From positions 20,896,001-20,956,000 of the forward strand of contig NC_087251.1 in NCBI RefSeq assembly GCF_037042905.1: DNA of 60,000 bases. The letters run 5' to 3'. Below the pieces are notes generated by a model. That model did not search any database. It was not told the origin of the DNA and was given only the letters and a program-made list of their open reading frames with translations. This DNA is from Lytechinus pictus (lineage: Eukaryota). Positions 1-60,000 of the stretch are shown here, one piece after another (the stretch's first letter is position 1; each line of letters begins with the position of its first letter). Made by a program: the position numbers and the translations under genes.

Positions 1-3000
1 TCCAGATACAAGCTATGATGCAGGGGTGTACAGCTATAACTGTGGTATTGGCTTCGATTCTTTCTCGTGAGTATTCCATCATATCTAATCTATACCAGAC
101 ATCTAAGATGCTAGTACAGAAACTGTTTCCCAAAATTAGTATTTCTGCCAAAAAATTATGCTTTTATGGTTTCTTAATGTAGCGGTACATATTTCATGTA
201 ATTTTCTCTTGTATATCTTGAAAAAGAAGGGAAATATATCCACTGTGAAAAAAAATCCTAAAGATTTGCAGTCTTCTGGTTTTTGTATTACTTTTATGAA
301 TTTTAACATTTTTCAACAATCATTAGTCTTACTCAAGTCATAAACATTTTATAAGTACATCCATACAGCAACCCCTAAAAGAATGCCTATTGATATCAGT
401 GTTTTATCGTAACTGAATCAATGCTTGATTTGACTGCCATTTTCTACTTTATTTTTCTTTTTCCCCCGTCAGATGTTCATTGTTGATGGTGTTTCAGATC
501 GTAACCACAAGCAACTGGCATGAGATTATGAATGCTGTGAGTATAATGAATAAGTATTGATACTGATGACAATAATTCATTTATTTGCACTGAGGAAATG
601 ATCTCCTGATTACTTTATTTTCAGTTGTAAAAATCAGTTCTTCTAATTCCGTCCTGAATTTTTGCATATTTATACTACACTGTATATGTATTGGAGGAAA
701 TGAATGCCCAACATTATACACATAGATATATATATGTAGATATTAAAGAAGTTTCGTTTTCCTGTCCTTGGAGAATAAAGTCTTCATTTTCCTTTACCTA
801 TCTTGATGAAAGGTAATATTCACTCATTTTTAAATAGTTCATACCTTCAGATTAAAAACAAACTGAACTATGAACTTAGAACTTTGAAATGCAGATCCTT
901 TATATGTAATGTTTTAAGATCTAGTTGTTGAATTATTGCAGTTTCACCTTGATTCCTATTTCATTCAGTTGGTAACTGGATTAATGGTTGTCTTCTGATT
1001 ACAGGCAATGGTTGCTACAACACAATGGGCATGTATCTACTTTGTTGGTTGCTTTACAACTATCAATCTGGTTGTCATGAAGTGAGTATTGTGTTCCTTA
1101 ATAAGTTACAAAATTGTTTGAAGAATAAGTGAATATCCATCTAGTCTAATCCAATTTTGTCATTTCATGCATAGGAAAACTTCCATGAAATATATGTAAA
1201 TTGTATATGTAGTTCTCTTTACTCAGTTTGGCCCTGCATTGATTTCAAAGGAAATTATGGTAGTTATTATTATTAATTATTTTGATTTATGAAACTCTTT
1301 TTTGTGTTTGACCATTTGTTTGATTATTTATTCAAGATTCAGTTGTGATTTGGACAGATGGGTAACTTTCCTTTCTATTTCATTTCAGTTTATTTGTTGC
1401 CATTGCTATTGAAGCATTCAATAAGCTTGGTACAGAGAAAGAGACAGAAAAGGAAACAAATCAAGAGAAGACTGACAATCAGGAGGTAGGTTTATATTCA
1501 TGCAATCTACATTTATAGAGATTCAATCATTATACAGTTTATATATATATTTTTATGTCCATTAGATTATGTAAAATATATTGCTCATTTCTAACAAAAA
1601 AATAGGTTAATATGCATCTGTATGTTTATGTATTATGAAATTCATATGATGATCCAATTTGAATTTATTGATAATTCCATGCTTTTTCATGTTTAGTTAA
1701 ATTTTAAAACTCTTGAAAAACATGATAATGTCTCCAAAGATTTAATAGAGTTGATTTGAATTTAAATCTATGTGTACAAGATCATGTTAGGATGTAATTT
1801 TTGTTATAGATATTAGTTTTTTTATTTAATACTATCTTGATTAAGCTACTGGTACCTGATACACATTCAATGATTTATTGCGGTGAAAGTCTACCAAATA
1901 TGCAGACAGCAAAAAAAATATAGAGTTACTATAAATATAGGTTATGGAAATCTTGCCTTTAAATAATTTGACATTATATATTTACTTATTGTCTGTCTTT
2001 TTGTGTGTCTGTCTGTTCATCTCGCCTTTTCTCTCTTTCATCTGCTTATCTATCTCCCTATTTCTGTCTCAACCCTTTATCTTTTCTCTCTCTCTATCTG
2101 TATACCTCTGCAGGAAAGTTTCGCTGGTTCAGCAATGACATTCATCAACAACCTGTTTGAAAGCTCAAGGGTATGTTTGATTTGTTTAAATTTTACTTTA
2201 TTTTGTGATTAATTTTCATTAAAAGCTTCTCACTCTGCCTGTCTACATACTTTTATAGTTAAAGATCAAACAAGAATAATACTTCTGTAGAATGATAGAT
2301 AATTGATTAGATGACTTATTATATAGTCATCAGAATGGTAAGCTGAAAGAAACAGTAACCTCATGCATCGTAGCCCTTGTAATTCAGTTCCATATGATAA
2401 TAATCTTGGTTCTGTGAAATGAATTAATCCCTACTGTAAATATCAATGCAAAACAATGTTATACAACCAAATCAACAATCATGATTAAACTTTGTAATTA
2501 AATTCTATATTTGATTTATATGTAGATTGTGAAACCTACTTTAAAGTGGTGTTATTGTGATTTTAGTAAGATGCATTTTTTTCCTATCTAGACCGAGCAG
2601 GAAAAGGAGAAACTTTCTCAGAGGCCAACAGGCAGTCCAAGAATGAGAAGACCCAGTAGAGTGGTATGTTTTTTCAAAACATGATATTAACAAACTATTC
2701 AACTTCTAAACATGCAATATTATGATGGTTGATGGTTTTCAGCGTTCCTCTCAATCTATACCTGTTTTCTAAGTTTTTATTCTCATATTGATTCTCCAAC
2801 ATTCTCTTTTATGGATCAATCTTAATTTCGTTATCAAATTTAATTTTCTAACTATATTATTGACTAATTGATTAACAGTCTTAATTTTGTCTATCTCTTT
2901 CAACTCTGTTTAAATCTTCCTCTTTTAATACTGTTAAAATCTTCCTCATGTTATGTGTCATTTTACAACATAAACATGTTGAGAAAACATGTAACATGAA

Positions 3001-6000
3001 CACTTTGTATTTTGAACTGATTTTGAAATTATAGTAGTTGATGTGTTTAGAACCTGTATTCAAAATTCATATGATCTGTCTAAATGCCAGGGGATATTAC
3101 ATATTAAAAAAAAAAATCTAATCTCGTGTTGGCTTACTCTTCAGGTTGAGTAGCTAATATTCAACTATGTACTTTCCTGGTTAAATATTTTGCTTGTCAT
3201 GTGTACCATGAATATTGGTGAACTCAATACTATGGGTAAATGTGATTTATTTTTAGCCAACTTCATTTAGTGATGATGCATATTGTATTATTTTGCTCTT
3301 GATCACCATTATAATTTAGTATCTGTGTGTGATCCTCATCACTAAACCTAGTCAGAATGGCAGAGTTCACCAGTAATTACGGTACTTTGAAAACAATAGA
3401 TGTATATGTGACCCTCCACGACAAAACAAGAAATTACACTAAAAATGAGAGAAAGTCAGACAAGTTATATTTAACAAAAATAAGGAGAAAAAATGTTTTT
3501 ATAAAAAGAGTGAGTACCTGCATGGGTTTAATCCTAACTGCATGGGGGGGGGGGGCAAACAACTTTACTTGGCGCAGCACCATCTTTAAACTATTTTCTT
3601 TGAAGCCTTGCGCATATTTTGACACCAAGTTTGTGACCAAAGGTCAACCTGAAAATGATATTTTTTTCCATTTTTGTTTACAAAACCAATAGGAATGTGA
3701 TTTTTTCAATTTTGGCTGTAAATCAGTAACTACTTAATATTTTGGCTTTGTTTTGACATAAAGTTGATCAAACTAAATATTCAAACAAACATGTAAGAAA
3801 AAACAATATAATACAAAAACATTAAAAACAATATGATACATAAGAAATTCAATAAAAATATGAAATACATGAGAATAGATGTTGATTCAGATATTTTTCT
3901 ATGCTCCAATGTTAACAATGCTTCTAGGATACTTTGAAAACCAAAAATAATTTATAAAAATCTTTCTGTATGAAGTTATTTCAGAAAAACATGATCTATG
4001 CATATAAATTTGCACAAATTATCATAACTAATTAAAAAAAACAAATTTTTGTGAATTTTTACCCTGTTTATCTCTGTGCAATTTTTGAGGTTCATGCAAA
4101 TTTTCGCAGTGGTCAGCCTTTTCGGGACCAAGATCTGAAGGAGGGGGGACCTGTATTTTCATGGAGTGAAATAGCCCAGTACAGTATTAAGGGTCATAAT
4201 GTCAAAGTACAAAAGGTTGGAGAAAACGTTGCTATATATATACATGTATTATGGAGGGATTAGTTGATTAAATTGACACTTCACTTAGCCTTTGAATGTA
4301 TTCTCTTTAAGTTTAGAACCCTGATAGGATTTGGCTTTATGGAGTAGGTTTTGTAAAGAGAGCAAGTTCATCATTTTTAAACCTTTGAAATTGTTGTAGT
4401 TGTATTTTTTGGCCGTATCTACTTTTGACTCTTTACGATAACTCTACTGTGATCTATTTGTTTTGTGGTGGAGAGTCACATTTATTCCTTCTGACGAGTT
4501 TTTCTTTACTAATAATATCAATATTGAGGGTTGGTTGAGTGTTACTAATTGTGTATTTGTGCTTATTAATATCAGAGTGTTACTTCTACCTTTGGTGCTT
4601 TCCCTGGTTCTCCTCCTAACCTACTTGATGTGCCTCAGTATCCTAAAATTGTAAGTTTATCTGTATGCTGATATAGTCATTGGATATTTGCCTATTAAGG
4701 GATTGCCACTTGGTCTAATTCTAATATGAATAATTCCATTTGGTCTCTATCCATGTTATCAAACAACTATTTGATCTAATTTTCATTTTTTCATATTTAC
4801 CATTTTTTAATGCTAATGGGGTCATGAAGAGTTGGACTTGGGCTTATCTCACATTTACTGACTCCAATATATCTATAACTATTTTTACCAGACACCATAG
4901 TTGCTCTAATTAACCGCCACTTATACTGTTTAGTGTTTTGTTTAATTTCCTGTAATAGGAAATCTATTTGGTCTAATATCTACCCACTTGTTCTAATATA
5001 TGATAAGACAAACTAATTGAGGAAGTTCTGGATTGGGAACACAATAGACTAAGTGGCATTAAGATTGTTTATCAAACAAAACAACATTTAGACCAAGCAA
5101 GTATAAAACCAAAATGATGAAAGGACCAAATAGCTTCAACAAAATTGATCCATGGTAGAACAAAGTTTTGCAATGTTCTCTGATTTGCAGCTGTTTTTAA
5201 AAAAGATTGTTAACCAGCAATTAAACACAAGTAAGAATGATAACCGAATCCCCAGTTCAGTATGATGCGTTGTGCATTTCACTGCTAGTTTAATTTAGTT
5301 TAGTTTAATTAAGCCAAAGTTTAAACATAGGAATTTCTGGGGATTTTTGAGTGATTAAATTTCTATTATCTCATTAAAGGATTACATCTTAATTTCAGTG
5401 GCCACTGGCACAAGTGTATAAATTAGGATTTTGCAATATTGCACAGCTTGTTTTTTACCAATCTGGGACCCATTGCATAGCCATAAAAAACTCTGGCAAA
5501 TAAACAAAAACTCTGGCAAACAAAATTATGCCATTGAAAATTACACATTACAAAACTCTGACAAAATATTTGCCAGAGATTTTATGGCAACATTTTTATG
5601 CAACAGGTCCCAGAAGTGCTCATTAGTGACTGTCAGATATATTGCAGATGCATGAATAATGCAGTATTATTTGATCAAACAAACTTTGTACCTCTGACAA
5701 ATGTTTAAAAAATGTATTTAAAATCCATGTCTAGCATATTCACGAAGTGCATTTCTTATAAAATGTTTCAATTGTAGCCTGTGATTCAGGAAGAGGAAGA
5801 AGAACAAGAGGAGGATCTCAGTGGATTAAGCAGAGAGGAAAGAAAGAAGAGACAGATGAAGAAAAGAAGAGAGAAAAGAAAGAATAAAGTGAAGACAATG
5901 ATCTTTGTTATGACAGCGTTCAGGGCCACCAAAGATTCTGAGCTGAACCTCAATGTCGGAGAGGAAATAGAAGTTGTTGGCAAGGTAAATTTGGAAAACA

Positions 6001-9000
6001 AAGATCAGTGCTTCAAATGAACAAATTGATAGGTTTGATAGAAATTTATTTAAATTGAGAATATTTTAGAATAGTTTTATGCTGATGGATGTCGACAAAA
6101 AAATTAATGCATAACTGGGTGGTGTTTCATTATGTTGGGAGAGCGTTGTTGGCTCAGTCGGTAACTTGTCTGAATGTCGAACCAAAGATCGTGGGTTCGA
6201 GTCCACCCCGGGCGGATGACTGCATGAAGCCAGTGCATTGTGTGTAAACGTCTCTCCCATGTTTCAAAGATGCTGGCTATGTTCCAATGGAAAACACTCC
6301 GTCCCTCGGATAGGACGTTTAATGGAGGCCCCTTGTAGAGGAGAGTCACCACCTTTGCACGTTAAGAACCCACTGCACTATTCGTATAAGAGTAGGGGGA
6401 AACCCCGGTGTAGTGGTCAACCTGCACTCCCCCAATCAGTTATATCGGGAGGAGAGACCTGCGGGTCATAGTGATTTAGTTCACTTTTGACCTTCCAGGC
6501 ACAGGTGACGCCAAACAAATAATAATGATAATAATAATATTAAATATTGATAATGTTCATAAAGTTAAGCATGACCTTTTACAACTGGAACATGTTCTCT
6601 AGTGCTAAGTCAGCTACATAATGTAATATAATTAAGCACAAGAGAGGGTCCCAAGTCTTCTGTAAGGTCATGCATAACTTACGAACAGCTATTTGAAACA
6701 GCCCCTTGTACTCTTAACCAGTAATATTGCAAGTGCGTATTTGTAAGACTTGGTGAAATGTAAACAATTTTGTTGTAAAAGTTTGTCTGTAGAAATGCCT
6801 GTGCAAGAAAAATTTGTATTTTGAAGAAAAATAGGTGAAACAGATAAATGGACAATTCGTTTATGGTACAGTAGTGCATGTGACTCTTGCCATAAATGTA
6901 TTGGTGATTTCATGAACTTGAAACAAAGGCAGGCTTTAGGTACGGGTGTATAGTTAACCGTTTCTAATCAAGGTGAGACAGTTATTCACAATTCTAGCAA
7001 ACTACCAGAGCTAAACTTTTGCTTTAATGTTGTTTTTTCTTTGATTTGAAAATTTACAGCAAGATGAATGGTGGGAAGGACGCAAGGACAATGAAGAACA
7101 GGGATGGTTTCCTGCATCTCATGTCAAAGAGATATCAAGAAGTCAACCTCCCCCAGTTCCAACTCCTTTTGCACAGCGCCCTCATGTGACCCGTAAGGCA
7201 ACGCAGGAAAGCATCAAGTCTGGTAGCTTTAGTGAAACAGATTTCTTCCCATTGAACACAGCATTGGTAGGCAGTCTCTAATTTTAAGTTTAATTTTTTA
7301 ATTCATAAAACCTACCAGTAATGGTAACTCTACCCATATACACTGGTCACTGTTCCTTATTACCATGGTACCACTGCTCATCAGCCATTCAAAATCAAAT
7401 TCTTTTTTGCTAGTTAATCATTGATGGAAAAATTCTCATTAATGATAAGCTTTAGGGAACGGACATGTGTTGAATTTACTATTTGATTCCATTTAGCACC
7501 AAATTGTACTAACATCGAAAAGGTAATTTCTTGTTTTCTTTACTTCTGGTAAAAGAACAAAATGACTTGATTTAGTATATTTAGACAACCCATTCTAGAT
7601 AACAAATTATATGCGTGCTTTCCATGGTTGAGTTTAAATATTAAACAATATCATTGTTTATAGGAGAAAATGCCATAGTCCACTGTTGTGTAACAGAAAT
7701 GCATTAAGAGTAACCAGTTTAACCCTCTGATGAATTCTTTTTTTTTCTTCAGAATTCTACCCAGGATAGACTGATGTCAACCTCAGGATCTACAAACAGC
7801 CTCGATTCTACAGCAAAGAGACCAAAGCTGAAATTAAAGAACACATCAGGAGGAAACTGGAGGAAAGAAATTCTAGGAGATATCACTGTTATGAACCCGC
7901 AAGAGGTATATATATGGTTTGATATTGTTGTTTTTATTTTATGGTGTTTTTCAATAGCCTTAGATGATTTTATGCCAGGCAATGTTGAGAGATATGTAAA
8001 TTTGAGTGAAATGATTTGATTTCGTCAATTGGCTTTGGAAGAAGATGGCTATAAAGCTGAAGGGAAATTAGAGAAAGAGGAGGAAGAAGATGAAGAGGAA
8101 AAATGAGATTAGGGCAAGGGGAAAAAGAAGGAAGGAGGAGAAGATGGAAATGGAGAAGATGATCCTACCTTTCTAATATTTTCTTCTGTAGACATTACAT
8201 TTTCTGCATTATTACAGAAGATCCAATGTTAGTTGGATGCATAACTTTTCTTCTTTTTGTATTATATAGGAGAAGGACGAGGCATACAGTTATATTAAAT
8301 TATACTTATTTCACAAAGATCATATTTCTGGTATCATTCTTGTTTCACAGCTGAAGGAGTTGAATAAGATCCTGAAATCACAACACACAATGAATGCCAA
8401 GTCACACAGTTTAGGAGGTGTAAGTATTTTTTTTATTTCTTAAAAAAAAAGGAGTGTATACATTCATGATCATTTGGTAATAAAAAAATCAGAATGCCTT
8501 AAGTCATTATTTGGGTTTTGTCATTTTAATGATTGATGACATTTTAGTGAAAAAATGCCAGAAAGCTGAAATGGAAAATATAAAATGATAAAATAATTCA
8601 TGCGATGATGTACGTTTGATCTGTGTTAGTTGGTTATTATTTTCAGAAATTCTTCTATGAACCTATTTTATTTGTTTTCCTCTTTTGACTTGTTGATGTT
8701 AATTAAGTAAATATTGTTGTGATAAAAACATTTAGGATTTTGATCATATAGATTATTTCGAGTTGTCATTATTGTTATACAAAATGAATTCACATAAATA
8801 TATTTCACATTTTGTATTTCATTGCAGAGTTTACGAAGACAAGCTGCCATGTAAGTACTATATACTTGGATTCATTGGGCCAAAATATAAAGAATCAATA
8901 TGTATCTACACTGCTGATTTAATTGTCTTATTTAAAAATAAATGTTCTATATATAAGAATTATTCATCTGGTAGCAGCACATATGTATATTGTGATTACG

Positions 9001-12000
9001 GTGTCACCTGCTTATAATCTATTTCCCTTGAATATTTCTTAAAATTCAGGTTTGGCTCGTTGAAATAAAACAAATATGATGTGGTAATCCATAGACTAAT
9101 AATGCAATGTTTACATGAAGTATCCATAATTGTTCATAAACTACACCATAAAGTCATTTTCCATGTACATTCATTTCTTAGACATGATACAATGTAAAGA
9201 TATATTGATTATGATGGTTCATAGATAAACAACTGCAAATTAAAATGTTGCATTAATTATTGCAAGCAATTATGGTTTTAATAGGAATGAACTTGTATCA
9301 TATTGGATTTGTCAAATGAAATTGACAAATTAATAAAAAAAACATTGAATGAAACCTTTCCATGCAGAATACCTCTGTATACAAACCACCTTCCATGCAC
9401 CCATTCTTGATAAAGCTTTTGCTGTCAACTTTATTTTTTCCTCATGTTAACAGATCAGAGAGCATAGAGGAAGAAAGTGAGCCAGCATCTAATATTCCAC
9501 CTCCTCCTATAGTAAGTGCACAATATATTTGTATCAATTAATTTTTTTCATCCAGTCCATGAATGATCAATGTTATACATCTTTATATTTTCTCTCTTAT
9601 TTTGAAGATTGGACATTGAACAGACTGATAATATTGAAGTAATGTGCTACTGAAACCATTTAACAACAGTATGGGATTGTAATGACAAGAAAGATCAGAT
9701 TACAGATTTGTAATCATATACTCCTTTGACCTTAAACTATGATATTTCAAAATAATTAATGATATGATAACAAACAAACTTGTTGGAAAAGAGAGCAATT
9801 AAATGTCATGCCAAAATGGAATCAAAGCTTTGGCACTTGGGTAAATGCAAATTGCAAGTGTTTTGTAAATAGAATACAAAAAAAAATATATTGTATGATG
9901 CATTCGTATTTTCGGATAATAGAGAGTCATAATTTTGTTTCTAAGAATTGAAGGAAATAAGCTTTCTGTTTCAGTTTCATGGATAATTTTTTATATTTTT
10001 GGTTATTGAAGGAAATGAACTTTGAATTTCAATTTCATATAACGTTAGAATGGAAGGGAATACATTTTCATTTTGTTGTTTTGTTTGATACAGATCAGTG
10101 TCCAGCATGCACCAGCGATTCCTCAGATCATTGAGGAGGAAGAAGAACCAGAAGAACCAGATAAAGGTATAAAACTCATTCCATTGTCTCTTTCAATTGA
10201 TTTCATACCCTATGTTTCTCATTCAACCTCCTCCTTTTCTCTTCTTTCTCTCTCTTTCATTCCTTTTCTTGTCTCTTTCCCCCTCTCTCTACACCTAAAT
10301 TGCACTTTTAACCCCCTTTGTGCCTTCCTCCCTCTCTCTTTCATTCAATTTCTTCATGCTTCTCGATGTATTTTCTATGCTATAAATACTCCACTTTACC
10401 TTTTTCCCACCCTCAGGTTTCCCTCTCTTTCCCATGTTCTATTCTTCTACTGTCATTTTTACCTCATCCCTTTATCTCTCTATTGCTCTTCTCTCTTTGT
10501 TTTCTCATGTACACTAACTGTGTTCTCTTTTCTTCCAGTCTGTATTGTCGTCACTTATTACTATGCTGGTAGAGATAAATGCTCCTTCACCATTGCTTGT
10601 TTGCTTGTTTGCTTCATTTATGGCTATGAAATTATATCTGGGCTCTCGATGCTCATTAAGCTTTTGCATGAATGTTCATTATTTCTAACTATTATAAATA
10701 TGCTGCTTGAAGACATGCCTCATATCATATTTATTCAGGCTTCATGCTTTCCATGATCAAGTATGTGTGGTTTTACAGGGAAGGCTTCATTTTTTAATCC
10801 TACTTTTCGGTGTAGCCCGGAATTTTATTGACATCTGAAGAATATGAATTTGAAAAAAAAAGGAAATTCAATAGTTATCTATTTGGCTCCAAATAATTTA
10901 CTGAACTATAAAGAATCTGCATCTTCACAATTGTTGCAAGAACCTTCACATTCCTTTCAGAAATTGATAAGCAGAGTTAGCAACAATAGGATTACTCTTC
11001 AAATCTCCATACATACTTTGTGAACTTGAAATCCAAATTATTGAACTTGTCATTTGTTGTCATTGGGCGGACGTCTTTACAGAGTGTGATTCCCAGCAGC
11101 CCCACCCCCTTCAATAACAGGATTGGGGCAAAGGGTGATTTACCTCAAAATGTGAACAAATAACACTTGTAAATTGCATAAAATTGTTTTGCATAAAAAC
11201 AGAAATGTAAATGGAGATAATTTACAAACCGAGAGAAAATTAAAAAGAAGGAAAAAATGGGGATATATGTGTGCGGTTTAGGAAGGTAATAAATGCTGAA
11301 ACCTGCAAATGATTTGTGATATTCCACAGTGATTCAATTTCTTTATTAAAAATTGAATGACTTGGCAAGGGGAATTTACGGCCGTTACATGTAGAAAATC
11401 TTCTTAATAAAATAATAAAGTAATATTTGGAATAGGGGTATAAAATTGTATAGTGTATTTTGAGTGGAGTGGATAGTAATGAATTTTTGCATACTTAAAA
11501 GATTCTTGCATACTTATTTTACATCTGTCATCTAGAGTTTGCTGTGATTCATTTTTCATCATCATCTTATATCTTCACAAACACATTTTTATAGGTGATA
11601 GTGGCAATGAAGGCGATACTGAAAGTAAGTAGTTTGTATATATTCTCACTAGCTCATATTCACCCATATTTTACAAAAGTGGTTTTATGTAATTAAGCCA
11701 TGCTTTGAAAATGTGGTTTTACTATGGGTAGCCAAATGTAACAACTATAATCTTTTTGTATCTTGACTAACCATTATGGTGTTATTCTGTTATGGAGAAG
11801 AAAACTATCTTTCTATTAGTCTAGGAGACTTTCTCATATGTCGATGTTTCATGATCTCACTCTTTTCTTTGTGACATTTTCAGTGCATGTGGCCCTTTTC
11901 TTTGAGTTGATCCAATTTTCAGTGCAGTGCTCTATTAAGTTTAATCATGAAAAGTGCATAAAGAAAGGTAAAGCTTGTGTAAATCAAATTAAATCATCAC

Positions 12001-14952
12001 TATAATTGTTATAGGCCATTTCTTATATACAAAAAGGGCAAGTTAGGAAAACATTCAAATTGTTTCAGGACCAAATGAACTGAAATCATTTGGAGACCTC
12101 ACATTTGGCTTTCCATGATTATAGAAATTGCATGAAGAACACATGAAGCTCATGAAAGTAAATGAAATTTTGTCTGTATATCCATAATTGAATATATGAA
12201 CTTTGTGAAGGATTCAATCTGTCGTCGATTTAAAAAGAAATTATCTGTGAGAGTACACACCTTTACAAATAAGCACAATACATTGTTCTACAACAACTCT
12301 GACTCACAACCTTGGTAGAGGATGAATAAATTTTGTATCTGAAAGAATTAACTTTTTCAATAAAAATAAAAAGAGGTGACTGTTGATATTGATACTTGAT
12401 GTGAATTTAGACAAAACTATGAATTGGTCAGACACATCAGCCTCTTGTTAATTGCTTTGGCTTTAATATTCAAAATCCATTTGACACCAAATTTATCTAT
12501 TACCACTGTAATTATATTTAGCCTGATCTAAATTGAATTTGTCTACTGCTGTTTAAAGTAATTTGATCGTACATTGTTTAGCTTAATTGCTTATTGGCGC
12601 AATATTAATTTGGTTCTTTTAAAATTTAAGCTTTTTGTTTCTTCATTTATTCAGTGATCAACGTATATCTTATTAGGATTTCTCCATTTCATGCAATGAT
12701 TAACTAGTCTATTATAATATTAGGTATTTACTCTCATAGACTATGTGGCCATTGGTCATAGCCCAACTGGAAATAATATAAGATGACAAATGATATATGT
12801 GGTAGTGAGACCAAATATTAGTAAAGACAAACTGATTTCAGTATCATTGGTTCAAATCCCACCGCTGCCACCATTAAACCAAGATCAGAGATATGACTTT
12901 GATCACAATCCAGTCTTCTTTGTTTAGCCAAAATTCATATAGCCAGTGAACACCCGACACGAAATTGCGCTGTCGATACTGACAATACCAGTGGTGCAGA
13001 TGGAATGGGATTAAACCATATGGGATGAGACCAAATTTGCATTTTATCATTCTTATCTCCCACTAATGATAATAATTCAGCATCATTTCATGCTTTCAAG
13101 TTATTAGCTGTTTTGTGGGAGCTGGGATGCAATTGCAAACTAACCAGTATGTTTTCAAATTTATTTATACATCTGTGTTCTTCTTAAGTTTATATCGTCA
13201 TCATTATTCTTGTGTGTACTTTAAGACTCATTGCTAATTTTACATTGGTTGATTTGTTACCAGTTTGTCTAAGAATTGTGTAGGACCAAGTGCATCAAGT
13301 GGGAATTTGCTAAGTAATTGAAAATTTAAGTGGTAGAAATTACTTTTAAAAAATGCTCATTATGCAAACTAGTTTAATAGAACTGGACCAGACCACATGT
13401 ATGGGACAAAACCAACTAAGCATTATAAGAAAAAAAATGATATTAGACCAAGTTACAATTTATATTAAAGTAGCTTATGAACCCTATGGTAATTAAGAAT
13501 TTGTCCCTTTGTTAGAAGTGTCTTAATCTGTTCTGCATGATCGATTATTTTATTTGTTCATATGCATTGTTTGGCTTCACGTTTGGTTTCATGTGGGTGT
13601 CATAAAAACAACATTGTTGGTGTGTAGTACATGTAGATAAGATAATCTTCTACTGTTGGATAATTTGTTCTATTTCAATGTGCTTTAAATCTACTTAAGT
13701 ATATTGGACCATTGATGGGTGTTGTTTTGAAGATTTATTGGGTGCATTTTTCATTTGAAACATGTTTTTACTGTCAAAGTCTGTTATTTTTCTAACATCA
13801 TCATTGACATCAGCTTTTAAAAAAGATTGATGCACATGCATAAACAGTTATAAATATGCAAGTAAACTATGCTGTTTGAACAAGATTTTGTTTAAAAGAA
13901 ATATTTGATCTTTTGTGAAGATCTTAAATCAATTATAAAATCTAATAATGGCAATCTGGGGAGTGTATGTTTTGTGATTGAGCGATTAGTCAGTGACTTC
14001 CTTGACAATTGTTGTAAGGTAGTGAAATCTTTGGATCCTATTGGCGGAGGGGAAATTTGTGAATGAAAATCACTAACAAGAATCTCCGCTTGACTGTTTG
14101 AAAAAGGGAGTGTTACATTCATTAAAATGAAGTTCAAAAATTATATTAAGATTGATGAAACATGCTCAGGTTTAGAATCATTGCAGAAAAGAAACTTGAA
14201 ATATATACATTCACTTGCCAGTAAGGACCATTGAGTAATATTACATCCTCTTCAATTTTTGTGTTTCCCTTCAGACACACTGACTGTTGAAAAACCAGAA
14301 CTACCAAAGGAATTGAAGAAGAAAAAAAACAAGGAGCAGACTAAAAATGGAGAGATGCCATCTTGGGCGACAAAGTTTCTCCAATCTAATAACATCAAGG
14401 CATCCGTGGATCTTGGCTCTAATGAGGCTCAGTCTGGGTGAGTTTCTGCACTTTTTATTCTACTGGGGAAAAAATGATGCAATTTCATTATCATTATTAC
14501 AAAAACATGTCCTAAGGGAAACTAGATTTTAGTAACTGGTCACACTTTGGTAACCAAATGTGGTATAAGCACTTTAAACAATGACGTTATACTGGACCAA
14601 TTTCTGTGAGCTTTTATGGTCTCTTTCCTGTATAATAAGTGAAATACCATTTTAAGTCAGGGATTTCGAATTCTGTATTGGAAATAGAAATGACTTTCAA
14701 TTTCAATTAGCACTTCTGGGAAAATATATTGCTAAAATGATAAAATACCATATTTTTCTGTTTCATATATATATATATTTTTTTTTTTTGGGGGGGGGGG
14801 TTATGATAAAATCTCACAATCTCCATGTTTTTAGTCAAGAACAAAGAAATAATGCAGTAGATGTCAGCTAGCATTTCTAACATTTTATTTTTTCCTGATC
14901 TAGATCTTCAGATGAGAAAGAAAAACCTGTCGTTGCAGAAGATCAAGTATAG
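1..14952 (+). CDS. 3' portion of a two-pore-channel-like (voltage-gated cation channel superfamily) gene with C-terminal SH3 domain; 5' end lies outside the window
   Basis: Phase-consistent GT/AG exons: <1-66, 473-536, 1005-1081, 1389-1485, 2114-2170, 2592-2663, 5778-5984, 7060-7266, 7753-7905, 8351-8419, 8828-8850, 9454-9511, 10094-10166, 11595-11624, 14275-14437, 14904-14952 (TAG). Translation gives pore helix and filter GFDSFSCSLLMVFQIVTTSNWHEIMNA, then S6 WACIYFVGCFTTINLVVMNLFVAIAIEAF, then a charged tail containing an SH3 domain and ending SSDEKEKPVVAEDQV*. Confidence 0.85.
473..1485 (+). CDS. Pore-loop/selectivity filter and S6 exons of the channel (473-536, 1005-1081, 1389-1485)
   Basis: FQIVTTSNWHEIM...YFV...MNLFVAIAIEAF matches the pore-S6 pattern of TPC domain II (FELTVVNNW..IM / VAFILEAF) and of Cav/Nav repeats (NLFVA). 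Confidence 0.88.
3528..4195. mobile_element. Degenerate non-autonomous DNA transposon (piggyBac-like ends)
   Basis: TTAA-tcctaactgcatg(G)n at the left end and a loosely complementary cagtattaagggt at the right end, with an AT-rich interior. The TIRs are imperfect. Confidence 0.3.
4700..5135. repeat. Degenerate interspersed repeat with reiterated TTGGTCTA / TAGACCAA motifs
   Basis: Several ttggtcta motifs are followed by several inverse tagac(c/t)aa motifs. Similar motif clusters occur at ~12735-13040 and ~13240-13500. Confidence 0.4.
5466..5610. mobile_element. PIF/Harbinger-like MITE
   Basis: TIRs ggacccattgcata / tatgcaacaggtcc flanked by CTG/CAG, with internal inverted ctctggcaaa / tttgccagag. 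Confidence 0.55.
5778..7266 (+). CDS. SH3-domain exons of the channel tail (5778-5984, 7060-7266)
   Basis: MIFVMTAFRATKDSELNLNVGEEIEVVGK | QDEWWEGRKDNEEQGWFPASHVKEI contains the SH3 hallmarks EL, WW.G and G.FP..(Y/H)V, joined by a phase-0 intron. Confidence 0.9.
6137..6540 (+). mobile_element. tRNA-derived SINE with Deu/Nin-type core (DeuSINE-like)
   Basis: A box tggctcagtcgg and B box ggttcgagtcc. The core ggacgtttaa...gcacgttaagaacccactgcactattcgtataagagtagggg...ccccggtg resembles the Deu domain. It ends in an (AAT)n tail and lies in the intron that splits the SH3 domain. Confidence 0.85.
10200..10520. repeat. Pyrimidine-rich (CT) low-complexity tract
   Basis: Intronic CT-rich run. It accounts for most of the 227-aa ORF 10073..10756 beyond the true exon 10094-10166. 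Confidence 0.7.
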
Positions 14953-17900
14953 CAGACCTTGTCCTAAAGCTAATTAAGGATTCAGATATGTAGATTGCAA
15001 TTAAAGTCACAAATTCTATTATAAAATTACATGTACATGTAAGTGATATGGGGGAGGGGTGATAGGCACAAATTTAATCAGACAAGACTACCGTACACAT
15101 TTATAGGTGCCTTCTTTATTAAAATGTTTTTAGAAAATAGAAATTCAGTTTAAGGAGTAAATTTTTCACCTTTTTATTAATATTTAGAGACTGGAAATGG
15201 CTTTCGGGGACTCTGAATGTCCACTCATATCTGTTAACCTTGGATTATGTCAATTGGCTATAATTTTCATATCTTCTGAAATTTGTGAAACAACTAATTC
15301 AGTATTTTCCATCAATATGGCAAACATCCTTTTAATTGTAAATGCTATCAATCATTATTGATGAACAATGTGGTAATGTGTAAATAGTACAGCTATCCCA
15401 GTGATACATTAATGAATGAAAATTACTGCATGTTGTAAAAGACCTGTGATTATAATGCAATAGTCCCACTTGATTGTTATCTGTTAATATTTTTAGTTCA
15501 TTACTTGTAAATTAATTACAGCTGTTCTTTTATTGGATATATGACATCTTGTTATCTAAATAATAATCTTGAGATTTGATCCAATGATTTTCTAATGTTT
15601 TATATGTTTGGATGTTTTGAAGCAGATATAAATGATGTAGTGATAATATGCAATGATTATGATCCAATGATAGTGTGTGATTTTTTTTAAGGCAATGATG
15701 AAATGATTTTGTAATAATTTAACAAAGTATTCATGTGCTGCATTGCAACCATGTGAATGATATGATGAAAATCTTCCTTTTTATGCAAAGCTAGCATATT
15801 TTTAAGTGATTCAATTGGAGAATACCCTGCAATTTTGGGATTTGAGAACTGCATTGAAATGAAACATGAATTTAAGTGTAACTTGCTTTTTATAGCTTTG
15901 CGATATTACTGTACATTGTATATATGGTTTTGTAAGAATAAATCTCTATTATGCCTTCTTTATTCCATCCAGCACTCCATTCAGAATGTTCAGTCCAGCC
16001 TATATTCACGTGTGCTTCTTTTATTGTAAGATATTGAATTTACTTGGTTATGAACTATGATGTAAACAATATCAAATGCATTCATAAATTTGTAAGATAT
16101 ATGCAAGATGTTTAATATGAATGTGGTTTGTACATTTTGTGTTTTTCTATTATAAATTAATGAATTGAAGATATTGTGATTTGATGACTTTCTAACTTCT
16201 GGTCTTTCAAATGAATTTGTTTTTAGCAGATGAACATTCCCTAGCAGCAATATTCCTATACCTCCTCACATTATAAATACAATGATCATACCTCTTTATG
16301 ATGCTGATGATGACAGTGGTGATGCTTTTTTTTTCTATAATTTCACATCTAGTTAGTCACAAAAATCAGTCATATATGTAAAATGATTGTACAGGTTATG
16401 AGAATATTTATCTTCATGGATTAGGTTGATTCTGGGTTTTAGTGTGGTATGTTCACATGTTTGGTTGAACAGGAGGTATTTTGTTTGTAAGAGTTTGGGC
16501 GCGATCCAATATGATCTGGAGACATGAAGGTTTGTGACTGAAGGGAAGAAAAGATTATCATTAATTGTTCTATGCACAGCTGCATCAGTTAATGTTATTC
16601 TCTTACAAACATCTACTTGTTATGCCATACATTGACATGTAACACATAGAACTTCCTAAATTCAGTCCTGATAAAATGATTTGCAAAATATGTAGTTTCA
16701 TTTCAAACTGAATATTAAGATAAAAGGTAGCTTACTCAAGTTTCCAAGTATTGTTTCAACGTTCTCAGCATACACGTACACATTATTGTTGAATTAGTAT
16801 CTATATGTTTACTATAACAACTGTTCTGTTGACGACTGATTGAGAACTGCTATCTTCACTTAACTGCTAATGTATAGAGAATGAATATTTTGTATACCCA
16901 AATGCTCTGATGCCTCAATTATAATATTAATTTCTTTGAAAAACATATTTCCACCTGAATAACATGGAATTTGTAATTATGATGAATAAAAAACTGGGTC
17001 TATAGTCCAATTCAAACACATTACTTTTTCAAGTTGACATAGCTTTGATATATTTCCAAAAATGAGCCTCAATAGATTATGAATCTATTTTTATACATTG
17101 CCTGTTGCTATGTCTGCTAAACCTTTTTTTATATCTTTCTTATCAGGATTTTAAAAATATCTTTTACTTTATGACCATTATCAGTTCACTGTCAGATTCT
17201 ATTTATGAAATAACCTACCAATTTATCACCAAAAAAACTTTTCTTAATTGAATATTTACAACCTTCCTTTTGATTCAACAGGGACAGCATTGTGTACATT
17301 GCATGTAAATTTTTATTAATTTTTTATTTTGAGATAAAGTATGATGAATGCAGACTTAATGGGTAATTTCCTCTTGCTTCCCCCAATGATCCAAATGTAC
17401 AAGACACAAAATGTAAATATGTAACTGAAGAATAAATCTATCATGTTAATATCAGTAATGGTTGTACTTGTCCATTTGCGTGACACTATAGAGCTTTCAA
17501 CCATATTTATAGTAATTTAATATCTGAGCCTCTGGAGCGACATCAAGAAAATGTATGTAATACGTGTATGTGTGAGGCATGTAAGGTACGGGCCTGCGCT
17601 GTACTAATACATCACAATTAATATAGCCACAATTATTTCAGCAGGTTTACCAATAAATTGAAATCCTAATGACAAACATAAAAAATTGCTCCAATAATAA
17701 TAGATTGAATTAAACATTTTACAGCTGCAGGTATTAATAATATTGATTAGCAATTTTCTGGAAATATCACACACTTCCCCCTCAGTTGACTCTCATTGAC
17801 CTAGTCAAGACTTGTGGCAATATGGAACTACCGGTACTTTGGGAAATATGAGACTTCTTTGGAACTTTATGGTTTCTCCCTCAAAGCCAGTCAATAACGG

Positions 17901-18854
17901 GGCCATCGAGTTTCACCCTCACAAATTTAGAAACAAACATTTTAAGAAGTTTTAAAAAGTGAAAGAGGATAGGAAAGAGAAAATACTTTTTCATTTTTCT
18001 TTTTCTTCCTTCCCTTCTTCCAGTTATTATTGATTTTTTTTCTGTATTTCACAGACAGTCGGTGGCAAATATGTTGACAAAAAATATGCTTCAATTTAAT
18101 TTAGAAAACTTAAGGTTTCATTAAATTCAACCTTGCTCCAAATTATCTTGTTGTCACTATGGTGCACTTATAAGCTTTAATACTCCCAATCTCTCTCCCA
18201 TCATCTCCAATTACATTGTTCTCTTTCAACTCTCACTTCATTCCCCTACAGTACATGTTTGATTCAAGAGTTAAATAATTAAAACATACCGACACGTTTT
18301 CAATGCTTCCAAAGAATTTGTATTTGGTTTCCATTAATACCAACCTTGTATGAACACAATAAGGCAGAGTTGTGAAGTATTAGTACTGCAATCTAAAACT
18401 ACTCACATCTAGAGCTTCAACTAAACCAGGGGCAGTTTCACTAAATTGTCTTCAAGACTTCCCAAGTCATAACATCTTACACAGAAATGTGTTAACATGT
18501 TTCTATGTACACAAACTGACTACGCTTTCAGTAAATGAATGTACACCAATGATTAAACACTTATTCCTACCAATTTGCAAGGTAATGTCAAAAGACTATC
18601 GATTAACAACTATGTAATACATGTAAACTGCTTTGTGCTGATAGTTTTGTTCAATAAATATGAAGAATAAAATTGAAGTACTGGGGCATTTATAAATGCA
18701 GATCGAACAAACCATTATTGAGTTATCACATTTTTTGAAAATAATGAGAAATTATCTACAAAATGGGTTTTAAATCAGCTGTGTCATATTTCAAACTTCT
18801 TAGGTTTGCCTATTCAAGATGTAATATTTCTAATAACACTAGAGATGATAAAAT

Positions 18855-19062
18855 ATGAGGATGGTAAAGGTGGTGGGGGTGGTATATGGTGGTGGTGGTG
18901 GTGATGATGAGGAAGATGGTGGTAATTGTGATGATGGCTGGGTGGTATATGGTGGTGGTGGTGGTGATGATGATGGTGGTGATGATGATGATGGTGGTGA
19001 TGATGATTGATTGATTGATGATGATGATGAGGAAGATGGTGGTAATTGTGATGATGGTGGTC
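18855..19062. repeat. (GAT/GGT)n compound microsatellite
   Basis: Directly visible trinucleotide runs with internal duplicated blocks. Confidence 0.9.
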
Positions 19063-22000
19063 ATTTTAGTCAATCAAGAACTTTGAATGGTAGTGTTACT
19101 TTCAACATCAGGGAGTTCCTTCTTGTTCACTTGATTGTATTGCAAATAACTTAAAAAGCTACAAAACATCTTTGCACAAAGAACATATTTCATTATATAT
19201 GATGACGCAAAAAATAAACAAATATTCCTTCTTTAATACCAATCTAATATTGCAACATTTTGTCTTGATTTTGAAGAATGTCAGGATGACTAAACATGTC
19301 ACAATTGTGATACAAAGTAATGAATCATTGCTTCAATGACACACTAGACTAGTGCTAACAAATCTTCAAACCGGTCATTGAGGCAGCCAATACATGTATG
19401 TGCTACAAACTATTGGTGACTTGACATTAAACTCCTTATTGATACTATTAAATGTTTTGATATAAAGTTATTTTGATATAATCAAGGAGATATCTCCTTC
19501 CATGTACGGGCATGCACAATACTATCAAGTTAATGACCCCTGAAGCCCCGATTGGCAACCCCTACATGTACCTCAAATGGTATGCAGACAGGATGTAATT
19601 GAGCCACATGACCGAGACAGATATCTGATGTGTTAACCACATTCATGAAACAACACATCCCAAGCTACATGTATTTTATGCATTATGTGTTAATAGTCAC
19701 AGTAACAAAAATGGCACTTGCACTTTTCTTGAATAACAGTTTGGGAAAAAATGCCCGTTTGATGGCCAAAACCAAAAACCCAAAAGGCCTTTTGAATATG
19801 TAAGGTGTATTCATCAACACTTAAATGATATCATTTGTATTTTTGCTAATAATTATGTGTAAAGTACAATGTAAACATTAAAATTAATGCTAGGAAGGTA
19901 CTCTTTCTTATTGAGAAAACACAAAATTCCCTTTTTTGTTTCAGGAGATGACTAGACTGAGGGTGGGTGTGAAAGGGGGGGGGGTGAAGGAGGAAGAGGG
20001 CCAGACCATGTAAGTTGGTAATACCACCATTGAGAGGGGAAGAGACTCGGATAGGGAAAAAAGTAAGGCATTTCTTATTGCCTCTAACTTATGGTAAATC
20101 GGTTTGGTGTAACAAAAGAACTCATACACATACATGTAGCCAAGTAACAAATAACTTCAAAATTCACGTAGAAGGGCACATGTCAATTCCACCTTTGTCA
20201 CAGACAAATACTTAAGATAATTTGTTATTCATGAAAATTAATCTTGCCAAATATTCAGGTACCAAGAGATGAAGAGTGTACATGTATGTAAAAATATCTA
20301 ATAGGGTTAATAATAACATAACAAATATGTTTTGCCAAGAGAAAACAGTTTTAAAGTTGAAGATATAATTTTCACTATAATGTTTATCAGTTAACAAAAT
20401 GATGGCAGTATGGTAATTATGCTGCATGTGCTTTCCACTTTATATTTTCAAGTTAGTATTTACAGGAAATTACAGCTTTAAAAGTTCCTTGTACGGAAAT
20501 AACAATGAAAAGTTTTCTTGACCATCAAGGCAAGGACAAGAATTTCACTATGTTCAGAAAAATGCAATTTGTACCAATTTCATGCTACTTGTTAAACCTA
20601 ATTAAAACTATACATACATGTAGTTAAACCAAAATATTTTTTATGAATGGCTGTCATGCATACCATACATGTAGACACAGTTTTGCAGACACGCAACAAA
20701 TGACAAATCTTTTTTTTTTCACCCAGTGAGTCAATACAGCTATTTTTTTGCATACACATTGCTTGCAAAAATCTGTCGAGTCAAAACTCTTTCTGAAAGA
20801 CATTGCAAAATAAATTCAATATTATGCATTCAGGAGATCTGACATCCATTACCAATACATTGGTGGTTTATTTGTCTTTACAAGGCTTATCTTCATTACA
20901 CTGATCATTAAACACAATCAAGAAAACAAATCAAATGTAAAGTAGTAAGATCAACATAGATCTTTGTGTAAAAGGCACCTGGTCACTGTAGATAATACCC
21001 TGTACCGGCATGTTTTTGAGCCAAAATATGAGCGACGTTGCACAATTTACATGACACATTTCCTGTTTTTCTACATATCTCCTTCCTGATGCCAACTTCC
21101 CAATTAATCCTGAAATCAAATTTACTGACCTCACCTATTGCAATCTGCTTGATAATACCACATTACACAATACTTGGCAAGAAGCTTCATCTATTAATGA
21201 GTTGGACAAACAAATGGCATATCTGAACAGTATTTTCATGTTGGCTCATTCCAATAATGTACATATAATTATTTAACAAATGGTTCCACAGTAAGATTGC
21301 TCAAAGAAATGGCATGGCTGATCGATAGAAATCAAATGATACAAAAGATAGCTTTTCAAACTAAAACAATGACCTACACATAGGAAAGTAAACAAACAAT
21401 AAACTTGTTACAAAACAGTGTTACACGTAAACAACACCCCATGGCAAGTGATTATCAAATGTATAATACTGTTGAAGACTTTTGTAAAGTACTTTTTAAA
21501 AAAGATACAGAAAAACAAAAAAAATTGTTGGCCAATAGAATGCACACTTGAATTCCTGAGAATGGATATTCTTGAACTCTTTAATGAGCATTCTATCTTC
21601 TTTTTTTAATTCACATTTTAAATATTTGTGCTTCTGACTGTACACAGATCTTTTCTCTTAATCATATTCCTTATGATTTGCTAAACACTTTGTTTTCACA
21701 AAATACCATCACTTGGCAAGGCACAACAGTTTTGATTTTAAAAGCAAGGTTTACCAATGTTTTTTACATAACAAATCAATGATTATCTTATTTTCTTGCA
21801 CAACCAGATTACATACATGTACAGTAGATACACTGGCAAGAAACGAAAACAGAATATACATATTTACACATCTACAAGAGTAAATTGTCTAGGAGTACAG
21901 TCGATAGCTTTCATCATACTACATGAAAGAAGCTACAAAGTACAATGTACATTCCATATTCACACACTGAGAACAAAAGGTGAGAGAGGGACCATCTATG

Positions 22001-22534
22001 ATAATATGAAACAAGCGAGTTGTATTCTACTTAAATTGCCAAAGGATATAAAGAAAATCAGATTTGGGGTAATGATGGAAATTATTTTATTAACTGCCAT
22101 TAATTCACAACTTGTAGCTTTTGTTCATCCTTTCAACCTAAATCTTAGGTTGGACAAAAACATTGAATAAGAAATTAATAAGAACCATCAAGAAACAACA
22201 CATTTTACAATGCAGTTAGAAAGAACTTGATGTTTGTTGTATAACACTACATTATGCTGGGTAAGTTTTAAGGAAATATTGTGTAAGCTTTGCACAGACT
22301 TTTGTGTTGTTCAACCCATCTGACATGTAAAAGTTCCCTCTTTACTCAATATTGGTTTAGACCAAAAAGTATATTTTTTATCTTAACTTTAATTCAACCA
22401 GTGATTGAAATAAATATGCACCTGTTGTGGCCTCGTATCTCAAGGTGGAATTACTTTAACTATGTTTTCCATCACACAACCAAAGTTTCATAAAATCAGT
22501 ACTTCATTCAGTGAAACTAGGCTGCCATGGACAT

Positions 22535-22816
22535 AAATAATAATAATAATAATATAGGGTATTTATATTGCGCACATATCCACCTTGTTAGGTGCTCAAG
22601 GCGCTCCTATATTACCCGGCTAAGCTAGGCGTTCATAGCGCACACAGCTTTTTAAGGAATTACTTCCTACCGGTACCCATTTACCTCACCTGGGTTGAGT
22701 GCAGCACACTGTGGATCAGTTTCTTGCTGAAGGAAATTACGCCATGGCTGGGATTCGAACCCACGACCCTCTGTTTCAAAGTCCGAAGACTAATCCACTG
22801 GGCCACAACGCTCCAC
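22535..22816 (-). mobile_element. Full-length tRNA-derived SINE
   Basis: On the minus strand: ggagcgttgtggcccagtgg (A box), gggttcgaatccc (B box), core actcaacccaggtgaggtaaatgggtacc, and a 3' end gcgcaatataaat followed by a (TAT)n tail. Confidence 0.9.
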
Positions 22817-23738
22817 TTTACTCTTTACTTCATGCAAAATTTTGCAAAACATTAAATGATTCTTGAATACACTGTACAGCAAAAAGCTTAATCTGAAATG
22901 CGTGCAACGTTGACATTTCTCCTTATATTCTACAATTGATTTTTATTCATCAGGCCCGCATGCAAAATTCATTCATGCGTCACTTGAGGCATAAAATCAA
23001 ATTTTAAGCAAATCCCTTTGACTTGCAGCAGTCTGCATGAATCTTATTCTTTTTGTCAATGAATATTTCTACAAAAATTCAGTATTCAACCATACCATAT
23101 TATTCTTATTTTCCCACTTCAAAATTGCAAAACAGTAGCTATCGTTGTAATTATGACACTTTCACAAAATTGTGAACATTAGGCTTTAAGACTAGGTCTA
23201 CCAGGACTCAAGGCCTTGATTAGGTCTATAAAACTGTTCTACTTCATAATAAATCACTATCAAATTAAAGTACACACGATCCCCAAATATGCACAATTTA
23301 ATAGTGATGTAAGATTCCACATACACTGCAGATCCCTCAGAGAGGACCTAAAGCCGTCGATCCCGATTGCTAGCAATCAGGTAAGAATCATCAACATATT
23401 ACAGAATTAACCAATAAAATGTTGTGAAGGTGATTCATGGAGACCCTCTTCTGTTCTCTTGAAAAGGATACTTTTTATCTGGTTTTCATCCTTTGGTGCA
23501 AACTCTCTGGGTTCCAACTTCCATTCTTTGGTGCCGACATGAATATCAATATCGGTAGTAAAAACACTTGACCAGAACATATTCATCTCTCTGTAAGCTT
23601 TGAAATTGGTTACAGACAGAGTCACACAATAAATATCAAAGGGTCTAAATTGTTTTTCCATGGGTTGTTCATCAAACATAATAAGTTAGATTTCATCTTG
23701 GTTCTTGGTCTAGGCTTATAGTGGGACTAGATCCACAG

Positions 23739-24589
23739 TTAATCCTCCATTTGTTCTTCATCTAGAGCCGATAGTTGGCTGAGCTGAGAGTCATCAGGGT
23801 CCAGATCCGAAGAGCTATCAACGACCTTCTCCATGTCTGACTTATAATCTTGGATGGATTCATTTAAAGACCATAGCTCACTCAAGAGAGATACATCCAG
23901 CTGACGAAGACCAACCTGTCAATGAAATCATCCAGAAACATTAATGATTATAAATTTATACATGTATATGCAATAACCATAATAATCATCATGATAATGA
24001 AAATGGTGAAAATAGAATAATGTTGATGAATAAATGATTAACATCACCACCACCACCACCATCATCACCATCACACCACCACCACCATCATCACCATCAT
24101 CACCACCACCACCATCACCACAATAATTTTGGATATTGTAGAGGCCAAAAATCGTATTTTTATTAAAAATCATATCATCCTCGCTAAAAAATACATATTA
24201 AATTCAATACGACAGGAATATGCCAACATATTAACAATATATGTCACATCATAGGCCTATATTCAATATACCCCTCCAATCCTAATTGCCCATTTTACTC
24301 AGAAGCTTACCATTTCTTTTCTAAGCAAGGCCAATGCAGCGTCTAGATTTCCTCTTGGTATTTCAATGCGTTTCCTCTTTTTCCTTCCTCCGCTCTTATG
24401 AACATGGCTTGGTGAAAATCCAGCTGCCAGACTGTCCTGTATGTTCGTTTGGTGGGCTAAAATTCTACCCATTTCACGGCTAGTTCCACTGTTGGCATTC
24501 AGAAGCCCACTCAAACTCTTTGGGAGTGCAGGCAGATCTGGTTTCTGGTTTGAATTTGGATCCATTTTGGGTTTCAGAATTAGAGACAT
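23739..24589 (-). CDS. FAM89A: FAM89 family protein (LRAP25/LURAP-like adaptor)
   Basis: Two coding exons, 24589-24311 and 23915-23739 (TAA), phase 0. The protein contains LPALPKSLSGLLN and NLDAALALLRKEM|VGLRQLDVSLLSELWSLNESIQDYK, the FAM89 signature. An alternative start is possible at 24565. A versus B orthology cannot be resolved. Confidence 0.92.
24040..24122. repeat. (CAC/CAT)n microsatellite in the FAM89 intron
   Basis: Directly visible. Confidence 0.9.
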
Positions 24590-24879
24590 TGATTTGAACT
24601 TTGTGTGGGAATAGACCAAAGTAGACTCTAAAAATCCAAAAAAAAAAAACGAGTCTGAATAAATATAGTCTAATCCTTAATTTTTGTCCTCATGTAAGAC
24701 TAAGAGGAACAAAACAAATGACAAGGATATAACTAGGTCTGTACTCTTTGTTTGAACTAAACTGTTAAACATCAATACGGTATATCATGGTCGGATGATT
24801 TCGGATCATTCTATCATTCTCTCCATTCGTTCCAAACTCTGAAGTCATAAACAAATTCCGACATGGATCAAAATACCAC

Positions 24880-25110
24880 AAGATGCATGTTCAGCCCGCT
24901 AAGGACGAGGGTAACTCTTGTCCCGGTACCGTAGATGATGGCTCCGGTGATGCTGGCTCTGCTCTGGCACTCTGCCTCTAGCTCTGCGTTGCACGGTGAA
25001 TGATCAGATTCTGATGATTATTAAATAGAATAGAGGTTAGGCTGTGCTCACACGCTAAGCCCGCCTGGGCTGACGGCGGGATCGATCGGCAGTGGTCGAC
25101 AGCGTCAATT
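24880..25110 (-). promoter_or_regulatory. GC/CpG-enriched probable promoter/5' region of FAM89
   Basis: Local CpG and GC enrichment 300-500 bp upstream of the FAM89 ATG, against an AT-rich background. Confidence 0.35.
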
Positions 25111-26047
25111 TACTTTGGCTATCCTTGGTTTTTTTTAAGTCGTAAACCTAGCAATCCATTAGAAATTAAGGTGTATAAATCTTGAAATGAAGCGAAATAC
25201 AGCATGATACAGGTATGACGCAATTGTGTCTCTATTATAAACACACGGTTCTCAATAGTAGGTCACTCTCGCTGCTTCTCGCATAAATTTGTAACATACC
25301 GATGATGTGACTGCATCCAAATCTCTCGTCTACCGGGTACGTTTCCATATCATACGAGCGCTGTATATATACTGCATGCACTATGTATGCGTGCATATGG
25401 TAGGTCTTATGATTACTTCCGGTATATGGATGCCGGTGGATGCCTTTGGTTTTGGTATCTAGCATCACTTTGACTTTAAGCCCTAAAAATGAATAGGGCC
25501 TATATATTTTTTTTTTCAAATATAACTCTTTTAGGATGATCCGGGGGATGATCATTCTTTATTGAGTGTGATATTCATAGAATGTTATGCCCACATTTCG
25601 AACTTATTTTGCAGGTCTATTGATATCAAAAGCTTAGGCGGCCTATACAGCGGCGACACATAGGCATATGCCGTGACATCCTCCCCCCAAACTTTGACTT
25701 CGGCAAGAAATAAAAATGAAGATAAATCAAAACACACAATGGGGGTACATGCAAGCAAAGTAACGGAAACAGATGAGCAAATATGATAAGGGGGCTCGGA
25801 AATGAAGCAAAAGACAGGGAAATGAATAAGAAGGAAAAATTAATAGAAATGAAAAAAAAATGATATAAGGGAAAATCTGAAGGAAACGGATTATAGAAAT
25901 GAAGAGAAAATGCAAATCTAAGGAAAGTAACATGAAACTATGAATAAGATAATTAATTTAATAAAAAATGAACTAGATAAAAATCAAATTTCTTATATAG
26001 GTCTAAATTGATTTTTAGTATGGTTTTCAAATAGCTTGTTTGGTAAA

Positions 26048-26163
26048 CATTGGCGGCGGAGCAGAGGATTATATTTTGTGTTTGGGGGGGGGACGCAACA
26101 ATAGATATCTATTGTTGCGTCCCCCACAAACACAAAAGATAATCCTCTGCTCCGCCGCCAATG
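26048..26163. mobile_element. Fully palindromic 116-bp hAT-like MITE
   Basis: cattggcggcggagcagaggatta ... taatcctctgctccgccgccaatg, with an exact 8-bp TSD ttggtaaa (26040-26047 and 26164-26171). Confidence 0.85.
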
Positions 26164-27289
26164 TTGGTAAAGTTATCTTTGGAAAGGTGTTAATCTGGGT
26201 CTCACAATTTCCTTATTACACAATAATCAAGTTCCCCTTCTATCTACGTCAACCACACTCCCTCTTTGTCTGTCACCGCTCTTTCCTTGTCTCTCTTTCA
26301 TGTTATCTCCACCCCCTAAACCTATCTCTTTTAGCTATTTTACAATATATATTTCTATCTTTTTTCATTTGCTTTTAGCCTGCACTCGGATCTCAAAAAA
26401 GTAGAAAAGCTTACGCCTGATATAATCTTTGAAATACTCTTCTACACTTTTATTTGAATCTTTTACACAATTGCTGGATATTTTTAGACTCAAACATCTC
26501 CATCTCTTTTTTTTCGAATTCCTATTCAAAAACTGTTTTGAAATAACTATTCATTTTTTAAAATTTCATAAGAATAAACAAATATGCTTTATTCATCATC
26601 CACCAATCAATTTATTCTTTCATTCATTGTTCATCCAGACATTCTTTTTTCATCATTTATTCATTCATTCGTCCGTCCATTCTTTCTTTCATTCATTCAT
26701 TCATTATTCCTTACAGCACCTTATTATACCCTACATCAAATCTTAATTTATTACATAAAGCTTACAAATATACCAGATCCAAAACTTTATTGATATCACA
26801 CATAGATTTTATTCATATACATGTAGTAGCTATATACAGCAAGAGAAATACAATAAAGTCGATAATTATATATGATGCACATTGAAAAAACTTCTTGACT
26901 TCTACCCCATTCCAATAGTCAGATTACACTGATCACTTCCCCAAAAGAAGTGATTGAAAATCAAAAAGTCAAATGCTGCACACTATCACCACCAATATGT
27001 GTTTTACAGCAACAAATTCATACTTTATTTCAGACATGTGACAAATTTCCAGACCATGTGTGTAAATTGTAATTTCTATGGAATCTACTCAGAACTGCTA
27101 AGAATTTTTTTTGAGAATCAAAGGGTCACAGTGAGATACGAGTGGGGGAAGTGTCGGCTCTCCTTCCTCCAAAATGGCTTCATGTAGAAGATTTGATGGA
27201 TTGCAAAATTCGGGCTGTTAACATATATGCCCCAAGACTGTCAGATCAATTATATATCACACACCTATCTTCTAAACATGTTCAAATGA

Positions 27290-27575
27290 TGACTTGTGAC
27301 CTTTGGCCTTGGGATGCCCAAATTAAATCAGATCACTGCTACTTACATAATTTTATGCCATTATGCAGACCCGAGCCAAATTTGAAATTAATCCCTCAAG
27401 ACATCCTTCAGTTATCACATGAAAAAGATATTTAAATGTATGGAAAAGGCTCTGTGAACTTTGACCTCCTGACCCATTAACTAATCAGATCATCACCACT
27501 CCATTATGTATACTTGGACAGTGTGTACTGTAGAGACGACTGAAAACATAATGCCTCCTTTGGCGGAGGCATAAA
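27290..27575 (-). mobile_element. Interspersed repeat with terminal palindrome (possibly Helentron/DINE-like)
   Basis: Terminal hairpin atgcctcc-tttggc-ggaggcat next to a poly-A/T run, with internal tgacc(t) motifs. The family assignment is tentative. Confidence 0.35.
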
Positions 27576-29036
27576 AAAAAATCTTCATACCTTATTTCAT
27601 CTGGTTTGTTTTGTTCAAAGCTATATCCAGAAAAGCCATCCCCGAGTCGACTATTATTTCACTATTTTATTATTATATTGTAATGTCCCTTCAGCATTGT
27701 GAGCTACAGTAAATCAGCAAGTATATTCTTCTCAGTGTCATAAGCCTAAGGTAACATAACATTACACAGTCAAACTCCCACAGGGCAATGTAACACAAAG
27801 GCTTGCAATATAATGCAAAATCGAAACAAAAGGTCTGATTAGAAATGCACATGCAGCAATTATCTTTATTGGACATTTCCATTTTGCGATTAATCACAAA
27901 CATTTGCATTACGGGCCTTTGTCCATGTGCAGGGACTGATGTTTAATAATTGCTTTAACTTTCAAATCAAATTCTTGACTAAAGTAACTTATGTGAGGGT
28001 GATATAAGCAAGTTTGACTGTCTTCTCTAACTCCATAGTGCCCTATGCCCAAGATAACTCGGGCTAGGATACATGGGAATTGAAAATAATAGAAATCAAA
28101 CTGTGTACAAATGCTTGAATCTTGAACTTGTCAATGGAATGCGATTGACATAAAAAAAACCTTACTATAACATATAACCAAGTGAACAAAGGAGAACCAT
28201 TCACATGTTCTATTTCATGTTTTTTCCCCATGTAAAGTTAAATACACAACACAGCGTGCTTAGAAACGCCCGTATTAAGTGCCCTATAAATGTTTTGTAT
28301 TATCATTATTATTATTAACATGGTAATGATTTGCTATCAACTTAACCAAGTGGGAGCAAAGTTCAATTTCATTGACACAGATGATTAATAGATAATGAAT
28401 TGCTTTTATTGGGGTAGGGGACTTCCATTTGGTTAATTTTCTTTAAAAATATTGGGTCGATGATCAGTTGAACTTCTATAGAAAAATGAATTATTAAGTA
28501 AATTATTATCAACTATAATTGGTACTAATTGATTCAATCATTAATAATGAGAACAAAATGCAAGAGGTTATTTCATATAAAAAATAATAAATAGATCACA
28601 AACATTTCATAAATCATTTAAGCAAGCATTGATTTCATGAATAATAGGATGGCATAGGTTTAAGCTGCAGTCATCCATTATTGGGTAGTATAGCCAGTAT
28701 TTCATAAATTTAGAAGGGGTAAATTTTAATAGTCTCCAATAAATACATTACAGATCCATCTAGACATAACAAAACAGCCTGTCCCCCCCCCCCCTCCTCC
28801 CCCAATGAGCCACTGCTAAAATGTCTGAACTGCCAATTCCAAACAAATTCACCTACCAGGGTTCTTAGGCAACTTGATCAACATATCACGAAGAGGTATC
28901 TGCCGATACACTCCTTTTCAAATTCAAATGAGCATCCTGAGAATATCAAATGTGGTAATTCCTATTATTCAAGCATTATGGGTTTATCGTAACTGGACAA
29001 TCTTATATACCCAAAATGATGAACAGGTGATCTATA

Positions 29037-30006
29037 CAGTGCGTATCAAAAAAAAGTTTACACTTCGAAAAAATCCTGTAAAATTATACATTTGTAATAT
29101 CCTGATTTTTTTCCACATTTTAACATTGGTACAGATCCATTTAAGCAAATGACGATATAACTGTTGAAAAATATTTCCGCTTGAGTGAGCACCACTTACT
29201 TTTGAAAAGTTTGTGAAAAATGATTTGCGCAGAACTTTGAAATAGTTATGCGAAGTAAGTAGACCTTAATCATGAAGAACACGTGGAATCTAGCTAGTAA
29301 AATTGATTTGAAGCTATCTTTTTACCTTTTTTAACTTGCTTCTTTGCCCAAAACACTTCGAAGAGTGCGTTGCGCCCCACCCCATTCCCCACACACCAAG
29401 GCCATCGTGACGATATTTGCTTTACACTGAGCTGTGATTTACACGAAATGGCTTAGGCTTGATTTTCATTTTGTTAATCATTGTCAAGCTTGGGAAAAGT
29501 GTGGAGAAACAAGTATTAAAAGAAAAATGAAATGTTAACCCACTTTAGATGATAAAAACTTAGTGAAAAAATGCTGGAGATGTCTGATATAAACTTTTGT
29601 TCAGATTCAGTTGTGTCCTCGGATCCAGCTGGCAAGGTTGTGCTTACTCAGTGCTAAAATTTAAATTAGGGTGGCAAAATTGTTACAAAATCCTTGAATA
29701 TATCCGTTTTATTTTAATTGACTAAAAGTGCAAGGGAAATGTATGAGAAATGTTTCGCAGGGTAAGTTTGATTTCGCCCTTTCCACTTGACACAGCGTGA
29801 AAACGAGCATTTCTGCGCAAACAGATTTCTACGAGCTTTACAAAAATGGGCAGTGTTCACTCAAGTGTAACATTCTGTCAAAACTTTTACTTTCATTGGA
29901 AAGATGAGACCTAAACCCAAGATATGTGAAAAAATTACCCAAATGTTGTATATTTTTTAATTCCCAGGGCTTTTTCAAAGTGTAAACTTTTTTTTGATAC
30001 GCACTG
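29037..30006. mobile_element. Tc1/mariner-type non-autonomous element (970 bp)
   Basis: TIRs cagtgcgtatcaaaaaaaagtttacactt / aagtgtaaacttttttttgatacgcactg with TA on both sides. No transposase ORF. Confidence 0.9.
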
Positions 30007-30566
30007 TATATGGGTAAATTTGTAAAAATCTGCAATTCAAGTTTTGTGGTAATAGTATACTTCTACTTTACTCTATGATTACCACAGAGAGGTAAAATCA
30101 TTCATTAAAAAATCTATGCAGTTCAAAGAGTGTAACAGATCAAGGGTCTGTGTGCACTGTGTATACTGAATACGATAATAGCATGCAATATTTTCTTCAA
30201 GATCATAACAAGAATTGGATTAAACATAGTATCTTACTTCGCACTTTGTAAAATAAACAGGGGGCATAAAAATCAGAGAACAAAATTAATGAGATTAACA
30301 ACCTATACACAAGAATTTTAACAGAAAATAAGCACAATGACTACATATTTGTCAAAATTTATTTTTGCTTGAGTTGAGATTGAATTGTATGTTGCAAGGG
30401 AATCAGGGTAGGCCTATCTGCAATAAGTGAATTTCTTGAATGCTACCTTTTGGTAGCATTCAAGAGTATTCATACCAGAGTATATCCATGTAGCTGTATA
30501 GATCCTGATAGGAGATTAATGCTAATATCCTCACATAAGACGATCACAGATATCACAAATTTGGGT

Positions 30567-31033
30567 TAAATCAATGATAGTGTAGTAGGTTTCACGGTAC
30601 ACCATGTATCTTCCATGGGCAAATATTGGTCAAGTGTTGCTTGAAATTCAGGAATGCTTAGAAGCATACTGTAGGGCGATTCCATAAAATATATACGTCC
30701 GACCCCATATGTGTGAAACCTTAATAAAATTTTCTGTCTCTGATTTCTGGTTCTTTTGACAGTCCTGAAAAGGACCACCCAATCTCGACGTTTCGACAAG
30801 TGTGTTCTTGTCGTCCTCAGGAGAATGTACCGTGAAACCTACTACACTATTCTTCTTTGCCATGGAAACCTTCAGAAGTTACATAAATCAATGATGTACA
30901 TTTCATCTCAAGTTTGTTGAAATTCAGGAATGCTTAGAAGCATACTGTAGGGCAATTCCATAAAATATATACGTCCGACCCCATAAATGTGAAACCTTAA
31001 TAAAATTGTCTGTCTCTGATTCTTTTGACAGTC
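30567..31033. repeat. Direct duplication (~130 bp) plus 25-bp perfect inverted repeat around a Penelope-like remnant
   Basis: 30630-30764 is repeated at 30908-31033. 30577-30601 is the exact reverse complement of 30826-30850. taaatcaatgat precedes both copies. Confidence 0.85.
30781..30826 (-). ncRNA. Minimal type I hammerhead ribozyme motif (Penelope-like element type)
   Basis: Minus strand reads tctc-CTGAGGA-c-gacaag-aacaca-cttgtc-GAAA-cg-TC-gaga: conserved core, 6-bp stem II, palindromic ACGT stem III, GUC cleavage triplet and a 4-bp stem I. Confidence 0.75.
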
Positions 31034-31453
31034 TGTAATGCTCTCAAATTACCATCACTTGGTCAGTTTATGAAGTGAAGTAAAACTTGAGAAAAATGGA
31101 AGTTGTATGTACAAAAGGTTGATTATTTAACGGAATTGCCCTGTAAGCATTTCGTTTCTCTGCAGATATTCTGGTCTAATGTGGTATAGAGTAGCAGTAA
31201 ACTATTCATAGCTCTCATTGTTAGTATCAAAAGATTTCTGACTTCATGATCCAAACGCTACACCCTGGATATACAGCAACTATATCAGTAGTTAAGGTCT
31301 TCAACTGGTGCTGGTAAAGCCGCTGTGGCATATTGCCTTTAAATTGTGATTGCGAGAATGCATCAAATTTCCAATAAATATCTTAAATTCACAATGTCTG
31401 TTATCTTCATTATATCATCCATATGAATGAAACTTTGAAGGTAAACATCTCTT

Positions 31454-34400
31454 TCATTGCTCCTCCCCAAGTAAAGTGATCTGAGGGGAAAGAAGAGAAG
31501 AAAAGACAGAATAATATACTTCTTACAACTGCACAATCAAGACAACAAAATGAGAAGTGCAAGGCTTGTCCTCGTATTACTAAAATAATTTGGGGGCAGT
31601 TTCTTGAAACATTCGCAAGACTGAGATTATAATATCTCCTTGAAACATACGTTACTAACGTTTTAAATTGTGGACTGAATAATGGTAAAAAAGTCTAAAA
31701 AAGAAAGAAACATTACTATAGAGTATTGTTTTGCATGTTACCCCCAACAGGACAGAATCAAAGATTCCATTAACGGTTATTCAGTAATAGGCAACTACTT
31801 TTCGTCATGGATGCCTTCATTTTTAAATACAGTGTTGTTGTTTTTAGAAACAAATGCAAATAAATTTAAATTGATAATTATAACCATTCAAGTTAATTGC
31901 ATGAATGTGCATTGATGTAAGTGGGATGCTTAAAGGTTACAGATATAGTATCAAGAATACTTGAATTTACCTGTTTCATAAACTGTGCAGAATTCAGCAC
32001 TTCACTGCAGCCATACGTTATCTTCTTGCCTCCGCTTCCGGTGCTTGATTTACTCTATTTCAAAGCAAACACGCAAATGAAAAAAGACAAAATATTTGTA
32101 AAAACTTCAATGATGACAATGAGTCTCAAAGTTCAAAAAAGCTTTGGTGCTTCTATATTGCCTTACTTAAACAAATGAAAGTAAGTGGTGCATCAACTGA
32201 AATTGAGTTTTCAATGTGTTTTATACAATTTACAAATTAATTTCTTCCTCCGGGCAAAATTTCATAGAGAGACATTCCAGACACTTAGATTGCTTCATTA
32301 CAAGAAAGATCACAGGGACCTGTGTTATAAAGATTTGTGATTGATCCAATCAATCTGAACTGTGAAAAGTGATCTACATGTTTGTCATGATATTTCCATC
32401 TAAGAGGCAGATGAACTGTCCCTTAAAAAAAAAAAGGGATCCCTGCAAAATTATGCATGCACAGGTGCTTATCATAGAGAAAACTTTAAATTAACTTATA
32501 CATTCTAGATGAAGATTTCACTGGCATTCTATCATCTTGATTGATTAGACAAAACCCAATTCTTTGGAAGACAGTTCTGAAATTTAACACAAACTTAATG
32601 AAAAAGAAATTTACCTTGACATAGTCTAATAGATTCTGGTATTCTATATAGTTTCCTCCTCCAACTACAAACACAATGGCTTCCTGGTATGGGGTCTTGG
32701 TCCGGGGGACGGAAGAACTAAAACATGAGGAAAGACAATATCAGTAACATTTTGATATTTCTCTTTAAACAAATAAAGTTAAGATTGAAGGGTGACTATG
32801 AAGGTGAATCACATGTGGGTTGATTTAAACATAGCATATCTAATCTGCATGTTTGCATTATCAACCATGGTAATTTCTTGCAAATGATTATTGATTATGG
32901 TCAGTTACATTTGAGAAAAGACACAGAAACATTTCTTGACTATTCACTTTCCTGTGCATAATTTTCTCTCCCTTTTCTAATATATTCTTATTGTGAACAT
33001 GATGCTAAGCAACAGCATTTGGTAAGCTCACATTAAATATTAAAGAGTGTTTATTAGAATTAATGGTGTAATAATGGCAAGTTCATCATCAATTTGATTA
33101 TACGTACCTGTCTGTCATTCTTAGAAGCTTAGGATCAAAATATCTGTAATCGTCCGTTTCCTAACAACAAATGAAAACACAATATATATAATAGCGTAAT
33201 TCAAATAAAAAACTTGTTAACGTACTTTCTTAAAATCAAAAGAAAATCCAAAGATACTAAAATGAACATAATACACCACTTTTTGAAAAAGCCTCAAAAC
33301 TGAATGAAATAAATCTAGCTGATGAACAAAAATCATAAATATACAATTGCACACACATTCCCCATACAGAGCTACAAGACCTATGCTAAAACATACAAGG
33401 GACTCTTTTTTTATCTGGCAATTTAAAGATATATATTAAAGAAGGTTCAATATAAAATTGTAGGTAAGAAAAGAAAGGAAATCTTGAACAGTACTACAGT
33501 ATGTATGGAACGTAAGGCAGGATCTCCTTGAATGAAAATAAAACAAATTCATGATAATAGTTCATAAAATCATGACATTTGATTGGTGGAAAGCAAATCT
33601 GATTTGTATCTATTTATTAAAAAAAGTTCAAGAAAACAATGATTATAATACAATTGCAAATCTCTGATTGGATCATTGCATATTCTTAATACAGTGCTAC
33701 TTACTGTATTTGACTTCAGCTCCATTAGAGAATCCACAACTCTTGTGACAGGGAGATTCTAAGTTAACAACAATAAATAAAAAGGAAATTTATAAATGAA
33801 ACAACATAATAGGGAAAGGAAAATACATTCATACTTGTTATAATAATAGCTCTGTTGAGATTGAGAGAGTTGATATATATCTACTCACATGTTTCTTGAC
33901 CACAAAGTTCTTTACACCTTCCATGACAAAATTGGATCCTGTACTCATGAGTTTAGAGAACATTCCTACTGTCTTCGTTCCTCCACCTCCATACTGGCTA
34001 GGTGGAGCAGCCATCTTACTGAAAGCTCTACAAATATGAAAGAGATTCATCAAGTGGTATTTGTAGATGCCTTGAAAGTTATATAATGAAAATTACAATG
34101 TATTTTCATTGTGCATTTTTCATTTGCATGTTTAAATGTGCTTGTAAAAATAAATAAACAGAAGATGTGAGATTGGGACATTTCTGAGTATATTGACTGT
34201 CTTTTGTTCTCAGGGAAATGAATAAATGTTAAGTATAGTAAATAACTGCATAATTATACAAATTCAAAATGTGATTAAAAAACCATAAATGTACCAAAAA
34301 TATCAAACTTACTTCCATCTCTTGATATAATCCAATGGTGCTAGATTACAGCCGGCTGCTTCTAATGCTGTTCTGTATTGCTCAACTTCCGACTGTAAAA

Positions 34401-37400
34401 TAATATACAATGACAATAATAATTAAAATAGAAATACTATACATGAATGAGACTATTGTATATAATTTATGATATGAATGCTGGCATATCATGAAATGCT
34501 AGTACATCACATTACACAAAAAATATCACTGGAGGAGAATGATGCCCCAGCCAGAATGCATGTACTGCATTTCATTCATGAGCATAACTTGTAAAATGAA
34601 GAATTTCTCCAACAACAAGATTTTCCTGATTTTTGGCAATAAGTTTCGGATAGGATCTTTGTCTATTAATATTATTCTAAAAACTGAGGAAGTACTACAA
34701 TCCTCAAGTGTTCCTCATTTATTGCAGTATCCAAGGAATACATGACATCATCAGCTCTTTCATTTGCATTCTGCCCATGTATGCATATCACTGCTTTATG
34801 AAAGTATGCAGTACTCTTTCACTCTACTTTCAATATTGTTGAAATGTTCTGTCATGCACTTTTATTTCATTCAGGTAAAATTGCTCTTGATTTGGAATTT
34901 GCCTGTAATGTCACATATATTTCTTATCCAAATTATAACAAAATTACTAACCTCTGGTACTGATGGAGAGCAAATGTAGAATATAATGAAAAGTCTCATC
35001 TTATCTTCTGGTAAGCCAGCATCAGGATCTGAGATCACATCCATCAAAGATTTATCTAATGTCTGTTTGCTCATCAGTTTTTCTTCAAGTTCAAAGTACA
35101 CATCCAGTTTCCTGGCCTTCAAAATATGAAAATCAAGTAAAAATGTTATGAATCATCATTAATAATGAAATATGCTAGGTAATAATAATTTTTGTACTTA
35201 CATGGAAATCATTTAAGTACAAAAATAAGTGAAGTGTGAAATGGCTCTGTTGCACTCTCTAAAGAAGGAATGGAATACAGGCAGACCCTCAGTAGAATTC
35301 AATGAACAGCAGTGTTCAGCAACAACTATCTTTATATCATGACAATAAACACCTTCAATTAAAAACAAAACTCCAAGTTCCTGGTTCTCTATCCATTTGA
35401 ACATAATCATATACAATAGACATAAAAATTAACGGTTTAATAATTAAGCTTCCAAAATTAAACTTACCAAAAACAATATATAAAACTCTTCTTAAAAGCA
35501 ATCATTCTTACCTTTATATGATCAAGAAGAGCAGTGGCAATATTCATGTGCATGTCAATGTGTCTTTTCTTCTCAAGTAATTCTGGAAGAGAGCTGTAGA
35601 GGGTAGGGGGTCAAAGACAACTTTAGAAAATATATAAATCATTTTCGTTGTTATATCTACTAATTTATGATGTTGTTTATGCTTTGCAGAATGCTCTACA
35701 ACTCATCATCATCATCATCATCATCAACATTACCATCATCAGTATTATCACCACCACCACCACCATCACCATCATCATCATTATCAACATTACCATCATC
35801 AGTATTATCATCACCACCACCACCACCACCACCACCATCATCATCATCATCGTCATCATATATCATCAGCATCACCATCATAAGACTTACCTTACTGCAG
35901 AAGTTAATCTAGCTGTTGCGTCTGAGAGCATACTAATTGCCTCCTCATCTTCCCCTTCAAGTCCCTAAATTAACATAAAGAAATATCAATGTTCAATAAT
36001 GCTACTCTATGAATATAACAAAGCGCAAACAAATCAAACAACTAATCAATATCCATTGAAATCAGATGAAAATGTCCTTTGGCAAGGCACTTATCCACAT
36101 TCGTCACTCTCCACCCAGGTGTTAAATGAGTAACTGGTAGGATGTGGTGAACGTCAATGTGATTTGACTTGCACGTGTGCACCGATAAACAGTTGTCTGG
36201 CCAGGATACACCCCAGAGATGGTTTTTGGGTGTACTTGACCCAAGTGGGTGTACTTTCCACTTTCATGAAGATCATTCTCATGATATATATAAAATATGT
36301 TAACTTACCATAGCTGATTTGAGTTTCTTCACTTCATCTTCAGAAGCCCTGTAAATATCTAACTCATTCTGCACTGCCTCAGCTACTTCAGGGAATGGAC
36401 TGTTGGAAAACAAATGCACAAGAGTCACAAATGAAATCAAATCGGGATAGTTCTGGTCATTCATAGTGAAAATTTACCAAACATGTTTATTTGGGCAAAG
36501 ATAATAAAAGTAAATGGACAATGACCTTCAAATGACCTTGCATGGCTGACAAATGAACAGACAAAAGAACCAAGAGACAAGCAGGAATGAAGTCAGAAAT
36601 GCCATGTCACAAGACTGAAAAATAAGAATTGCTGTCACATTACATTAGATTTACGACTCCTGCTGAGGCCAAGGCTGATAAAAGCTTGCCTCAAGGCCAA
36701 ACCTAAACTCCATCCCAGACAAGCATACATCAGGGTCCTGTCTTACAAAGAGTTACAATTGATCCGATCAATCGCAATTCTATGGAAATCCATCATTGTC
36801 ATAATATTTTCTACGAGAAACAATGTCATTTATAAACAAAGAGCAGCATACTGAATTTTCAAGAAAACAATGAATTTATGATTATACATCATAATTAGAA
36901 AGTATTTTGAACATGCATTTTAGATGTTGATGTTGCTGGCTTTCCATAGTTGTGGTTGATTGGCTCGCAACTCTTTGTAAGACGGGGCCCAGAATCTAAC
37001 CTGAGATTTTAACTTACTTTCCCTTTTGTCCTATCCAGAACTTGTCCGTGCAGGATAGATCATAAGACTTGACCTTTTTCCTGGTTCTTCCTGGCCCTCC
37101 ACCTGGACTACTGATTGGTACAGTTTCTTCTAATGTCACTCTATTCAGTTGCAAATCCTGTTCATTCAAACAATATCAATGAAAAAAAATATGATGCAAA
37201 TGTAACCTTTTTTAAGTAGTCAAAATCACAATCTTCCAAATTCTATCCATTTTTCGGGGAAGTCCTGATGGCAAAAAAGAAATATAATAAATCCCTTAAT
37301 CATGACAGTGTGATAAGTATAAATCTAGATTTAGAATCCAGTTGTTGATTTTATTACATTAAATTTAATCTTAAAGTGAACATCACAGACAGAGGAACGC

Positions 37401-40400
37401 GAAGTATGCCTTGTCATGTTACGTAAAAAGGTGATTGTATAAAATAAATGTCACTAGTAGTATGCCAGCTTTGCAATAATGTGGCACTAGAATGTAATCA
37501 TCGAAGCATGCTGCTGCTGTTGATACCTGATGTATGCTCAGTAATAAATCATTGCTTTTACAAATCATGCTCTTTGTCTATAAAAGGACAGCATGCATGA
37601 CAAATTTGTACTATAGCTTCCCATAGCCACAATTAACTAAATCTTCAGAACTTTCATGAGACAGTCTTGCTTTTCACAATCAACAAATTTCATGCCTTGA
37701 AGATGATGAAATTTACCAAATCATAGTTGAATTAATTCTCAAGTTATTTCAAAACACTGTTTAACCATAATTTATAAGGACTGTGACGCATAAGAACCAC
37801 TATTACTAACGATATACTAAATGAATGATGGTCTCTTATAACTAGCAGTCCTCATAGATAACAAGCATACTGCAGCTGATTGGCTTACCAGTACATCATG
37901 TGACAATGCCTGGTATGTCCATGTATGATGGAGAGGCGTGGCCATATCCATGTTCCTATCTAAGATCACTAAGAGAGGGCGCTGAAAACTACAATTGGTT
38001 GAAAAACACAGAATAATGAAAATAATGAATAGATCATGTCTGTAGCTTAGAACCCTGTAACATAAAATATACAATGGTAGAAATTGTACAACGCCTACTT
38101 AGCATGTTGTACGCGAGCAAATGGGAGGCTAAATGTCAAACATTCGTACCGTTGCATACAAGACGTACCATCCAAAATGTACCGTTGCACGGCTTTAGGA
38201 GGTGACGTCACAATACCATTTAATTCATTGCGCTCAGTAACATGAAGGTGCAATACGCGTATAAGCCTGTTGGCTAAATGCCCAAGGTCATGTGCGCTTG
38301 TGGGATTTTGCTTTTCGCTTTCAATTTTTTTGCTCCCTTTTCATAGATTACTGAAGGGAAAAACTCTTGTTTTTTTCATATTTTCGCTAAATTCCGAGGC
38401 GTTGTACAACACAAATAGCAAATATTCTTATTCGTGCAATGGTGCGAGATTTTTTATTTGGTGAAAGAAATAGATGCTCTATTCAACTCGGCTAACGCCT
38501 CGTTGAATAAAGCATCTTTCTTTCACCTCTTGCAAAATCTCGCACTATCGCACTCATGCCTATTCGCTATTTTTATATTATCGAGCATAAGTGTTCTATT
38601 GCAGACCATGATAAAAAACACAATCAAATGTTGATATCAATTGGATCTTTAATGTTACAAACTCCTTCTTTAGTTATATCAACTACTACATTCTCTTCAT
38701 ACCAAAGGCTTTAATATAGAAATCCACCTGTATCTGGAGATACACCTGAAAGTGGGAATAAGCATGCTTGGTATTAAGATATAGAGAAAATGGACTTGTT
38801 TGGCCAGGTAGAGGGTATTGGAATTTTGGAGGTTACTTCATATCAAACTTTCACTTCAATTGAGCAATTTGTGATTGATATTTCACATACTTTACATATT
38901 CAGTTAGATAGCAATATTTTCATCATCAAATTCATTACCATTATGAGTTTCACATTGTCCCTGGAAAACAAGAAAACACACTGAATGTCATCCCTCTTAG
39001 AAATGGATTTTGGTAGGTTAAAAATTAAAGTACAGTTTATCCTTATTCCATATGATAAAACAGGGGGCTCTACATATTTTCTTTGTCAACTCTCAGTGTC
39101 AAGTCGTTTGAGAAATTCATTACATCATACTTTGCAATAAATTTTTTTTTTAAAGAAGTTTTAATGGTTCATAGTTTTCTGCAGCCAGGGGAGGGAAAAC
39201 ATACACTCCTGATCTTACAATTTTATTGCCCATTTACTCCTCATATTTCCTTTGTTAACAATGTTGCCAAGCTTTGTTCTGCTATGTGTTCTCAAACCTT
39301 AGAGAATTCCTACAGCCTCTCTTGAATTCGAGTAATTTCTTCAAGAACCAACTCCCTACATACTCACCTGATCTGACCAGATTGAACACTATCTGTGGTA
39401 AAAAGACTATTCCTTGCATCACGCAGATTCTCTCTGAGCTTCTTGTCAAGTTTCTGGAAAAATATAAGGTAATAATGAAAGTTATCAGAATCCTTTTTCT
39501 TTTCAAATCATCATTTCCTGTTTATAAGTTGATGTGTCAAAACTACACATGAAACAATTCTTCTAAAATATTTCAAATATAAGTTATCAAACTGTGATCG
39601 TACTAACCTCTGCAACCATCTCTGCTGCATTTCCCTTGGCAGACCTGATGATAGGCACTGTTCCCATGGTAACGAAGAATGAAAAGAGGCTATCAACAAT
39701 GGTATCCATGATGGTATCCATTTCTGTGTCTTTAACATCACTTCGATTGATAGCTGAAATAAAGAAATGATGACAAGAGTAAGGACAATGTTTATCTCAG
39801 TGTCTTTTTAACTGTCTTTCTCAGAGTCTGTGTTTTTGTATACTAAAAAAGAATATAAACATGTAAGGATATCAAATCTCTGACTTAAATGAGAAAATAG
39901 TTAGTCTCAGTCATGGTATAGGCACATTATTTAATTTCTAATTTACTGTAGAAGACTGTCCATATATGATGTTGAGTCTCTGTGTTTATACAGGCATGTT
40001 CTATCTGATATTGGGCCTATAGTATAGGATTTTGGGACTATTTCATAATGGTACTAGTTTGATATTAACTTACCATGGTATGATATTGAATCTCTGTTTT
40101 GATGTCTGACTGTGAAGAAGTGGTCTTCCAAGGTGATAAAATTCAAATACTGGTCGAAAACCTTTAAGATAATGATAATGAATAATCTATTTATAAATGG
40201 GTTTAACTAAACCTCTTCAACCTATATATTCATAAATATGTAATGCAGATTGATAACTAGAGGATACATGTGACATGTTTTGAGTCATTTTATGTGAAAG
40301 TATATTCTTGTTACATCCAAAAGTTGAAATTATGCTGAGAGTGCTAATAAGTGGGCAATGCAATAAAATAAGAAACCCCATTGTTCTCCAATCCTATGTC

Positions 40401-43400
40401 ATTCATAAACTACTCAAGACATGAACATTTGTGATCATTACAATTTTTCCTCTGAAGTCAAGAACAGAGACAAATCATTTCATATGATATTGAATCTTTG
40501 TGTTAATATTCACTTGTCTGATCTGATATTGGACCTTTGTTATGATGTACACTTATAAAACATCAGGCATCTTCTATAATGGTACATGCCATACATACAC
40601 AGGTCCTGCAAATAGGGGATGGGACAAGGAATGGCCAGGTATAGAGACATCTAATGACGACTCAATACAATCCCTTTAATTATCTTGCTTGGAGGTTCAA
40701 GCAAAGTATACCAAATAGCCCAGATTATTTCTTGCTTGTTACTTTTCAGCACTTTCCTAGCTCGTATGAAGCCTAGAGAAAGAGTTAACCACCTTAGATA
40801 TAAGACTGACGGCATTACACTGAAGAGCAGCACTGGCAAGGTCTTCTAGTCTCTGGCGAGAAATTGCTGAGATGAAATTCAAGTAGTATGTTACATAAGT
40901 CTGATTCTGGAAGTCCTGTATGAAGAAATAACATACAAAATTAGACATAAAATGTCTGAAATAATCTATCAAAATAATAAACAAATTTGTGAGGTAACAC
41001 AGTATTAAAAAATATGTTTTTGTAGCTCTAAATAATTCAATATCAGTTGTGTAATGAAATAGTGGTCACATGGAAAAATTATGCTCCAAACAATAACAGA
41101 AACTTGACTAACAATTTTATGAAACAAAAAAATATTTATGTATATTAATGTGATGCCTAGTATTGTATTCAAATGGAGAGGTATATACCTGACATATTCT
41201 TTGCACATTTTCTTCTGTTGGTAGGACGAAATACACAGCCGGCACATCTGGTATAGGATCTCGATCAGAATGTAATAACCTAAAAAGTTAGAAATATAAA
41301 TATATTAAAATTGGTTGTTTTGTTTAGCTTATTAACAACTTGACTAATTAAGCATTTATAAAGATGGTAAATTTCAAAGCTTTATCAAGGACAAAGTGCA
41401 CTTCACAACAACATGTTGACTTGGATTAATTTCAAACCAGGGTGAATTGGACTATCCATACAACTAAGGTAGAAAGTGGTATGAGGCACCTTCTTATAGT
41501 CACCTGCAAGTCTTTTCAACTGGAATCCTGCCAGCAATCCTTAATCATCATTAATCCCTGACATTTCATAATAAACCAAACATTGGGGAATGCAGAAAAG
41601 TTAATGTGAAAGGCATTAACACATTTGTATAGGTAAATTCATGCTGAAACAGCTGGAACTGACTTTTGGTAATTTGCCTTAATGCATTACTTGGCAACAA
41701 GAAACATACATGTAGTCAATGTTAATTCGTAATTCTCTGTGATGTCTAAAACAACTGAATATCAAAAATATATGAACTCACAAGTGAAGTGTTACTCCCA
41801 TATCTCTGAGCTCCTTTACTGACAGAAGAGGAGATATAACATCTTGGCCAAAGCGATCATATACAAGAACCTGTAAACACATTGGTAAAGTTGTATGTTG
41901 ATACCATTTAGTAGACCATCATGATGATGTTCACAGGCATGAGGATAAGAAATAATAAGTGGATCAGAAGAGATTGGAAGAAGAATACAATATGATGATG
42001 AAATGATCAAATAAAATATAAACAATCAGAACAGAAGGTACTTCATTATTGTATTTACTTAGAGATATACTTTTGGGTGCAAAGAGGGGATTTTTCATTA
42101 TTTATATTATTTATATTTATATCACTTAAAAAAAAAAAAACAACAACAACCAGCAAGAACTACTGGTAACAACCACTTTTTAAATATTTAGATTTATATG
42201 ACACCTAGATAGATCATTGTCATTTGATTGGTTGTTTGATATTGGTCATTCAGCCCATTTACAATGACATCATCATCCATGCAACTTTGGATCTATTCAT
42301 CATGCAATTTAGGATCTATACAATTTTGTCAGTTGCACGCGTGCACCCAGACTGCAGGCACCACAAATAAATCACTCGTGTTTGCAGCACACATGTTGTA
42401 TGTACGCGACAATCAACAGACCAAGCTTGCACTGCGTGAGCATATTTTGCATTCATAAATTTCATATGAAAAAGAATCTGTTTTTAGGTGTCATATAGAC
42501 CAAATAATGAATGCTCTTATCATTTGTGCAATGGACAGAATACTTCATTCAGTGAGGCGTAAATGGATCATTTCATCTTTCACCTCATAAGAAATTCTGT
42601 CCATTGCACTCATAAACATTCATTATTTGTATACTAGAGGATGATTATTTGTAGGTGTGGGTCAAAAGCAATACTCATTAAATATTTTGTTTTACCTTCC
42701 ATGCTGGTTCTGCAAGTGAAGCTTTTGTCGGAACTGCATTCAGATTCAGCATTCGCTTCAAAGCAGCTGGTACAAAAATAAATAATAATAAATTAACATT
42801 TTTAATTCACCTCGCTTCATACATGAAAAGTTTTATAATATGGTACTGCTATTTGTAACAAATTGAAAATCATTTATCTAAACATAAATTTTTAGCTGCA
42901 TAAGCAATTTAGCATTATTATTCATGACCAAATTCTTACAAAATCCACTGGGATGTGCTCTACTAGCATTCCATAAGTCTTACAGTTGGAATTTGATTCC
43001 AACTTAAATTTGTTTTAAAGTAAATCACTAAATGTTTTAAAAGAGAAATATATAAAACTTGTTTACTTGGTCAGAATTATTTGCATTGATATATAAGCTC
43101 TTGTTGGTATTATAGTTTGTCTAGGGTTTGTTCGGCTTTTAGTTGTCTTATTTTTACTGGAAATAATTTCTGTTATTTCAATTTATACCATTATGTTAAG
43201 TATCTTGGGTTGGCGTTTATAAGGTTCGTCCTTTCTTGCCACTGCCTACACTCATGTTCTTTACAAATTTTATTGCAGGGAATAATTTTCCTGGTATTGC
43301 ATCGCAATTTGCTCCACAATTTTTAAAGACTGCTATGTATAAAGTTTTTTTAAAGCATATATTTACATAGGACTGTACATTACTTAGTTGAGAGCTTTTC

Positions 43401-45155
43401 TCTTATGACCAAAAATGCTATTCTTTTTTTAAAGCAAAATTTTACCTATATTGTGTATTATATTGTATGTTTATATGTTTGTTGATTGCTATTATGAGGA
43501 GAAAATTGAGTAGAATCAAAGTAATAAACTCGAAAAGAAAGAGAGAGAGTTGAAATAAGTGTAAATTTAAACTAAAAAAAAGCACAAAATAGCCATAGAC
43601 CTACTATTCATTTTAACTTACAAAAATTAGACAATTGAAATAAATTAGATTTCTTGTTACAAAACAGTATAATAATAAGCTACAGACACAGTAGGCCTAC
43701 CGATACAGAGTTAAGTGAACCTCAATTCAAGAAAACAAACACAAAACAAAATTCAATTCTTAAAGTAGGGTGTCTGGAGAAAAAAATTATTTTTCTTATT
43801 TCAAGAAAATATCACATTTTCTTTGTGAATTTGAAGAGAAATGACGTTCAGACTGACAGAAATGTAACATTTTTGAAAAAAATCCAATTATTGGCTGCAA
43901 AAAATAAGAATGAAATTAGGTCATTTTTCAGCATTTCTCTGCCATAGACTGTGTAGTTAAGAAATGGACACACACAAATCCAAATTTTTAGCTTCCGAGA
44001 GCTGTTTGAAATTTATTATTAATGCCAAAAACTTGTCCATAAAGAGTCCAATAGGATTTTTTATGCTCTATCTGATGGTATGATTTTTATAAAGATTTGG
44101 AAACCAGATCACAATGAAAAATTGCGACAAAGTGAAAAAAATTGTGCAAAACAGAAATTTCATTTTCCCATAGAAAACGCATGGAGAAATGGCAATCTCA
44201 ACACACACAAAAATAAGGGTTTGCAATTTATCTCTAAATCCTTATTTAAAATGATCCTATAAACTTGTCCTTTCTGTCACACACACAAAACACACACACA
44301 CAAAAATAAGGGTTTGCAATTTATCTCTAAATCCTTATTTAAAATGATCCTATAAACTTGTCCTTTCTGTCAAAAGAAGCCCCTGAATTTTCTCTTTCCA
44401 TACATGCCAAACACAAGTTGATAATCAATTCAGATCACATTTTTCTAGTAGCCTGAACTTCCCCGAAAAAATGTGCCATATTTTCCCCTAAATCAGCCTG
44501 TTTTATGCTGACACTTTTCAGTGTGGCTTCAGACACCCTACTTAAAGTTAAAAGATCATGAGGTGCCGAAGTCGACGTCTGTGCACTTTTCTACAACATT
44601 CTCCAAGCCCAAGGCCAAACCAAGCAAGGCAAGAGCAAGGTCGGAGCAGATGCCAGAGCTGCAGCTGGAGGCAGAAAAAGTAAGAAAGTAAAGAAAGTAA
44701 CCCAGGGAACTCCCGCCCGCTGCGCGGGCGGGAGCCCAGGGGCTTACCGTGTATTTGACCATACTCACGGGACTAGCGTGATTTATGGTCTAAATATTTC
44801 TCCAAATGAATTGTGAAAACAGAATGTATGAAAAAAAAATAGCCTTCTTAATTACGAGGCCGAGACTGAGTCTGAGAAACAATTTAACAAATATGCCGCG
44901 CCGAGAGTCGAGAATAGCCACGTCACAACTCACACGAAAAATAATACATGGGACAACAGTCACTCAACTCGTCCGGTAATGTCTTGTCAAATTGGCTAAC
45001 GTTAAAACATGGTGAACAAAGCTATGTTCATCTGAACATATTTGTTCCTATCATAAAATTATGCTATGATTATCCACATAAAATGTTTAGAAAAACTTAC
45101 AAAGAATTTATTTTTTCAACTTACCAATCTGTTTTTCTCTGATGGACGCTGCCAT
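31454..45155 (-). CDS. SCFD1: Sec1 family domain-containing protein 1 (Sly1), 21 coding exons, 638 aa
   Basis: Exons 45155-45125, 42766-42696, 41870-41782, 41279-41189, 40915-40793, 40161-40074, 39753-39608, 39453-39368, 37988-37889, 37157-37018, 36399-36309, 35964-35891, 35593-35512, 35116-34952, 34392-34313, 34027-33889, 33758-33705, 33160-33108, 32717-32615, 32054-31971, 31480-31454. All are GT/AG and phase-consistent (1917 nt). Motifs: [52 protein letters not shown]. Confidence 0.97.
35703..35880. repeat. (CAT/CAC)n compound microsatellite with ~60-bp duplicated unit
   Basis: Directly visible. It explains the four overlapping low-complexity ORFs here. Confidence 0.9.
36074..36140 (+). 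mobile_element. SINE core fragment
   Basis: gtcctttggcaaggcacttatccac...ctccacccaggtgttaaatgagtaactggtagg resembles the core of the SINE at 22535-22816. Confidence 0.55.
36734..36989. mobile_element. PIF/Harbinger-like MITE
   Basis: TIRs ggtcctgtcttacaaagagtt / aactctttgtaagacggggcc with 3-bp TSD CAG. Related fragments lie at ~32315-32370 and 55158-55287. Confidence 0.8.
38080..38571. mobile_element. Interspersed element with two inverted-repeat modules
   Basis: ttgtacaacgcct (~38084) pairs with aggcgttgtacaa (~38397). Then ~70-bp imperfect arms span 38414-38571 around caactcggctaacgcctcgttg. Confidence 0.6.
42503..42627. repeat. Imperfect inverted repeat related to the 38414-38571 module
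   Basis: ataatgaatg..gtgcaatggacagaat / attctgtccattgcac..cattcattat. Confidence 0.6.
43766..44540. mobile_element. Non-autonomous DNA transposon (hAT/P-like) in SCFD1 intron 1
   Basis: TIRs tagggtgtctg / cagacacccta flanked by the direct repeat cttaaag(t). It contains an internal ~80-bp tandem duplication at ~44200-44372. Confidence 0.75.
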
Positions 45156-47104
45156 GTCGTCAAAAAATTATTTTTAATAATGAAGTTGGCGACTATTAAT
45201 GGTAGTGTCTAAAACATAACGTGAGAGAAAAAAAGATAAATAAAGCAAACAAGTTTTACACTGGTTTTACCATGTTTCCTCAGGGTAAGACAACGTGAGT
45301 TAAGGCCTAATTATTACTCTACAAAAGTGGAATACATGTATAAACACATCGACGGAAGATCGGGCTAAAGGCCTAAGCAAGCACGTTTACAAGGTTCATT
45401 AATTTCAAAGAAATTTGAGCAAAGAATTACACAAACAGTTTTTGAAAATCAATTCATTTTTTTTGCTATTTGCAGAATACTTGTAATTTGATATAAAAGT
45501 CATATTTCAAAACTCCATGTCCAGAAGAATTAAAGTTGATGATAAAAGAGGGTGGGGTATACCGGTATATAAGTTCTGTGAAGTGACTCATATGCTAACA
45601 TTTCAGTATTCTTCTTGAATCAGGTATATTTCTTCAGTTTATGCGAATTATTAATAATTATAATATAGAGCATTAATGAAACGCCGATTATCTATTTGCC
45701 TATCAATGGCGCACAATAGGCATATATATATATCCCGGCTAGCTAGCTTCAGCTGGCTACAGGCGCATTCAAGGAATTGATTATATAAATCCTATAGGGC
45801 CTAATACAGCCCCCATAAGTCTATGGGAAATATGAGTTTCGAATAAACCTTCATTAGACCACCGGGTGCACATGGCACCAACATTTTTTGAACCGAGGGG
45901 GGCGGCGGGAAGATCAGTGATATGCCGTCTGGATTTATGGGGGCACCGGGGGCTAATGCCACATGGGCGGTGACGACTGCAATCGAGATCGCGATTCCGC
46001 AACCTGATATGTCACCCTTGGATGATAAATTCCAATCATGTTCTATATGCCGCTTTTATGTAGCTTAGAAGTAATCGGAGCGATTAATTCTAATTATTTT
46101 TGCCAAAAGATCTTTCAAGAAGTAAACTTTAGTTTTGCAGTGATACTTGGGGTTTTTGATGGGCACCGACCCCGTCTTGTACCGTATGGGTGAATGGGGA
46201 ATCGGGGCTAAAACTTAATTTCTAGTATCAACGGTATACATAGTGCTCAGTGCCCGGTACACGGTTGCTTTCGAATATGACTCAATTAGGTTCCGCCGAT
46301 GTCGGATCAGACAACAATAGGCCTATACATCAGGCGCGGCCTTGAGAAGCAAAATTAGAATTTGTAATGTGAAAATGCCATTAAAACATAGGTGTGCCCT
46401 CTTTTGAAATTGAAGACCTTTTTTTCGGGTACGAAATATACTTAATTTGTGGTTGATTATTTTTCCTCCGAAAAATTTGCCCTACCCCCTTTTGGAAAAT
46501 CCTGGATCCGCCCCTGTACATATAGGCATACCTACTTCGCAGTTGGTTCATTATGTAGCAATGAAGGATCAGGGGTGACGCAAGGATATTTTAATAGGGA
46601 GAGGGGGCAGGCACGACGACCATTTTTTCTGACCTACTCCTCTCTCAGTTTCTTAATGCTCTTATTCTCCTTTCTTCCTTCTTCTCTCGATCTGTTTTCT
46701 TCTTCTCACTTTAGAAAAAAAAACCCGTAGGCCTAGTGCAAGAAGTGGTTCGCGCCCCTGCCCACTGTAGGCCTATGCCGCCCCGCCCCTACAGGCACTG
46801 GAAGATATTACCTCTGAATGTGTTTGCAACCCAACCAATTAAATAATTACGCCCATAGTGCTGCTCAGAAAATATATTTGATTCTCCACTGGCAAAAAAA
46901 TCGTCACAATTAGTAAATCATGTGTTAACAGTCAAAACTACAATTTTCAAGAATTCCCTGTCAAGTAATGGAGATAATGGGATTATCTCTTTCTTTATTA
47001 TTAAACAAAACGATTTATGATATAAGGTACAAAAGATCATCTATTTTTTAACAATCATATATTAGAATAGTAACAAGCATTGTCTGGTACAAATTAAGTA
47101 CGTA

Positions 47105-47310
47105 AACAATTTAAACATCTCTGTTTACAATGTGAATCGCACAGTAGTTGTTTAAACATTTTAAACAAGTGTTTAAAATCTTAAACAACAGTTTAAATTC
47201 AAATATTTAATCATCAATAATATAGGTTTGATTGTTTAAGATTTTAAGCACTTGTTAAACAACGTACTACTGTGCGATTCACGTAGTAAACAGTGTTGTT
47301 TAAATTATTT
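47105..47310. mobile_element. Palindromic MITE
   Basis: aatttaaaca..ctgtttac..gtgaatcgcacagtagt pairs with actactgtgcgattcac..gtaaacag..tgtttaaatt, and inner arms are also complementary. Confidence 0.7.
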
Positions 47311-48133
47311 TTAAGACTGTATTCATGCCTTCATGGAAATATCATATAATCATACTGAAGAAAGAAAATCGTATCATTTTTTTGTTGTTTTTATTCCCGT
47401 GGGATAAAAATATCATATAACATTACAGGCCTGTATTATTATAAAGTGTAAATATTCCAATCATTTTAACAAGAAAAGAAAAACGAAGGTGGCGAATCGA
47501 TATTGTATAGGCCTACCCTTTTTATATTCTATCCGATGCAAGAAGACTTTTACTGTGAAAATGCAGGCATATGGATTGAAGATGTGAAAAAATGGATTTG
47601 ATTTCATAGTCATATAAACTACAGGGAAATGCTTTGTATGATGTTATTTTTATTTATCTATTTATTTATTTTCCACTCGTGGGCTGGATGGCCCTCTTCA
47701 GCCACAGGCTGTTCTACTGAGGGGTCCAGTGGACACGTTTAAAAATACAAAATACAATGTACAAACAAATACATATATAAAAGAAAACATAAATCAATCC
47801 TAATATATACAAGGTAAGTTACGACTACAAATAACAACCTATATGGTGTTAATCAACATAATTATGGCATTCACACAATAGCAACCACTTTGAAACATTA
47901 CCCTTTATAATAATTATTGTGTTAATTAAAAAACTTGATTTTGGAGGGGGATCACCATACTGTCACATACGATTTTTCTGGGGGGGGGGGGGCAAATGCA
48001 ATGTTGCTTCGAAGACCATCGACACGAATCAATATTTGTGCGTTTTTCATATTTTCCCAGATTTATTTCATACGAGTGAAATCTATTGGTTTATAGGGCC
48101 TAATCATAATTACTGTCAATTCGACATCTCACC

Positions 48134-48379
48134 CAGTGGCGGATCCAGGGGGGGGGGGGTGGAAATTCGGCCCTTGCCCAGCCCCCCTCCCCCTCTGAGA
48201 GCCACATAGTCAATATTTTAATGTGAATATGTTGTTCATACACAAGTGTGCCCCGGCCCCTTTGAGAGTCACAGCATATATTTCGAATGAGAATATGGTC
48301 TTCATACACAAGTGAGGATCACCTTTACCTAGGAAACATGATGTGGCCCCACCCTTTGAAAATCCTGGATCCGCCCTTG
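48134..48379. mobile_element. hAT-like MITE
   Basis: cagtggcggatccagg / cctggatccgcccttg with 8-bp TSD atc(t/c)cacc. A related right end is at 46500-46516. Confidence 0.75.
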
Positions 48380-48427
48380 ATCCCACCGATCAGTGCCAAG
48401 GTCTTCAAAGCGAGAAACAAATTAATG

Positions 48428-51400
48428 TCACTCAACTTTCTCTTTTCTCCTTTTACAAATGCATCGGATCAGTAAACGGCGCGAGCAAACAAGAAGCCCT
48501 ATATGACCAAAGCCGTAGAAAATATGAAAATCAGGATAACATCAATCAAATAGTATTGAATGATATTGAGCTCATTTATTGGTGTACGCATATAGGAGCC
48601 TCCATATTTCATCACATGTTCTAGCCAGAATATACCGGTGTCGGGTGGGGTAATGTCGTGATCCCTAAAGATTGCCGAAGTCCGCTGAATATTTTTGCCG
48701 TACCGCTGCAAATAATAATTATAAATAAAACGATAAGAATCAACTTCATGAGATTATGATGTAATTTGTTATAATATTTCATTATGATTTAAGACATCTT
48801 TTCTTCTGTTTCAATTCGTTTACATTTAAATCAAGAGAGAGATTCTCATATCTAAAAAGGTGGTATTGTTTGGTCATCTGCATATGATCATGATGATGTG
48901 CATGTATATCCAAAGGAATATGACAGATACATGTAATATATCACATACATTGGGAATTATTTAAACATCCGTTTAACTGTAAAGAATTGTGACCTGGAAG
49001 GCACTCATTTTCACAAAATGTTTTCATGAATCTTCAAGGAATTGTATTTGGGCTAACCATCATTCATGATCCGTCACCCTTAAACATGCTAAGCCCCGGT
49101 TAAGCCTATATCAAATATATTGTAGGCCACATTATTTTCGGTTCGTATAAAGCCAAGAGCCAACTAAACACATTGATTCCCATTGTTTTTAGTCCAAAAC
49201 TTGGAATATAGCCAAAAAAGTTTATATATGTGTTTATCGAAAACGGGAATTAATCAAGACTACCAAACTCGGGATCCAACAGCCATGACAGTCATCAAGT
49301 AATTAATCCAACTTATATTTCAGTGTGATTTCCACTATAACATCTCCAAAAGTTAGCATATTAACTATTTAGCATTTTGCATTTTTAATTGAAAAGGCAC
49401 TGTTAGGATAATGACTTTCGAACAAGCAGTAAACATATCGAGTAAAGGCCAAGTATTTGACAAATTAAAATATATAGTACTACTTCTACCTATCATTTGT
49501 AATGACGTCAGTCAAAGCGGAGTGGATGATATCGACACTGAGACTGAACTTGTCCAAGACCTTTCCCAGTCCCCTAGGGGTCACCCTGGCGGCAACATCG
49601 TGTTGGTCAACGTAGAAAGGGATGACGACCATGGGTACAGCATGGTAGACGGCCTTGTAGAAACCATTGTTGCCTCCTTGGTACATGAAGGCCCGTGTCT
49701 TTGGGTTACCTGATTGCAAGAGAATGGGGATGGGCATAAAATATTAGATCTCAATATGATTTTATTAATCCATGTCATATAAAAGCATTACATCCTACCA
49801 CGAAACATACTCACTAGTACTGTCGTATTTAGTGTTTTTTTAATACGATTAGGTGTTGGGGCAACCCCAGCGCTTATCCCGGGGGGACAGATTTTGGAAG
49901 GGGCACAAGCTATAGAGCTTGCATGCCTGGGGATCCATTTTTTTGAGGTGTACCACTGGAAATCAATAATTGGTGAATAAACATATGCATTTATATTAGC
50001 TGGGTGGCACTGCTGACATATGGCTTTGAAATATTTTTTCAGATGTCCAACATCTTTCCCAGTAGCTCAGTGAGCCAAAAATTTGAGGGGGCACAACAAG
50101 TCCCGAGAAGGCGAAGCGAGCGAGCAAAACTTTTGACCTGTTTAAAATGAAAATATAATTATTATTATTTTTTTTTTGGGGGGGGGGGCACATTTTCTCC
50201 ATTATTGATCTCTCTTTCGATCGGCAAACACCAGTCTATATATAGTTGTAAATTTTTACCTAGTAAATCATTTTGTGGTAGCCATAGCATGATTTTGACA
50301 TTTCCAGGCAATTTATGATGTCAGCCCTGTCTCTGAGCTGCCATATTACCCTCTGGGGTAATCGTTCAAAAGCCTGTGCAAACATCTTTAAGATGTCGGA
50401 GTCCATGGCGGTGAGGTATGACCCAAGAGTGAAAACCACTACCCCATAGTAACCAGAATTCATAACAAAGTCTTCGAGCTCCTGAAGAGAAAATGACAAG
50501 AGGAATGGTTAGTGGGTGAGATGGGAAGACTTCTTTGTCGATCATGCATCATAAAGACTGTGATCATATATGCATTGTTATGCTTTTGTAATATATATAT
50601 ATATATATATATATCTACAAGTATTCGCTATGCTGCCATTCCTCCGTCTGAATACGATATGCCCACATAGGTTTGCTCAAGAAAGGAGGAATATTACGAT
50701 TATGACAATGTGCATAATATCATGAAACATTATGATGATAGTGAAGTGATATTTTAGTTGCAGTATACTTCTCGAAATTTTTTAATTACCTTATTGCAAA
50801 GGGCCCATCTGATAAAAACGACTCGGTGATTTAATACACTTATTAAAAACAAAATATCTGCTCGTCTTAAACAAATTTTGATTTATCCCCGCCCGAACAC
50901 ATAGCTAGTTAGGTAGGATTCTGCATTATAGGGCAGGGATGTAAATCAGGTTGAAGATCTCCTTAATAGATAAAAGGAAATAAAATGGTAAATCTCTCAC
51001 ACTTTCAAGAGGTAGAGAAGGTCTAGTTGTAAGCCCACCAACAGGAATGATGTTAGGAGTTGTAGGAAAAGGAAACTCCGCCGCAAAATCGCAACTGAAG
51101 AGATACAAGTCAGAAGACCTGAAGGATCAAAGTTGTATTGTTCAAAATAAGTTCACACGAAATTACCATGTGTTGCCGGAGCTCTTCCGCCATAGCATGA
51201 GCCTTCAAGCTCGACTTCTCGAAAGCGATGCTGTTGATGACTTTGAATTTCTCGCGGAAGACCTCTGGTTACACTCCGTGATCAAATATCTTGAAGTCAA
51301 AGATGGGGGCAAAGCGAGGATTATTAGCCTGTTCAGCGTATGCTTGACCAATCAAAGCTGTGACATTGTGGCCGCGTTTTACAAGGGATTCTGCTATAGC

Positions 51401-51520
51401 AGCTGAAGCCATAAAGTGGCTACCCTCGCCGAACATAGCCGAGAGGAGAATAGTTCCACACTCGGCTGATACTAGACAGAATAACAAGATGAAATTCGAG
51501 AACACCGATGGATACCTCAT
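48428..51520 (-). pseudogene. UDP-glucuronosyltransferase (UGT) pseudogene
   Basis: Exons ~51520-51167, 51118-51001, 50481-50260, 49709-49490, ~48705-48428. Motifs: signal peptide, GSH...LVKRGHNVT, PNIIPVGGL, GVVVFTLGS, WLPQNDLLG, GGNNG..A....VPMV..P...DQ, FWLEHV, and C-terminal KEKVE*. Lesions: in-frame TAA at 51269-51271, a large N-domain deletion, a 1-nt frameshift near 50310, an out-of-phase acceptor at 48705 and a frameshift near 48500. Confidence 0.9.
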
Positions 51521-53692
51521 GTCTCCCTTTTGATATCAATACATCTCAGGAGGGAGAAAATGGGAGTGTAGATAATATAACTCACCCTCCTTATTGCTTG
51601 GCCTTTATAGCCCTTACTGTACCCCAAAAACTTTATGCGAGACAGAATGATTAAAAACACTCATTGGTCTACACTCCACGTATCGCACATGTGTAGGAGT
51701 AATTTTGTAAATTTGTCACTCTTTACTTTACTCAAGCACCAAGTTGATATTCTTCACTATCGAATCTCATATCGGCTAAACATAAATATTTTAGACTCTG
51801 ATACATTGGACATTGTACCCCTCTACAAGCTGGCAGAGCGCTGCGGAACTAATTTACAACTAGGTAATTTTTACAGAATTGTTTTGATGTGCACAGATAA
51901 GTGGCAACGTCATAGACTAAAAAAACGATACGATAAGATCAAAGTAAACCCTATATGCAAGCATTATTTCTTTAAAGGCCTTTAAAAAACCGCCCAATAA
52001 GATTAAAAAATATATGTCGCTTGTTGCAATTTCAAGGCGAACAAATTTCGGCTCATGGTATTTGCCTTGCCTGTACAGCAGAAATTAGATATCTTGATGG
52101 CGTCGACCGTCGACATAAATCTCCTCACATCCATGAAACTTGGAATGATTGTCAAATATAGACCAATTTGGCTTTGTTGCTGTTTTTTAAAGGTAATTTA
52201 TAACTGCGGGGAAGGGCTTAAAGTATACCTAACATAAGATAATGTATGCAAATTGCATTGTCATAGCAACGCACCTGCTTCATTGCATAACTCATTGAAA
52301 GTGCTTTTATTCTACTTTGGAAGCCCCCCCTCCCAATTATGGTCGCCATAAGTTTCAGTGATCTGAAGTCGGATTTAACCATAGGCAATTATGTAGGTAG
52401 AATTTCAAGTTACTAGAAGTCAAAAGTCATTTTGAAAAGATATTTTTTTATTAATCCAAGTGTTTCATCAAATGGTTATGAGATATCACAAATCAATGAA
52501 ATTGATATTAGTATCATATAAGTAAATGAAAATTAAACTTTAAATATGAAAAACTTACACCAATTTTGAAAATGCAATTTTCTTAAATTTGATTTCATAT
52601 TGCATGGAGCTTATAATAATGGGTATCAAGTATCAGAAATTATATGACTTCATTTCCATCCACTTGATCAAGGTCAAATGTCATTTCAGGTTTTAAAAAT
52701 TGGATAAGAATTTATATTCTCTTTAATTTTCAAATTAAATATAAAAAAAAACATTAAGTTTCCAATTCTTAAAGCAGGTATAATATGAAAAAAATATTGT
52801 GAATATAAGCAAATATGTTACATAAAGCAAGGACTCATTAAATTCCAGGCCTAAAATTGTAATAGAGCAAGGATGTTTTTTCTATAGGGCATATTTCTCT
52901 ATTTGAATTGATTTATTTATTTACCAACAATATTCACATGTTTACAGGTTATAAAAAAAATTGCATAACAGTTACACATGTATAAAAATATGATGGTAAA
53001 TGGGACCAGAAAATAGCACAAGTGCTAATCGAGCCTGGCCCCACATTAAAGTACAAATTTTAAATATTAAAATAGGCAACAAAAATTCTAGGGCCAATAA
53101 CTGGAGCTTTGAAGCCAGTCACCTTAAGTCATCAATTTTAAGGGTATATGGGATTTTTTTGAATATCAATATTACAAAGTCAACACGTCTGTTATATGGA
53201 TCTGAGTCTACTGGGGGTGTTGCACTCAAATACTGATTCGAGACGGATACATTTATTTATATCCAATAAAAGAGAGTGGGCTCCACTTACTATTTTAGAA
53301 GTTTCGTTAGAATTATGACATTATCCACTGAAATTATGCAGTAAAACAGGTCAATAGAATGCACAATTCCATAAAATATTACAAAATATTGAAAAGACCT
53401 ATAAATCCTAACAGCAGAAATTACCCAATGAAATGTTTATGCCCTTGAAATATTCTGTTCCTCTGATCGCATCTCGTCCTGTTTACATTGAAATTATCGA
53501 GTTACTTTTTTTCTCACACAAGGTTAGACTGGAAGTGGTGCAAATCACCCAACCGATCAAACACTACCTACTCTCTCCCAACTCTTTGACTGGGTATAAA
53601 GTGAACAGATTGGCAATCAAATATTGAACATCCTTCCTGCCCATCCTTTTTGCCAAATTGCCAGTTGAAAGAAACATTACAACAAGCATATA

Positions 53693-53923
53693 CAGTGGTG
53701 CCAAAAGTTAGTGAACCCCACCAGAAAATGTACTCCTTCATGCCGAGTGTTGAATGTAGACAACAACAACAGTACAGTGTTCAGCGAGCCCAGAGAAACA
53801 AACCCTACTGAATGTAATATTCTATCACCCAACTTCATACTTAAATATCTAGAACATGGCAGAACTTGAACACTTGAAATATGTTCATTTTTTGGTGGGG
53901 TTCACTAACTTTTAGCATCACTG
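53693..53923. mobile_element. Tc1/mariner-type MITE (231 bp)
   Basis: TIRs cagtggtgccaaaagttagtgaaccccacca / tggtggggttcactaacttttagcatcactg with TA TSD. Confidence 0.88.
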
Positions 53924-54847
53924 TACATCCCAACACATACATCCCCATAAACAACCACTACAGAAAAAATGTAAAAGTGTAGGATAAAATTATTTCTGTC
54001 CAGTATATTATTCTTTTAATAGAAAATATTGCATGAGAGTTGTAATTCATATAATGCAAAAAAATACATTCCACAGTAAAATATACCAATATAATGGTTT
54101 CTGAGTATATGCCAGTATTATAGCGTCACTACGCAAAGTTCACAATGGCAGTATTGACAGAATGACAAACGAAACTCGGTCCTTCATCTGTAAGTATGCA
54201 CAGTCATGTATGTCATGGTAAAGTAACAATAAAAATCATGCCAGTAACATTGTTCCTTCAAAGTCTATGCTTCGGGATTTCACAGAAGAAGATTCATTCT
54301 TGTAAGTATTGCAATGAAGGCAGGACCACTTAGTCATATATTATGAAATTATTATCACACACGCAATACGAGGTTATAGGTAGAATAGTCTTCATGTTCA
54401 ATGCAGTGACTTAGAAATATAAAAAAAATCACCACGGTTACACTTTTGACCCCATCAGCAAATAAATTACTATTAGTAGTAAAGAGGGGGTGCTCTAAGC
54501 TCCTGAAGAAAAAAAATCACAAGATCAACAGGGCACACTGTTTTAAAGAGAAATACACAAAAAAGATTAATGCACTCACTCAGTGTTTGACACTGTTTAT
54601 AATACAGAATTAAAATTTAGAGTGAAAGGCAACATGTTCGATGCAAATAAGAAAAAGTCCCTGCAATTGGGTCCAACTAAAAAGCAGGAATGTGCATGAA
54701 TATTAGAAACCAATGCTAATTTATTTTTTCATTGTACTCTTTGTACCAAACAGTCATGATGATCCCTTGGCTCTAGTAATGAAATTGCAAATGATAATGC
54801 TCAAAGCATTTACACATTGAATAATGTATTCAATTTGATTTATACCA

Positions 54848-55068
54848 AAATGCCCATACAGCACACTTTAGCTCTGTTATGAAAAACATGTTTAACACAA
54901 AAAAAAAAAACATTGAAGGTTACTAAATAAAGGAAATATGAGTTGCCTAAATGCAATATACCTAAATGCCCATACAGCACACTTTAGCTGTTATGAAAAA
55001 CATGTTTAACAACACAACAACAAAAAACATTGAAGGTTACTAAATAAAGGAAATATGATTTGCCTAAA
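54848..55068. repeat. Tandem duplication of a ~115-bp unit
   Basis: aaatgcccatacagcacactttagct...ggaaatatga.ttgcctaaa occurs twice. Confidence 0.9.
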
Positions 55069-55740
55069 ATTACACACAAAATCTTAACCTTTCATAAAAT
55101 AATAAAACTGTAACGATTCAAATGGTCCAATGGTTTAGTCATAGGGAATGACATCAGGGTCCTGTATCACAATGCTTAAAAATTGGTTACAGGGATGGAT
55201 TTATGATTGATGGCATTGATCATTATATGGAATCAATCATACAAATCAACAGTACGATTAATCTCTTAAGCTTTGTGTTATGGGACCATGATTTCCTCAG
55301 GACTACAATACAGATTTGATTAAATCACTAGTACAGGAGGAATAATAAGAAATAAGGAATAGAATTTCAAGGAATTAGAGAAAGGGGAAGAATCCTCAGT
55401 AAATTAAAGATTTAACATTTGTTATTAATACAAACACATCTTCTAAACTAAATACTTTAGGAATTTACTCCTACAGTAAAAGTATGAAGATTTTTATTTG
55501 ACTCACCTTTAACATAGTAATATGTTTGTTCAATCAGATGTCCAATACAAACTGGACGGTAAACTTAGTTCATAAAAACAACATGAACAGTTGAGCAATG
55601 CAATTCTTCATTCTCTTTTCAATTAATCAGTCTCTAAGAATATTAGCAGCTTTCTTTAATGTTAAAATGTATAATGTGCCATATCTCAAATGATATATGA
55701 TTTTCCATAACTATGCATACATGCAGATAACATTACTTAA

Positions 55741-56198
55741 GGGCTATTCCACGGTTACTCACGTTACATTTAGAGACACCTTGACTCATACTTGGAGCTG
55801 TAACTCCATTATTATTGATAGGAACTAAACATCTCTTTATCACAACATAGTACGCAGTCTGACTATCCTTTGTATAAAAACAAAACTTGGGAAATTTCAT
55901 TATGCTCCTGGCAAATCTTTGAAATGTGTCGGTTACTCATGTTACATGATTTGGACATGCATAAAATGAAAAGTGGACATAAGTGAAAAGTGTCCTCATG
56001 CAAGGCTTTTATGAAAGTTGATTATATCCATTTCAAAGAAGTATATTAGGGAGACAAATTTGTATATAATTGAAAAAAATAAAGAACACATGGTTTTTAC
56101 AAGGGGTGCAGATAAAGTGGTTACTCACGTTACGGTTCAGATGGGCTATATGTACAAAGACACATTGAGCTCATGTCCACCAACCTATGAAATTGCCC
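55741..56198. mobile_element. TTAA-flanked non-autonomous DNA transposon (Kolobok-like)
   Basis: ttaa-gggctattcca ... tgaaattgccc-ttaa, with three internal ggttactca(c/t)gttac repeats. Confidence 0.65.
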
Positions 56199-58777
56199 TT
56201 AAGCTTTAGTTTTGTAATATATGAAATATAAATGTTAATGAAATAAACTTTGTCAAAGAACATCTTCACCCCAAAAGTAACAATATTCTTTTTAATGTCA
56301 GAATTTTACAAAACATATTTGCATACAAACAGCAATGTTTTATCACCTGAACTAATCACCTGAACTTAACAGCAACATTAGCAGGACCCAAGTGTAACAT
56401 CAACATATCTTGAGTATTGATGTGTTATTAGATACATAACTAAAAATCTTGAAAACATAAAGAATATTATATGTTTTTATTAAACAGGTAGAATTGTTGT
56501 CATGAATATCACAGTTAGTTATGGATAACAATAGCTTCTTTCTCAGTCCTATTTATTGCACAAAAATATTTCAGAATCCCAACTGAAAGTGTTACTGATG
56601 AGAACACTCGGTCTCATCCAACTATATTTTAGTAATTTTATCTACTAACTACATGGTCAAAAACCACATAAAACATATTCAAAACATCATACAATTCCCA
56701 ATAAGGCTATGTCCATTTGAATGAACACAAAAACACAAAATTTCTGTATAGCCACTTTTTACAGAGACCATACCAACTTGTATCTTTTATCTGGGACAAG
56801 AGAGGGATGAGATAGTGACCAACTCTCATACCACTTTCAAAATGAGTAAAAGCCACCCAGGTGACTCCAACACAATCTTTCAATCTGTAAGATCACATGG
56901 GTGACATTAAGTGCAGTTCTAGGGTAAAATGTTACCCCAGAATTGTCATGGTAACCCACTCTCACTGGTAGATCCAGATTTAGTTTTTTCTGAGCATCCA
57001 ACATATATTTTAGTTTCTTACCATACATGTCAGCTTACTGTGACATCACCAAAAAAAAACCACACTACTTTTTTCCCCTTAATTGTGTCAAAGTAAGGTT
57101 GTTTAATTTTCTGTTGTAGAAAAGCAAAACAAAAGAAAACTGCCAAGGAGCTCATCTGACACTGTGAGAGGCAAAATCATCAGGTGAACTCTTGGGTGAC
57201 ACCAAACCAAAGAATGACCAGGGCGGTCAATGTGATCGAAAGGGGTATTTATGTAAACACTAACACTTCACAATGCCCTTTCTCAATTTCTGAGAGGATA
57301 AACCCAAACTATCTTGTCATAACAATATAAAATGAACCCTGGATCATAAATTTCTGGATGTTTTCTCTTCACTTCTAAACTATCTCATCATTTCTGTGGA
57401 CTTATGTTCTACAAGAATCATCCTCTTTACAAACAATTCATAACAAGAAAGGCACAAATGAAATAAAATGGAAAGAGCAGCATTACAGTCAACAGATACA
57501 CATGGCCAAACAATACAATAGAAAATGAAATAGCTTATAGCGAATATTGAAATACATGAAGCATATGATTTGGCAGGCACTTTTGAGAATAATTTGTCAA
57601 TATTCTCCTTCCATAATTAGGAAATTAGGGATCGTAATATATCACTGGCATTCTTCCGAACCGTTGTATCAGTCAATTTTGGTCAAAAAATTGATTTTGA
57701 GTTTTTTGCAGAAAATGAAAGTACAAGTCCTATTCTATTCAATGCTAAATTTCTAGGAAGCAATTTATTTTAGTTTCTGAGATATGAGGAGATTTTCACG
57801 GCGATGCCACACAAATTTTAAATAAAATGCGCAAATCCCATTGTAAACGTGTACTGTAGCAGAGAGATACGACGTTTTGAATGACAGCGATTTCAATGCT
57901 CGCGGTCAGCCAAACCGTCGTATCGGCCATCGGCACTGCATTGACTTTGCACGTGAAAAGCGATACGTTTTGACTGACCGTGCGCATTGAAATCGCAGTC
58001 AGGGTTCTTGTATTCCCCATGGTATTTTTGTACAGCGGAAATCTAAACCGCTCAAACCAAAATTACAAGCATGGAGCTCTTTTGTGATATTTTCTCTGAT
58101 CCTTGGATTTGTGTAAAATAAGGATACCAATGTCAAGCAATTGTCTTGGTCTTTCTAATCATGTAGTTTTCTAGCAATGAATATGTTGAAAGGCTCGGAA
58201 ACTAAGTGTGAAAATTATAGTAAACTTTGAAGTTGATTTTCTCTTAAATGGGTTTGCATCACCGTATGCTTGATCCGATTCGGATGACCGCCGACGATGT
58301 CACTAAAGGGTGGATTGCTTTGGATTTATGCCTCTTTTGTCACATCCCACATGGGATAATCAATTTATATATGCTACCCGTTAATTTGTCTAACTGCTAC
58401 TTAACTTTTCATTATTCCAATTCCACATTACAATTTCACCTATCAAAAACTATTTCATCTTAATATCTGCTTTGTCTAATATAAATGGCCCAATGCTCAA
58501 AGGTTCAGTTTTACTGATTAATGCAAAGTTTAGCACTATATCTGCAACAATCAAAGTTAAGACACAGTGATGCCACAAAGACCATAATCTCAGATATGTG
58601 TTAATGTCAAACACCATAACCTTAAACAATAATTCAGCCTCGCTAGGTGACTCTTTTAATGACGAGTAGATCTTTGACCTCATCAACACTTGATGACATC
58701 CATCAAGACACTCAGAGAGGGTAGCTCCTAGCCACACTCCATGTATGAAAGCTCTATGATAACCCCACAATCATCCT

Positions 58778-59618
58778 TCAGCCTAGGAGATTAGACCAGT
58801 TGACCTCTTTAAAGAAAGGGTGAACTTTGACCTCATCAGCCCCAGACTGACCTCCACCTAGACGCTCCAGAGGATTCACCTGTAAAAGCTGCAGATAATA
58901 ATGAAAAACACATTACAATGAATAAAGCTATTTAACAAAGCAATCATTCACAAAGTAATGTAGAAAGCTCTTTAAAACTGTAATCAACATTGTCATTCTT
59001 AAAGCTTCTCTAGTTTTGGTAGCATAACGAACTTGAAATTGAATTGGTTCATTTACCAATTAATACCACTGTAACTTAGTAATAAGATACTTCATCAGTG
59101 ATTTCAATTTGATTGAAATAATTTGTTTTATTCCATCAGTACATACATGTATTTATTCAAATTAAAGCAAAAAAACAAAACTTCTAATGTATACAAATAA
59201 ATCATTACACATAGCTGCAAGGACTGCTTTCTGATAACTTTCTCAAGGCAAGTATAAGTAAAATGCAGTAGTAGTAAAAGTAGTATTAATGATAGCAGTA
59301 GTAGAATTAGTGGTAGAAGTGGTGGTAGAAGTGGTGGTAGTAGTGGTGGTTATGATAATAGTAGTAGTAGCAGCAGCAGCAGTAGTAGTAGTAGTATTAG
59401 AAGAGGTGGTGGTGGTAGTAGTAGAAGTAGTAGTAGCAGTAGCAGCAGCAGCAGCAGCAGTAGTATTGTATGTATATAGTTGATAGTTGTAATCGTTGAA
59501 TCCATTTTTAAGTCAGACTCACCTGTGTGAGAAGGTTCTTAGCTTCTGGTGAGATGTGATCAGGAATGAAAAGTTGTGTATGACTATTGATCCCACTAGG
59601 ATGGCAACTGTATAAAGA
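58778..59618 (-). CDS. RPS6KC1: Ribosomal protein S6 kinase delta-1-like, last two coding exons; remainder lies beyond the window
   Basis: Exons 59618-59523 and 58888-58778 (TGA): [68 protein letters not shown]. This matches the RPS6KC1/RPS6KL1 C-terminus (CHP.GIN.HT.L..P...S.EA..L..QLLQ.NP.ERLG). Confidence 0.9.
59268..59490. repeat. (GTA/GCA/GTG)n compound microsatellite
   Basis: Directly visible, intronic in RPS6KC1. Confidence 0.9.
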
Positions 59619-60000
59619 CTGGAAGGTAGTACACAGAAAGAGAAGTTAATTATATTTTTGGGGGAAAGAAACAACAGTTTTCATATTTTTGATAGTACAA
59701 ATCTACATTACCTAGAAAATTTATTATTCACCTAGTCACCAACAAATATATATTTTTTTTATATTTGAGGTCTGAAACGAATCGCATCCTGAATGCCCCT
59801 TAGCAAAATGTTCATATCATTAAACCTGAATATAAGTATACAAGGACAGCCAAAGTGAGACAAGTAAAGCTCTCATCATAAGTAGGTGGTCTTAAAGACA
59901 GGTTTTTATAGTACCGTACTTGTTTCAATGTGGTGGGGGGATATTTAAGAGAAGCCAAACTTGTTATCTTTCTGGAGCTAAAGAGGTATCCTTTTATACA

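Follow-up and report, generated by a model that had tools for sequence, protein, structure and literature searches.

The first 14,952 nucleotides of the Lytechinus pictus window analysed here (60,000 nucleotides in full) hold, on the plus strand, the 3´ half of a gene of about 33 kb, with the coding start some 17 kb before the window. Its last 16 coding exons fall within positions 1–14952, encode 487 amino acids and end with a TAG stop codon at 14950–14952, matching the end coordinate given in an earlier note on this DNA. The whole protein is ~99% identical to a 1362-residue NCBI model from the same species, “uncharacterized LOC129264776” (P0001). When P0001 was aligned to the genome, 27 of 31 matches were collinear on the plus strand of a single contig (C7) and covered residues 1–1362; the remaining four were weak, SH3-only or pore-only, and located in other places.

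The window opens inside a coding exon whose beginning lies further upstream. The end of this exon, at 1–66, encodes outer pore loop sequence of repeat II (residues 861–882 of P0001, 100% by tblastn) and is joined in RNA to the exon at 473–536 (joint 66>473), which carries the pore helix and selectivity filter of repeat II, with a T-S-N-W motif conserved in the family. S6 of repeat II is divided between 1005–1081, which holds its first part, and 1389–1485, which holds its end and the start of the cytosolic C-terminus (joints 536>1005 and 1081>1389); this helix is nearly invariant in the family, and all three exons are supported by RNA and match P0001. Two short linker exons follow at 2114–2170 (1485>2114) and 2592–2663 (2170>2592), the latter 100% identical to P0001 residues 981–1004. 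An alternative 75-nt cassette exon at 4576–4650, in frame and flanked by AG/GT sites, is included in the NCBI model (100% to P0001 residues 1005–1029) and is almost unused in RNA runs X20 and X21 (depth 0–0.11).

The SH3 domain is split over two exons. The first, at 5778–5984, encodes a linker that is acidic and then basic and, at ~5907–5984, the N-terminal half of the domain (SH3_1 at E=0.016 for this exon alone). Joint 5984>7060 leads to the second, at 7060–7266, which encodes the C-terminal half (~7060–7134; SH3_2 at E=6.1e-6) and then a proline-rich stretch seen only in sea urchins in the family alignment. Joints 7266>7753 and 7905>8351 connect these to the two exons of tail motif 1, which starts at 7753–7905 with a basic stretch followed by D-W-R and T-V-M-N-P and ends at 8351–8419 in a segment that is helical in a model of the amphioxus orthologue. 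A 23-nt micro-exon at 8828–8850 (8419>8828 and 8850>9454, 41–54 reads each) precedes the exons at 9454–9511, with an acidic stretch and a P-x-I-S-V motif, and 10094–10166, again with an acidic stretch (9511>10094, 10166>11595). An alternative 30-nt exon at 11595–11624 is spliced into the RNA, forms a gap against P0001 and is missing from NCBI isoform X2. The conserved motif at the end of the tail (T-L-T-V ... G-E-M-P-x-W-x-x-K-F) is encoded at 14275–14437 (11624>14275) and, like tail motif 1 and the P-x-I-S-V exon, is supported by RNA, P0001 and the family alignment. The last coding exon, 14904–14952 (14437>14904), was delimited by in-silico splicing and is followed by a 3´ UTR to ~16370, covered by a piece of the X1 contig at 14903–16370.

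The pore and the SH3 domain are parts of one expressed, single-copy gene. The joints above are the 14 listed from stranded RNA reads and transcript contigs aligned to the window, all of them GT..AG and on the plus strand, and their coordinates are quoted after the splice-site shifts (“cut +n”) made by the read-alignment tool. All 14 lie within a single X1 contig of 5435 nt (depth 63.3), 12 are also contained in X5 contigs, and each is crossed by 12–54 reads in the raw RNA run X20 and by 21–47 in X21. The first mate is on the minus strand in all read pairs and on the plus strand in none, and RNA depth is alike over all exons. Spliced in silico, the 16 RNA-supported exons give an open frame of 487 aa. 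Three links of the junction chain proposed in the earlier note (1485-2114-2592-5778-7060) are thus seen directly as RNA joints, namely 1485>2114, 2170>2592 and 5984>7060. The fourth, 2663>5778, is absent among the RNA joints listed, and a repeat at 5783–5884 was skipped by the read alignment. Its support is indirect: it has GT..AG splice sites and leaves the reading frame open whether the cassette exon is included or skipped; RNA depth is close to zero over 2669–5336; and both flanking exons are 100% identical to P0001. ARAGORN found no tRNA in the intronic repeat. The exons named in the note are present and in frame, and the alternative it had raised, that pore and SH3 exons belong to separate genes, is contradicted by the same-strand joints, the single X1 contig and the open frame.

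The complete product, of ~1350 aa, consists of a disordered N-terminus (~340 aa), a first 6TM repeat, a linker with an EF-hand-like pair, a second 6TM repeat, a short linker, the SH3 domain and a tail of ~240 aa. With the upstream exons found collinear on the same contig and strand, the question of one, two or four repeats is answered by the two Ion_trans stretches of P0001 (E=4.7e-46). Searches of Pfam with single pore or S6 exons (20–32 aa) returned no family because the pieces are too short. A fragment of a Cav or Nav channel was considered and rejected, since there are only two repeats and the gene is complete, with exons covering residues 1–1362. The SH3 domain that the earlier note had called clear is also clear in the whole protein (Pfam PF00018/PF07653: SH3_1, E=1.4e-10, 41.1 bits, cut-off 22.9; SH3_2, 39.5 bits, cut-off 21.8), and the further ~250 residues noted after it are those of the tail, which has three motifs conserved from sponges to deuterostomes. 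The EF-hand pair is a weak assignment by Pfam, with EF-hand_7 in P0001 below the cut-off (E=0.0036, 18.1 bits, cut-off 30) and a match at E≤0.001 in two of 26 family members. Its loops are partly canonical. Most members have a loop 2 resembling D-x-[DN]-x-D-G; its final residue is E in most of the family and Q in Lytechinus and Strongylocentrotus, and Ca2+ gating may therefore fail in the present species.

The AF2 model of the amphioxus orthologue has a mean pLDDT of 61.4, with 70–94 in the core and the SH3 domain; the latter forms five strands at pLDDT >80. Foldseek searches with this model returned TPC structures at all of ranks 1–15, the best being AtTPC1 (7fhn_A, E=4.7e-16, TM 0.75 on the target). 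Filter I reads T-E-N in each of the 25 rows that cover it, and filter II, T-S-N in the sea-urchin protein, reads S-N-W in 21 of 26 rows, the others being three tunicates with N-D-W and two sponge-type rows with N-N-W. Each of the 26 family rows keeps just one arginine in S4 of repeat II; R-x-x-R repeats are retained in some protist relatives.

The 41 best database matches all reach E≤2.2e-42, and 37 of them carry an SH3 Pfam accession. They span echinoderms, a hemichordate, amphioxus, tunicates, a brachiopod, an annelid, nemerteans, cnidarians and sponges; none of these matches is from vertebrates, arthropods, nematodes or molluscs in this word-indexed search, which can miss relatives. Among the aligned animal members, Ion_trans is found in 26 of 26 and SH3_2 in 24 of 26, and SH3_2 is present in 96% of a 70-member ESM Atlas cluster. 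The combination of Ion_trans with SH3 that the earlier note wished to see searched for is thus a conserved one. The family is ancient and widespread, and not the oddity of one lineage. Annotation currently labels its members “uncharacterized”, “TPCN1”, “sodium channel type 11” or “P/Q-type calcium channel”, all of them uninformative or wrong; “TPCN1” and “two pore calcium channel protein 1-like” are names that NCBI gives to some. The coral Oculina has a family member (P0029) as well as a canonical TPC-like protein (P0284). The next-best relatives among 1.84 billion proteins are from choanoflagellates, and the nearest two-repeat relatives in this group also have T-E-N in filter I. SH3 was detected in four of 22 distant relatives scanned, all four belonging to the choanoflagellate sister group of the animals; because several of the nearest choanoflagellate relatives also carry the domain, the SH3 fusion is older than animals. 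A search with the choanoflagellate alignment, which gave 11 hits and was swamped by candidates, returned no proteins of Salpingoeca rosetta, Monosiga or Capsaspora. Six of the canonical TPC-like animal proteins in the tree came from this search.

In phylogenetic trees, the animal members form a clade with support of 100/100 and join the choanoflagellate group that contains the four SH3 proteins at 93/94. Canonical TPC-like proteins form a clade of their own (100/100, stem 1.6) beyond a 100/99 split, and the topology is unchanged in a 51-row tree, where the separation from that clade has a support of 100. These trees are unrooted, leave out four-repeat channels and include 6–7 canonical TPC-like proteins; TPC2 and TPC3 may be unsampled, because the canonical rows are all named “TPC1-like” by NCBI or are unnamed. 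Pairwise scores to P0001 are 767–787 bits within the family, 242–283 for choanoflagellates, 126 for amphioxus Cav3 and 37–82 for canonical TPC-like proteins. By this measure P0001 is no closer to the latter than to Cav or Nav, and repeat II alone scores 72 bits against repeat II of Cav3, as high as the whole core against canonical TPCs. The trees place the family in a separate, ancient clade with choanoflagellate two-repeat channels as nearest relatives. The earlier note had suspected a non-canonical and probably little-characterised channel family, and both suspicions are borne out: the family falls outside the canonical animal TPC-like clade, and no description of it was found in the literature searched, to which subscription journals were mostly external.

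We consider it probable that the gene encodes a two-pore-type channel with a built-in SH3 domain, belonging to a separate ancient clade, that is permeable to Ca2+, gated from the cytosol and tethered through its SH3 domain and tail. Two chains would assemble into one pseudo-tetrameric pore, the narrow part of which would be lined by the filter-I glutamate and the filter-II serine/asparagine of each chain, in an E/S/E/S ring. Such a ring is predicted to make the channel Ca2+-permeable or weakly Ca2+-preferring, unlike the asparagine filter of mammalian TPCs, which is Na+-selective. With a single arginine in S4 of repeat II, the channel is probably not gated chiefly by voltage. Its more likely triggers act from the cytosol: Ca2+ at the EF-hand-like pair, as with the EF hands of plant TPC1, a lipid, or the two together. 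The SH3 domain and the conserved tail would most likely anchor the channel in trans to a proline-rich partner, be it a scaffold, a trafficking protein or a component of the cytoskeleton, and an SH3 domain inside the pore subunit would supply what Cav channels obtain from their SH3-bearing β subunit. We infer from these features a ligand-gated dimeric channel, Ca2+-permeable and tethered via SH3. As proposed in the earlier note, the domain may couple cation flux to proline-rich partners in trafficking or in the cytoskeleton.

Alternatively, the SH3 domain may act in cis, docking on a segment of the tail or N-terminus of its own chain and so serving for autoinhibition or gating. The best matches of the SH3 region among solved structures are p47phox chains, with alignments that continue past the domain into the next segment (query 1075–1145), and in the family alignment the tail motifs are conserved as strongly as the SH3 domain itself, both of which would suit a partner within the same chain. 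Proline runs directly after the SH3 domain and again in the tail could provide the ligand in sea urchins; however, the proline-rich stretches are restricted to sea-urchin proteins and missing in the other 20-odd members, so that any cis ligand conserved in the family would need to be a motif other than PxxP. We regard action in cis as unlikely. Far less probable is that the protein is a divergent orthologue of canonical TPC1, 2 or 3 that gained SH3 in echinoderms. Some of the NCBI names cited above (“two pore calcium channel protein 1-like”, “TPCN1”) and the TPC structures among the top fold matches point in this direction, but the SH3 form extends from sponges to chordates and into choanoflagellates, the two types of protein coexist in Oculina, the clades are split at 100/99 and differ in their filters, and the scores to canonical TPC-like proteins do not rise above that to amphioxus Cav3. 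Moreover, three TPC isoforms are already known from sea urchins, according to a review (PMC7312350). Most improbable of all is an artefact in which neighbouring channel and SH3 genes were joined by read-through or a gene-model error: such errors are frequent in general and 2663>5778 is not among the listed joints, yet the joints on either side of this gap share one X1 contig at even exon depth, the frame is open across it with either form of the transcript, and the same architecture recurs in 24 of 26 orthologues and in four choanoflagellate transcriptome proteins.

Channels with two repeats are presumed to be intermediate between those with one and the Cav and Nav channels with four, and the published inventory consists of three animal TPCs and a TPCR branch that is Cav-like and confined to protists. 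A fourth, conserved family spread across animals other than vertebrates would revise this inventory. It would also offer a tractable system for the origin of Ca2+ selectivity and for the wiring of pore subunits to scaffolds, in that the gene is present in the lab-workable sea urchin, Nematostella, Ciona and amphioxus. One tentative reading, which we hold to be possible but somewhat doubtful, is that the family is the animal branch of the TPCR lineage: an ancestral Ca2+-permeable, EF-hand-gated channel would have gained SH3 before the split of animals and choanoflagellates, lost the sensor charges of repeat II, been kept from sponges to amphioxus and tunicates, and been lost in vertebrates. If so, most marine animals would have a fourth, functionally distinct two-pore-type channel with an adaptor built into the pore subunit. 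The TPCR (“TPC-related”) clade of unicellular eukaryotes was defined by Rahman et al. (2014, Sci Signal), as described in PMC4278181, PMC12839299, PMC8490419 and PMC6259924. According to these descriptions, TPCRs resemble the family as TPC-type two-repeat channels of choanoflagellates and other protists with an acidic filter residue, called Cav-like; published TPCR sequences are those of Salpingoeca, Monosiga, Capsaspora and Thecamonas. Unlike the SH3 family, which is animal-wide outside vertebrates, TPCR genes “are not found in animals” in the words of a 2026 review (PMC12839299), and SH3 is not mentioned in the descriptions.

Canonical animal TPC1–3 are characterised by an endolysosomal location and by activation through NAADP or PI(3,5)P2. 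Like them, the family has a linker joining two 6TM repeats in each chain, and its predicted fold fits mouse TPC1 and human TPC2 (TM 0.65–0.74 on the target). It differs from the solved TPC structures in sequence (16–19% identity), and from TPC1–3 in its added 340-aa N-terminus, SH3 domain and conserved tail, its separate clade and the single arginine in S4 of repeat II; for the arginines of this segment, PMC6424560 describes a role in the voltage gating of TPCs. The filters also differ, being T-E-N and T-S-N in the SH3 family and T-A-N and V-N-N in eight canonical TPC-type rows (six TPC1-like, two unnamed; filter I of Leptotrombidium is broken by an insertion), in line with T-A(-N) and V-N-N given for human TPC2 (PMC6424560). 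AtTPC1, which is vacuolar and gated by Ca2+ and voltage, is the best match by structure and, among TPC structures, also by single-stretch sequence alignment. Its inter-repeat linker carries the EF-hand pair through which Ca2+ activates plant TPC1 (PMC12839299), where the SH3 family has a weakly assigned, partly canonical EF-hand-like pair. It differs in lacking SH3 and the long tail and in sequence (18–19% identity). Cav channels, especially T-type Cav3, have in common with the family a glutamate at the filter position. As the earlier note had held for other channel families, no SH3 Pfam accession occurs among the listed four-repeat matches (P0043–P0121) or the listed TPC-like matches, and Cav channels receive an SH3-GK module in trans from Cav-β (PMC6259924). 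The sea-urchin protein, by contrast, has two repeats in place of four and contains its SH3 domain, free of a GK domain, inside the pore subunit.

The gene on the plus strand of window 1-14952 is expressed and belongs to an ancient, uncharacterised clade whose two-repeat channels carry an SH3 domain of their own. The window is AT-rich animal DNA (G+C 29-39%), and sequence reading of 1-14952 gives short exons with GT..AG borders that encode, in order, a pore loop, the S6 helix, three short linker exons, an SH3 domain split across two exons, and a long tail. The earlier note had proposed that the pore/S6 exons are spliced in frame through the three short exons into the SH3 domain, followed by about 250 aa. 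RNA mapping over window 1-20000, which drew on transcript contigs from sets X1 and X5 and on stranded raw reads from RNA-seq runs X20 and X21, bears this out: 14 GT..AG joints link pore, S6, linker, SH3 and tail exons, all within a single X1 contig (depth 63.3), 12 of them also in X5 contigs, and each supported by 12-54 reads in X20 and 21-47 in X21, and in every read pair mate 1 maps to the minus strand. The proposed junction chain was recovered in RNA except for 2663>5778 (exon end > next exon start), which is not among the RNA joints listed; low-complexity sequence at 5783-5884 was skipped in mapping, and the joint is indicated indirectly, by GT..AG borders, a kept frame and no RNA depth across the region spanned. 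In-silico splicing of the 16 RNA-supported exons yields an open frame of 487 aa, and its TAG stop at 14950-14952 coincides with the end predicted from sequence. RNA joints also define a 23-nt micro-exon (8828-8850, plus strand). The cytosolic tail is alternatively spliced on the same strand, through a 75-nt cassette exon (4576-4650) that is in the NCBI model and almost unused in X20/X21, and a 30-nt exon (11595-11624) present in RNA and missing from NCBI isoform X2.

Searched as a query, exon 7060-7266 matches P0001 (nr; 'uncharacterized' LOC129264776 isoform X2 of Lytechinus pictus, 1362 aa) at 99% identity and the Strongylocentrotus purpuratus orthologue at 81%. The window encodes P0001 residues 861-1362, with five mismatches and two length differences (the 75-nt and 30-nt exons). 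Of the 31 P0001 matches in the assembly that contains the window, 27 run collinearly along the window's contig on the same strand, cover residues 1-1362 and begin some 17 kb upstream of the window. The channel gene is single-copy, because the remaining four matches, elsewhere in the assembly, are weak and SH3-only or pore-only. Pore, SH3 and tail belong to one transcript and one protein, and the gene is expressed.

Several features of the surrounding DNA were also observed. The intron between the two SH3 exons contains, at 6100-6500, a repeat with a tRNA-like T-arm box (G-G-T-T-C-G-A-G-T-C-C), in which ARAGORN called no tRNA; its RNA depth is about 1200-1300x in X20/X21, against 5-20x on the gene's exons, and loose read ends are abundant, which fits a dispersed, transcribed SINE-like element. 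At 16341-20000, X1 contigs lie on both strands at depth 35-100, and X20/X21 show near nothing past about 17300; this X1 coverage could represent genomic DNA in the X1 run or a sample-specific transcript. Downstream of the channel gene, on the minus strand at 34871-38098, two open frames match Pfam Sec1 (E=5.4e-7 and 1.3e-15) and are exons of a Sec1/Munc18-type gene.

The protein has two 6TM repeats: Pfam finds two Ion_trans stretches in P0001 (E=4.7e-46), together with SH3_1 (1.4e-10), SH3_2 (4.6e-10) and, in the linker between the repeats, a weak EF-hand pair (E=0.0036). The last position of EF loop 2 (P0001 residues about 655-666) is Q in Lytechinus and Strongylocentrotus (P0001, P0002) and E in Diadema and most other members, and the loop may have weakened in the Lytechinus/Strongylocentrotus lineage. 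An AlphaFold2 model of the amphioxus orthologue (1184 aa), with the family alignment as input, has a mean pLDDT of 61.4; confidence is good for the membrane core and SH3 (70-94) and low for the N-terminus, the S6-to-SH3 segment and the greater part of the tail. Foldseek against the PDB gives this model two-pore channels (TPCs) for all 15 of its best matches, headed by AtTPC1 (7fhn_A; E=4.7e-16, TM 0.75 on target, 19% identity), and the modelled fold is shown to be TPC-like. Three tail motifs are kept from sponges to deuterostomes: a basic stretch followed by D-W-R ... T-V-M-N-P-E-E ... L-N-K; P-x-I-S-V; and T-L-T-V ... G-E-M-P-x-W-x-x-K-F. Proline runs flanking the SH3 occur in sea urchins only (family alignment).

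A search with the channel core returned 41 proteins at E<=2.2e-42 before a drop to four-repeat Cav/Nav channels at E>=9.9e-23. Named family matches come from echinoderms (all five classes), a hemichordate, amphioxus, three tunicates, a brachiopod, an annelid, two nemerteans, cnidarians and homoscleromorph sponges; vertebrates, arthropods, nematodes and molluscs are missing from these named matches, which in a word-indexed search is weak evidence of absence. The combined Ion_trans and SH3 architecture recurs across the family: an SH3 Pfam accession is present in 37 of the 41 best channel-core matches, the aligned members carry Ion_trans (26/26) and SH3_2 (24/26), and the ESM Atlas cluster containing P0001 has SH3_2 in 96% of its 70 members.

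In pairwise comparison P0001 scores 767-787 bits with family members, 242-283 with choanoflagellate proteins, 126 with amphioxus Cav3 (72 for repeat II alone) and 37-82 with canonical TPC-like proteins. Against the PDB, the family profile scores 249 bits with T-type Cav3.1, summed over three stretches, 139-144 with AtTPC1 and 130 with zebrafish TPC3. A full HMMER scan of 1.84 billion representatives ranks two-repeat proteins directly after the family; the 20 looked up comprise 10 from choanoflagellate transcriptomes, one each from the calcareous sponge Sycon and the annelid Owenia, one that clusters with a Prymnesium protein, one with just a generic JGI label, and six unnamed. Pfam finds SH3 in four of 22 distant relatives scanned (Codosiga, Mylnosiga, Hartaetosiga and one of two Salpingoeca infusionum paralogues).

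The same picture emerged from two trees, one of 51 rows and 786 columns (IQ-TREE PMSF, quick search) and one of 33 rows and 774 columns (LG+G4, careful search; 18 long-branched or redundant rows dropped), both unrooted, without four-repeat channels and possibly without TPC2 and TPC3. The SH3 proteins of animals group together in a single clade (100/100, UFBoot/SH-aLRT here and below, 33-row tree), whose sister (93/94) is a choanoflagellate group to which the four SH3 bearers all belong. Beyond a split supported at 100/99 lie the canonical TPC-like proteins, themselves a clade (100/100) on a long stem. The channel-SH3 fusion predates animals. A second, SH3-less choanoflagellate group, joined in the 51-row tree by the Sycon protein, falls outside this grouping; since that lineage occurs in choanoflagellates and one calcareous sponge, some animals, at least, keep both. 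Its members (P0138 from Sycon ciliatum; P0128, P0130, P0133, P0134 and P0137 from choanoflagellates) also have T-E-N at filter I. Architecture, family and trees together support the overall interpretation of the earlier note, a non-canonical, probably little-characterised channel family with its own SH3, and the phylogeny sets it apart from canonical TPC-like proteins.

Each of the 25 rows that span filter I has T-E-N there, and 21 of 26 have S-N-W at filter II, the exceptions being N-D-W in three tunicates and N-N-W in two sponge-type rows. Canonical TPCs differ: T-A-N and V-N-N are the filters of human TPC2 (PMC6424560), and of six NCBI 'TPC1-like' animal proteins and two unnamed relatives, with filter I of the Leptotrombidium row in this set broken by an insertion. 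Every family row has a single arginine in repeat-II S4, as do all choanoflagellate and animal members of alignment A3; the unnamed protist relatives P0141, P0161 and P0233 keep a regular R-x-x-R series. This distribution suggests that the voltage sensor had lost its charges by the time the SH3 family appeared. The filter-I glutamate, SH3 and tail motifs are conserved, and repeat-II S4 is degenerate.

A 2026 review (PMC12839299) describes three TPC paralogues in animals and an additional protist 'TPC-related' (TPCR) branch, 'not found in animals', with filters closer to Cav; a commentary (PMC4278181) and PMC6259924 give the same account of TPCR, after the Rahman et al. 2014 analysis, and three TPC isoforms are reported from sea urchin (PMC7312350). 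The TPC/TPCR accounts in these four sources do not mention SH3, and the literature searched yielded no description of an SH3-bearing two-repeat family. The SH3 family may itself be TPCR's animal branch. Two chains of such a channel would pair to make one pore, its filter carrying an E/S/E/S ring, and might therefore permeate Ca2+. Gating would act from the cytosol and not through voltage; the repeat-II S4 arginines decide voltage dependence in TPCs (PMC6424560), and in plant TPC1, Ca2+ acts as a co-activator at the EF hands of the linker (PMC12839299). The weakest part of this scheme is a putative role for the EF hands: Pfam gives them marginal support, and in Lytechinus and Strongylocentrotus loop 2 has Q at its last position in place of E. 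Through its SH3 and tail, the channel may carry its own tether for a partner. This would parallel Cav channels, which use an SH3-bearing Cav-beta subunit in trans (PMC6259924); here the SH3 lies within the pore subunit.

Follow-up and report, generated by a model that had tools for sequence, protein, structure and literature searches.

A hammerhead ribozyme in the SCFD1 3′ UTR is probably a young, mostly inactive passenger of a Penelope-like element

The window analyzed here, a stretch of 60,000 nt of DNA taken as a whole, contains a hammerhead ribozyme in the 3′ UTR of SCFD1. According to our analysis, this hammerhead belongs to a young Penelope-like element (PLE) insertion and is probably a mostly inactive passenger, without a conserved role in the gene. 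For SCFD1 itself the insertion would be of little consequence, given that hundreds of such recent fragments exist and that the gene is also expressed in its absence.

Read on the minus strand from 30826 to 30781, the sequence comprises stem I UCUC at 30824-30821, CUGAGGA with its C3 at 30820, one extra C, a 6-bp stem II, GAAA, CG, UC and the closing GAGA, with a predicted cut at 30787/30786. Every part of the complete, sense-oriented core listed for the SCFD1 strand in the original prediction is present. The motif has the boxes of a minimal hammerhead (CUGANGA, GAAA and a UH cut triplet) and its geometry (helix I of 4 bp, helix II of 6 bp closed by G10.1-C11.1, the extra C at 9/10.1 and an ACGU palindromic remnant of stem III); it also has its placement, since the identical motif occurs once per 2826-bp PLE tandem unit, adjoining the RT/GIY-YIG ORF. 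A descriptor search of the 60-kb window returned this single match, in line with the one copy claimed, though the 38-nt core has 121 exact copies in the 812-Mb genome. In 150 third-order Markov shuffles we obtained 0.067 loose descriptor matches per window and none with a palindromic stem III; these shuffles and the genome copy number rule out a chance motif. The hammerhead 46-mer folds with z = -2.81. No Rfam family matched the whole window at gathering score and none of the Rfam hammerhead families matched at E up to 10, the only matches near the motif being weak and unrelated.

Table 1. Coordinates of the features discussed, in window positions
Feature	Position	Strand	Basis or remark
Target-site duplication (TSD), upstream copy, 12 nt	30884..30895	.	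repeat family D5, 100% identical, spacing 317
Target-site duplication, downstream copy	30567..30578	.	repeat family D5
Inverted arm, element about +87 to +143 (PLE tail and ORF start), antisense to SCFD1	30827..30883	+	57/57 identical to locus L187
Minimal type I hammerhead ribozyme	30781..30826	-	descriptor match; 38-nt core exact at 121 genome places
Histone-type stem-loop without its last C, where the 130-nt duplication begins	30762..30776	-	weak Rfam Histone3 match in intact copy; window sequence
130-nt copy of host sequence from just upstream (30908-31033), inside the element	30632..30761	-	repeat families D1 and D3, 95% identical; alignment
Rest of forward arm, element +56 to about +110	30577..30631	-	3 differences in 54 nt from nearest copy
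25-bp perfect inverted repeat (I1), 30577-30601 with 30826-30850	30577..30850	.	mean pair probability 0.97-0.99
Coding part of last SCFD1 exon, TGA at 31456-31454	31454..31480	-	splice joint 31480/31971 in 4/4 runs
AATAAA named in the original prediction	30358..30363	-	AATGAA in X5, X6, X15, X20; RNA continues past
Older, unrelated MITE-like short repeat with terminal inverted repeats (I2)	30949..31142	.	loose RNA ends at 30950, 31099
609-nt stretch absent from X15 contig (own species); removes the hammerhead	30587..31195	.	one contig, depth 48.6; 10/12 microhomology at ends

The 23-mer that follows the core has 372 exact copies genome-wide. In this family the hammerhead lies in the 5′ UTR, or pseudo-LTR, of an intact PLE, whose tandem units have a period of 2826 bp and an intact 807-aa ORF beginning 123 nt after C3. 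With C3 of the core numbered 0, the element is laid out as hammerhead from -6 to +39, cut at +33/+34 and ATG at +123. The ORF matches RVT_1 in Pfam (E 1.2e-11). Its C-terminal GVYRIPCECGKVYIG motif was read as GIY-YIG from the sequence and an alignment; the Pfam scan of the ORF gave no GIY-YIG match, and PF01541 is precomputed on 3 of the 120 listed homologs. The closest named protein is from Lytechinus pictus (97% identity). The ORF is also 39% identical to an Anolis protein across its length (810 aligned residues), and this full-length similarity would tentatively suggest membership of the Penelope/Poseidon clade. In intact units, an initiator-like TCATTC with its A at -6 follows a TATA box at a distance of 31 nt, and the two together would form the element promoter.

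Copies have their 3′ ends either near +110 or between +139 and +146, in agreement with the pair of RT start sites and the tail reported for the Anolis carolinensis Poseidon element PAc (Frangieh et al., 2024, PMC11167929). PLE insertions with a TSD, inverted arms and such 3′ ends are described in PMC8557442 and PMC11167929. Further traits of EN+ PLEs are found here, namely one ORF that combines an RT with a GIY-YIG endonuclease at its C-terminus, copies in full or partial tandem, 5′-truncated arms in inverted orientation and an optional tail of 30-40 nt. The family is a canonical PLE carrying the minimal hammerhead of PMC4209133 (Cervera and De la Pena, 2014), and the Penelope-like origin proposed for this minimal type I hammerhead is borne out by intact elements with the identical motif. 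A non-LTR retrozyme tandem was ruled out, as the window has 1 motif and the family tandem units encode the 807-aa protein. Among the loci surveyed, a near-identical head-to-head fold-back copy with two opposed hammerhead arms is present on several contigs (L090, L093, L097, L101, L146, L163, L193 and L198). At L031, L039 and L040, a PLE fragment lies beside or inside the ORFs of another retroelement with RT and RNase H.

The window insertion is a TSD-flanked, truncated and partly inverted PLE piece of 317 nt. In mRNA order, the TSD (30895-30884) is followed by the inverted arm (30883-30827), the forward arm running from the predicted start through the hammerhead to 30762, the host copy (30761-30632), the remaining forward arm to 30577 and the second TSD (30578-30567). 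In the mRNA, the 25-bp inverted repeat of the two arms is predicted to pair into a helix enclosing the hammerhead. Compared with their nearest sampled relatives, the pieces differ at 3/54, 0/57 and 0/66 positions (about 2% divergence), and the insertion is therefore young. The core is intact in 23 of the 36 sampled copies that span the ribozyme, 14 of the 36 being identical over 42 nt. An intact core therefore requires no selection, it is what about 2% divergence leads one to expect, and selection preserving the core of the window copy was ruled out on these counts.

The anatomy can be accounted for by a PLE insertion in which the GIY-YIG nuclease of the element would nick an AT-rich site, after which its RT would prime on both DNA ends from its two habitual internal sites (about +110 and +140). 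One arm would be copied to the 5′ end of uncut element RNA, and the 130-nt flank piece would be copied into the insertion during or after the event. The hammerhead of the window begins where the transcription start of the element is predicted. Its start at -6/-7 thus points to derivation from uncut RNA, and a template of this kind would explain why the copy starts at the predicted start site with the whole ribozyme.

The site is empty in a related species (organism B). A contig from run X6 joins 30568 to 30886, with a single TSD and without exactly 317 nt; this empty site is seen in one contig, the other run from organism B (X5) having no listed piece across it. In the own species, the X15 contig joins 30586 to 31196 and departs from the genomic sequence where the last intron is spliced, and is therefore probably mRNA of a haplotype without the ribozyme. 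The join sits in a 10/12 microhomology and retains a few element bases, which fits a deletion after insertion. Splicing was rejected, as the ends are not GT-AG on the SCFD1 strand and there is no plus-strand RNA in the flanking unique sequence that would accompany GT-AG splicing on the plus strand; a genomic deletion is therefore preferred, though a library template switch could also yield such a join. Of the traits of domesticated hammerheads, conservation at the orthologous site is contradicted by organism B (one contig), and within-species fixation with conservation above the flanks by the deletion form in X15. The filled, deleted and empty natural alleles permit a clean test of the effect of the ribozyme on a host mRNA.

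The host gene is of the Sec1/Sly1 type: 2 of 4 exon translations match PF00995 and 1 matches yeast Sly1 (1mqs_A). We take it to be SCFD1 from these matches and from sequence features. Its last three introns are backed by RNA joints. The stop ends at 31454, which places the hammerhead 628 nt downstream, as against the roughly 630 nt given previously. Between the stop and the hammerhead we found no AATAAA or ATTAAA. The AATAAA given as the first signal (30358-30363) is indeed in the window; however, it reads AATGAA in all four runs (X5, X6, X15 and X20). RNA continues past 30363-30358 (X1 contig 29989-30606) and is still present below 30100. Sense reads extend to at least 28500, so the SCFD1 UTR may be long, and an AATAAA lies at 28410. 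Two further multi-copy repeats lie within the apparent 3′ UTR (29001-30002 and 30949-31142), and repeats of both types are transcribed on both strands elsewhere. The second of these, the MITE-like repeat, is also found in organism B (contigs of X5 and X6). A possible upstream 3′ end lies at 31138 on the minus strand, where 5 of 12 molecules stop in X19; no such end was seen in X20 or X21. A Pfam scan of 8 other window ORFs, seeking a neighbouring gene, gave no matches.

The hammerhead is, at least in part, in SCFD1 mRNA. As claimed in the original prediction, it lies in sense orientation within a transcribed 3′ UTR, and RNA continues on both sides of the insertion. Three stranded, rRNA-depleted raw runs (X19, X20 and X21, about 6% of each read) were analyzed. 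In the unique sequence below the insertion, sense depth is 5.9 in X19, 11.5 in X20 and 1.65 in X21, with antisense depth under 1 and zero in the neighbouring introns; above it, sense depth is 25.6, 6.7 and 10.3, respectively. Comparing the bins 31172-31338 (above) and 30337-30503 (below), depth falls 4- to 6-fold over the insertion in X19 and X21 and rises in X20. A second reading of X20 gave sense depths of 10.8-14.2 below and 4.4-10.1 above. The fall in X19 and X21 could reflect cutting, upstream polyadenylation, haplotype mismatch or noise of the 6% sample. Spliced contigs of X1 enter the insertion from both sides at depths of 20.4 and 20 (exons 17.3), in a library where poly(A) selection, if used, would hide cut molecules. 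No pile-up of ends was seen at 30786/30787 in the three raw runs or in the contig runs, fragmented libraries being a weak test of this. Over 30671-30837 sense depth is about 80-fold, compared with about 10 at the locus itself, in a bin that also holds another repeat; the reads over the motif derive mostly from other copies.

In secondary-structure computations, the extra C of the monomer pairs with the catalytic G12 at p = 0.99, and the SCFD1 monomer would have no helix III. By secondary-structure energies only, the active dimer has -20.3 kcal/mol against -27.4 for two monomers, which makes it about 7 kcal/mol less stable. These monomer and dimer energies agree with PMC4209133, where a single PLE minimal hammerhead gave no cleavage in vitro, and the latency foreseen for the monomer is thus upheld. 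For the Anolis PLE hammerhead, PMC11167929 reports cleavage that required the protein of the element. Cutting of SCFD1 mRNA would need a second ribozyme RNA in trans or the element protein, and the bulk of this mRNA would therefore remain uncut. In the tandem RNA of the element itself the motif is likely to cut, at 40 nt from the cap, given how often new copies have their first base exactly at the cut.

This last point comes from a survey of 5′ ends in the family, covering 93 of the 445 matches to a 24-mer at +80, with 82 left after removal of shared flanks. The ends peak at -6/-5 (11 copies), the predicted start site, and again exactly at +34 (7 copies, all with different flanks). That 7 of the 32 ends between +10 and +79 fall on the pre-specified +34 has a binomial p of 3e-7. 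Genome-wide, matched patterns with a transversion just before the start gave 0 starts at +33, 51 at +34, 8 at +35 and 5 at +36. Of the 51 copies at +34, 30 were fetched and 26 scored; 23 truly start there, 10 of them sharing one flank, which leaves 13 after merging and makes the independent count about half. Our results suggest, from these genomic junctions, that the minimal hammerhead cuts the element RNA in vivo. Three other origins of the peak were rejected: a splice acceptor (no AG before +34, varied flanks), RT stalling at the foot of helix I (which would give about +38) and nuclease cutting at ATT (which would be +37). In the literature searched we found no published link of PLE copy starts to the hammerhead cut, although supplements could hold one; a method for detection of cut ends is given in PMC8782182. 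In vivo cutting by metazoan PLE minimal hammerheads is called open in PMC4209133 and PMC8557442, and the genome-wide, base-precise surplus of insertions starting at the cut in this active family, whose tandem arrays are intact, offers a way to test it in vivo. Among the surveyed loci (L049-L078 and L082-L201), the fold-back copies L122 and L129 have both arms starting at the cut. One insertion starting at the cut site was multiplied with its flank (L113, L115, L117, L120, L121, L123, L125, L131, L138 and L139), probably inside another mobile element.

A different reading of the window copy is conditional cutting of the filled SCFD1 allele in trans wherever RNA or protein of the element abounds, such as in the germ line or in embryos, with output lowered, the insertion mildly harmful and its deletion favoured. 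We consider this unlikely. The depth falls in X19 and X21 are compatible with it, but X20 and X1 show no fall and no ends pile up. Partner RNAs would be at hand, given that family RNA is abundant and that the motif is identical to copies of a family with a sharp start peak (51 against 0, 8 and 5); however, the dimer is the less stable form by the 7 kcal/mol given above. In the mRNA context, stem I is predicted at p 0.5-0.7 and stem II at 0.93, yet the 25-bp helix would keep the cut halves together. Because the forward arm does not reach the ORF start and is interrupted by the 130 nt, it has only part of the protein-binding region described for the Anolis element (PMC11167929). Expression of the deletion form in X15 would follow from selection against the insertion, but a deletion between microhomologies can also drift without selection. 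There is likewise only a small chance that the hammerhead both cuts in vivo and is trans-activated inside the host mRNA when the transposon is expressed; if true, activity of the transposon would lead directly to clipping of the SCFD1 mRNA that the filled allele produces, and the three alleles (filled, deleted and empty) would be a natural test series for transposon-triggered cleavage of a host mRNA.

It is very improbable that the hammerhead was co-opted as a regulated switch removing the poly(A) tail of SCFD1, like the rodent Clec2 3′ UTR hammerhead. Its sense orientation, intact core and position in a transcribed UTR would suit such a role, but nothing sets the motif apart from the 120 other exact copies and the window has no second copy as a partner in cis. 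The poly(A)-removing control put forward in the original prediction is not supported as a conserved SCFD1 switch, because the insertion is young, absent in organism B and deleted on an expressed haplotype of the own species (X15), no ends pile up at 30786/30787 and the named AATAAA lacks conservation (AATGAA). Marginally less probable still is a motif lying beyond the main poly(A) site, with most SCFD1 mRNA lacking the hammerhead. In X20 and X21 the UTR is less deeply covered than the coding exons already above the insertion; this, the further fall in X19 and X21, and the X19 molecules ending at 31138 (5/12) point that way, but sense-only RNA is present in the unique sequence below the insertion in 3/3 raw runs with the neighbouring introns at zero, and contig depth is level on both sides in X1, X5, X6 and X15. 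We therefore retain the reading of a mostly inactive PLE passenger.

As in the PLE pseudo-LTR minimal hammerheads of PMC4209133, the boxes, the helices and the pseudo-LTR location are those described above; helix II has 6 bp here, as in Drosophila, against 7-8 in the Schistosoma families. Unlike those hammerheads, the window copy lies in a host mRNA 3′ UTR, and whereas that paper reports no evidence of in vivo cutting, family junctions here pile up at the cut site. With PAc, the family shares the RT and C-terminal GIY-YIG ORF, tandem arrays, a hammerhead near the 5′ end of the element RNA, AT-rich targets and a tail delimited by two internal RT start sites spaced about 30 nt; we infer that the 39%-identical Anolis protein is that of PAc itself. 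In contrast with PAc, the first ATG (+123) follows the ribozyme, which puts the hammerhead in the 5′ UTR instead of the ORF, and a histone-type stem-loop with a downstream element comes after it. According to PMC11167929, PAc had no RNA reads ending at the cut, whereas genomic copies here often start there. The 3′ UTR hammerhead of Clec2 (discontinuous type III) and the intronic type I hammerheads of amniotes, for example in RECK, also sit in a non-coding part of a host transcript; according to PMC6155905 they are conserved across species and not minimal, whereas the window one is young, minimal, polymorphic and absent in a related species. Animal non-LTR retrozymes (Li, Clavereau and Pollet, 2026, bioRxiv 10.64898/2026.07.22.740005) have a type I hammerhead related to PLE pseudo-LTRs and are described as excluded from exons and introns. 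They are non-coding tandem repeats, whereas the window holds a single fragment of a protein-coding autonomous PLE, without a tandem unit.

After the hammerhead, the element carries a 16-nt stem-loop, 10 nt and then CAAGAAAGA (e.g., L079:6132-6172, minus strand), and the same layout of stem-loop, 10 nt and CAAGAAAGA is found downstream of a histone gene in this genome. Judged from its sequence, the parent element thus appears to have the layout for replication-dependent histone 3′ processing, a mechanism described in PMC5054213. The complete signal, with both parts and the 10-nt spacing, is present in 52 of 74 sampled copies, and 5 of the 74 have at least 2 changes in the 9-mer. On an intact copy, Rfam Histone3 scores 16.9 bits, below the cut-off of 34 (E 0.074), and the 5′ flank is not A-rich. 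In the literature searched we found no histone-type 3′ signals in PLEs, although supplements could hold one. In the window copy (30776-30609, minus strand) the signal is broken twice, by the 130-nt duplication at the base of the stem and by changes at 2 of 9 positions of the CAAGAAAGA-type downstream element (30617-30609), one of which is shared with copy L183. An intact histone-type signal might end the SCFD1 transcript without a poly(A) tail, so that its loss while the adjacent hammerhead stayed intact gives a hint, from a single case recognized post hoc, as to which one the host can tolerate. Full histone-type 3′ signals that are not behind a histone ORF are also present around position 1500 of L202-L205. 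Of these, L204 and L205 lie about 4.6 kb from each other in inverted orientation, each behind the same 164-aa acidic ORF, and are possibly another mobile element using histone 3′ processing.
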